A stretch of 58,085 nucleotides of DNA, filler included, from Sphacelaria rigidula (GCA_964200075.2; 5 parts of 5 records of this genome joined end to end with filler, not necessarily neighbours in it), one strand, 5' to 3'. Shown: positions 1-58,085, counted from the whole stretch's first letter. Translations and numbers: made by a program. Notes: a model not told the origin generated them from the sequence alone.

Positions 1-75
1 GTATGCTCCTTGCACTCTGTGACCACGGGTTCGAGAGATCGAGCTAATGTGATGGATATAATGAGGTAATAATAG

Positions 76-262
76 AGTATCACTTGAGTATGACCTCAAT
101 ACTCTACTCAAATTTTGGGTAGATTGAGTTCGGCCTCAAATACTCTACTCAAATTTTGGGCAGATCGAGTACGGCCTCAAATTCTCTGCTCAATATTTGA
201 GTACCAAAAGCATGGCTTTTCAAAAATACGGAGTATTGCGTATACTCTACTCGACCTGCCCT
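76..262. repeat. Three imperfect ~41-bp tandem units (cctcaaatactctactcaaattttgggcagatcgagtacgg), possibly the subterminal end of a DNA transposon/MITE abutting the copia gag
   Basis: Units start near 94, 134 and 175, with a recurrent TACTC/GAGTA motif. The other end is not in the scaffold. Confidence 0.5.
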
Positions 263-269
263 TGAATTG

Positions 270-3200
270 TATGCAGGCCTTCAGTACGACTATTGATATG
301 CCCATAGGTGACCCCTTAGTTAGTTCACAAGTTTTGGTTGACCAACGCTTTAGTGAGACGAGCATAAGACGAGGACGTGTTGCTTGGACGTGTTGCTTGG
401 ACGTGTTTGACAGAGAATATCACAGACCGTGAGCTGTTAAGTGGTGTGTTTGACACAAACTCCCCAAGTGCAGGCTGGCGCTTTTATGTAACTGGCTTTT
501 CCCGAGAACTCTCTCTCGAAAAAATCGAAGTGGAAACGCCTTCTCAACGACTTACAGATGAAGAAAAAAGAAGGTCCGATGAAGTTTTTCGCGCGTGTGG
601 ATAAGATTTTTGGTGTATTAGTATCTCTAGGGGTATACTTCCTCTGTCCCATAAGTCTGTATCGTTATGGGCGTTTCATCGTTTGGGTGTTACAACGCTG
701 GCGATCATCCTACAGTTGGGCTCGTTAGAGAGATAACGCGCAGATGAAGCTGACTAGGAAAAATAATAAGAAAAAAAACTTGTTTTCAATACAAAAACTA
801 TGTCGAATTGTACCCCATTTTGACCCTTTTTTTGCCACTTATACCCCGATATTGACCGATTTTGGACGTTTTTACGTCGGGCACTCGCGATTACATGTTG
901 AAAATTTGTTACATGGGGCGTGCGTAGCTTAACGTCACGGAGGTATCCAAATCAGTGGTGGTTTCGCGGTATTCACATTTTTTCTCACAATTTTTCGCGA
1001 TTCCCGGGTTCCCGATGCTTCACTGGGGAAAAGAGCGAAAAATAGCCATGTTTTGACCGGCCTAATTTTTCTCGGCCGCGGTGCTGCACGGGTCGAGCAC
1101 CCACGTTGTACAAAGAGTGTTGTTTCTTGCTAAAAAAACACCAACAAATGAAACAAAAAAATCGACAATAAAATCGGACATCGTTGAGGGCTCGTACAAA
1201 CATAACGATACAGACTTATGGGACAGAGGAAGTATATGCCTGTAGAAGATGTTACTCTCAAGATAGTTGACGTGCTCACAAGCGATTACGAGTACGAATA
1301 GTGCACAATCTTGTACAAAGACGACATGACGCGGGCAGAGATTGAAGCTATTGTACGGCAGAGATACACGCTCATGTCAAGGGATGATACGAAGAACCGT
1401 GACGTCGGAAACGCTCTCGTTACGAGCAAGTCCACCCGCCGAAATCGCAATCAAAATGGCGCCAAGGGTGGTGCCAAAGGTGGTAGGGGTGTTTCCAGTG
1501 GTACTGCAGCAGGTAAGAACGACCAGAATAGCAATACCAAAAACGCATGCAAGAAGTACGACGACATATGAAACAAGTGTCATCATTGCTGAGAGACAGG
1601 ACACCGATGACTTGACTGTAACGCACACGTCATCCCACCCCCAAATATATCACAGGGTGGCTCGGGTGATATCATAGCGTGTTTGTCAATTGGTATGCAG
1701 CAAAGTAAAGAGGATGCGGTGGGAGTGCGTAACAGCAAAAATAATGGTATTGGAAGGTGGATAGCTGATAGTGGAGCAACATTTCATATGACTAAATCAG
1801 CTGAACTGCTTCGTGGCGCGCAACCATCTGAGGACAAAGTTCAAACCGGTAACAGTACCCTCATCGAAGTTGACTGTAGTTTTCCCCATTAGGGCTGGAG
1901 GGGTAACAGTAAGGCTTAAGAAGGTCGCCTACGTACCCGACCAAGCTTTCAATCTATTCTCATTAATGGCTGCGCACACACGAGGAGAAGGGTTCTCTGC
2001 TGATGACTCGGGCATAAGTCCGACTCTACTGGTTGGACGTCTTAGATTTTGAAGTGATGGCTCAGGATACTCAACGTATGGTAGAAGGATTGGTTCGAGT
2101 GATGGATACATCTCCCCCCTGTTGGTTCCCGAGTCTATTGAAAATCCAGTGCAACCCGACCCCCCTGTTCCCCTGGCCTTTCCTGTGATAGCCCCCGGTA
2201 GTGCTGATTCACGCGAGGCTGCGGTAGACATCAACGTTTTCCACTACGTACAGGGACATGCCAATGAATTTCTATTGAGAGAGACAACGAAATCGCGAAG
2301 TATATAGTTACTGGGTAACTTGAAATCGTGTACAGGATGTTCTATGGCGAAGGCGCACAGGAAATCAATCACAAACAGCGCAAAACCTCGTGCTTCACAA
2401 AAGCTCGGGAGATATTTTGTTGATCCTAGCGGTGCTAAGAGAACTCCTTCATTGCTTGGAAATAAGTATGTAATGATAGTTGAGGACGATTTTACCCGGT
2501 ACGCATGGGTATATTTTCTCGAGCGTACGTCCGATATCGCTGATGCTTTCAGGGAGTTTTTGGTTGATATACGTGCGGATGATGTACCTTCGGAAGTGAT
2601 AATAGTTAGCTCTGACGACGGAGGGGAGTTTTTCGGTGGTGATTTCGAAGGCGTGTGTAGGCACTACTGCATCAAGCAGGAATTCACCGACGCGAAAAGC
2701 CCGGAACTGAACGGCGTTGCCGAGAGAGTTCTAGGTATCATTCAAAACGCCGCACTTGCTGCTCGCATCCAAGCCCCCATCCTCTTTCCACATGTCAAGC
2801 TGTCACCATCGGAGATCCTCTGGGCTGAGACGATATATTGGGCATGTGACGCCCTGAATCACACCACAACGACGCCCAACCCAGGTAACAAGTCGCCGTA
2901 CGAGATGTGGTGCGGTAATGCAGCACCTGCATCACCACACCCTTTTGTTCGTCCGGGCTATTGCCGCTGGAGCCGACCATCAAAGTCGTTCCCCAAGTGC
3001 GAGAGTAGCCTCTGCCTCGGGCCCGGCATCGACCACCCCCGCGATTTATTGCGGATGCTGACGCGGGCCAATAAAGTAGTGCAGACAAGGGACGTCACCT
3101 GGGAGGCGCCGCCGGTCATGGTGGTGCCGCCGGTACAACTGCAGTAGCCAGCTTCGCCGCAGCTGACAGAAGCGTCGGAGCCGGGAGGGACGTCACAACC

Positions 3201-5218
3201 GGGAGGGACATCAGAGCTGGGAGAAACTCCGCAGCCGGGAGGGCTAAATTATTTGGATTCTGCTCCACCGACTCCATTACCGCTACTGGGGAGAAGAATT
3301 TCCCATCTACGTCGAGTGACATTTCCAGCGAAGAGTGCAGACCATGGTGGTAAAGGTGAGGGGGTTCTCTTGGCGACGGAAATCAGTCGGTTCCCGACAA
3401 CACAACTGATTATTTAGGTGTTTACTTGCCATCGGTGAGAAGTAAGCCGTCTGCCGACGGCGAACTCTCAGTCGAGGGGAGAGATTCGTCTTCATCAGAC
3501 GAAAGTGTTCCAGTTCCAACGACAGCGCGGACTGCGGCGCGGCAACTCGAGTCGAATATGGTTGGATCTGAAAATGGCGAGGAGCTTGGACGAACCAGAG
3601 CGCCGACGCGAGCGCTAAATCAGGAAGCATCTGGGCTTGTGACCATGTTAGGGCCCGATGAAGGGGGGATAATAATTTACGGCCTGCTGGTGGTACATGA
3701 GGCTAGCCGTAAGCCGGGCGAGCTCCCTAAAAGGGAAGCGGGGCCGGAGCCGTTGTCATACCCTGCGGCATGTTCATCACAATACTCGGATGTGTGGATG
3801 GAGGCGTTGAGGATGGAGTACGATGGGCTTATGACATTCCAGAGGGGTGCAACATTGTGGGCGTTACGTGGGTGTATAAGTGGAAAAGTGATTAACATAG
3901 GCTGGTTGACCGGGCGAAAGTCCATATGGTAGCTGTGGGGTACAGTCAGGTGGAGGGAGTAGACTAGTTAGAGACATTTTTCCCTACGGCATCTGCTCCT
4001 CCAAACAGGTTAATAGCGGCTATCGCACGTAAGCTAGACTGGAATTTAAGGCACTTACATGTAGACCAAGTCGGAGTTGGACACCCATACCTACTTGCAC
4101 CTGCCCCCCGGTTGTGAATCAGTATCTGGTCAGGTAGTGCGCCTTAACAAGGCTATATACGGCTTGAAGCAGAGTGGTCGTGCATGGTATCAACCATTGT
4201 CGTCAACCGGTGGAGTGTGGTTTCGAGAAAATGCTTGGTAGATCCTTGTGTGTTCCGACTGAGGGCTGCTAAAGACGTTGTGGAGGTGATGGTACTTCAT
4301 ATGGACGACATCATGATAGCAGCTACTGAGGAAATGACGAAGGTATTAGTCGGTGCACTCAATCAGAGATTTCCCACTAAAATCTCGGGGAGGTAAAGTG
4401 GTACATGGGGAGTGACTACAAAAGGGACGGGGGAAGAGGTACTTTGAAGATTTCACAAACCCAATTCATTAAGAGTGTGCTAAATCGTTTTGACGTCTCG
4501 AAGACTAGCCCCATTCCCGGTAGACCTCAGGCATGCAAGCGAGGGGGAGACCATGGTGGATGTGCCTTTCCGTGAGATCGTGGTGAGCTTGATGTGGATA
4601 GCGAACGAAACGAGGCCCGACATCGCGAATGCAGTTCGGGCAGTCGCTCGGCTCTTTCATGAACCCAAGCTGACTCACTACAAGGCGGCACAGACGATAC
4701 TCGAGTATTTGAATGCTACGTCGGACTTAGGTTTACTTTTCAAGAAGAGTAGCGACTTGGGGTGTATTCGGTTGGAGTTTGATTTGAATAAGTACGTTGA
4801 CACAGATTATGCCCATACGGCAGAGGACCGACGTTCCGTTTCAGGTGTAGCTATTTGCTGTGGAGGTACGATAATGTCTTGGTTATCTAGGACGCAGAAG
4901 TGCGTCACCCCATCTGGTACTGAGGCAGAGTAGGTGGCAACGGCAGACGGTGTCAAGGAGGCCCTGTATTTAAGGGGGATTCTGAAGTTCATAACGCCCA
5001 ATTTGGGGTCGAAAAGCATTGGTGTTTTTGAGGACAGCATGGGGGCGATCGAATTTGTTGGAAACACGTTAACCTCGTCCAACAGCAAACACAATGATGT
5101 ACGCCACCATTTTCTCAGGGGATTGGTTGGTAGTGGTGGCATATCCGTGAAGTATCTTCAACCAGAAGAACAGCATGCAGACATTGGAACCAAAGCCAAT
5201 GGTAAAAGAGACTTTTGA
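270..5218 (+). pseudogene. copia gag-pol polyprotein, disabled by many stops, frameshifts and deletions
   Basis: Fragments in ORFs 115-432, 377-604, 1311-1571, 1683-1892, 2122-2307, 2320-3147, 4184-4396, 4490-4933 and 4934-5218. A 13-bp tandem duplication (acgtgttgcttgg) at ~375-400 frameshifts gag. Confidence 0.9.
638..1232. mobile_element. Stowaway-like (Tc1/mariner) MITE, 595 bp, inserted in copia gag
   Basis: Perfect 32-bp TIRs CTTCCTCTGTCCCATAAGTCTGTATCGTTATG (638-669 and 1201-1232) with TA TSD (636-637, 1233-1234). Removing the element and one TA restores the gag frame LVSLGVYMPVEDVTLKIV. Confidence 0.95.
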
Positions 5219-5433
5219 AAGGTATCGTGATTTTCTCTTCGGCAGGATGTAGAATTCACCGTTCTTATTATTTTGTTGTGGTGGACCCCATCATTTGAGA
5301 TGAGCGATGATAGTAGGGAGTTCGATCAAATGTAGTTTATTCGATGGCAGGAAGGTCATGCTTGGGCTTGTTAGTCGATAAAGCTAGGGATAGTTGATCT
5401 CCGAACTGAAGTCAGAAGCATGAGCGAGGAAAC

Positions 5434-5670
5434 TGCGGGGTATTCGACTCTTCTGGCAAATTTACTGAGAACGTTCCTTGTGATTGGAGAAAGGCAAATC
5501 ATTCCGAGTTCCTATATTTTGGGAACTTTATCGCGGATCTTGAGACGCAGTAGATTATGGACCGAAGGCAGTTGTGACCGGGTAGTGCTCTACGCCCTAC
5601 TCCCTCACTCGTCTCCCTCACCCGTCTCCCTCACCCGTCTCCCTCACCTCTCTTCACCCAACTTCCTACG
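5434..5670 (+). repeat. Putative 3' LTR of the copia element
   Basis: Starts TG immediately after the purine-rich tract gaagcatgagcgaggaaac. Ends ...cccaacttcctacg (CA possibly mutated to CG) after short cccgtctccctca repeats. No 5' LTR is available to confirm. Confidence 0.6.
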
Positions 5671-5839
5671 TGTGGATAATAATAATGAAGACTTACAACA
5701 CATCATCATCTTCTTCCCAGTTACTGCAAGCGGGAAGTAATCTGTATGAGCACACAGCAAGGGGCTGTTGTTGCTGCAAGGTCATCTGATCAACACGATC
5801 ATTCGAATACCCGGGGGGGGGGGAAGGGTTACACAACTA

Positions 5840-6210
5840 TGTGTGTGTATGTTGTGTTGTTATCCGATCTATTCTGGACACCTGTCTACACCTTCCGATA
5901 TATTCGGACGCATCACCCGGAGTCACAGGAGGAAGGTCAGCAAATAAGTTTTCCTCCTATTTTGTCTTGGCACTTCACCTTCCTTCTGCGGTGCTTGCCT
6001 CACCTTTTATCACGGGAGGGGTTCTGCGGTCCGTTCCCCTCGTCGACCGTCAAGTCGAACTTTGTGCATCAACAACATAGTCGCTCTCCACTGTACTGTT
6101 GGCCACGGTGTGGGGGAAAATCCCAGATCGTGTGACTTCACCGAGATTCGATCCCACGTCCCAATTGTTAGAAGATTTTCGAGGTTACCAACTGAGCCAC
6201 CGGGGCGACC
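5840..6210 (-). mobile_element. tRNA-derived SINE (family A)
   Basis: Minus strand reads GGTCGCCCCGG-TGGCTCAGTTGG (A box)...GGATCGAATCTC (B box), then a ~280-bp body and a CA-rich tail (ggataacaacacaacatacacacacat). Confidence 0.85.
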
Positions 6211-6413
6211 GCCGGTAGACTGCATCGCCAGAGAATACGAGGTCACGGATAATATCACCCCTTCCGCATGAGTGCACCGCTTGTCCCAACAGTTAGATGT
6301 TTCGATCATGCCCAACGCACTAGTACTTTTAAAACTGGCATCAACTTCATAGAGCGAGAAGTACATCACACGATGGTATTGTATTAGGAGAGCTGTGTTC
6401 ACATGATTCTTAC

Positions 6414-6564
6414 CCATGAGGCCCCGCGTAAGACTTGACAAGAAGGCCGTGTTCCAGCTCTCCAGGTGCTCTCGCCCGCCCCTCCTTATCTGGATCGCCC
6501 CGGTGCGGATTGTAGAGCCGGACGGTTCGGTCCTGGCCAGCAGCCAGGCAATACTTTCCGTCCC
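6414..6564 (-). CDS. WDR83: WD repeat protein 83 / MORG1 homolog, exon 2
   Basis: acgtag|GG GAC...CAT GG|gtaag. Encodes DGKYCLAAGQDRTVRLYNPHRG...LLVKSYAGPHG, matching the WDR83 N-terminal WD40 pattern (DGxYCxxxGxDxTxxLWNPxRG..LxxxY.GHG). Phase fits exon 1. Confidence 0.85.
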
Positions 6565-6762
6565 CTACGTACAATTGTGTAGGCATGTAGGCATGTAAAT
6601 TGAAGAACCTCAGTTAATGGATGGGGTGCGATGTACATGAACGGGTGCAGGATACGCCGCACTGGTTTGAAAATTCAAACTTGAGCGGTATAGTATGCGA
6701 TATTGCTGCACGATGCAGTACCGTAGTAAAGCTGCCTTACTAGATTCAACATATTTACTAAC

Positions 6763-6835
6763 CGGTGAATCGCACCACAAAGCAAGGCCCCTGCCCCGCC
6801 GACATCTGTCGGAGAGGTTCTCGAGCCAACTCCAT
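6763..6835 (-). CDS. WDR83: WDR83/MORG1 homolog, exon 1 (start)
   Basis: ATG at 6835 gives MELAREPLRQMSAGQGPCFVVRFT G|gttagt. The phase-1 junction yields ...VVRFTGDGKYC. Remaining exons lie beyond the left edge. Confidence 0.8.
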
Positions 6836-7682
6836 CCTGCACTGATAACGCCGCCGAACTCTCTGCGTTGTACGTGGTACCTCCCTGTTCTTGCTACCGC
6901 TGTCGACACACGAAACGTTTGAAACTCGCGGCCGAAAGGAAGACAATAAAAGCCCTATCGACGCGAATCTATGGGAGGGAGATGCCGGCAAATCAGAATG
7001 TATTTGCTGCAAATTTCTCTCCCCAGCGGGTGGACTACTACTGTTCAGGTATATAGCATGGAGACTGGTAGGTACCCACTGCGCTGAATCACTTTGACAC
7101 GGCTGCACTGGCTATACAGATTCCGCTAGATCATGACTGTTGGAGTTTCGGCAATCACATGGTGATTGTTGGTGCCGGCTTCGGACAGTCCCGCAGACAG
7201 TCCCGTAGACAGTCCCGTAGGCGAAGGTATATCGCAGTGTTTCTGTGTGTGACTTCACGACAGTAGTCTGGTATGAAAAAGGTTCTCACACCTACTTGAG
7301 TGCTGTGCCGAGATTAGATTGTATGCTGGGAGTGCTAGCTGCTCGATTTTTTGCTAGGTCAATCTTCATCACGCGTTTGTCGGCAGCTTGTTTGGAGGCA
7401 GTTTAAATGATCAGGTATGCATGTGATGACCGATAATATCCTGATATCTTAACGTCTGGGCAAGAGTGCAGACGGGAGAGGATGGATGGACATACAGAAC
7501 AGTGATTAATAAGGTACATATATTGCTGTGGTCATCTAGCCAAATGTCTACTCGCTACCATGATAGTGCGATCGCGAAATTACCCAAAAGCGTACCATCC
7601 ATCAGAGTTCCTCGTGGTTTAGAAAGTGATGTGGGATACCACCCCCGGATGTGACTTTTCAAGCTCGGTTTTCTCGAAACCC

Positions 7683-7683
<1 letters not shown>

Positions 7684-7716
<33 letters not shown>
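7684..7716. repeat. (CGG)11 microsatellite
   Basis: Direct reading. Confidence 0.95.
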
Positions 7717-7721
<5 letters not shown>

Positions 7722-10156
7722 GAATTATTTAGTTAAATATATTATGCTGATTATAGTGAAGATGTTGGAGAAAGTATCGCTACGGCAGTTCAAGGTCTTT
7801 CTTCCCGAGGAGATCGAGGGGACCACCACCGCGAAAGCTGTCCTTTTGTCATATTCATCACCCACTTGGGTATCGGATGCCACCGATGATATCTAGATCA
7901 ACCACTGGAAACATGTGAAAAATAGCGGCTTTAGTTCACAGCGCCTTGCGCTCATGTATACACACACTTGTATCCATCAGTTCCGCGAGAGAGGTGGTTG
8001 ACGAGCCAGAACAGTCCTCAAGTATCGAAGCAAACTTTCTCGTGTCTATTTTCATTCAGGACCCATTTATCTTACAGTATTATGCCACATTTCGACTGTT
8101 GCTGTATCGTATCCCCTCGCGAATACTTTTTCGAAAGGTTACAGGTACATGTCTGAAATGTTCATTCTCTGTATTCGCTCTTAGGGCCCCTCTTAACGGT
8201 TAGACCGAGAGGGTAGTCCATCTGGATCATGTATACTTTTTCAAGTGAAATTGATGCCGATTCAACAGATGACCGGCTCTCGCTGTGTAAGGGTTAACCA
8301 CCAGACGGCGAGCGTCACCTCGGAACAGTTTCACAGGCTGACAGTCCAGGGACATCCGGGCGTTTCCAGGGGGCGGGGAGCTGGTTTTTGACAGAGGGGT
8401 AGGGGCCTGTGCTTGGAACAATCGAGAAGCTCACCAAGCCAACCATGTGCGTTCGCGATTTCCCACGGAAAATTACCTTCCAGGAATGAAGCCCGAGAGG
8501 AGCGGAACGACCCTTCTGACCAATCACGGCTATCAGAATTGTCACTTTGTTCCCCTACAGGGGGACTACTTTACTAGCCGTATTTCTCATTTTGGTCCTG
8601 GAAATTCAGCCATAGATATCGTAGGCACAAACAACGTCCCCTTTACTCTGCTCGTGGTCGTTGCCGCCTGCCGTGCCCATCATGTGTTGGCAACATAGCT
8701 TCACATTGTCTGTAGTGTTGTTGTGGAACACCACGCAGAGACACCAGCAGCATATAGTAGACTATATTCAGTGGAGAGCGATGGAATGCTCACTGTTTCT
8801 TGGCGTATCCCGCGGGGACATGCAGCACACGTACTGACTCTGCACGAAATTGACTGCAGGAGCAAAACGGGTCAGGGGTTCTCCGGGACTATTTCATGAA
8901 AAAGGCGTTTATGTGTAGCGAGAAAAGAGCTGTTTTGAGTCCCAAATGTGGCATAGTCCATCTCAGTCCTCCTGCGGGGCGGTCGCTAAAAAAACAGCCA
9001 AGAGCAAAGTAAGCATCCACAAGCCACATGCTCATTGGTCGCTGCGATATCATCCGGCCGCGTATGTCGCGACGACAATATGCTGCTTTCGGATGTTTTT
9101 TTTCCCTTGTCTTTTTGTTTGTTCCATCAAGATGGCCCTTATTCTCGAAACGATGATTCTGAAATGTCACGGTACCGCAGTTATCTTGTCCCAAGACCCT
9201 ACACTGGAATCTGCATCGCTGGAAGCTATGCTGATAAGATTTGCCGCCGTCTTCGGGCCTATGTGATATCGCACCCTCTAAAATCATCACTAGAAATGGA
9301 AAATCTGTTCCGTGTGATGTGCGAAAGGCTCACAATTATCATTTCAACCCCCACAGTGCCCTGTGCGCCTTGCGCCACTGAACCTGTGGCTTCAACACCT
9401 ACCTGCGGCATCAAGCAGCATATTCTGGAGGTTTCAGCATCATTAGGCACCGGGTGCATTTTGTCTGGACGCATAACCTTCAGAGATACCGCCTATGTAT
9501 TGAACGGGAATACTGCTGCATTAATGAACTTCAAACCCCAGTCCTGTCTCACGGTAAGAGTGATCCAATTCAACTGCATGGAACGATTCACAGGTTCCAT
9601 GAATCCTCACAAACTAAAAGCTATTGCCCGTGTACCCATGGTCATGGGTGAGGTGATGAGTGTACCCGCTATCCTTAGGTCCCTCTTATACGCAAGGTAT
9701 GCATGGTCACATGTTGGGAGCCGCGTGGTTCTCGTTATGTTGCCATCAGCAGCGGTGCCGGCTAACAGTAGGGAGCTGCTTGGCTATACCGTTAGGGTGA
9801 CGGGCGTTACGGGTCAACCGGCGATGTTGTTCCCGGAGGATGCCTTGCGCCGAGGAGATTGAGAACCTAATCCATCCGGATGAAACTGCACTCAGCGGCG
9901 CCGAGTGTCGACAATCCATAGTTTTGCCTCCTCTGATTTGTTTTTGAAACGCATATATTGAGTCGGACTGCTACTGTTTGCAAACTTATCATGGCGCGAC
10001 CGCGCCGTTCGAGGGACTTATCCGATGTTTTTTACGTGGGTTCATTTTGGTCGTTTCGTGTGTCCCTCGAACCGTCGACAAACGCAGGAATACACCTGGT
10101 CATAACCTCCTGCCGTACAAGTCTCGTGGTAAGGGCGAAACTGAGCCGCGAGGGGT

Positions 10157-10355
10157 ATGTCCAGGATCGGGCTCGTGAGCACTTTCCGTTTTGCGCCGAG
10201 CGACAAAGGTGGCGAGGCAACTGAAGATGATACTGGTACAGTGGACCGGTGCTGGTCTGTACTCTCCTCTTTCTTGCTGTTCCACTTGGCCAAGGGCGTG
10301 GACCATGTCTTTCTCTACGCCGATGCTGACGACGAATGGAATCGGATCCACATAG
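10157..10355 (+). CDS. Glycosyltransferase-like protein (GT2-like Glyco_tranf_2_4 / KOBITO1-ELD1-like), exon 1
   Basis: ATG preceded by an in-frame TGA. Encodes MSRIGLVSTFR...LSSFLLFHLAKGVDHVFLYAD, the family motif (W/F)xxxHxxxGxxxxxLY. Donor ATA G|gtgagc. Confidence 0.8.
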
Positions 10356-10634
10356 GTGAGCTTCGCAATACATATTCGGCGTGTTTGCTTGCAGATAGGG
10401 TATATCAAGACGCCCCAGTTGATTAGCATGCAGTCTCCTAGTACAGGAACCCAGTCAAGTAGAAATCAAGGCAGAACCGTGGGTGCGGTTTTATCAAGAA
10501 TCACGGCTGCAAGTCATTTGTGTGATACCTATCCCACGATAGGTTCAATCGAATGGGTATGAAGAAAACGATACTTTTCCGATTGTTGAGTATCAGATTG
10601 ACCACCTTCCTCTCTTGCTGTCTTGATTTCGCAG

Positions 10635-10696
10635 ATAAAATCGAAAAGGAGTTCCTGCCATCGCAGGTCAGCGTCGACGTTCGAAGCGAGGCACAG
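10635..10696 (+). CDS. KOBITO1-like glycosyltransferase, exon 2
   Basis: tttcgcag|AT AAA..., encoding DKIEKEFLPSQVSVDVRSEAQ|gtgaca. Phase 1 in, phase 0 out. An alternative in-phase donor follows 10666. Confidence 0.65.
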
Positions 10697-11233
10697 GTGA
10701 CACAATCGGAAGATAGAAATACCCACGGCTTCGAGAGTGTATTATTGACGTCGTGCTTACTCGTGCCGTTTTCTTGTTGATGTTTCTCGTTCATGGATTT
10801 CGGATCGTTTTATTGGTTGTACAACGTTGTGTGCGACGACATGCGCCCTTCGGTTGTCTTCGTGCCATCAAATCGCCCAACCAGACCCGCGAGAGAACAT
10901 CTAAGTGGAAGCGCATTTGCGCGGACGCTCGGCTGGGAAAGGACCGGCTTTGACACCGACCGAACGACAAATGTGCTCACTGTATATGTTGCGCTGATGG
11001 AGCCAAGCCTTCATCTTGCCCTGCTAGGCTACACTGGCTAGTTTTATTTCCCCAAAGACCCCACTTTCGTTGCCGTTAGCTGTGTGGTGTTGTGTGAATC
11101 ATATTGCCGCCTCTCACGCTATCGACGTTCCTCTTGTCAAAGCAATGTACGTTGACGTCTCGACACATCAGGTTCTGCTGACCCATATATAATGTTTTCA
11201 CCGCCTCGATTGGTCTGACTCCTGTCGTCGTAG

Positions 11234-11389
11234 AAGGAGCGCCAACGCCTTTCTTGCCGACTGTGGCGCGAGCTGGGATCCTTCAGCGCAACAGAGGTGC
11301 CTGCCAGGCAGAGCCTTAATGCGGAAGACGCATTGCGCAAGGCTGGCGCCATGGGGCTAGATTGGCTTTTGCATCTCGACATTGACGAG
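11234..11389 (+). CDS. KOBITO1-like glycosyltransferase, exon 3 with DxD motif
   Basis: gtcgtag|AAG...EVPARQSLNAEDALRKAGAMGLDWLLHLDIDE|gtgatc. Closely resembles the plant KOB1/ELD1 motif QSLNxxxAxxxAxxxGxDWxxHxDxDE. The gene continues past the scaffold end. Confidence 0.85.
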
Positions 11390-11539
11390 GTGATCCCTTC
11401 GTTGTTTAACCACATTCAGTGCTTGTGGCGCACCTAATAACACCATACGTTAATTAGTGCTGGCTCGATAGTTTGCACAGGCACCGTAGGTAAGGTACCG
11501 TACCGAGCGTACCCCCGGTATTTACCGGGGTATCCCATA

Positions 11540-11639
11540 NNNNNNNNNNNNNNNNNNNNNNNNNNNNNNNNNNNNNNNNNNNNTTAATTAATTAANNNNN
11601 NNNNNNNNNNNNNNNNNNNNNNNNNNNNNNNNNNNNNNN
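11540..11639. other. Artificial scaffold spacer (N44-TTAATTAATTAA-N44)
   Basis: Exactly 100 bp, with a linker carrying stops in all six frames. Confidence 0.99.
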
Positions 11640-11713
11640 CGTACCAATGTACCGCGCAGATATCGGAACGGCTTTTAATGTGAAGACAACAACAACAACA
11701 ACAACAACAACAA
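11640..11713 (+). mobile_element. 3' end of a (CAA)n-tailed retroposon (SINE/LINE tail)
   Basis: gatatcggaacggcttttaatgtgaagac(aac)n. Near-identical copy at 23278-23345 and a diverged minus-strand copy at ~30705-30830. Confidence 0.75.
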
Positions 11714-11834
11714 TCTGATTTCCACCGTGGAAAGCGTGAGAACGTGAGTAAACAAAGTAGTTGACTGAGTTTTGTTTGACGTGAGTTGATGCGGTGCGGG
11801 AGTGCTGATAGTCATGACCCAATCCGAGACCAAA

Positions 11835-11929
11835 ATGCAAGGCGTGCACCGGGGAGAGATGGGTTAGTCCCTCGAGACCAAGGACTCGTCCCGAGAAAGG
11901 GGAGGGGTTCAAAGTGCGACAAATAGTAA
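11835..11929 (+). mobile_element. 3' fragment of tRNA-derived SINE family B
   Basis: gcaccggggagagatgggttagtccctcgagaccaaggactcgtcccgagaaaggggaggggttcaaagtgcgac matches 36918-37015 and the reverse complement of 27080-27170. Confidence 0.7.
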
Positions 11930-11931
11930 TA

Positions 11932-12680
11932 CTCTGGCCGGGAATATAAGGCCGATAAGCACAAAAAGCAGTCTGTCTTGGGCCCATCATACTCTTTTCC
12001 AGAACGGTTTATACTATTGATTTTCCCGAACCGACACGGAGCGGTCAGAACCGGTGTTTTTCAAAAACTTTGATAAAAACACGTTGCCCTACCCCAGCAG
12101 AAGTCTCTCGAAGTCACCACCCCAACTTTGAACACCCGGTCAAAAGCCTTTCCCTCTTCTGGTGAGGTATGTCCGCTGCTGGGAGTGCCTCCCAGGTGCC
12201 ACAACGCAAGAATCTCAACGTTTTGGAAAAATTTGCGGGGATTCGGTACCTGCTCGCCGGCAGCAAGGACGGGATTCTGAAGCGAGGTGCGTACAAGGCA
12301 GCAGCGGAGGAGTTCGGCTGCGGATGGAAGTCGATCAACAGGTTGTGGAAGAAGCACGATCAACAGCGTGAAGCAGGCGTCGCGCACCCACAGCTGGCGG
12401 GGGTGCACATTCAGCGTCCGCACTTCGTTTCTCTCGGGGATGGGTGCATTTACGCTGGGTTTTCCACGATTCTCACCCATTCGGGGTTACTAACCAACAA
12501 TCCCCCCCCTATCGAGCGGATACATTTTGTTTTATCCGATTTGATCTTCGATCACACACCAAACTTATCCGACGTCCCACGTGACTGAATTACCCAACAT
12601 GGAGGATACAGGACATTTCGGACACATCGGCCTTACAATCCGGATATCCTTATCGGCCTTATTTCCCCGGCCAGAGGGAG
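11932..12680 (+). mobile_element. Internally deleted mariner-type (plant/oomycete DD39D-like) DNA transposon retaining the transposase N-terminus
   Basis: TIRs CTC(CCTC)TGGCCGGGRAWATAAGGCCGATAAG at both ends (left copy lacks 4 nt), flanked by TA. ORF 12169+ encodes RKNLNVLEKFAGIRYLLAGSKDGILKRGAYKAAAEEFGCGWKSINRLW, an HTH-type N-terminus. No DDD domain. Inserted in the A-rich tail of SINE B. Confidence 0.8.
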
Positions 12681-14984
12681 TAATAAATAAAACACGGCAG
12701 CGAGTGGCCCTACTGTGTCCCTCGCGGGGGGTCATATACACGGAACGAGACCAGAAGGTTCGTTTGGCCTTGTCATGACCTCCACGTTGAAAGACACGGC
12801 CAGCGTGTTTCAATGACGACCATGATGGATGACAAGGCCTAAATCGAATATTGCTTGAGCGCGCAAAGGCCTCTTACTCGCCTCATCTTCTTGGCCACAG
12901 TTATCGCCGCTATCGCTATCGCTACCGCTCATATCGCTGCCGCCGTGTTCTCTGCCCTGAGGCTTGGAGACTTGAGTCGCTCGGAGTGACTTCCGCAACG
13001 GCTGGCATTGTGGGTTGTGTAGTCTTTCTCGAATGAGAAACCGAATTCTCGCTGTTGGCCGTTCGTGGTTTGCGAGAGGAGGCCGACATAGGTTTCGCTC
13101 GAGAATCCGCCCTCCTGTTTGTTGCCGACGCTGGAGTTGCCGTCATGGAGAGCTGCTACTGGGCGAACAGTATTCTGGACATGGATGGGCGCGACACGAG
13201 AGTTGTGGTCATACGTATAACCTCAGCTCGTTATTTGGTGAATGGTTCGCAGGGGGGGGGGGAAGGGGACAGGGATGACGCGCACCCGTGTCCGCGTGTA
13301 AAACTTTTGTTACTCGCATGTGCCCTGCTTGGGGGAAACGAAACGCTATCCGAACTGCATTGCAAACTATCAGTGATGGGTATTGACCTTTCCGGGTTTA
13401 AGCGTGTGTACATGTGCACCAAGCTGACGAGCTGTGTCGCCGCCGATAACGCGAGTGACGACTGCTGCGGTACGTGTGTTGTTCCCATGACGCTGCTCAG
13501 ATCAATTATTTCATTCGCGATTGGGCTGGGGGGTCTAGGTGGGTTTTGCGATTGGTGAGAGAACGGGAAATGTTGCCACCGACCTGAGCATTTTTTGGAT
13601 GACGGTGGCAGCAGCAGTGAGTAGTTGCTAACGCTTACGGTGCTGATTTGGGGACCACGTTGCGTGCGTTCTGTAGACTGATTTTCGACACAGCGAAAGC
13701 GGAAGCTGCTGTTGAGTGATGAGGAGGTTTTGGATGTGTCAAATTAATAGGCTACTGTACAATCTGTAGGAAGACCGTTTACATCCACATTTGATTTGTT
13801 TTCCCAAGGATGCCAGCGTGTTAAAAAAATGCTGTGTCCTTGCGTGGTACGCCATACCGCACAGCCGCCAACAGAGCCTGAGATAGTTCATCAGTACAAC
13901 TCACGGCTGCAGTGTATCGTACGTCGCAGGGTCGTCGGCAAAGGTATTGTTCCATAGCCTCGAAGGGTGTAGGATCTTGAAAACCAGAAGGGCGGGGTAC
14001 ATCACTTTCAGTACGGTGCACACGTCTCAGAAAACCTTACGGAACGCAGAAACACGAGGTAGTGAGCGGACGAACACATACGACATGAGCTGTAAATGAA
14101 AGCACAAGGACGAAGTTACACCATTCAAACACCCCCAGTTGGCTAAATGAAGGGGAATGAGATCCGCCGCGCTAGCGCTAGCAACCTCTCACATTAGCAA
14201 AGCCAGCCAAGTGTCGAATGAACATAATGAACATGACTCCCCACCCCCAGACCTGAGGTACACCCTAGAGGTAGTGGTGTAAGCGCATGTGAAACAGATC
14301 TTAAGGAAGAATTGGCGCATACCCAGAGTATTGGCAAGATTTCTCGATAGCAGCTGTCTTGATGTACAGCTGGCTGCCTCTAGGTGTCTCGCACGTAACC
14401 CCAAACCATTACGAGGTACCTGTATGCGATTGCCTTCTTGACATACGATCGTTGCCCCGAGAGCTCAGTAGGGATGTGGTCAGCGGATCCTCAGTGATGA
14501 GGCAGTGGAAGCAGTCTAAGACAAATCCCAGCATTGCAGAGTCGTGGTGTCGTGCATTGATTGCTGATGCTAGGCCTAGACTCGGATGGAAGTCTGGACA
14601 AACAAGTACAAGGAAGTCTGCAAGAAGCACTGAGGGGAGGACTGTCGTCCTCCGATGTTCATAACTGCAACACGACATATCGCTGGTCGTAGCAAGTGGA
14701 GGAAGGCGCAACACCGTCTAAGAACCCCGACCGCTTCCTGTATCGATCGATCCGTGACACCCCCCCTAGCCCTCTGAGTGATCCTCAAGAATCGATGTAC
14801 CAGCAAGACACAAAACGAAAGCAAAAAACTCCGGATGACTTAAAACCCACATAGCGGGAAAAATCCCCACCCCTGAAAAAGCTGAGCGATGTCGAATGAT
14901 CCGCGACACCCTCCCCCTCCAGCACTTGAAAGATCCTCACGGATCGATCAACTGACCTGATAAACAAGGAGACAGGTTGAAAAA

Positions 14985-17450
14985 CAAGGTCTCGGAGGTG
15001 GATCAAAAACCCGCATAGCAGGAAAAAACCACCACCACAAGACGGGGGAAAGCCCGGCAACGGGAAGAAAACCCTCTGACAGAACGCGCCCTCGGTAGTG
15101 AAGGCACGAAAACAGAAACAATAAAAAGGTCTCGGAGGTAGATAAAAACACGAATAGTCGGAAAAAACCACCACCACAAGACGGGGGAAACCCGGCAACG
15201 GGAAGAATTCCCCCCGACAGAACGCGCCGTCAGTAGTTAGGGCACGAAAACAGAAGAAAAAGGTCTCGGAGGTGGATAAAAAAGACCGCAAAGTCGGAAA
15301 AAACAACCACCACAAGACGGGGAAAGCCCGGCAACGGGAAGAATTCCCCCCGACAGAACGCGCCCTCAGTAGCAAGGGCACGAAAACAGAAAATACAAAA
15401 ACAAATATCGTAGGAGGATCAAGAACCTGCATAGTTGGAAAAAAACCACCACCACAAGACAGGGGAAACCCGGCGACGGGAAGAAAACCCCCCGACAGAA
15501 CGCGCCCTCAGTAGCTAGGGCACGAAAACAGAAAAAAAAAGGACGCGGAGGAGGATAAAAAAAACTGCATAGTCGGAAAAAAAACACCACCACAAGACGG
15601 GGAAAACCCGGCAACGGGAAGAAAAACCCCGAACAGAACGCGCCCTCAGTAGCTAGCTAGGGCACGAAAACAGGAAATACAAAAACAAATCTCGTAGGTG
15701 GATCAAAAACCCGCATAGCCGGAAAAAACCACCACCACAACACGGGGGAAAGCCGGCGACGCGAAGAAAACCCCCTAACACAACGCGTGCTCAGTAGCTA
15801 GGGCACGAAAACAGAAGAAAAAAGGTCTCGGGGGTGGATAAAAAACCCGCATAGCAGGAAAAAACCACCACCACAACACGGGAGAAACCCGGCGACGGGA
15901 AGAAAACCCCCTAACAGAACGCGCCCTCAGTAGTCAAGGCACGAAAACAGAAACAAAAAAAAGGTCTCGGAGGTGGATAAAAATACCGGCACAGCAGAAA
16001 AAAACCACCACCACAAGACGGCGGACACCCGGCGACGGGGGAAGAAAAACCCCTAACAGGACGCACCCTCAGTAGTGAAGGCACGGAAACAGGAACAATA
16101 AAAAGGTCTCGGAGGTGGATAAAGAAAACCGCATAGCCGGAAAAAGTCACCACCACACGACGGGGGACACCCGGCAACGGGAAGAACCCCCCCCAACAGG
16201 ACGCACCCTCAGTAGTGAAGGCACGAAAACAGAAAATAGAAAAAAAGGTCTCGGAGGTGGATCAAAAACCCGCATAGTCGGAAAAAATCACCACCACACG
16301 ACGGGGGACACCCGGCGACGGGAAGAAAAACCTTTAACAGGACGCCCCCTCAGTAGCTAGGGCACGAAAACAGAAACAATAAAAAGGTCTCGGAGGTGGA
16401 TAAAAAACCCCGCACAGTCGGAAAAAAACCACCACCACAAGACGGGAGAAACCCGGCGACGGGAAGAAAAACCCCTAACAGGACGCACCCTTAGTAGCTA
16501 CGGCACGAAAACAGAAACAATAAAAAGGTCTCGGAGGTGGGTCAAAAACCCGCATGGCAGGAAAAAACCACCGCCACAAGACGGGGGACACCCGGCAACG
16601 GGAAGAAAAACCCCTAACAGGACGCACCCTCAGTAGTGGAACGAAAACAGAAATAATAAAAGGTCTCAGAGGTGGATAAAAAGAACCGCATAGTCGGAAA
16701 AAATCACCACCACAACACGGGGGACATCCGGCGACGGGAAGAAAACCCCCTAACACAACGCGCCCTCAGTAGTCAAGGCACGAAAACAGAATAAAAAACG
16801 TCTCGGAGGTGGATAAAAAAACCCGCACAATCGGAAAAAACAACCACCACAAGACGGGGGACACCCGGCGACGGGGAGAAAACCCCCTAACACGACGCAC
16901 CCGCAGTAGCTAGGGCACGAAAACAGGAGCAACAAAAAGGTCTCGGAGGTAAATGAAAAACCTGCATAGTTGGAAAAAACCACCACCACAAGGCGGGGGA
17001 CACCCGGCGACGGGAAAGAAAATCCATTAACAGAACGCGCCCTCAGTAGCTAGGGCATAAAAACAGGAAATAGAAAAAAAGGTCTCGTAGGTGGATAAAA
17101 AACCCCACATAGTCGGAAAAACCCACCACCACGAGACGGGGAAAGCCCGGCAACGGGAAGAAAACCCCCTAACAGAACCCACCCTCAGTAGCTAGGGCAC
17201 GAAAACAGAAAATACAAAAACAAATATCGTAGGTGGATCAAAAACTGGAATAATCGGGAAAAACCACCACCAAAAGACGGGGGAAACCCGGCAACGGGAA
17301 GAAAACCCCCCTAACACAACGCGCGCTCACTAGCTAGGGCACGAAAACAGGAACACACAGATCTCGGGGGTGGATCAAAAGCCCGCATAGCAGGAAAAAA
17401 TCACCACCGCAAGACGGGAGAAACTCGGCAACGGGAAGAAAACCCCCTGT
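14985..17450. repeat. Tandem satellite, ~140-bp unit, ~18 copies
   Basis: The motif ggtctcggaggtgga recurs at ~14988, 15127, 15262 ... 17081, 17360 with 134-146 bp spacing. The top strand is A-tract-rich and T-poor. A degenerate unit lies at ~14800-14880. Confidence 0.97.
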
Positions 17451-17722
17451 CGGAACATAGCCTCTGTCTAAGGCAGAACAAATGATGCCACCATGCGGGC
17501 AGATTAACCACCATAAGCCCCCACGGCCTCTGGTGACATGAATGGCACATCCTCTCTGCGTGACGGAACAAAGAACAGTTGCTAGGCACGCCCGTAAAAG
17601 GATACCTGTTTCCTATTTCCTCCCAACTCCGCGGAAAACAACCTCCACAACTGCAATGTTTACACTGTGTCACGTGGAAAGGACGGCGTAAGCCAGCTAT
17701 GACTGACTGCGTCTGAGACAAC

Positions 17723-18486
17723 TCAAATGTCGTCAAAATCGTCGACACCAGCGTCGTGAAATCGATCTGACTCGGAAGAGCAGCTGCTCCATTCCGAATG
17801 TTGATCGATGAGGCTTGAAATATCCTCATCGCTGGGCATCGCATGAAGAAATTCATGCGGACTCGACGTTACATACGGGTACGATGTGCGTACGGAGGGT
17901 ACTCCGACAGCCTCCCGTGGGTGTGCTGCCATATTGTCGTAGTTACTGTTGGCGACATCGACAAAGCCGAAACCTCTGACCCAAGCATCGTGGGACGCGT
18001 GTCCGGTGAGATGTGTGGGGTTAGTCTTACAGCTGTCTGCAACCTCGCCGAACCCCACAGGACGCATCCAGTCTTCGGCCCCCGTTCCGCTGACTGGTAT
18101 CGCGGAGGGAAACTTGGTAGGCGTCCACCGATAACTTTGTCCGACCTTACTCCCAACGCTCTCACCCCTCGCCCCGGTGTCGCCACTGGGGATTCCAACA
18201 CCTTGGCCCTTCTCGACATCACGGGTCGAAACCCTCCGCTCTTGCCCTTGCAGCTGCCCAAAGCGACCGTTGCAACCACCACCACGAGCACCATCAGTAC
18301 TCGTCGGCGTTCCTTGAGATGCAGTCCCAGATGCGGCGACAGTACTCGTGGAAGTTGGGCGCCCGCCCAGATGCCTGCCCAAAGCTGTCATAAGATGCTT
18401 GAGGGCAAAATGCTGGTTTCCCGTGCGGACGTTGAGGTGCCGATTCGTGACACTTATCGGCGGGGCGCCGATTCCCGGGTTCAGGC
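17723..18486 (-). CDS. Candidate terminal exon of an unidentified (possibly decayed) gene
   Basis: Polypyrimidine tract plus tcag acceptor, then an open frame of ~254 codons (GLNPGIGAPPISVTNRHLNVRTGNQHFALKHLMTALGRH...DDFDDI*). No recognisable domain. Confidence 0.35.
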
Positions 18487-19261
18487 CTGACGTAACAACG
18501 AGCGGGAGAAAACAGGAGAAAACAGGTCGGCGTTTCGACGGAGATCCACAGAAATGCCGACAACAACATTCAGTAAACGCCTGGTACCATATCAAACGGC
18601 GTCAGAGCTGTAAGGCACAACCTTCAAGCATCGTCTCCTTGTAAATGGGAAACGCCATGTCGACATAGCGCATAAAATGCCAAACGCGTCAGGCAATACG
18701 AGAACAAAGTCGAAGGGGAAGAAGGAATTGAACGTGAGCGGGGAAGGGGTGACGTCGTCATAGCAGCTACTCAGCCAAGCTGAGTGCGGTGTCAAATGAT
18801 ACTCGAGAATTGTCTTGTCACAAGCTATCCCGAGTTTCGGTCGGCAAAAGAGAATGGTGCACACGGCAAGCATGCGATATCGAGAACGGTTACATACGAG
18901 CGATGGAAGCGTTTTCCAAACCTCGAGGAGGGTGAGGTGTGTTGAGATACTCGACTTCCGGTAGCCATTTGTATCACTGCAAGGAATGCACTGTGTATTG
19001 ACTGTCGGTGACCACGACACGTTCCGACCAACAAGGATGCTCCGTCAACAAGAGGTGTCACACATCGCTCGAGACGTGTGGCGGACGCTCGAGAGATGAC
19101 GCGCAGTTCTCACCATTTCATCTCTTTCGGGTGCGTGACAGTGGTTGCAGCTCTGTCAGGTTCGGTTTCGGGCCGTTTTGTACAATGACGGCAAACCGTT
19201 CCGACAGTTACCAGTAGAGTTGGTCGATATCTATCTGTCATTTTTGTCGTTGGCGATATTG
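18155..19261. repeat. Copy 1 of a 1107-bp direct duplication
   Basis: Matches 20669-21775 at a constant offset of 2514 with only scattered substitutions. Confidence 0.97.
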
Positions 19262-20668
19262 CTGGGCTTTAATTCTTCTGGAACTCGCGATAAACAGAAC
19301 ACATTCCCATATGCGAGTTTTCGTCATCTGGAAACGCCACTTTTAGTTCGGTGCACGAATCTGTCACACTAGTGTATTTGAACTTAGAGCGGTACACCGT
19401 TGTTGTGGGCTGCATCTTCAACACTTGTAGAAACACGACCACATCTTGCTCAGGAAATCGTCAATTGTAAATCGTCATTTGTTCATCAACGGTTCCAAAA
19501 AGGGTTAACACGCGCCACAGCTCACCACAGTCAATGTTTCATCCCAAAGTCTGGTGATGAGGAGATACTAACATACCCTCCACGTATCCAAAAGATAAAC
19601 AGTTCTGTAGTCAATATTGCAGGACTTAGGGACTGACCGGTCGGTGGGGGTCCCGCGACTACGTAGTCCCAATGTCCGACTTAGGTGGTTTTGCTCGATT
19701 GAACCAATCACGATCGTTCTCATCAACACATGTAGAAAGACCGTGTCGAATTCGTGAAAATCAGAGCCCAACAATCGTGTCTTTGGACCAGTGACGGCGA
19801 AGACAAACCCCTGATGAATGAGGTGTCAAGCCGGGACTGTGTCCTTCGCCCGACCTGCCTTCCCTCCCGGGATATATGCAGACTCTATGTAGAGCCCTCG
19901 TACTTTCCAGTGCGAAGAGAGCATGCCATGCGAGAAGATGCAAAGAAAAAATTATCTACAACGGAAATTGCCCGACGGAATTGTGTAGAGTACATACGTG
20001 TGAACCAATGCCGATAACTGTCGCGAATGAGTACACAGAGACCCCCATTCGTTGGGCTTCTACCTAATCATTGCGCGACAGCCGGAAAAGAATATGTGTT
20101 CTGGACCAAATATGGATAACAACATCCCTTGTCACTTTTCGTTGCTTGTATTTTCGTATTTCTCGCGTAGTATTCTTCCTCAGCATTTGAAAGTGCTTGA
20201 GGCGGTGGATGTTGAGAAAACAAGCAGGTCGCGGTCAGGACACAATCCCCAAGTTGGCGTTGTCGGCGTGGTACGAACTAAAGATCTCGTCTATCAGAGG
20301 TTGTAATTGGCCGTCATTGATCCAAAACAGCCGTCACTGGGCCAAAACAATGCAGCTTTTCGGCTCTAGCGCAATGAATAGGTAAGAGTAGACAGAGACG
20401 CTCTTCACATTTTCTGTTCACGAGAACGATGTGGATCAGTTCAATCGAGCAACAGTACCTTCGAGTCAGAGCCTTGGGCTGTGTGGTCACAGACCGCGGA
20501 GGACTTGTCAGCCGGTAAGCCATTCAACGTGTACAGAATGGGTTGGTTTCTTCTCGTCACGTGGAGCGAATGCTAGCATCTCTCGATCTCGAAACTTCGG
20601 GGTCAAGCGCCCCCTGCGATGAGCGTTGGTGCGCGAAAATACTTCTGAAACCGCTGATAACGTCGTCT

Positions 20669-21775
20669 AACGCACTCACCTCTCGCCCCGGTGTCGCCAC
20701 TGGGGATTCCAACACCTTGGCCCTTCTCGACATCACGGGTCGAAACCCTCCGCTCTTGCCCTTGCAGCTGCCCAAAGCGACCGTTGCAACCACCACCACG
20801 AGCACCATCAGTACTCGTCGGCGTTCCTTGAGATGCAGTCCCAGATGCGGCGACAGTACTCGTGGAAGTTGGGCGCCCGCCCAGATGCCTGCCCAAAGCT
20901 GTCATAAGATGCTTGAGGGCAAAATGCTGGTTTCCCGTGCGGACGTTGAGGTGCCGATTCGTGACACTTATCGGCGGGGCGCCGATTCCCGGGTTCAGGC
21001 CTGACGTAACAACGAGCGGGAGAAAACAGGAGAAAACAGGTCGGCGTTTCGACGGCGATCCATAGAAATGCCGACAACAACATTCAGTAAACGCCTGGTA
21101 CCATATCAAACGGCGTCAGAGCTGTAAGGCACAACCTTCAAGCATCGTCTCCTTGTAAATGGGAAACGCCATGTCGACATAGCGCATAAAATGCCAAACG
21201 CGTCAGGCAATACCAGAACAAAGTCGAAAGGGAAGAAGGAATTGAACGTGAGCGGGGAAGGGGTGACGTCGTCATAGCAGCTACCCAGCCAAGCTGAGTG
21301 CGGTGTCAAATGATACTCGAGAATTGTCTTGTCACAAGCTATCCCGAGTTTCGGTCGGCAAAAGAGAATGGTGCACACGGCAAGCATGCGATATCGAGAA
21401 CGGTTACATACGAGCGATGGAAGCGTTTTCCAAACCTCGAGGAGGGTGAGGTGTGTTGAGATACTCGACTTCCGGTAGCCATTTGTATCACTGCAAGGAA
21501 TGCACTGTGTACTGACTGTCGGTGACCACGACACGTTCCGACCAACAAGGATGCTCCGTCAACAAGAGGTGTCACACATCGCTCGAGACGTGTGGCGAAC
21601 GCTCGAGAGATGACGCGCAGTTCTCACCATGTCATCTCTTTCGGGTGCGTGACAGTGGTTGCAGCTCTGTCAGGTTCAGTTTCGGGCCATTTTGTACAAT
21701 GACGGCAAACCGTTCCGACAGTTACCAGTAGAGTTGGTCGATATCTATCTGTCATTTTTGTCGTTGGCGATATTG
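20669..21775. repeat. Copy 2 of the 1107-bp direct duplication (contains candidate 321-nt exon 20680-21000, minus)
   Basis: See copy 1. This copy has a canonical donor gag|gtgagt at its left edge. Confidence 0.97.
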
Positions 21776-22505
21776 ATGAGTTCAAACACGCCGGGCAAGC
21801 ACGAGTGACTCGTGGCACTCGCACTTGCTGGGCTGCTCGTTGGCCGTAAAAATTGCACAAGTCGGACGAGTCATTACTCGTCGAAACGAGTGCAATCGTG
21901 GATGTTTGAAAATACAACGAGCATGAATCGTGTGCCCGAGTCATTAACTTGTTTTGCAACGAGCAATGACTCGTGCGCTCGAGTCATTACTTATTCTCAA
22001 AACGAGCAATGACTCGAGTGCTCGCCCAATTGATTTTCTTCCACAACGAGCAATGACTCGAATGCTCGCCGTATTAAATTTTGCCGCCAACGAGCAATGG
22101 CTCGAGTGCTCGCCCAATTGATTTTCTTCCACAACGAGCAATGACTCAAATGCTCGCCGTATTAGCTTTTCCCACAACGACCAACTACTCCAGTGCTCGC
22201 CCGATTGATTTTTCTCCACAACAAGCAATGGCTCTAGTGCTCGCTCTATTAACTGTTCCCACAACGAGCGATGATTCGAGTGCTCGCCCAATCATTTGTT
22301 TTGACCAACGAGCAGCCCAACGATTGCGAGTGCCACGATTCACAATCGTGCTCGTCCGACGTATGAAAAATTGATAGGGCAGCACCCGAGTCAGTGCTCG
22401 TTGCAGAAACGCTCATGGGGCGAGCACTCGAGTCATTGCTCGCTGTGGAAAAAAAATATTAGGGCGAGCACTCGAGTCATTGCTCGTTGTGGTCAAATTC
22501 ACCCC
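21776..22505. mobile_element. Foldback/MITE-like element built from ~43-bp units (acaacgagcaatgactcgagtgctcgccc...) in both orientations
   Basis: About 9-10 forward units at 21915-22310 and 3 inverted units at 22375-22495. 21789-21845 is an inverted copy of 22305-22360. No TSD was established. Confidence 0.65.
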
Positions 22506-23177
22506 TTTGGGATCGGGCCTCCAGAACGACCAATGAGGCGGGCTAGGAATGACGAGTCTGGCGTCTGCACGAAACAGTGGCATGTTGCTCAAAATTCGCG
22601 CATGTAGCCGCAGGGTTATGAGGAAGACGGAAAGTTTCAGCCAATCTATTTTCAGGTGCAGGGTGCGCATTAGGTAATGTACATCTGATGTAGCAAGTGG
22701 TATGTGTCGCCGTAGAAAGCCTCAACAGGATGCGGCAACCGGCGGGCCGCCCGCTACTTGTGGCTTTGGATGATATCATTGTCTGCATCACCTGGCTACG
22801 CAGCCCTTTGTGGTCGGGGTGTGCCGCGACTTCCCTCTTTGTTGCAAGCGGCAAATTCTCTTCGAAGGGTATCAGCGTTGCGACGCACATACATACAGTA
22901 GCCAGCATCAGAAGTTTTCAGAATTCGTAGTCGTTGTAGGTCTTGAGTTTTTCTCGACTATTATTCTTCGCTACTACTTGAAAGTGCTAGCGCCGGTAGA
23001 TTTAGGGGGAAACGTAGGCCGCCCTCAAACTGCAGTGTCCATGTTGGTGTTCTTGGGGCAACACGCACCCACGGCAGTGTTCATACTCGATACCTCGCAA
23101 CGCCTTCGTAATTACTTTCAGTACAGAGCGCTACTCATCATTATGGAGTAATCGAATAGACGAGTAGTTGAGTAGGT

Positions 23178-23277
23178 NNNNNNNNNNNNNNNNNNNNNNN
23201 NNNNNNNNNNNNNNNNNNNNNTTAATTAATTAANNNNNNNNNNNNNNNNNNNNNNNNNNNNNNNNNNNNNNNNNNNN
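23178..23277. other. Artificial scaffold spacer
   Basis: N44-TTAATTAATTAA-N44. Confidence 0.99.
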
Positions 23278-23345
23278 CCCAGTACGAATGTACCGCTCAG
23301 ATATCGGAACGGGTTTTAATGTGAAGACAACAACAACAACAACAA
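23278..23345 (+). mobile_element. 3' end of the (CAA)n-tailed retroposon
   Basis: Near-identical to 11640-11713. Confidence 0.75.
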
Positions 23346-25919
23346 AAACAGTTCGGGGGGAAGCAATTTCGGAGGCGAAGCATGTTGAAGGGGAAAAAAA
23401 GTCCACGACACTGATTTCGAAACTGAACCGCTCATTAGTTTCCATTTCAGGCTTCTGAATGTCACTACGAGAGAATGCTGCACATGGCACCACTTCTCTT
23501 CAAAACATGAACACACGCCCTAAAGGATGGTACCTTAATCGGACGTCCACTGGAACACTGCACGAGCCATGCGATAATGACTTTTTGCAATGCATATTTC
23601 AATTGAAATATTATGTAGAATACACTGTGTCGTTTCCTTTGCCAGTACCACTCGCGTGTGTTTACAGCTACAGTTCGATATCCTACTCAGGGACATCAAG
23701 GGCTTCAGTGGGAAACTACGACAGGAAGCGTACCGGGCCTCGTGAGCGGGGATTTCGGAACTGAATAGATGGATTCATTAAGTAACCTCTACTATCAACC
23801 TCACTGATACATTGTTTACACTGGTACAAGTACATCTTATGAAACATGCGCAGAGACGACCACATATGAGCCAAACGCGGAAAAAGAGCAATTTCTCACC
23901 CTGAATTATGACTCACGAGGTCAAACATACCGTCGTCCGTAGCTCACGACATAATACTTCGAGCTATTGTGCGGTACATACAGGAGTACACGCGATAGGC
24001 GTACAAGTCAGTACACAAAAACACGCTTGCATCCGCGATAACTGCGTTCTCCATCGTGCAGTCAGCATCACTGCATGTCGCCAATGTACCCCAAACGCGA
24101 AATAGAACTTCGAACAAAAGTTGGACTCGATCGTGGTGTGCAATGCAGCCGCTTAGCTCGGTCAAAAAGGGAAAAGACGACCGACCTCTCGAAAAAAGCT
24201 CCAACACATCTCTCACTTGACACCCTCTTTTACTCCGGCATTTTAATCCGGCATTTACCCTTGACAACAAAACAAAATACAACTAAATTCGGTACCTCAA
24301 TATCTATACTGACAGTACTCCGGACGTCCACCGCATACGAAAATACGACGTCACATTAACACTACTGATGGTAACGATGACAGTATCACCAGTTTGAAGA
24401 ACAATGCTGACAAAAACGTTTTCGATAAACACGAAGAAAAACACTCCGCTAGGATCTACTTTTTCTATCACATTTCCCAGATTCTACTTCTCATGTTTTG
24501 GGCAACAGACGCACAGGCGCCGCCTACAAGCAAGACGATTTAACACCGGAAAAGACCGTCACCGATGCAGTGTAACTCCTACTCATCATCCACCTTTCGC
24601 GTCGAATCAACATTGCCGAATCGCACACGCAGCGCCAGCCAGGTGAACAACCTTTATATTCTGTACAAAGCAACCTCCGTGCAAAACCAGAACGACCGCC
24701 ACCCCATAGTGCCTACACACCCATCCTCACGAAACTTAAAGGGAAACACTCGTGACCTAAAGTTAACACCCATTGCGACCACAAATACGTACAGCACCCG
24801 AACGCCTATACATTCAACCAAAACTGAACAACACAAAAGCGCACATCAAAGTACAAGAATCACCCTTGTTTTTTTTCATTTTTCCAACATTATTTTTCAT
24901 TAAACAAAATAGCACTAAGGTGGACGGGATAAATGCGTAGTCCTACTGGTCTGCTAAAATCCACCTTCGTTTCAAAAAATGCAAGGCATTCACCGAAACG
25001 CACACATGCTTTACAACCACACTATTACCGGAGACGAAGGCTCCACATGTGGACATACACGTTCAGATGATACGTCTCGAGTCATGTACATCTATTATGT
25101 CACAAACGGCCCCCGACTGCACGACGTGAGAAATGTGCACACTCTCACAAGGAGGAGAAAAGGGGGAACTTACTGTGTGCTTCAGTATACACAGACACCC
25201 GACTGCTGCATACACGAAAGCAACAGGGGAACACCATAAGGGGAAAACATACATCGACGTGATTTTTCGAAACACACACACTGAGGCGGAATCTTTTCTG
25301 CCTTGACAAACCTTGCCACACTCCACTCTGTTCACTTATCAACGCGTGCTCTACTTTCTGGCACTTGACTGCAGCATATACATACCGAGTGCTCGGAGGT
25401 ACGCGTCACAAACCAAGGTACGCCATCCTTTGCCGGCCCAGATCGCGTCACAAAGTCGCAAAAATCACCCAGCCGTAACGCAAACATGCTCATACAACAA
25501 CTCTCGCATCCATGGCCAAGACCATGCCAGCCAAAGCCGTCTTGTGCAATATTTTGCATCTACAGATACTGTACACCACTTTGTGTCCAGACAGTCTTGG
25601 CTGGTACCGTAATCTCGAGATACAACATCATGGGGGGAAAACAATTTTGGCCTGCATGGTCCAGACCACGAACAGACACCCTACAAGCACTCACGTTCAA
25701 GACCATCATGGTTGGCATGGCGTTGGCAATAGACATGACGGTTTTACACGAGAGAACCTTCGTTCGTGCCACTGAAAACTACCTTCTATGGGTAATAGCA
25801 GGTCAGCCAAGTCTTTCTTGGAACCAACCGCCGTACTTGTGCTTTATGTACGGCGAACATCATGCGACCAAACCCATTCCTTGTAAGGAATGGTACACTG
25901 TACTACATACACTAAAACC

Positions 25920-26055
25920 GCACGACACACACCGCACACACACCCTACAACACCACGCCACGCCACGCCACGGCACACCACACCACACACACACACCACA
26001 CCACACCACACCACACCACACCACACCACACCACACCACACCACACCACACACAT
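25920..26055. repeat. (CACCA)n / CA-rich microsatellite
   Basis: Direct reading. It explains the HHTTP low-complexity ORF. Confidence 0.95.
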
Positions 26056-27079
26056 CACGTATGCACCACATCCCATGCCTGGCCGTCATCGGCCGCGCGA
26101 CAGCGACAGGCGTGTGCAAGTAGTGCGCAACTCCGTCTACTACATACTAACACGCACACACCACACGTCATACACAAATATTTCGTGGCATGTCCTCGTC
26201 ATGATTTAGCGTTCACGAGCCGCGGAGAAACAAGCAGAAGATGCCTTAGAGACACCAAAAACAAACTTCACGATGACGAAAGTCTTCGTTCTCACGACGT
26301 TTACACCCAGATGCGAACCAGCACACGCGCCTCCCTCGACAACAATGCTCGACCCTCTCGACATTACATGGTCTTTACTCCAAAGTCCACACCAAGCACA
26401 ATCAGTACTACGCCCGCTAGATCTTACCCTCACGTGCAAGGCAAACGATAAAAACTGGTAACTAAGGTTCACCAGCAGAAAGGCGCGCAGCATCAGCAGC
26501 AGCCCGCAGCGACACCCGCACAGGAACCACTTTCGGGTACCTACTCCTCCGCTCCTCGAGTACCCTGTCCCAGTCTCGACTCGCGGGATTGCGGGTGCGG
26601 GCGGAGACGTTCCTCAACTCGCTCTCCACATCGTCAGGCAGAGCAATGCCGCTGAGTACGTCTTCTTTTGTCGTCCATAGCCCTTCAGTCGTGCACCAGC
26701 GGTGTACGGACTCCAAACATGGGCGCAACGAACTATCCTTTTCGAGGATAGCCGCAAGTATTTTCACGATCTGATTTTGTTGTCGGCGGCGGCGTTTTTC
26801 ATACCGGGGAGAGGGACACAAGGAAGAGTGCAACATGGCATAGATGGGGGCGGGTAAACATTCACGACACAGCGTTTGTTCGGTGTGGGGAGAATGTGTT
26901 GTCGACGCGTGTATACCACCTGCACATGTGTGTGTCATGAATCATGCACATTCATTGCGCCCACCATGACCATTATACACCATCCTGACGGCTTCTGCAC
27001 CTGAGAAATCAGCAACAAGATGCTGGACACCGGGATTAACACACAGCGCCTACAGCAACAAGGACACGACGCACGTCTT

Positions 27080-27390
27080 TTCTTTTTCCGTTACACTTGC
27101 AACCCATGCCCTTCCTCGGGACGAGTCCGTCTCTGTCTCAAGGCATCAACTCATCTATTCCTCGGTATACGCCCTACTTTTTGGCGTTGCGAAGTGGATC
27201 AGTATTCCTGCCTCGCGTCGACCTCCGTGGGATAATCGATACTTGCTACTTCCCACGTCTTCGCGTTATCAACTGCGGGACTCAGATACTAGCCACGAAA
27301 TACCCCAATGCATCTACTGGGATTCGGATCCGCATCATTTCGACCCTAATGGATCTCAGTTGGGTTTTGTACCATTACACCACCGACGTG
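27080..27390 (-). mobile_element. tRNA-derived SINE family B, near full-length
   Basis: Minus strand reads gtcgg-TGGTGTAATGGTA (A box)...GGATCCGAATCCC (B box), body gataacgcgaagacgtgggaag, 3' end cccgaggaagggcatgggttgcaagtg plus an A-rich tail. Diverged copy at ~43090-43390. Confidence 0.75.
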
Positions 27391-29440
27391 CAGCGGCCAT
27401 TGGCAGTGGATATCAGCACGCACGCGACTGCGTCTTAGACAAAACGCGACGCGAATAAACGGGAGTTTCCGAGTGAAGCAGGCTAGCTGCCCATGTAACT
27501 GCCACTTTGGAGTCGTAGGGCATCGATGATCATTAGTGCGAAAACATACAAATATTGGATCTCAGACACGTAACTGTGTGAGCCAAGCACTCTGGACACA
27601 CAAGTCAACCAGACATACAGTATTACGAGCCGGGGCCCGATGGTGTATATTGTAGTACCTTCCGCACACTCCCGCCCGCCCCTACCCCCTCCGATGACGC
27701 ATTTGACCTACCTTCTCTCCGTGCTGGAGCTCCTCCTGGAGAGGGAACCAGCTGCGCGACAAGATTGTTGTCCGGAGCTCGCTGAGTTTGACCTCGAGCA
27801 TTCCGTATTTCTCCTGCACATGGAGACAGTGCCGGCGAAGCAAATTCACATACGGGCGGTGCGGGGCGGGGGACATGTGGTCAAAAATGGTACATTTTAG
27901 AATTTGACCTTCTCTGCTACCGCCACGGACGATGGATGCACTGCGACGGTACAGCACACAGGTAGCGGACACTCATGTGCGGCTCGGCGCTACCGTAGTA
28001 CAGCGGTTGAGACGGTGCCGCCTCCCCTACAGCTACAACGACTGGGCATCAACAATCCAGGCTCGTCGTCTTCTCCCCCCCGCGTCATAGAGAAGGTTTT
28101 ACCTACAATACAAACGGAGGCAGTCCCCCATAAGGTTCTGGAGGAGACCGAACACTCTTTCACAGTGGTTGGGTGTGGGTCAGGAATGCTGCTCAGAGTC
28201 GTTTACCTTCCTGCTTTTGTTTCGTGAGGCATTGCATCCTTCTTCAAATGCTAAGTAGTGGACTAGTAGCCATGAGACTCGAGGTGGACCCGTACCCGAG
28301 CTTAGCGCGAGAGTTGCCCCATCTCGAGAAAGGAGTTCTACGTATAAAATAGCAGCTATGTATTCCCCTTGGCACCCTTCCGGCTATTTTGCGCTATGCA
28401 AGCGAACGAAGGTACACAACACGCCCCAAACCGATGATTCGGAGAAAAATATATATATATATATATCGGAAAACGGGAAAATGGACGTATGAACCATGAC
28501 TCAATTCAGAAAAGTTCAGAAAGCCCAGCACTAAGAGATAGCAGCCGACATGTGCGGCTAGTGCAATGCACGTAGCAAGACTTCAGAGCGAACGGGGGGA
28601 AATCGATGCTCCATGTACAGATAGTGCAACACCATAACATTGCACACGAAGCACATGACAACTGAAGGCTGATCTGTTCATTGCACAGCAATCTCGACAC
28701 ATTCCGTCGGTACCCCACACATCACCCTGTACTTACTGCGCGACACTGGCAAGTAAGACCAGTCCATTCCATCTACCGATTATGCTCCATACTGTCGTCC
28801 GATATCATTTTCGTGGGAAAACTCTAGGCATACTATACGACGGCTGACAGTGTAACAAGAACCTGTCGTACAAACTCGACAAAGCGCTTGGCTCACTCGT
28901 GTTCACTCACTTTAATGCAATTATACCATATACTATAGACGCATCATCTCTTCACGTGTCCAACGACTACGACTATGGGTCGCGGAGCTCGAAGTGGTTG
29001 AAGTGATCGTCGTTGTTTTCAGCATTTAGTCGTAGGATTTCACATTGGTCGTTGCCATTTCCCGGGTATCGTCTTAAAAGTCGGAAATCACGCCTGGAGA
29101 GTTGTTGGTCGTTTGGAAAATTCACCCAAAAAATAACATCTCATCTTACATCCTGTCATTGAGAGCGTCTCGAAACTGTACACTACTCGAACCTTTATCC
29201 GGAATTCGCATCCCTCACAGGAGAGAACAGCAGAAAAATGGGTATACATGTTATATCACGGTTTCCAAAGGTCCAGTCGGGTGAATGCAGGCACCTATCG
29301 CTGCGTGAGAGAGAAAAAACCACCTTGCAGTACTCCACCCACCGTGTGCGTGCGGTACCTCCCCGCTCGTCGCGTAACACTACTATCGATTTCTCAGTCT
29401 GCCGATACGAGCTCTACACGAGACTGCTGTTTTTTCTTCA

Positions 29441-30031
29441 GGGGGGGTGGGGTGGTGTGCTTATGATCTTGCATGCCGTAGTCATAAGACCATTGACTTC
29501 GCATCTCTACAAAACGGGAATGGAGCATGCCGAGTTTTCGCCGGACTAGACTCGCAATCAATCACCGAGCGCGAAGCGCCGTCATGTGTTCGGCGAATCG
29601 CATAAAGGGTGAGCTGCATCCTGCTAAGCCTGTTCGGCCCGAAGCGTACCAAGCATCCTGCATATGGAGGGCAGCCTCGAATGAGGTGTTTTGTTTTTTT
29701 CTAGAATCGCCGCAACCACAGATAGCCACGGGTTCCACACTGCTTCATGGGTCTCACTATTTGAACACTGCGTGGTACGAGCATCCCCTTTGCGCGGAGT
29801 TCAGGTTCTGCCTCATGCATGGGTGTCTCACTATTTGAACACTGCGTAGTACGATCATCGCCTTCGCGCGGAGTTCAGGCTCCCCACCCCGCACAACATG
29901 ATCTAACTCGACCACTATCATGGCTACCGCAAAAAAAAAGCAAGCGACAGAATACGGTAACCTGGTTGCCTAGCCTACGCAGTGAGTGATGTGTTTCAAA
30001 GCGTCGTTGCCAACTGATGCCAAATCTCAAA
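29441..30031 (-). mobile_element. C-tailed non-autonomous retroposon (family C), full-length with an internal ~70-bp duplication
   Basis: Homologous to 41365-41797, 43527-43992, 45640-45970, 46550-46623, 34914-34962 and 57976-58085. Its 3' end is homologous to the LINE 3' end. G-rich flanks on both sides. Confidence 0.8.
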
Positions 30032-30061
30032 CTAGAGGAGGAGGGAGAGGGTGGGGAGTAA

Positions 30062-30320
30062 GTTTATACTAGCAACTAAAGAACTGGCTGTGTTTTTTCA
30101 TGTTGTTTTCGGCATCGCTTCATTGACCGACTTCACGTGTAGACCCTCCTATACAACTGGGAGCCTCCCGCTGCCGTGGAGGTGTCTCACATCGCGAAGG
30201 CAAATGACGAGCAACTAGATATTGGCTCATCGCTCTAGGAGATGAGGGCGAAGTCTCGCCACCATCCGCGAGATCCAGGATATTTTTATCCACTTCGACG
30301 CGGATTATCATCTTTTAGAA
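30062..30320 (+). pseudogene. Inverted, truncated paralogous copy of kinase insert exon 31276-31740
   Basis: HRFIDRLHV*TLLYNWEPPAAVEVSHIAKANDEQL versus HRFIDRRHVQSLLENWEPPAAVEAFKISKQNDELL. Confidence 0.8.
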
Positions 30321-30324
30321 TCTT

Positions 30325-30595
30325 TCAGGGCGATGAGCCAATCTTTTAGCTGCTCGTCATTCGCCTTCGCGATGTGAAACACCTCCACGGCAGCGAGAGG
30401 CTCCCATTTGTGGAGGAGGGTCTGCATGGTATATCAGTCGATGAAGCCACCCCTCCCTTCCCCCCCCCCGACCCCAACGAAAAATGAATACCCAACAAGC
30501 GGTTCTTCAGGTGCAAGTGTGAGCTATCTTCCCCTCCGGAGAAGAACAACAGTCTTATTTAGAGCTCGTGACGGGGAGCGGGACAGCCTACTGTA
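30325..30595 (-). pseudogene. Second truncated paralogous copy of the same exon, with its upstream intron flank
   Basis: ...MQTLLHKWEPLAAVEVFHIAKANDEQLKDWLIAL. Intron flank 30595-30700 resembles 31745-31865. Confidence 0.8.
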
Positions 30596-31394
30596 GGATT
30601 ACGCGAAAAACGGGGGGAGGGGGGGGGGGGCACAGCGCACAATCAACGCGCGGAAGTCCAAGGTCTTGCTTTATCTCGCAGCAATGGATGCTTGTATCTA
30701 CCCCGTTGTGGTTGTAGTTGTAGTCTTCACATAAAAACCGTTCCGATGTTTGCACAGTGCCTTCGAACATCTGTTCTGGTCCATCTGATGCGAACGCCAT
30801 CCGTGGTCACACGCTCACCACTCACAAATGAGGTCTACGGAAATCAAAGGGAAAAAATAAGATAGGACCCAGGCAAATTCACACAGACGCGGTGCAAGAA
30901 AAGAGACGATGACCCCGGAAAATCCGTTTCTGCGCGGGGGTGGAACTTCTAGACGGAACGCCCTAGCACGATTGTGGGACGCTCTCGACAAGAGGAAGCC
31001 CGGGCAGCTCCTGTGTCCTACCGAGTACGAATTTCCGATCAAAATAAGGCTGACGCCATTCCGTGTATAGCCATAATCCGTCAAATTTTCACTCCCCAGC
31101 GAGTAAAATAGTATATCACAGCAGTACATGTTGGATTTGCCTGCAGCAGAGGTAGCTTCCAGGCATGTCAACTATCATCTTGCCAGTCGGGTCGTGCACA
31201 ACGCCTTCAAAGTTACGCACGCTCCGACCGTGTATTTGCTTCATTCTCACATGCGGGGAAAACACAAGAACTCACCAGAATATCGCGGCGAGTTTGGATG
31301 GCCTCGTCCGACAGCTCATCCACACGACTTTCCAAATCGCTGGGGTCGGTGTCCGCGAGAAGGTCACGGATCTCGCTTATGGAGGCCGGAGAGT

Positions 31395-31503
31395 CATCGT
31401 CATCCTCGTCTTCGTCTTCATCCTCGTCTCCGTCTTCATCCTCGTCTTCGTCTTCATCCTCGTCTTCGTCTTCATCCTCGTCTTCGTCTTCGTCCTCGAG
31501 GAC
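31395..31503 (-). repeat. (GACGAAGACGAGGATGAA)n-type coding repeat giving a poly-Asp/Glu tract
   Basis: Direct reading; translates as EDEDEDED... within the exon. Confidence 0.9.
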
Positions 31504-34500
31504 GATGAGCCAGTCTCTCAACAGCTCGTCGTTTTGCTTTGAAATTTTGAAAGCCTCCACGGCAGCGGGAGGCTCCCAGTTTTCCAGGAGGCTCTGCACG
31601 TGGCGTCGGTCAATAAAGCGATGCCCAAAACAATAACAAAAAAATCAAGAGACGGTTCTTTACTTGCAAGTTTGAAGTTACTTCTTACCCCGGATAAAAC
31701 AGCAGCCTTGTTTAGAGCTCGTATTGGGAGACTGAGCAATCTACAGTAGGGTTGCGCGGAAAGCGGCGGTGGCGGCCGCGGCGGGAGAGGTACCGTACAT
31801 ACAAGGTGCGGTTCGAGTAGTGCAAGGTGCTTTTCTCTGTCACAGCGATAGGTGCTTGTGTCTAGACGGTTATGTCTTTAAAAACCGCCATATATGATAC
31901 ACATTCTCCCCTTGTCTCTTTCTGCAGGTGGGATAATGGGGGTGTAAATTCCGGAGTAGACGTTCAAGTAAAGTTGTGCGACGCTTCCAATGAGAGGAAG
32001 CACGGACAGACGTTGATGTTTTTGGACGAACGTTCAACAAAGAAAAGGCTGACGCAATTTCCATGTTTTTGTCATACTCCATGCTGTTTTCCTATCTAGT
32101 AGAGGCCTAATCAGCGAGTGAAATTGGTGAGTACGGTACCAGCTATAGCGGTATCAACCAAGTATATGTGTCTACACAGTCGTGAGTACGAGGGTGTCAC
32201 CGGCCTCAAACTGGACCTGCTTAACCGTTTGACGGCGCGTCGTTATTTTGAGGCCGTATTCTGCGGTTATATCATCAATGCTGAAAAAACGCAGCCCAAT
32301 GAAATTGATTTTTCGTAAAATATGAACATGGTAGCCGTTCAGCCGGTTGACTTCCAGCTGAAAGCGTTTCTTGTTACCTCTTCGGCCACAACTTATCACG
32401 GTGAGCGCGCTAAATACCAAAAATTCTTGCTAGAGTATTATATTAGTACGCACAACAAATCCCATAAGCAAGAACATTCATGTGATGAATTTGAAGCAGC
32501 TGATGGACTGACCGACCGTCGGGGGTCCTCCGAGTAGATACCCCCAGGTTTTGGCTTCTTCAACTTCAGCTTTAGCATCACCACCAAACGGTGTCTCGAT
32601 GCTCTTCAAATTACCTAGAGCTAGCTCTGCTACGAAACAAAAGGCCGGCCTAACAATGTTTTTCGCCTGTTCTCAGCAACTCCGACTGTACTCACGTCCA
32701 CATCTGTGGCGGGGTCTGTCGTGACCCCAAGTACTTGCTGCAGAAGCATGCCGATGGCCCACACGTCCATCGAGGGCTGTAGCATGGCGCCAACGTACTC
32801 GCACTCCGGCGGCGCGTACTCCCTGGTTCCCCCGCACACCGTGCTCACTCCCACCTCTGTTTTTGTTGTTTATTGTTGGAAATCCCACGGAACGTACGAG
32901 AGTTATACTGTATGGTATTTACCATTTGAGACATTGTGTCCCACGTCAATCTCGTCTCCAGGATACTTTGTTTTTCTTACTGTACATAGCACCCCCTTGG
33001 TGCTTCTCCCGAACATGCTTCCAATATTTGCTCAATAGTGCGAAACACATCAACTCGTCGCGAGATGTGTGTAGGGAAACAAACCAAAAACAGTAGCGAA
33101 AATGCAATTTGTGCTGCAACGTGTGAAAAAGTCTTCTCGTTGTGTGAGCGGCGAAGCAACCGTGGTCCATCTCCTCCACAGCGGGTGGCACTCTCCTGCC
33201 ACAAACACTCAAGCCCCGCACCGCTACCGCTCACTGCTACGGGGGGGATGTATTTCCAATACGCGGAACGCCACAGAGGCTAATCTCGTTACCACAACAG
33301 TACGAGGAACAACAACAGCGATACAACGCTCACCATGCGTAACAACAAATGATAGGACTTGCTGCATGGGGGCTTCGTAACAGCAATGATGAACGCAGTA
33401 CGGACGCTACGAGCACAGCAACAGTACTAACCTCAGCGGTACTACTCACAGAAATCACATCATTGTTGTTACTGTTGTGATGATTATATCATTAATGGAA
33501 ACCTAAGATAAAATTGAACTTCGAAATTCGATAAAAATATGAGAATGTGCGGGGCAAACGAGGAAAACATACACAATAATAAATTACTTCGTATACTAAT
33601 GATGATGATATAAGCAGCAGCAGCAACAACAGTTACTCACGTCCAGCCAGACCAAGGTCGCCGATCTTGAAAATCATGTCACCCGGGGCGTCCGACGCGC
33701 GAGCNNNNNNNNNNGTGTAGAGACCTGACGCCGCTCACGGCGCCGGCGAACAGTCTGACGGTGGCATGTCAGAAAAAACAAACGTTGCAGACACAAACAA
33801 CCGAGGATGGCTCATGTGGTTGTTGAAAAGTACACGAGTGCAGCTCACACATCTCAAGACGAGCACTCTACATCCTCGCTCATGCAAGGCCATCATGCAC
33901 CTCATTAACTATCGCTGGTGCTGCTATATGTGCACCGGATAACAACGCGCCGCAAAAGAGGTGGGAAATACATCTATTGTAACAGTGCGAAAAATTAAAA
34001 TTAAATGATCCATCCAGACCACGATCCACCTCGTTTGACAAACTCTAGGGCTGAGCTGTGAGGATCAGCACGGCGTGCGGTACACCTCTTCTATTTCCTC
34101 CGTGTTTTGGATATCAGCATTGGCCCGCATGATTCCACGGCAGGACGCCACGAGGCAGCAACACTCACAGAATTTGACATTTGCAGACCTCCGGACCATA
34201 CGGGTAGACTACCTGAGAAGCGGTAATGTGTACCACTCCCACATCAGAAGCCACCGCATGAAAAATTGACCCTTTGGACACCCAAGTTTGTTCATTCCAG
34301 GACTAAGTAAAGCATGTTTTGGGAACATGTCCACGAACGGCATCTGTGGTCACCTATACATTTAGCACCTCTGTTTCCGGTCTGTCGATCACGTACGTAG
34401 CACATGAGGCTTTGGTTGTGGTGGCAAGTCGCTGACTGCTGTCCTCGAGTCAGCGCACTAAATACAAGCGGAAAGAGAGATTGTTGGAAAAGATGGCAAA

Positions 34501-34813
34501 CGTATCCAGTGTCAAGTATGCCACATGCCCTGTGCAGCATACGTATACCAGACATCAAAATGTTGCTGGGCTCTTGATTTCTATATCGAAAACTGAGCAA
34601 AAATACAGTGAAGAGAGTACGTCCCGCTTCAAGCGTGGTAGTGCTATCGAACAATAGCACATAGTGCACCAGCAGTCTTCGGCTGTAGGACGACCAAAAT
34701 TTGCCTGCACACTCTGATAGCCATCAACCCCCCCCCCCCCCCCCCCCCCCCTTTTGGGAAGAGCAGCGTTTTCAAGAGTAGGGGGCGGGAGACGCGCCGA
34801 GCACTTGCGCTGG

Positions 34814-34913
34814 NNNNNNNNNNNNNNNNNNNNNNNNNNNNNNNNNNNNNNNNNNNNTTAATTAATTAANNNNNNNNNNNNNNNNNNNNNNNNNNNNNNN
34901 NNNNNNNNNNNNN
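34814..34913. other. Artificial scaffold spacer
   Basis: N44-TTAATTAATTAA-N44. Confidence 0.99.
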
Positions 34914-35420
34914 GTAGTGAGTGGCGTGTTTTATAGCGTCATCGCCAACCGACGCCAACCTCATCGGGGGTCCGGGGGGGGTACTCTCGCAGCATCACTC
35001 CCCGGTTCTCTTCAGTTGACGAGATATTGAATTTAGAACGACGGACGAGATTTTTCGGTGGCGGGGCCGCCGCAATTCACCAGGGTACCAAACGATGAAA
35101 ACGTTATCGGTAGGAGGCGGGGGGGGAGGCCGTGATATGTGTAATCCGCACCCATGGGGTGTATTTGTGTGTGTGTCTTCATTGGAAGAGACATGCAGGG
35201 AATGATGTTTGTTGGTGATTTTCCAAAAACGCTCCACACGTCGATTGATCTGGACAGCACGACCAACGGTTATCGCACTGGTTCTTCGAAGCACGACTTA
35301 CGACAAACGGGACACTCTCGGTAGAACAGCATAAACGATGAGCAACAACATTGTGCACGCACCACGGCGATGAGCGAAACAAAGATAGGTACAGTGTGGT
35401 TGGTACAGTATAATCAATAC

Positions 35421-35489
35421 CTTGATTTTACCGAACACCAGCTTGTCCCACATTGTGTGGTTCAGACGGCCCTCGTGCAGCCCTTTGAC
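35421..35489 (-). CDS. Long-chain acyl-CoA synthetase (LACS/ACSL family), internal exon
   Basis: ttttcttag|VKGLHEGRLNHTMWDKLVFGKIK|gtattg. Contains the WDxLVFxKIK motif. Phase 0-0. Confidence 0.88.
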
Positions 35490-35569
35490 CTAAGAAAACA
35501 GCAAACGCACACCAACAAACAGGACAGGGATGGGAGGAGAGGGAAGGGACGTACCAAATGAATTAGTGC

Positions 35570-35905
35570 TAGGTAATCGAGTAAGTGTATTCAAGTGGTG
35601 AAATTGATTGATATGTTGATTGATATGTTGATTGATTGATTAGAACAGTAGTCGCCGTTGTTACGGTTCTTTGAGCAGATGGATCTTTGGAATAATGTTT
35701 TGCACAACAGGTGCAGGGCATTACATGTTGCATGATTGATCCGTTCAAAAGCCACACGCACTAATTCACTTCATCTTTGTTCATACAAACCTTCCACGCC
35801 TCTTCTGCATCTTAGAGGCTTGTGTTTGGACTTGTGCCCGAAGCCATTCCTCTTGCATCGCACCGACATTGATGCATGGCTTACAGTGTAACCTACGGTC
35901 TGAGC
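35570..35905. repeat. ~300-bp diverged direct repeat (partner 38665-38950) inside the LACS intron
   Basis: Shared core gatggatctt(t/c)ggaataatgttttgcacaacaggtgcagg...acatgttgcatg. Confidence 0.85.
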
Positions 35906-36917
35906 TACACTAGTAGGCGAAAGATCTCAACACTCTAGCGTTCCATCGGTCGTTCCACTGCGGAGTGTACAACATGGCCGAATACGCCCTCAAACGCATT
36001 GAGGGATGTACTGTACGGCCACCAGGGAACAGGAGTCCCCGACGGTAGCCCATCCATGATACTAGTGGAGGCACTGCGAGAGTGTCTACCGCCGTGGGTA
36101 CTGGTGCGGGTGGAGATACTGCGCAGTATGTGCAGCAGCTGCAACGGAGAACTGCACCTGGTACGATGCAACGACGGTTGCGGGTTGGTTGGACAAAGCC
36201 ATATCCCGTATAGTCGGAGGCAGGATGAACTTTTTCAGAGGAAGAAGGGAGCGGGTCGTCCAACTCGAGGCTTGACAACCCAGCTGGAGGTGGTGTTGCG
36301 GTCGCAGGATTCTAGGACTCGGGAAAAGCGGGAGGGAAAGTGCTAGTCGGAAGGATAGAAGAAGCACGCAATGCGGTCATTCTGTCGGCTTCTGTGAGCT
36401 GGTTACTGTAAACCTCTGGGGGAGGCTGCAGAAATAATGATTCTGTAGGCCGGCTACTGTATCTGGCGGAGACGGCAGAAAATGAAAGAAGCGTTGGACT
36501 TGCGAGGAGTCGCGGCGCTGTAGTCATGCTTGCAGAAACGTCTGTACCATGTGCAATGGGAATGGACATTGTGGGAGCAAACGAAAAATCCTCCGACAAG
36601 TTTAGGTGGGGTTCGTGGGCTCGAGCTAGTTTTGACCCATGTTGAAGGTGATACATTCTGGGCCGACGTCATGCTCGCAAGGACGGTGACTGGAAGGCGT
36701 GTTTGATATGGGAATGGGAACTTACTCATGTTTGGGTTGAACGTTTCTGGGGACACGTGGACGCGTAAAATGCCTCGGATGAGATGAAAGGGGCAATGGA
36801 CGCACGGTTGGAGGAGCTGATGGGGCTTGGCCTTGTGCGCACAGGCAACGATTATATGTCGTTTGACGGAGGCTACTCAAGCATCGCATAGTGTCTAAAG
36901 CTGCGGTTATTTCTCTG

Positions 36918-37015
36918 TAGTACCGGGGGAGAGGTGGGTTGATCCCTTGAGACCACGGGCTCATCCCGAGGAAGGGGAGGGGGTTCAAAGTGCAACAAAT
37001 AAATGAATAAACAAA
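36918..37015 (+). mobile_element. 3' fragment of SINE family B with A-rich tail
   Basis: Matches 11835-11929. Confidence 0.7.
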
Positions 37016-37963
37016 AAAATATTTAAAAAAATACATGAAATAATCCCTGGAATCGTTTGTGACATTACTCTGCAGGTGAGACGAATCCAATATTGGGAAG
37101 TTCACAAAACAGCAGGTAGTCGGCGTAGACGACCAATTACAAATGCCTCTGAGACGTTTATACTACGCGATGATGCATGATGTCTCTGAGGGGTGAGGTG
37201 GGATGCTGTCACCCGAGGCTGGATAAGAGAAAAACCCACGCTCGAGTAGGAGGGCGATGGAGTCTAGAACTGTCATTTGAGGGTAGGTCAGGCAAAGCAA
37301 TGCTCGAGAGTAGTTTAGACTACAGTGTGAGTTTCAACAAGGGTTGAATTACGCCAGAGAATTTTCAGACTGGAGTTGAAAGCTTCAGAAGAGCAACTAT
37401 GGGTTACTGTCAATTTTTGTGGGCTGTATTCGACAGAAATGCTCGATAGAGTATAGACTGCGCTGTGCGAGAGTTGAAGAATATGAAAGGTTTGGTAAAA
37501 CGAGGCCCACGCCCGAGCTAGGGTGTAGTGGAATGTGTGAAAGCACTGCCACTTTTTACACGTGATGAAACAAAAAGGAGACATTCGTGTAAAGCGTTCA
37601 GTCTGAGAGTCGAGTTTTCATTATTGTTCATTTTGTGTTCGTGATGCTGCCCCCTAGTTATGTACGCTAACTTGGGGTGCATACGGTGCAACTGTGAACA
37701 GAAAACATTTTTTTTTTCACGACTGGTCTTGGTCGAGCAGGTTCGGATGGACAAAAATTTGCAACGGGTCGTATCTTCAGCGTTGACTTGCGGCATGTAA
37801 CAGTTAGATCCTGTCCGAACAGGATGGTCATATGGGTGCTCTGCCGCTATGACGGCACTGGCCCGCGCTGAGCAAGGTGCACGAAAGGCAGTGCACAAGC
37901 TGTGCTGCGTGAGCGAAAGACCGCTACGTATGTTGTTTGTGCTTATTTTCCCCCGGGGGGCTG

Positions 37964-38125
37964 AAAGAAAGGCGGGTGCTGTATCTGTGCCCGGATATTC
38001 TGATTTTGATATCTATGAAAGAAGGGCGAATACTGAATCTGTGCCCAGATATTTGGATTTTTGCATCTAGAAAAGAAGGGCGAATATTGAATCTGTGCTC
38101 AGATTTGTGGATCTTTATATCTGTA
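37964..38125. repeat. ~53-bp minisatellite, 3 copies
   Basis: aaagaagggcgaatactgaatctgtgcccagatatt at ~37965, 38018 and 38072. Confidence 0.85.
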
Positions 38126-41051
38126 AGTGTTCTTATCAGAGGGGATGTATCCTGCGTTTGCTATGATCGCTCTTGTGTAGACAGAATTAGGTCGTTAAGA
38201 GTTGAACTGAACATCTTGAAGCAGGGAGGTTGGAGCCGAGAATAAACCGCGGCTGGTATGACGATTCAGTATCCTTCGGGTATCCATGATCGACATCAAA
38301 CATTACGGAGAGAAAATATTCGGATGGCTGAGACATCTGCAGGATATCGAAATGTGTGTTGCAGAGGGGAAATATGGCATGTATACACGTTCACCTGTGT
38401 GCTAAGCCTGGCGATTACAGATATCATCTGTGTGGAGTGTGTCCTGAGCATGCTACTTCTTAAGGTAGCATTTTTGGAGGATCTGTGTACACGGTTTTTA
38501 CACAGGGTGTTTGTTATATGGAAAAGGGGAACTTACGGAAAATACTAGACAGTAGAACTTCATCGTGGATTTGATGAGCAGCGATGAATTCGGTTGTCAT
38601 GTGTTTCTCTTGTTTCCTTGTTGATCGTAAATGCGTTTATTCGCATACTGATTCCATGTGGGAGGATGTTAGTCATCGAATAAATGCATTCAAGTGGTGA
38701 AACAGAACAACAGCAAGTCGCCGTCGTTACGGTTCCTTGAGCGGATGGATCTTCGGAATAATGTTTTGCACAACAGGTGCAGGACAGTACATGTTGCATG
38801 GTCGATCCGTTCAGTAGCCATGCGCACTAACTCACTTCCTTGTTATTCATACAAACTGTTCATGCCTTTTTTGCATCTTAGTAAGCCATACCTCGTGCAT
38901 CGCACCGATACTGATGCATCGCCTATAACCTGCGGCCTGCGCTACGCTAGCAGGCGGAATATCTCGACAACCAGAACACAAAATCTTCACGTACGTCAAT
39001 TCAGAAACTACTCTTGGCGTAAGGTGCATACATGATTACATCGGGGCGACCTAACGGTGCAACACCTACAAGGGCCGAGTACTGGCACAGTCAGCTAGTA
39101 TACTGGCCCTGCCAGTACCTTAGGTCCGCAGCGGAGCCCAGCCAGACACCTCCCCGGGGGCGCACTTTCACGCGATTTGGTTTGAATACTATAGAGCAAA
39201 GAATAAAATCCGAATTCACTTATGGCGCAATTAGATGGGTTTCCGCTCACTAGTAAGGCGTTATAGTGGGGCGTATGTACATAGAAAAATACTGGCAGCA
39301 CTGGCTGCTCTATTTCCAGTGCCAGTGTGTGTGCTAGACAGCCATGCTGTTTTTGCACGCCGCTTCCTTTTATTTTCTCTTTTAACTCGGCGCGCGTGTT
39401 TCCATCGGCATATCACTGATAAACGTCAAGACAGATGCGCACGAACACGCAAACACACACCCAACAATACGGGCGCGGAAAAGAGGTTTTTCAGACTTCG
39501 ACAGACAAAACACACGCAACACGCCACTCGATCGCCAAACGCGAAAAAATCACGTGTATAAGTTACAATATATGTCAGTACATATGATGTGTACATATCG
39601 TACATACAGTACACAGACGACATACATAACATGGCATGTTACATATGTTCCATATCCCACTGATGCATTGGTTGCAGGACAAACAAGGCCTACTACGCTG
39701 ATGGATTCGGACCCCAGCGAACATCATGGTTTCCCACATCGTTTCATCTATCCGTCATATCCACATGTCTGGTCACTTCTCGTCATAGTCACGGTCACAT
39801 TTTGTCACAACTTTGTCAGTCACCACAACCATGTTTCAAGTAGCGGTGAAAATATTCATGTATTTTAGCCGAATCAAAACCGCCATAGTGCCATGCCACT
39901 GTCACAAGTCACACCACATCTAGGCAAGAATGTTTTTGCCCCGCCTGCATACGCGCATGTCCCCAACACATCAGCCAAAACCCTGCAGGTTACACGTCGT
40001 ACTGTCCACATCATGCATTTGCTCCTCCGATTGAGGATTTTCTCTGAAAAAAAAAAGTCACGGAATCGTCTCGTCTAAGTCTTTGCAAGTGTCGCTCAAT
40101 ATGCGCATGTCAACAGTCTGTGAAATGTCTCATATGTCGCATATATGGATTGGATTATTAGTAAAGTCGCCAGGTCCTGTTTCCAGGGGTTCAAATCCCT
40201 TGTCTTAGCTTCAGCGGAGTAGCCGGTTAACACCGCTGTAGCTGCGAGGGGTATGTAATAATGACCTCTGTATGATCTGACCCGTCTTCTGACAACACCG
40301 GGTTCGTCAACGGGGACCGTCACCCCGGGACTGTCAACCCCGGGACTGTCATCCTGCAATCCCCAGTCCGGGCTATGGTCATGCTCCGCACTTGGGGTGT
40401 CCATCCCGACGCCTCGCCGTCCGTCAGTACTACCCATGTCCCAAGCCCTGCTCTGCAAAGCTTACCCAGTCCAAGTCTACGTCGGGTCCCTGGACGCGCC
40501 GTACCCCTACCCGAGTGAGAAGCTACAACCTACACACACCAACTGTTTCGGGTTAGGTAAGCCACTTCTGCCGTCCACATGCCGGTATTACACGGGCGTC
40601 GACGGTAGGACTCTCAAACCTCGTGTTAGCTCGTAAATCAGAGTTTTTTTGTCTACTTCAAGCCCAGAGCCCCCGGCTCCTCCTCATCTTAGTTTAAGTG
40701 TAGCTGCTCGTGAACGTCAGCATCGGTGTCAGCTGGCCTGATTGATGCGCTCCACCTAATGTATACGTCGTCGACCTCAAGGCCGCTGGATACACCAATA
40801 TGTCGGCAGTAATGTCAAGTTCCCATCCCTGGGCTACCTCATCGGCTAGCCATGAAGAAGATCCGGAACGGAAACCTCATCGCTGATTGCACGGATCAAG
40901 GCAAGGAAGTCACCCTCGCTGCCATCCTAGCTGCAACAGCTGCGCAACACTAGAGCAAGGTTACCAGTACACAATGCAGTACAATAATACAACCAAGAGT
41001 GCACCGTCTGACACTTTCTACAATAGCCCCCTCCAAAAAAATGATCCGTCT

Positions 41052-41125
41052 CGAAAGGGATGCATGGTCAATGGTCAAACGACTAAGGCAAGCAACAAAT
41101 GAGTACGCCCCCCCCCCCCCCCCCC
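41052..41125 (+). mobile_element. 5'-truncated LINE 3' end followed by a poly(C) run
   Basis: tccgtctcgaaagggatgcatggtcaatggtcaaacgactaaggcaagcaacaaatgagtacg(C)n closely matches the reverse complement of 53405-53475. Confidence 0.85.
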
Positions 41126-41364
41126 AAAAAAAATGCATGGCTTCGCTACCTATCTGTGTACCGTTTTGGTACCCGACTGACAAGTCGTATGTCGCGGGTT
41201 ACTACTGTCGCCGCTGATTTCCGTCATTCATGCCAGTGTTGTCGACTCGAGTAAAGTGAAATTGATTCAACTGTGGCTCGAGTTGAAGTTGAATGTTATA
41301 TTAACGTCAGCTTCAAGGCTACCGTTTTCGATCAGTTGGCCTTCTGGGCAACCAAGCAAAGGTT

Positions 41365-41948
41365 TTTCCCCGTTTGCATTGTATTTGCGGTGACCATGAT
41401 GGTGGTCGAGTTAGATCATATTGTGCGGGGTGGGAGAATATTAACTCCGCGGAAAGGAAATGATCATACTACGTGGTATCTAAATGGTGGGGCACCCAGG
41501 AGTCAGTGTGGAACGCACGGCTGTCTCTGGAAGTGACGATACCAGTACATGAAGCAACTCATTCGAAGCTGTCATTGATACGAGAGATAATCAGTACGCT
41601 TCGGGCCGAACGATCTTAGTAGGATACAGCTCACCCTTCATGCGACTCGCCGAACACACCACGGCGCTTCGCGCTTGGTAATCGATTGCGAGCCTGGTCC
41701 GGCGAAAACCCGGCGTGCTACGTCCCGCCTTGGTAAGGATGCGAGGTCAATAATGGTCTCATGACTGATATGTAAAATCATGAATACCACGCCCCCTCTT
41801 GCCACCTCTCTCTCTCGTCTCTATTACGAGTAGGAACGGTGCTTCGTCTCGCAAGCGATACGTGGTCAATAGTCACAATGGTCTTATGACTATGGCATGC
41901 ATGATCATGAGTACACACACACACCCTCCCCCCCCGCCCTCCCCCCCG
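41365..41948 (+). mobile_element. Family C copy (41365-41797) followed by a LINE-tail/family-C-tail chimera (41815-41948)
   Basis: 41815-41873 matches the LINE 3' end (gtctctatta..gtagga.cggtgct.cgtctcg) and switches at caatggtc to the family C tail ending gagtacac...ccc. Confidence 0.75.
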
Positions 41949-42002
41949 TCAATGACATCCTCTACACACGAAGGAACACAAAGGAACACATATGCAACAC
42001 AC

Positions 42003-42131
42003 CTTAGCCTCGCAAGCTTTTATGAACAGCTTGGTCTTGACCCCTCCAGCAGCCAGCGCCCCCTGCACGATTTTGTCGTGCAGTCTGTTCATCACGCGAG
42101 GCACCAGCGGCATTACGGTTGGTCGCAGCGC
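42003..42131 (-). CDS. Long-chain acyl-CoA synthetase, internal exon
   Basis: gtgcag|ALRPTVMPLVPRVMNRLHDKIVQGALAAGGVKTKLFIKACEAK|gtgtgt. Contains the LxPT...VPR..NR..DKI motif. Phase 0-0. Confidence 0.92.
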
Positions 42132-43526
42132 CTGCACCACCAAATTCGTTTTTTTTAAACACGCGCACGAAACACACACACACACACCAAGGACAGTTTG
42201 GGGGAACACGAGCAAGTACATCCAGTCAACACGAAGAGCTGCGTTGGAAGATACAAAATCTGATTACAGTACACTCTTCACAGAGGCGCAATATGTTTCT
42301 GTAGGAAATGCCCCGCATACATCGATGGATACGAATATTTGGATCTGGAGCAGCGCGCTCAGAACGCTCGACACCGCTGGAACTGTATTCGCTCGCACTG
42401 CCTCGCCTGATCGCCGTCATGTATCAAAGACGAAATGGTGAAAAAACATATATCCTGTGGATAATGACCAGGGGTGGGTCCGTCAGGGATCAGTTGAATG
42501 TGTAATATCAATCAATCAAATCATTCAAAATCATTCGAGTTCACCAGCAGGTTAGGGCCTTGTTTTTACGTATCATTTTGCTACATCGGAGCGGTTCTAG
42601 ACGCAGCATTTACTGGGTTATCTCGAGTTTTCTCTTTTTTGCGACCGTAAACTTCGGTGAAATTCCCGAGGGGAAAGCCCCGAAGTATTCTTTTACGCTT
42701 CAGTGTGAACGAAGATTCGGATCTTTACGAGGTGAGCAGTCTCATGTACTCGCCGGTGTGCTCAAACACGTGATTTTACGCAAATCGGCGCCTGATCGGG
42801 CGGCGCCGACTTGAGCCCTACCACCACAGACTTTACCTGGAGTTCTCTCTGGAGTCCCCTGACCCAAAGATTACTGTGCAAAGTCTAAAGAACGACAAGA
42901 GCCACACGCGGAATCCTTCACCCGGATATCACCGGATAAAGCGGTCGAAGATTGAGTCCCACACCTTCTCACTCTTTCCGGGTGATTCGAAGGACTCGAG
43001 TCTCACTCATTCTCAGGGTTATGCGGAATAACTCGTAGGACTGAGTCCCCATGAGTCCAAGACCCGTTGGATGTGTGCATTTGTTCACGGTTTTTTCGCC
43101 ATACACTCAACCCCTCCGCTCCTGCGGAATGGGTCCACACTCTCGAGGAATTACGACCCATCTTCGCCCCAGTACATGACCAACATTTGGGCATGGCGAA
43201 TTGGACCGGCACTTCTGCACCCCGTCCGGTCGACGGTCGTCATACTTTCTCTCCTTCTTCCCACGTCTTCGCGTTTTCAACACCAGAAAGTCAGATTCTA
43301 CCCGAGCCAACAATATCTGTCGGACTTCGACACCACAACCTTCCGCCCTAGCTGGCTTTTCATGTATTATTTTGATTTGAATCACCGGGTCGCGGCGGCA
43401 ATGCTCGACAAAAGAGCGCAACATAGGTACTCGGGAGAAATGGGAGAAATGGGAGAAATGGGAGAAATGGGATGACCCTTCGAGACGACGAACTCGTCCC
43501 GAGGAACGGGGGGGGGGGAGAGGGTG

Positions 43527-43992
43527 TTGTACTCATGATTCTGCATGCCGTAGTCATCAGACAGTTAGCCTCGTACTCCTACAAAGCCGGGACGGAGCAC
43601 GCCGGGTTTTCGCCGGACCAGGCTCGCCGTCACCAGGCGCGAAGCACCGTTATGTGTTCGGCGAGTCGCACGAAGGGTGAGCTGCATCCTACTAAGATTG
43701 TTCGGCAGCCTCGAATGCGTTGCTTCATTCCTTGGCCTCGCCACTTTCAGAGACGGCCACGGGTTACACTGGGCCATGGGTGTCTCACCAGTGAAACACT
43801 ACGCGGTGCGATCATCCCCCTTGTGTGGAGTTACGGCTCTCCACCCCGCACAATATGGTCAAGTCGACCACCATTCATGGTTACCGCGAAATAACGCAAG
43901 CAACAAAGCAAACGGTGACCTGGTTGCCTAGCTTACGTAGTGAGTTGCGTGTTTTACAGCGTCGTTACTAACCGACGCCAACCCTCAAGCTA
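43527..43992 (-). mobile_element. Family C retroposon inserted into the G-rich 3' end of a SINE B copy (host 43425-43526 and 43993-44015)
   Basis: Host reads ...ctcgtcccgaggaac-GGGG...GGAGAGGGTG | element | GGGGAGGGGTG-tcgaaagtacgac, against the intact host cccgagaaaggggaggggttcaaagtgcgac. This gives an imperfect ~11-bp TSD. Confidence 0.75.
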
Positions 43993-44441
43993 GGGGAGGG
44001 GTGTCGAAAGTACGACAGTACATGTGCGCATGTACGGCAAGAAAGAAAAAAAAAAGAACATACGTTTACGCCAACTGGTCGATACTTCCAAGGTCAAAGA
44101 TACTGGTACTTTTTTTGTTCAACGTTAACCACAACCCTATCACAACTCAAGGCATCCCGAGGACCCGCGCGCAAGGGCGATGGATAGCTGATGTCCTAGA
44201 TCAAGTATGCGTTGGTAGCAGAGCTTTCAAATCGACGCCGGAGGCAACCGATTTGAGCCAAAATGCGTCCTGCACACGCTGTGCGGACACCTGCACCTTG
44301 AGACTCTCACCCTCAAAAGACCCGAATGTGGCAGTCTACGCCGGAAACCGGTATGCTTTTCAACCACGGATTCAATCGACCAGGTTACGCAAAACTTCCC
44401 GAGATCCGACAGAAAACGGGGGGGGTTGGCATATATGTCAC

Positions 44442-44516
44442 CTGCACGTCTTCAATAAGCAGCGTGGGGTCGCCCCTGAAGAAGCCGATCGCCGCGCCCT
44501 CACTAAACATGGGAAT
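44442..44516 (-). CDS. Long-chain acyl-CoA synthetase, internal exon
   Basis: ggacag|IPMFSEGAAIGFFRGDPTLLIEDVQ|gtgaca. The GAxIGFxxGD..L.ED motif joins ALRPT in phase 0. Confidence 0.92.
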
Positions 44517-45639
44517 CTGTCCAACCGCAAGACGAACAGTCCACATCGTCGTCAGTGCCTTGCGCAATACAATGCACTAGTGCTACTCCTCCACTAGCAG
44601 GTTCACAACACAGGGTACAGTAGTGATGTACGGTCAACCTGTGAACCACACTTGAACGCCGAGAGAGCCAACGACGTAAATGCGCTTGCGATTAAGTTTG
44701 TCGGGAAGAGATTGGCGATCTCTACCGTCAAAACCCTAATCGACCCTCGGCCAGTATCAACTTTGTGAAGCAGATACTAAAATGACGCTTGACCAAGAAT
44801 ATATTGTTGTTAGAGGGAGGAGGGGGGGGGGGGGGGGGGGGAGGGATACCAAAAAAAAAGCCGGGGGGGGGGTGGGTGGAAGGGTTGNNNNNNNNNNTAC
44901 GGGTTTGTTGGGTGGGGGGGGGGGGGGGGGGGGCGGGGGTGCTCAGGATACACTGACAAAACGCTGTGACGAGGCTGGGTTAACTGATGGGTTAATGAGT
45001 TAATTGACTGACTGCGTCTCATGAAAAGAGGTGAATTTTTCCCAGCTCAGTGACATTGTACCCATGGCTGATCATTTTTTAAATGATGCTACGCCCTCAC
45101 CCTAACCCCAACTCTAGGCATACCGAGAACCCTCAAGCAAGGGGGGTGTACTCATGAGCATGCATGCCATAGTCATAAGACGAAGGTGGGTGCAAAGGGT
45201 GCCCTATGCAAAGCGTAGGTTGGCAGCCCTGAAACCGGCACCTATGGAGCCGAATTGGCCAAGAACGCATTCTGCGCACGTTACGAAGCACCCGGGAATG
45301 TCCGACCCTCTGAATATCCGAATTTGGGCGTTCACACTCGAGACGAGTAGAAGCAACAATAAATAGATGGGCGCCGAATTACGACAAACTTTGCTGCATA
45401 TGTAATCCGATGCGTCACGTATCCTGCAGCGCGTGATCACTGGTGACTGGTGCCTCACTCACAAAATGGTCGTACCCGAGGTAAAAGGAATGAAAAACAC
45501 TCGCTTGAAGGAAAAGTCAAGCAGAGAAAGGACAACAAACAGCGAACGGTAAACAGCAGCAACAACAACAGGAGTAACGACCACGAATGACCTGACAAGC
45601 GGCATACCCCATAGAAAACTCATCGAGAATAACACCCCT

Positions 45640-45970
45640 CCCCGTCCCCGCGGTGAGACACCCAGGAGTCAGTGTGAAACTCGTGGCTTTCTCTGGAAGT
45701 ACCAATACCAGATCATGAAGCAAGTCATTGTAGGCGGTCATCTAAATGCATATTAATCAGTACGCCTTGGGCCGAAGAAAACAATATTAGTAGGATGCAG
45801 CTCACCCTTCATGCGACTCGCCAAACACATCACGGCGCTTCGCGGTTAGTGATTTGATTGCGAGTCTGGTCCGGCGAAAACCCGGCGTGCTCCGTCCCGA
45901 CTTCGTAGGGATGCGAGGCCAATGGTTTTATGACTACGGCATGCAAGATCGTGAGTATACCTCCGTCCCC
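45640..45970 (+). mobile_element. Family C retroposon, 5'-truncated
   Basis: Homologous to 41480-41797; ends gagtatacctcc. Confidence 0.8.
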
Positions 45971-46449
45971 GTGGTTATGCTTTGGTCAACCCTCGAGTTC
46001 TTCAACAGAGAGTAAATCCTAAATTTCCGAAAAGATTTCGTGCCCGAACGGATCTGAACAAGATCTTTCCGACGGCGCAAGTTTCGGGGGTCCCCATCGC
46101 CGCCGTTTTTTTTAGTAAATCGAACCTAAAAAAAATGCCACCTTGGGGAGGGGTAGTATCCCCCGTAGTTCATAGTAGTAGTAGCCAGACCACGTACAAA
46201 ATGGGTTCGCTGCTGCAAACGAGAATCACGAATAGCGTGCAATTCACGGCTACGTACGTCGGAGTATTGCTTGATCGTTCCACAACAAGTCGATGCACTC
46301 GAATACCGACAAGTTCCGGCCGAAGTGATTTTATTATGGAAACCCAAAAGTATGCGTAGTACATCCATGCGTGACGTCAGAAGCAAAAAAAAAAAAAATC
46401 GAAAAAATAAATATAACTCACAGTACGGGCAAAGGTGCACGCAGTTGCT

Positions 46450-46549
46450 NNNNNNNNNNNNNNNNNNNNNNNNNNNNNNNNNNNNNNNNNNNNTTAATTA
46501 ATTAANNNNNNNNNNNNNNNNNNNNNNNNNNNNNNNNNNNNNNNNNNNN
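46450..46549. other. Artificial scaffold spacer
   Basis: N44-TTAATTAATTAA-N44. Confidence 0.99.
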
Positions 46550-46623
46550 CGTCCCGGCTTTGTAGGGATGCGAGGTCAATGGTCTGATGACTATGGCAGG
46601 CATGATCATGAGTACACCCCCCT
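46550..46623 (+). mobile_element. Family C 3' end with C-tail at scaffold start
   Basis: gggatgcgaggtcaatggtctgatgactatggcaggcatgatcatgagtacacccccc. Confidence 0.8.
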
Positions 46624-46642
46624 ATCGTAGGATGACTCATTC

Positions 46643-49600
46643 GCTTGTCAGGGGGCATAGCATACGTGATACACGGGAGCACCTCACTCAGGCCAATAGC
46701 ACACCCGAAGCTTGACTTTGGCTATAAGCACGGTCTTCTGTCTATCCGCCCTCTCTTCAATGTGTCTTCCAACTCCGCCACAACAACTTCCAACGTCGAC
46801 TTCTTATTGACAATTAAAGTCCTCTCTTCCCCGCCCCTGTCTTCGCTTTCAAGCGTACCCCCGAGGCGACGAGAAATCTCTAGCTCGCCTTCCTCAACAG
46901 GCCAGCCCTTCCACCCACCTGCCTCGACTCCAACGGCCAGCCCTCCCACCCCGCGGCCTTTCGACCCCCTCGGATGCAAATTTCGCCCGCCACCACGCGA
47001 ATAATATCTGACGCACGGAGTATACCGCTCAAGGCGAAAACAAATCCCGACCTCGACTTCAATAAGCCAGCCCATCTTCCCCTTCCTTATCCGCATACGC
47101 CATTTCCGCCTGCCGCAAGACATACGACAGGTAGTACCCTACCTGGGGCGAAGACTATCCGCTACTTCGACTCACCCCTCAGCCAGCCCTCGCCCTTTCC
47201 CATCTGCTCTCCCATGCCTACATTACCCAGGGCGACAACAAATCTCAACTCCCTCACTGCCCCTTTCTGAGCGAATCCCGCTTGTCAAGGAGCATACCAT
47301 ACGTGATACACACGGGAGCACCCCACGCAAGCCAAAAGCAAATCCGGAGGTTGACATTGGCTATAAGCACGCTCTCCTGCCTCTCCGTCTTTTCTTTAAT
47401 GTGTCTTCCAAACACGCCACAACAACCTCCAACTTCGACTCCTTATTCACGATCAAGTCCCCCCTCTTCCCCGCTCCCGTCTCCACTTCAACTCGCATAC
47501 CACAGAGGCGACGAGGAATCTCGCAAGCTTGACTTCCTCAACAGGCCAGCCCTTCCCCCACGCGCCCGACTCCAACGGCCAGCCCTCCCGCGACGACCCC
47601 CCCCTTCCCCCTCCCCGATGCAAATGTCGCCCGCCACCATGCATACAACATTTGACACACGGAGTATACAACCCAGGGCGACAACACATCCCAACCTCGA
47701 CTTCCTCGACAAGCCAGCTTTTCTTCCCCTTCCCCATCCGCATACGTCATTTCCGCCGGCCGCAAGACATACGACAGGGGAAATCCTACCTAGGGCAACG
47801 ATCATCCGCAAATTCGACATCTGCATGAGCCAGCACTCTTCCTTTCTCACCTGCCCTCTCATGCCTACACTACCCATGGCGACATCGAATCTTAACTCTC
47901 TCACTGCCCCTTTCTAGGCGAACTCCGCCAGTCAAGGGGTACACCACACGTGATACACGGAGTATCTCACGCATGCCAAAAGCAAATCTAATGTTTGGTT
48001 TTCGCTACAAGCACACTCTCCTGTCTCTCCGCCCTCCCTCACATGCGTATGCCAACCACGCCACGACAAACATCAACGTCGACTCCCCATTCACGATCAA
48101 GTCCCCTCCCTTCCCCGAGCGCGTCTCCACTTCTACGCGTACACCACCGAGGCGACGTGGAATTCCAACTTCGGCCTCCTCAACACGCAAGCCCTTCCTT
48201 CCCCTTCTCCATGCGCATTCGTCATTTCCGCCTGCTTCGAGACATGCGATAGTATTCACATCGAGGGCGACGACCATCCGCAACTTCGACTTCACCACCA
48301 AGCAGCCCTGTCCCTCCCCCACCTGCCCTCTCATGCCTACACTACTCAGGGCGACAAAAAATCTCAAGTCCCTCACTGCCCCTTTCTGAGCGAACTCCGC
48401 CTGTCGAAGGGTATACCATACGTGATGCACGGAGTATCCTACGCAGGCCAAAAGCAAATCCGAAGATTGACTTCCGCTACAAGCACATTCTCCTCTCTCC
48501 GCCCCCCCTCACATGCGTATACCAACCACGTCACAACAACCTTCGCGACCAGAAATCTCGAGCTTGACTTTCTCAACAGGCCAGCCCTTCCCCCCACCTG
48601 CACCGACGCCAACGATCAGCTATCCCACTCCGCGGCCTCTCGCCCACCTCTGATGCAGATCTCGCCTTCCACCACGCATACAGCATTCGACACACGGAGT
48701 ATAACACCTAGGGCGACAACAAACCTCAACCTCGACTTACCCAACACGCAGAAGCCCTTCTTCCCTTTCCCCAGCCTTATACGCCATTTCCGCCGGCCGC
48801 AACACATACGACAGGGTAGTATCCCATCGAGGGCGACGCCCATCCGCAACTTCGACATCTCCATTAGCCAGCCCTCTCCCTTTCCCAGCTGCCCTCTCAT
48901 GCCTACACTACCCAGGGCGACATCAAATCCCAACTCCTTCACTGCCCCTTTCTAGGCGAACTCTGCTTGTCAAGAAGCATACCACACGTGATATATGGAG
49001 TATCCCTCGCAAGCCAAAAGCAAATCCGAAACTTGACTTCCGCTAGGAGCACACTCTCCTGTCTTTCCGCCCTCCTAACATGCGAATGCCGATCACGGCA
49101 CGACAAACTATAACAACGACTCCTTATTCACGATCAAGCCCTCTCCCTTCCCCGCCCCCGTCACCACTTCCGCGCGTACACGAAGCGACGAGAAATCCCA
49201 ACTTCGGCTTCCTCAACACACAAGCCCTTCCTTCCCCTTTCCCATCTGCATACGCCATTTCCACCTACCGCAAGACATATACGGGTAGTATCCCATCGAG
49301 GGCGACGCCCATCCGCAACTTCAGCCCCCTCCCCTTCCCACCTGCGATCGCTTACGTACGATACGCAAGGCGACAGCACACCTCAGCTCCCTTGCAGCCC
49401 TCTCCGATGCGAATCGCGCCTGCCACGAGGCAAACAGTATTTGGTATGCCAAGTATACCATCCGGGGCGACAACAACTCCCAAGCTCGACTTTCTCAACA
49501 AGCATGCCCTCCACCCTTTCCGACCACACTGCCACGCATCCATCACTCAGGGCGAGAACAATTCCCGAGCTCAAATCCTCCACAATCTAACCTCTTCCTT

Positions 49601-51000
49601 CCCGCCCCCTGTCCATAAAGAATGCCACAGGTGACAAACGAAGTGTCCGGCGAAGGTCCACAACGAACCACAAACACGACTGACTCCCTACGCAAGGAAG
49701 CTCTCCTACTTCCCCGCGTCCACTTCCACGCGAATGGTCCCCAGGTCGGCAAAATATATCAAGCTTGTTCTTCTCCACAAGCAAGCCGTTCTTCCGCCGC
49801 CTCCACTCACACACGTACGCCACTGAGGCCACATCAAACCCCGAGTTCGTCTTCCTCAACGAGTCACCCCCCTCTCTCAGGCCATTTGACCTCCATTTTA
49901 CGTATATTTTGCCTGCCACGCGGCACATAATAGGGTCAAGATTTGCAGGCACACAGTGCAAATGTACACCCAGAGATACAACCTCTCCCGAGCACGGCTT
50001 TCTCCCCACGCAAGCCCTCGTTCTCGTGCTCTGCCCGCCCTCACATAGCACTTTTGCATACCATAAGACTCACCATAGATGGGATGTGTTGCACACCACG
50101 CGGGGCGGAACGAATTTTCTACCTCGACCCCGTCGTCACAAGCAGATCCCCACCCTCGCCCGCTCCTCTCCCCTGCTCCTATGCAAAGTCCGCCCGACAC
50201 GAAACATACCATACATGACCGAGGTATTGTAGTATTTCACTCAAGGCGAAGATATTCGGCGAGCTCAACTTCCACAGACAAGCTCCCATCCTACTGCTCC
50301 CCGCACCTACATGTCGATGCCCCTTGCCATGAGGCGTACCGAAGATGATATACGCCGTGTACCACACACGACAAAACGAATTCGCTACCTCGACCCGCTC
50401 TCCACAAACACTTCCAACCTGTCCCCCCTCCCCTACCACGCGAATTCCGCCTTTCACACGGCATACCATAGATGATTGATGTAGTATATCACCCGGGGCA
50501 AAAACATTCCCCGAGCTCGACTCCCTCCGCAACAAAACTACTATTCCCCGGTCCTCTCCCCTATCCGCCAATTCCGTCTGCCACGAGGCGTACCATAAGT
50601 GGTATACGGACTATACCATTCAGGGTAAAACAAATGTTCATGCTCGACTCTCTCCACAAGTAACCTCTTCGCCCGTGTCCTCTGTCCCGATCTACTTGGT
50701 CTCTGCCAGCCGCGAGGCATATGAAATAGAACGGCCTCTTCCACAAGTCAGTCCTTCCACCTCCCCGCCCGCCCATCCTATGCTAGTTTCGCCCGCCACG
50801 AGGTGTACCGTAGTTGACTTACGTAGCACATCACCCAGGATGAAACAATGTTTTATGCCCGACTCTCTCTACACTCAAGCCTTTTCCTCTGCGCCCACTA
50901 CCCCTCTTCCTACCCTCATTCCGCCTGACACAATGCCTATGATGGTCATCCAGGGCTACAAAGAAGCCCAAGTTCGATTACCTCAACGTGCAAAGCGTCC
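46643..51000. repeat. Hierarchical C-rich tandem array: five 470-650-bp higher-order units decaying into ~125-bp monomers
   Basis: Unit starts (cgcttgtca..ggcatac.atacgtgatacacgg) at ~46643, 47279, 47925, 48398 and 48964. The first four units end cactgcccctttct(ga/ag). The internal motif ggcgac...ctcgacttcctcaac recurs and continues with ~125-bp spacing to ~50970. Confidence 0.9.
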
Positions 51001-53029
51001 CACTGCCCAAAAAATCCCGTTTCAGCCACTGCATCGGCTCGTTTTCTTAATGCCAGGTGAGCGATGTAAGGGCCACGTGACACAATACTACTGCGCACGA
51101 CACCACCTAAATTTTCGTCAAAGCAACACTTCCACGCTCGTGTGTGGGTGCGTGGTGTGGTGGGGCAAGGTCAACCGCTGCTCTTGACAACTCGTATGCT
51201 GTTGCCACTAAATGAACTGATCCGACGGCCACCATCACATCATGACACAAACAAGCTCGCGACTTTTTTGCCGGCTCGGAAGTCTAACTCAAAAACTGCA
51301 CCATTGATGCATATATCGTTTATGAACAAATCTTTTTCAGCTGCTTCTGCTCTCCACTTTCCTTTTCTACCATCATGTCTCAAGTTGACCGATATATCAA
51401 AAGGCCTTCACCACCAATTGTCTTCATCGCCTTCAGCATCAGAACCTCAGCTCCCCAACTAGGACGGTGAATGCCGCAGCTTGTAAAACGCACCCGACCG
51501 CCTCAACGGCCAGCCCAGCTGCCAGCATCACACCGTACACCGTAGTAGACAGAGCATCTGATGCGCGACCTCCACAACCGAGCTGAACATCAACCAACGA
51601 CAAAATAGGGCGGCGGGGCGGGGAGATGTTTAGCTTGTTTGGGTTTCATATCATTTCTCTTCGTTGTACGCCAACTTTGGCCCCTTTACCACGCAGATAT
51701 GTCCATCTATTGAGTCAGCATCACCTTTACTAGAACAATGAGAGTCATATGCATATCTCGACCCTGCAGCGCCGAAAGGAGTAACCCCCCCGCCGCTTTT
51801 CTCTGTGCGCGTTCGTCGTCCCAAATCCATGTCAATCACCTCACGAGACACACGACCCTCAAACAACAACAATCAATGATTGGATAAATAAAGACAGATT
51901 AGGAGTAAATCGAGGGAAACCAATCACCTCCCGACACTCGCGGAGCCTCATGCCGTTCTTGGTTCCGGCCTTTTTCTCCTCCGCCTCTCTTCCCTCTCCG
52001 CCCAACACACTACTTTTTTCCCTCCTCTAAGAGCGACTTCATTGGTCAACCACAGCGGCGAGGACGGCGGGGAAGCGCAACAAGAGATATACTGTGAGAA
52101 GGAAGAAGGAGAAAGAAGGAGAATGTTGACACATACGTTTCATATATACACACATTTACACATATACAGTTGTCGTCGATGCGACAATTGGTGCAAGGAG
52201 GATAGTCGCAAGGGGCGAACGGTTGTGGATTAGTTTGCCATCGTTACGTTTTCCGAAGGACAAGGAGGAAGAGGAGGAAGAAGAGGCGAAGGACAAGGAG
52301 AGGGAGGAGCAGGAGCAGGGGATGTGCTTGGCGAAGAGGGAGGGAAGTATACATGACACGGCTTGGTACAGCGTACTGACACACTTCCCTCTCCTCCTTA
52401 GCAGCGAATTTTCCCCTGACCTTGCTTCTCGCGGCCAAGTCTGACCGCGAACCTTTTGCCGGGTGTGGGCGGCGCCCCTCCCTCTGCGACGCGCAATTTC
52501 CCTCTTAAACCTTGTGGGGTCCCGTCGCCCCTCCACCTTCCGCCGCCTCCAACACCGAATGGCAACGCCAACGTACCCTTCATGTGAGCTGTTTTTGTGC
52601 GAGGACAGTTGTACGTGCAAACAGCAAACAATGAGACGAGCTGGTTGGTTTCTTCCATTTCACTGTATCCGACTTCTTTCGATTCACGCTACCACATCCA
52701 CCATCCTCAAGGCGCGGAGGTTATCGCCTAGCTGGTGGGTCGGGGAGGTGAAACATGGGACGAGATACCTGTGTATGTGTGTGCGAGAGATTATGGGGAT
52801 AAGGATGAACTCAAGTGAGAAGTGTGGACGGGTACAGCGCTGGAGCGCTGCGATCCAGCTTGGTGTCTCACGATACTCCGGTGACGGCTCGGACAGTGAC
52901 TCAATGACCCGAGGGGAGACGTTACATCCATCGCTTTTATGAGGACATTTTCAAAAGGTTGCGGAGGGAACGATATCCCGTCGCTCGTGCGTAGGCGTGT
53001 TTAGGCCAAGAATGTACCAATATTTATAT

Positions 53030-53105
53030 TGGGGGGACGGGGGGGTACTCATTCGTTGCTTGCCTTAGTCGTTCGACCATCAACCACGTGTCTTTCTCGC
53101 ATGGC
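53030..53105 (-). mobile_element. Short LINE 3'-end fragment with C-tail
   Basis: Reverse complement reads gatggtcgaacgactaaggcaagcaacgaatgagtaccccccgtcccccc. Confidence 0.8.
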
Positions 53106-53399
53106 TTCCATTGAGACGAAGGCCACGTGAAAACAAATGAAACAACACATTAGGAGCAAGACCGCGGTAGTAGGATGCGATGCAGCTATCTGGGGAGCAC
53201 ACTAGTGTAGGCAGGGAATCTCACTCACGCGAGCTCAGCAGGAGCGGGACGAACAATCTACGGGTAATACGTCCCTGAAAAACTAGTAGAAAATATACAT
53301 AAAAAGAAAGATGACGAAAATAAGAACATGAAAAAAAGCGTGGAGAGGGGGAAACCAAAAGGGAAGAAAAGGGAACTAGAGAGAGCGAGAGAGGGGAGG

Positions 53400-56340
53400 G
53401 GGGAAGGAGTACATATTTGTTGCTTGCCTTAGTCGTTCGACCATTGACCACGCATCCCTTTCGAGACGGAGCACCGCTCCTACACCTAATAGAGACACCC
53501 CCAACATTTAGGTGCCCATTACGTTTCTTCCATACATTACACAAAAACCGTTTACATATCTCATCCCCGTCCTGTTTCGCCAGCCATCGCTTTCTCGCTA
53601 CAGTATTGTCTAATGCATCAAACGGTGCCATGCCACCTTCCTTCACGTCCCGCATTTCCCTCCCTAGCACGTCCCGTTCCGCCTTGTGTAGTTCACATTC
53701 TGCCACTATAGGACTTCTGCTCTCTATTGCTTTGTTACAGAGGCAATTCTGTCCACCTTCTTCCTCGTCCTTTCGACGACTGGTGTCTATCCTCTCATCA
53801 CAGCTTCCCACAACGTTTCCCAAACCCATTTCTCCAGACTGTGTCATAAGCCTTGTGCACATCCAAAAAGAAACAGTGCGTTGTCAGCCTGGTGTCTTTC
53901 CTACCCTGAATAATCTTACTTAGTGTGTATAGTACAGATGGTCTACGCAACTACGGTTTGGTCTAAATCTTGCTTGTCCCTCGCTGATTTTCTCTCCCTT
54001 TTCTAGCACCGCTCCTACTCTATCGTTCAGAATCTTACAGAACGTTTTCCCTACCGTGCTCAGTAGAGTTACCCCTCTATAGTTTCCTGGGTCAGCCATA
54101 TCTTCTTTTTTGATAAGATTGACGATTACTCCTTCTCTCCACCTCTTGGGGTGTGTACTCGTTTTCCCAGATCCAGTTATACAGCACCCCATCATGGTAA
54201 TCACTGCCTCTCCCCCGTACTTTATAAATTCATTCACCATTTCGTCTGCCCCTGCTCCCTTTCTGTTCTTGAATTTAGCCACGTACTCCTTTACTTCATC
54301 TCTGGTAAACTCTCTCTGCAATTCTGTCGAGCCTCTTATCCTCCCGTTTTGACGTCTCTACATTTGCCTCTGCCCACGCGTTGATTTCGTTTTCGAATTC
54401 TATGTCTTACTCCGTGGTTGTTTTTGGTGTTCCTAGTTTACCGTAGTGCTCGACTAGCACTTCTCTCTTCCCCTTTGAAATACTGACCATTTTACCGTTC
54501 TGTGCCCCGAAGATAGCTATCCCCTTGTCTACCTTCCCTGCCTGGTTTCTCGTTATCCCCTTTATCCCTGTCCACATTTGTTGAATCCCGCCGTCGAAAT
54601 CTTCATTTGTTTTCTTCACTACACCTTCGCATACTCCCTTCTTTTTCTGCTGTGTCATTTTTTACTTCCTTTCGAGCTTCAGTATACTCCTCCCGTCCTC
54701 CCGTAGTTTTACTCGATATCCATCTCGCGTGGGCCTCTCTCCTTATTCTTATAACCTCTTTCACTTCCTCATCCCATCATTTTACTGCTCTATTGCATAC
54801 GATCAGTTTTGTCCCTATGACTTCACTCGCTGTGTTCTTGACCAGCTGCTCCCATCCTTCTACAATCTTCGCTCCTGCCCGATTTCTTTTCGGTATTGAA
54901 TGTTCCTAGGCGGCCCAACAACTCGGAAATGTTCAATGTACTTTTGGCCATCTTTTCGTGGAACTCTTGCCGGGTTTTTTTCATATCTAGTCCATCGATT
55001 CTCCATTTGTACAGCTTCCTACCCCGCCTATTCCAATTAGCTCTCGCCTGTTGGCCTTCTGTCCATGTTAGGCAATGATCTGTGGTTCCCACGTCCTCCG
55101 CACATACATGTACTTCCATTTCTTCACTATTCCCATGCTCTACCACTATATAGTCCAGAACAGAACGTTCTATCTCGTTTTTGCCTTTTCTAGCCCATGT
55201 CCATTGCGCCTCTGGCTTCAGTACTCTATCGTTCAGCGTCTTCATCTCGTTATGCTCAAGGAACTTCAACATTTCTACCCCAATCGAATTCTTATCTTCC
55301 CCGTATTGTCGAATGATATCATCCGGTTGACGTGCTCTTCCCTTTCTTGCATTAAAATCTCCCACTAACATTACTTCTCCTTACCTTTTATACTCACGTA
55401 CATCGGCGACTATCTCTCCAAACCTCCGTTGTATATTGTTCACCCTACTCTTCGATTCTGGGGGCATGTAAATGTTACCTACGAAGAATTTCTTCGTTCC
55501 CCGCTTTGCTGGTACTCTTAGCCATATGCTCTCGTCGAATTGCGTGTCGCCGATCACTTCTATACTGTCGCACAGATATCCCTTGACTAAGAATCCTACC
55601 CCCCCGCGCTCCCCTGCTCTTGAACTTTTGTCACTTCCGCTTCTTCCCTATCCATGCGTAACCTTCAACTTTGCATCCTATTTCCGCCACCTGTTTCTCC
55701 CATGACTCTTGGATTCCTACTATATCTAGGTCGTGTTTACCAACTTGTTGCGCTATTTCTTCTCTATTGCGCTTGTCCGTGACGAACTCACACACGTTCC
55801 ACGATCCTGTTCTTAACTTCCTTTCCGAATCATTATTTGCTCTCGTGTTGTCTACTGTTCTCTCTCCGTCGCTTTTTCTTCTACTTTCCCTTGCTTGGTT
55901 ATTCTTCCCGTTTCTGCGTTGGTCTTTGCCTATTTGCTTCGGGCCGCTATGTTCCCTCCCCTTCCCCTTTCGGACACTCGCCTGTTCCTGCCTCTCTTCC
56001 CCTCCGTTTACCCGTGCACTACGCCTTAGGTTTGTTACTCCGTCAGCGATGCTTACTTTCCGCCCGTACTCTTCCAACCCATGCCGACACGTTGCTGGTC
56101 TGTATCCTTTCCCATTCCTTGCCCGCGCTCTGTTTGATCGTGACTCGGAAGTGTTCTGCCTCCCTTTTTACTTTCCCTCCTGCCAAGCAGTATCGTCCAA
56201 CTCCATTGGATTTCATTCTAAACTCTATTCTTGCATATCCCTACGAATTCCGAATGCCAGCACTACAAGTACTTGACGCGTCCACTCTTTACTTCTCCAT
56301 CCGTCCTTCCTTACCGTCTCTATCTCGATCTACTTCGAGA
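53400..56340 (-). mobile_element. Non-LTR retrotransposon (APE endonuclease + RT + C-terminal Cys motif), decayed and internally deleted
   Basis: APE: GSWNV, DIVGIQESW, GGVGFLV, NIYMPP, VGDFNA, SVLDYI, TDHC. RT N-terminal part: KGAGADEMVNEFIK, PGNYRGVTLLSTVGK, QARFRPNRSCVDH, FFLDVHKAYDTVWR. The sequence then jumps at ~53800 to the C-terminus (CLC...ES...VAEC...VWKKR). QG and YADD motifs are absent. The 5' boundary is approximate. Confidence 0.93.
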
Positions 56341-57299
56341 TAATCTCAATCGTAATCATTACGAGTGTATTGGTGCGATGTAGTCAACGTACTGAGATAT
56401 CCCAATCCGAGTACTTGTTGGGGATCTGGTGCTTTTTAGTACTTTTGCTGGCTCACCGACACTAAATTATGCCTCCAACACGGGCTCGTAGCCTGAAGCC
56501 AAGTTCAACACCTTTGACACAGGTACCCCACGTTTGCGCCAGGCAATCTTCATGGTAAACCATCCAGGCGTCCTACGATCGTATCCTTTTATCTTCTTGC
56601 CCCGTTGCTGTACTGGTTAATTTCCTCCAGGGAAGTCATTTTCACCGTGTAAGGTGCCAGGGCTGCTTGAATAACATAAGGTCTTACTCACATCGAGATG
56701 TCCCGGACATCGCTTTTCCCACTCCGTGTATGGTTCACCATGGGTCGCTACTCCACTAATGCTTCCGAGTATACCTTCGCTGCCGAAAGGTTGGCAAACG
56801 GTTCCCCCACACTTTGTACCAGCTTCTATGCTTCAATATCTCAAGAAGTCTACGTACCGCTTGGTGCTCCTTCTCGTGGGTCATGTGGTCGGTCATCGGT
56901 AAGGTGTCTGTTTTATGAGTGCAGTACGTCTTGACGCTTACGTGACGCCCTCCCTCCATTGGGCGCTTTTTGCACATGATGTCGGAAATTTCAGGAAAAT
57001 GGCAGACCAGACTTTCACCGCCCGATGGAAACCGGTAAGGTTTTACGGGTATCTCACCACGAGACCCCGACTTCCATATGAATTCAACATGGAGGGGGTA
57101 ATGAACCTACCTTATCTGTACTGGTTATATCTTCTGTACTTTCGATTTGCATGTAAGGTGGTCAACCTTCACGCTTTTTCTTACTTGTCTAGGTTTTGGT
57201 TTTATTCTTGTCTTATCTTTGTTTTGATGGGGGGAGGGGGGGAACATCGGTTGTTTCCCGTCTTGATATGGGAAAGTATATATGTATGATTTTTTTTAC

Positions 57300-57830
57300 T
57301 ATTCCACGTCTATGTTCGGACTGTGCCATGGTAGTTTAAAAAACAAGGAGGGTCAGCTTCTTTATTTCATGTCCATGACCGAGCTGTGTTATGGCAGGTT
57401 GAAGAAAAAGGAGGGTCAGCTTCTCTGTTTCATATTTATGTCCGGGCTGTGTTATGGCAGTTTGAAGAACAAGGAGGGTCAGCTTCTCTATTTCATGTCT
57501 ACGTCCGGGCTGTGTTATGGTAGGTTAAATAAAAAGGGAGGCTTAGCTTATCTATTTCATGTCTATATCCGGGCTGTGTCATGGTAGGTTGAATAAAAAA
57601 GATGGTTAGCTTCGTCATTTCATATCTATGTCCGGGCTATGTTGTGGTAGGTTCAAGAAAAAGCAGGGTTAACTTTCTGGTTTCATGTCCATGTTCGGGC
57701 TGTGTTATGGTAGGTTAAAGAAAAGTTAGGGTTAGCTCTTCTATTTCATGTCCATGTCCGGGCTGTGTTATGGTAGCGGGAAAAAAAAAGAAAAAAAAAC
57801 AGCAGCTTTGTTATATCATGTCTGTACCTG
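57300..57830. repeat. ~63-bp minisatellite, ~8 copies
   Basis: ttcatgtctatgtccgggctgtgttatggtaggtt...agggtcagctt at ~63-bp spacing. Confidence 0.93.
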
Positions 57831-57975
57831 TATTGTGTTTTTCTGAGGGGAAAGAAAATTGGTTATTCATGTTTTTGCATGTCTGGTGTGTTTGTCGGTC
57901 CAGGACCTTATTTTGTCCAGTGGCGATTTATGGTACAGGTACGGTGACAGTCTGTGCATTTCATGTCTAGGTTCT

Positions 57976-58085
57976 GGTGACTTGTTTTACAGCGTCGGTG
58001 CCACTCGACACCAACCCAAGAGTCTTGACGTGAGGATGTACTCATGATCATGCATGCCATAGTCATCAGACCATTGACCTCGCAT
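57976..58085 (-). mobile_element. Family C tail joined to a family C head fragment at scaffold end
   Basis: Minus strand reads ...gactatggcatgcatgatcatgagtacatcc (tail), then ttgggttggtgtcgagtggcaccgacgctgtaaaacaag (head). Confidence 0.7.

Follow-up and report, generated by a model that had tools for sequence, protein, structure and literature searches.

The window analyzed here, 58,085 nucleotides of Sphacelaria rigidula (GCA_964200075.2) made up of five scaffolds of approximately 11.5 kb each, likely contains two related mobile elements: a LINE with an ORF of about 1400 aa, a 3' module with a hairpin at the end of the ORF and an oligo(C) tail, and a non-autonomous element that copies the ends of the LINE. 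The existence of such a pair is already known from another brown alga, and the C-tail is the part that was not found in print. It is a serious but still tentative possibility that the oligo(C) is a genuine tail, carried by the element itself and used to prime reverse transcription on G-runs, which would make it the first homopolymer tail of a LINE other than poly(A). Under the same tentative proposal, sister lineages in apparently very different hosts would have switched between (ATT)n and (C)n tails and retained the same hairpin at the end of the ORF.

The 3' Module

Eleven copies of the 3' module are present in the window, and its order is GGGATGCG-GGTCAA, the hairpin TGGTC-N4-GACTA, GAGTAC and, finally, a C-run. 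The motif GGGATGCGNGGTCAA, with up to two mismatches allowed, occurs seven times relative to an expectation of 0.37, a count reached by none of 100 shuffled sequences. Likewise, TGGTC-N4-GACTA with no more than one mismatch occurs 13 times relative to 3.2 expected; ten of these matches are tails, three (19648, 46179, and 50600) are chance matches, and the eleventh tail belongs to a copy of the short dispersed family, family C, with a broken stem. Much of what had originally been predicted from the sequence alone was recovered, including the loops GAAC, AAAC, TTAT, TGAT, and TCAT, the stem broken at 43550, the truncation at 45175, the placement of family C on three scaffolds, and the absence of an A-tail from the end of every copy in the window. 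The predicted LINE end at 53400-53475 does carry a hairpin tail, but the sequence quoted for it proved to be a composite (the actual one reads ...AAATATGTAC-TCCTTCCCCCCTCCCC), and the clean arrangement of GAGTAC followed by a C-run is located at 53031-53097 and 41044-41125 instead.

The LINE and Its Relatives

A single ORF of the LINE encodes both an endonuclease of the apurinic type and a reverse transcriptase (RT). Other assemblies yielded three intact ORFs that contain Exo_endo_phos and RVT_1 domains, two of 1426 and 1382 aa and one of at least 1253 aa; in the 1426-aa ORF of the copy designated L002, Pfam places Exo_endo_phos at residues 235-461 (E 6.7e-13), N-terminal to RVT_1 at 807-1056 (E 1.1e-30). 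In all three lineages compared, the stop codon is the TGA associated with the terminal GAGTA, and the 3' UTR is therefore only about 4-5 nt long. Among named proteins, those nearest to it come from Ectocarpus (59-66% identical), and a search of the ESM Atlas returned generic endonuclease/RT clusters only. The element belongs to the non-LTR retrotransposons, and its clade is probably RTE-X. Scans of viral contigs found nothing, and the bin behind L003, another of the copies from other assemblies, holds a single tail only.

The longest copy in the window (53376..58020, minus strand) seemingly reaches its own 5' end, is internally deleted and frameshifted, and is 81% identical to the intact L002 LINE over 3477 nt, with ORF pieces and Pfam matches along it. 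It begins with a 5' head (CTTGGGTTGG...GACGCTGTAAAACA...; 57976..58020, minus strand), which is followed by tandem repeats (57296..57790, minus strand) that TRF resolves into 7.6 copies of a 63-bp period; L003 starts in similar repeats. Beyond the 5' region, an endonuclease region spread over two frames (54823..56167, minus strand) gives weak Pfam matches to Exo_endo_phos and Exo_endo_phos_2, and translation identifies the N-terminal part of the RT (53920..54357, minus strand), the remainder of which is deleted in this copy (homology gap 3439-4611 of the reverse-complemented L002). Finally, a C-terminal ORF piece (53409..53883, minus strand) runs through the hairpin at 53430-53443 to a mutated terminal ATATGTAC, as read from sequence and translation, and the copy closes with a degenerate C/CT-rich tail (53376..53408, minus strand).

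Two shorter LINE tails, found by sequence inspection and motif search, are truncated at their 5' ends. One (53031..53097, minus strand) comprises a hairpin at 53066-53079, GAGTAC and C6-GT-C6, and the other (41044..41125, plus strand) comprises a hairpin at 41072-41085, GAGTACG and C18 (41108-41125). Such 5' truncation, typical of LINEs, is seen at 41044, 53097, 45183, 41352, and 45652. Elsewhere in the window, Pfam analysis of ten other ORFs detected only an integrase fragment, and a string resembling a relict spliced leader (GCATTTTGGCTCAAA) lies on the minus strand at approximately 44262-44276. The latter suggested a dinoflagellate host, a reading rejected in view of the Ectocarpus proteins among the named relatives of the LINE.

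A Hairpin within the Coding Sequence

The stem-loop had been noted as a feature of the 3' tail; it occupies the last codons of the ORF, not a 3' UTR, and is coding sequence. The stems of the three lineages are TGGTC/GACTA, TGGCG/CGCTA, and TGGCA/TGCTA, so that the hairpin is kept by compensatory changes (GTC/GAC, GCG/CGC, and GCA/TGC) in relatives that are only 36-49% identical. The covariation analysis that the original prediction had proposed supports the stem: 95.5% of 110 cells are paired, two of the five pairs have changed on both sides (19 cells), and none of 500 shuffles scored as high, with 23-58% pairing in controls in which the stem was slid along the alignment. This support comes from three lineages and therefore represents few independent events. 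The peptides encoded at the hairpin differ (QMTKASNK, VSATAAT, and RDAMAAHS) while the stem is kept, which argues that it is the RNA, and not the peptide, that is conserved. The stem is broken in some old copies within lineages (43550, L015b, and L020). Thermodynamically, the hairpin is unexceptional (fold z-scores of -0.69 to +0.80), and the 5-bp stem appears in the minimum-energy fold of all three LINE tails versus none of the three tails of family C type.

The Non-Autonomous Partner

By comparison of its copies, family C is a discrete, non-autonomous element of approximately 0.5-0.6 kb. Copy A (29441..30031, minus strand) is full length at 591 nt, has a C-rich tail and is preceded by CT/C-rich sequence at 30032-30057. 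Copy C (43508..43989, minus strand) possesses a full 5' end, an internal gap, the hairpin broken at 43550 and a tail of C11, with C-rich sequence directly upstream (43990-44003). Copy B (41352..41796, plus strand), identified like the preceding two by alignment and sequence, is truncated at its 5' end and has a C5 tail, and copy D (45652..45970, plus strand), identified by motif search and alignment, is likewise truncated with a weak C-rich tail (C4). The same two methods revealed a tail truncated inside the hairpin (45141..45183, minus strand), with C6 and head-like sequence directly after it. Motif search located two tails cut by scaffold borders, one at a scaffold start with C6 (46550..46622, plus strand) and one at a scaffold end with no C-run (58037..58085, minus strand), the latter lying 16 nt upstream of the LINE head. 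A tail remnant consisting of GAGTA and C8, followed by a family C head (34914..34990, minus strand; sequence and alignment), is also cut at a scaffold start.

The LINE and family C have approximately 70-90 nt of 3' sequence in common, the covarying hairpin included, in keeping with the shared 3' stem-loop of the original prediction. For example, family C matches the L003 tail at 78% identity across 68 nt (E 1.2e-5, with 20 kb searched). Alignment suggests that family C also has the approximately 45-nt 5' end of the LINE, a comparison made with a single LINE 5' end. Between the two ends, blastn of the family C body against the three LINE copies gave no match beyond the tail, and family C is thus not simply an internally deleted LINE.

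The idea that the partner is a SINE in the strict sense, with a tRNA-, 5S- or 7SL-derived head and an internal Pol III promoter, did not hold up. ARAGORN detected no tRNA in the window, Rfam returned no family at gathering score over the window and one chance-level match only over copy C at E up to 5, and nothing resembling the A-box or B-box consensus motifs occurs in the opening 200 nt of either copy A or copy C; the head seems instead to resemble the LINE's own 5' end over some 45 nt. Other identities were also considered and rejected. CTGATGA in two hairpin loops brought to mind a hammerhead or retrozyme, but the motif is not kept in other copies, and an Rfam search for ribozymes (HDV-like and hammerhead) over 43450-44050 at E up to 5 matched no family. 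Similarly, CTAG before two heads is reminiscent of a Helitron, but it is not kept in other heads, and the direction of the LINE ORF settles which way the tail reads.

C-Runs after the Tails

Nine of the 11 window tails have a C-run of at least 5 no more than 20 nt from the terminal GTAC, the exceptions being those at 45959 (C4) and 58037 (none). Among all GAGTAC sites of the window, a C-run of at least 6 follows six of the seven that are linked to a hairpin versus one of the 36 others (Fisher p = 7.9e-6), and that single site (34981) is itself the tail remnant described above. The three LINE copies from other assemblies all have a C-run after the tail (C8 in L001, C10 in L002, and C13 in L003). 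In Logan contigs from four sequencing runs, the LINE tail continues into C in at least 1026, 1094, 96, and 377 contigs among the matches listed (24 of 6843 table rows), and the family C tail does so in at least 471 and 479 contigs among the matches listed; these are k-mer contigs, in which the lengths of C-runs are unreliable. The claim that both elements end in oligo(C) thus holds in the window, in three independent assemblies and in the Logan contigs. The further suggestion that these tails could be one source of the many G/C runs of the genome needs qualifying: they are a source, but not the main visible one, as recognizable tails explain seven of the 29 C/G runs of at least 7 in the window and two of the ten runs of at least 10.

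To our knowledge, LINE tails are nearly always poly(A) or short AT-rich repeats. In sister lineage 2, (ATT)n or (TTTA)n stands exactly where lineage 1 has (C)n, and 11 of 15 copies begin their tail with ATTAT...; more generally, (ATT)n or other repeats replace (C)n in the relatives at 36-49% identity. Since the hairpin is common to these lineages and the tail repeat differs, the C-run may be viewed as this lineage's version of the simple-repeat LINE tail.

Insertion Sites and Alternative Explanations

The one clear target-site duplication in the window, of 17-18 nt (41027/41118), frames the truncated LINE tail at 41044. Its 5' copy (CCCCCTCCAAAAAAATG; 41027..41043, plus strand) was read from the sequence and matches the 3' copy (41118..41135, plus strand), which consists of the last C's of the run and then AAAAAAAATG. 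As C18 precedes AAAAAAAATG on the 3' side, the 3' C-run is about 10 longer than that of the target itself. No clean duplication was fixed for family C copies A and C, the tail at 53097, L001 or L002, because their flanks are C-rich or their 5' ends lie off the contig. These sites bear on a rather unlikely alternative, namely that the C-run belongs to the target, the LINE inserting site-specifically into (C)n/(G)n runs with an RNA that ends at GAGTAC(G/A). Five of the six heads directly follow a C-rich run, as do many 5'-truncated copies (loose ends 41045 and 43624, the latter with a C-run before it in 260 contigs of run X5), the duplication begins with C's, and 22 of the 29 window runs of at least 7 are not adjacent to a tail; C-runs before 5' ends fit insertion into C-runs equally well. 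However, insertion into existing runs sits poorly with the extra C's at 41044, with the C-run directly after GAGTACG in all of L001, L002, and L003, and with the variable (ATT)n at the corresponding position in sister lineages, as is usual for an element-borne tail. The two readings are not exclusive, as a C-tail priming on G-runs predicts both.

It is very improbable that family C amounts to no more than the 3' portion of a second LINE subfamily, represented by 5'-truncated copies. A 3' fragment at 41817..41947 (plus strand; hairpin at 41879-41892, tail of (CA)5 and then C-rich sequence), recognized by sequence and motif search, joins LINE ORF-like sequence to a hairpin and end of family C type, and in 56 contigs of run X3 the sequence running on upstream of 41817 is that of a LINE ORF, so a LINE subfamily with such a tail does exist. 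Yet copies A and C of family C start at the identical base, the same head recurs at 34962, 45134, and in L003, the body matches none of the three LINE copies, the longest ORFs (113 and 128 aa) lie on the opposite strand, and in most contigs that contain this hairpin (845, 1012, 262, and 277) the sequence upstream of it is that of family C, not of the LINE; a counterpart of approximately 600 bp has, moreover, been described in Ectocarpus. Just as little credence can be given to a C-tail added post-transcriptionally by a nucleotidyl transferase and then copied, as poly(A) is for L1. C-rich tailing of mitochondrial mRNAs, as described for another alga (PMC5727444), offers an analogy, whereas the trinucleotide repeats at the same place in sister lineages look templated, and mixed tails such as (CA)5 with C-rich sequence and C6-GT-C6 look like copied DNA. 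Least probable is an artefactual origin of the C-runs, in sequencing or in assembly, as through homopolymer G calls: long homopolymers do break this assembly, with a gap of 10 N's between C-runs at 44888-44897, and run lengths in k-mer contigs are unreliable, but the runs are embedded in contigs, flanked on either side by unique sequence, and always follow the tail in its sense orientation; they are seen again in four sequencing runs and in the three further assemblies, and in one case are framed by a target-site duplication.

Proposed Mechanism and Comparison with Known Systems

We infer that the RT of the LINE recognizes the hairpin module, as in other stringent LINEs, that the RNA itself carries the C-run, and that cDNA synthesis would begin in this simple-repeat tail once it is base-paired to the nicked strand of the target, in this case a G-run. 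The small element has the same 3' module and tail, and it would therefore be copied in trans by the LINE. If the tail does pair with a G-run of the target, then C-runs, and above all old tails, would be reused as targets, giving rise to tail-to-head and tail-to-tail clusters and to C-runs flanking new copies. Contigs do join a tail to the start of another tail in the same sense (for example, 41126 to 41045 in 32, 50, 5, and 3 contigs), joints that may conceal extra letters between the two sides.

In stringent pairs, such as UnaL2/UnaSINE1 of the eel and those of CR1/L2 type, it is accepted that the enzyme of the element itself recognizes the 3' end. Such pairs resemble the present one in the conserved 3' stem-loop common to LINE and partner and in the short repeat tail of variable length, and differ from it in that the stem-loop here lies in coding sequence, the repeat unit is a single C, and the partner lacks a head of Pol III type. 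LINEs of the RTE clade (RTE-1 and Bov-B), on which certain SINEs depend, are similar in their single ORF with endonuclease and RT, very short 3' UTR, tails of simple repeats in place of poly(A) and partners carrying a copy of the 3' end; in contrast, the ORF described here is longer (~1400 aa) and has an extended N-terminal part as well as a Cys/His motif near its C-terminus. L1/Alu and the LINEs known to target microsatellites rely on pairing between their tail and the nicked target. Similar pairing here would lead to a preference for old tails and matching simple repeats and would thereby explain the clusters of one orientation, L1 differing in its poly(A) and relaxed 3' recognition. The microsatellite-targeting LINEs that we know of use di- to tetranucleotide repeats, as opposed to the C-runs found here.

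The nearest parallel comes from Ectocarpus sp. 7, for which the RTE-X LINEs RTEX-1_Ec32 and RTEX-2_Ec32 and the non-autonomous RTEX-N1_Ec32 have been described (PMC12477816, Genome Biol 2025). The latter is approximately 600 bp long, is very abundant and shares only its 3' end with the RTE-X LINEs, with which it forms a pair of the same kind; the authors could not trace where its 5' part came from (PMC12477816). The LINE clades listed there are CRE, RTE, RTE-X, and unknown, with the ~600-bp partner assigned to RTE-X, and the main text gives no tail composition, hairpin or common 5' head (PMC12477816). Family C would be homologous to RTEX-N1, a match made by description. The notion that the pair might be undescribed is therefore superseded by this publication, while its C-tail may be new: a search of the literature on C-tailed LINEs/SINEs and RTE-X tails found no account of one, with the spelling "poly(C)" perhaps escaping such a search.

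Biological Significance

In brown algal genomes, these elements rank with the most abundant repeats. A hairpin that is kept as RNA within coding sequence where the peptide varies is a clear case of overlapping constraints, and the common 5' head, should it be confirmed, would account for how the 5' part of the Ectocarpus RTEX-N1-type elements arose. C-tailed elements seed homopolymers and create insertion hot spots, and their tails break short-read assemblies, as at the gap noted above. Were the C-tail truly element-borne, it would be a steady source of G/C homopolymers in brown algal genomes, and of possible G-quadruplex and i-motif sites. That the identity of the tail can change while the recognition module stays offers a way into the question of how the starting point of reverse transcription is determined, and the clade would then constitute a natural experiment on the choice of start site by LINE enzymes.

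Terminal tails and the C-run

The window comprises five scaffold parts of about 11.54 kb each (1-11539, 11640-23177, 23278-34813, 34914-46449 and 46550-58085, with N spacers between), and in it GGGATGCGNGGTCAA occurs seven times against 0.37 expected and TGGTC-N4-GACTA 13 times against 3.2 expected. Ten of the 13 hairpin matches are tails and three are due to chance, and an eleventh tail, that of family C copy C, has a broken stem. The hairpin loops, the truncated copy, the broken stem of copy C and the lack of A-tails are all as described in the original prediction. The LINE end that it quoted for 53400-53475 is degenerate there, reading ATATGTAC-TCCTT-C6.

A C-run of at least five letters follows the terminal GTAC in nine of the 11 window tails, the exceptions being family C copy D (45652-45970; C4) and tail F (58037-58085; none). 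When every GAGTAC in the window was taken as the control set, a C-run of at least six letters within 20 nt was found after 6/7 hairpin-linked sites vs 1/36 other sites (Fisher p = 7.9e-6), and the single non-hairpin site with such a run (34981) is a tail remnant.

Logan contigs from four sequencing runs were also aligned to 40900-46449 at 80% likeness, giving a summed depth of 1e5-5e6 in repeat bins vs about 30-70 in unique sequence. Among the matches listed (24 of 6843), loose ends past the LINE tail (41125) were carried by at least 1026, 1094, 96 and 377 contigs in the four runs, and those past a family C tail (41916) by at least 471 and 479. The position-wise consensus of the listed loose ends is C for 13-28 letters, with an agreement of 0.35-0.47; run lengths in k-mer contigs are unreliable, and these data speak only to C as the next letter.

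LINE copies and their relatives

A pattern scan of metagenome contigs yielded two loci, L001 and L002, and a protein-profile scan of genome contigs yielded L003 together with 28 further loci in mis-binned "bacterial" MAGs. L001-L003 represent the same LINE as that of the window (lineage 1), with 73-80% protein identity and intact ORFs of at least 1253, 1426 and 1382 aa, respectively; the ORF of L002 carries Exo_endo_phos (235-461) and RVT_1 (807-1056) domains. All three copies finish in GAGTACG and a C-run, of C8, C10 and C13 in turn. Over 3477 nt the window copy (minus strand, 53376-58020) shares 81% identity with L002, but most of its RT has been lost. The closest named relatives among the 157 found are proteins of Ectocarpus sp. 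CCAP 1310/34 (59-66% identical), which makes a brown alga or a near relative the probable host. Pfam searches of ten other window ORFs named no host gene. Public sequencing runs with words in common with this region bear the labels algae or protist metagenome, or coded organism names.

Dozens of LINE copies of eukaryote type, bearing an endonuclease, an RT and (ATT)n tails, lie on megabase contigs (up to 2.8 Mb) of a single MAG labelled Nitrospirales (L004, L006, L008-L011, L013-L015, L017, L019-L023 and L025-L031); either this bin or the record as a whole appears to be AT-rich eukaryotic DNA under a wrong label. Eukaryotic LINEs are likewise seen in L005, from a Nitrososphaerales MAG, and in L003, from an "uncultured bacterium" bin.

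A coding hairpin under covariation

The ORF of L001-L003 ends in ...GCVVNGQ(M/T)TKASNK, and its TGA stop lies inside AAATGAGTAC; the LINE 3' UTR is therefore only about 4-5 nt long, plus the tail. The hairpin, originally noted as a 3' stem-loop, is actually coding and lies within the last codons of the ORF. The same terminal module is found in relatives with only 36-49% protein identity. In lineage 2 (L004, L006, L008-L011, L013-L015, L017, L019 and L020) it reads ...GCGTGGTCAA-TGGCG-TAAG-CGCTA-CGGCAGCAACATGAGTAT, and in lineage 3 (L005) TGGCA-GAGA-TGCTA, such that the stems are compensatory across lineages (GTC/GAC, GCG/CGC and GCA/TGC).

Covariation upholds the hairpin: in an alignment of 23 tails, 95.5% of the 110 cells pair, both sides have changed in two of the five pairs (19 cells), none of 500 shuffles matched the observed value, and slid-partner controls were 23-58% paired. 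Because the encoded peptides across the hairpin are unlike (QMTKASNK, VSATAAT and RDAMAAHS), the constraint acts at the level of RNA.

Three points count against such a constraint. The covariation reflects few independent events, and fold energies of the hairpin are ordinary (z -0.69 to +0.80). In addition, the minimum-energy fold contains the stem in 3/3 LINE tails but in 0/3 tails of the family C type, the latter adopting a longer competing hairpin. In family C-type tails (41879-41914, 46580-46615 and others), the loop and 3' stem can pair with downstream ...CATGATCATGAG, a structure that the LINE-a tail is unable to form.

The repeat that follows the module differs between lineages. Lineage 2 copies have (ATT)2-4 after the stop and GTAT, or in one case (TTTA)n, and ATTAT opens the tail in 11/15 copies; in lineage 3, the tail is a tandem repeat of about 26 nt. 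In L005, this repeat occupies 3132-3290 with about six units (ACAAGTGTCTCAT...GGCTATAT...) and represents the third tail type of the clade. The (C)n of lineage 1 occupies exactly the same place as the (ATT)n of lineage 2, and since other lineages have other repeats there, the C-run is best read as the variable simple-repeat tail that 3'-specific LINEs carry, here in its lineage 1 form.

Family C

Family C copies A (29441-30031) and C (43508-43989) begin at the same base, copies B and D are 5'-truncated, and E, F and G are tails. By blastn, the body of family C matches three LINE copies only in 40-68 nt of tail. It has no sizeable sense ORF, no tRNA and no Rfam family, and its first 200 nt contain no Pol III box as judged by consensus motifs. 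The SINE identity proposed for it is thus unproven, and family C is a non-autonomous partner rather than a demonstrable SINE. A fragment at 41817-41947 (plus strand) belongs to a second LINE subfamily with a family C-type hairpin and end, and this subfamily is probably the true partner. At the other terminus, roughly the first 45 nt of family C can be aligned with the sole LINE 5' end in the window (58020-57976), suggesting, from one LINE copy, that family C copies both LINE termini.

Adjoining copy A is an inverted repeat of about 97 nt (30141-30236 and 30327-30423; 89% identity), related to 31499-31598 and 31554-31682 and possibly a small DNA transposon.

Target sites and clustering

Only one insertion has a clean target-site duplication, namely the 5'-truncated LINE copy at 41044, with CCCCCTCCAAAAAAATG (41027-41043) on its 5' side and GAGTACG, C18 and then AAAAAAAATG on its 3' side. 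From this duplication, the target had a short C-run at its start, and some ten extra C's came from the insert or from slippage. The arrangement fits priming on the C-tail by a run of G in the nicked strand.

C-rich sequence stands immediately before five of six heads (element 5' ends), namely those of A, C, G and L003 and the one at 34962; the exception is the LINE head that lies behind F. A recognisable tail lies ahead of the C-rich sequence at four of those five. Among the matches listed, same-sense tail-to-tail joints, which may conceal letters between their two sides, run from 41126 to 41045 in at least 32, 50, 5 and 3 contigs of the four runs and from 41916 to 41045 in at least 33, 42, 2 and 14; a C-run ahead of 5'-truncated family C is present in at least 260 listed contigs of the run X5. 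Old tails may thus be reused as insertion targets, which would generate clusters of tails and heads; alternatively, the clustering could have arisen through template switching between RNAs.

Homopolymer runs and other repeats

The tails had been suggested as a source of the genome's G/C runs, and this holds in part. Recognisable tails directly precede 7/29 window C or G runs of at least seven letters and 2/10 of at least ten; they are one source, but most long runs have no visible tail. Long runs lacking a recognisable tail upstream (34728-34751; 44822-44933; 5813, 13252, 30460 and 30619) comprise C24, two C20 around a 10-N gap, and C10-C12, with CCCTT ahead of three. Such runs could be the tails of different families or else extremely truncated copies.

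Several unrelated features were also observed. A satellite at 14980-17448 consists of 142-bp units (17.7 copies, 83% matches), with one strand strongly enriched in A (AT skew about 0.5), and a 1107-bp direct duplication (18155-19261 and 20669-21775; 98.9% identity) lies within one scaffold. Large tandem or dispersed repeats at 46642-49322 show blastn self-matches at offsets of about 640-1040 bp (79-81% identity); C strongly outnumbers G there (skew -0.29 to -0.40), and Pfam gave no match in ORFs of this region. Finally, an ORF at 2308-3147 (plus strand) has a weak integrase core (rve) match (E 1.6e-6, below the Pfam cut-off) and is probably the degenerate remnant of an LTR or DIRS-type retroelement.

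Relation to known systems

Systems suited to comparison include UnaL2/UnaSINE1, RTE/Bov-B, L1/Alu and microsatellite-targeting LINEs. No C-tailed LINEs or SINEs were found in the literature, where "poly(C)" with parentheses is not searchable. The main text of a 2025 study of transposable elements in Ectocarpus describes RTE-X LINEs and a partner element whose 3' end is conserved with RTEX-1 and RTEX-2 and whose 5' origin is given as undetermined (PMC12477816). The LINE/family C pair is very probably the same system, and the pair as such, originally thought possibly undescribed, is therefore already known from a related alga. The main text of that paper contains no word on tail composition ("poly" matches only polyprotein, polymorphism and Polycomb, and "homopolymer" has 0 matches); its Fig. 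1C ("terminal motifs") and supplementary annotation notes may show the tail.

Taken as a whole, the original observation was confirmed and its reading was largely right, with three corrections, concerning the coding position of the hairpin, the SINE status of the partner and the earlier publication of the pair from a related alga. What appears to be new is the oligo(C) tail, together with a covarying hairpin also present in distant lineages whose tails consist of other repeats; tentatively, the 5' head shared by the LINE and family C may be added.
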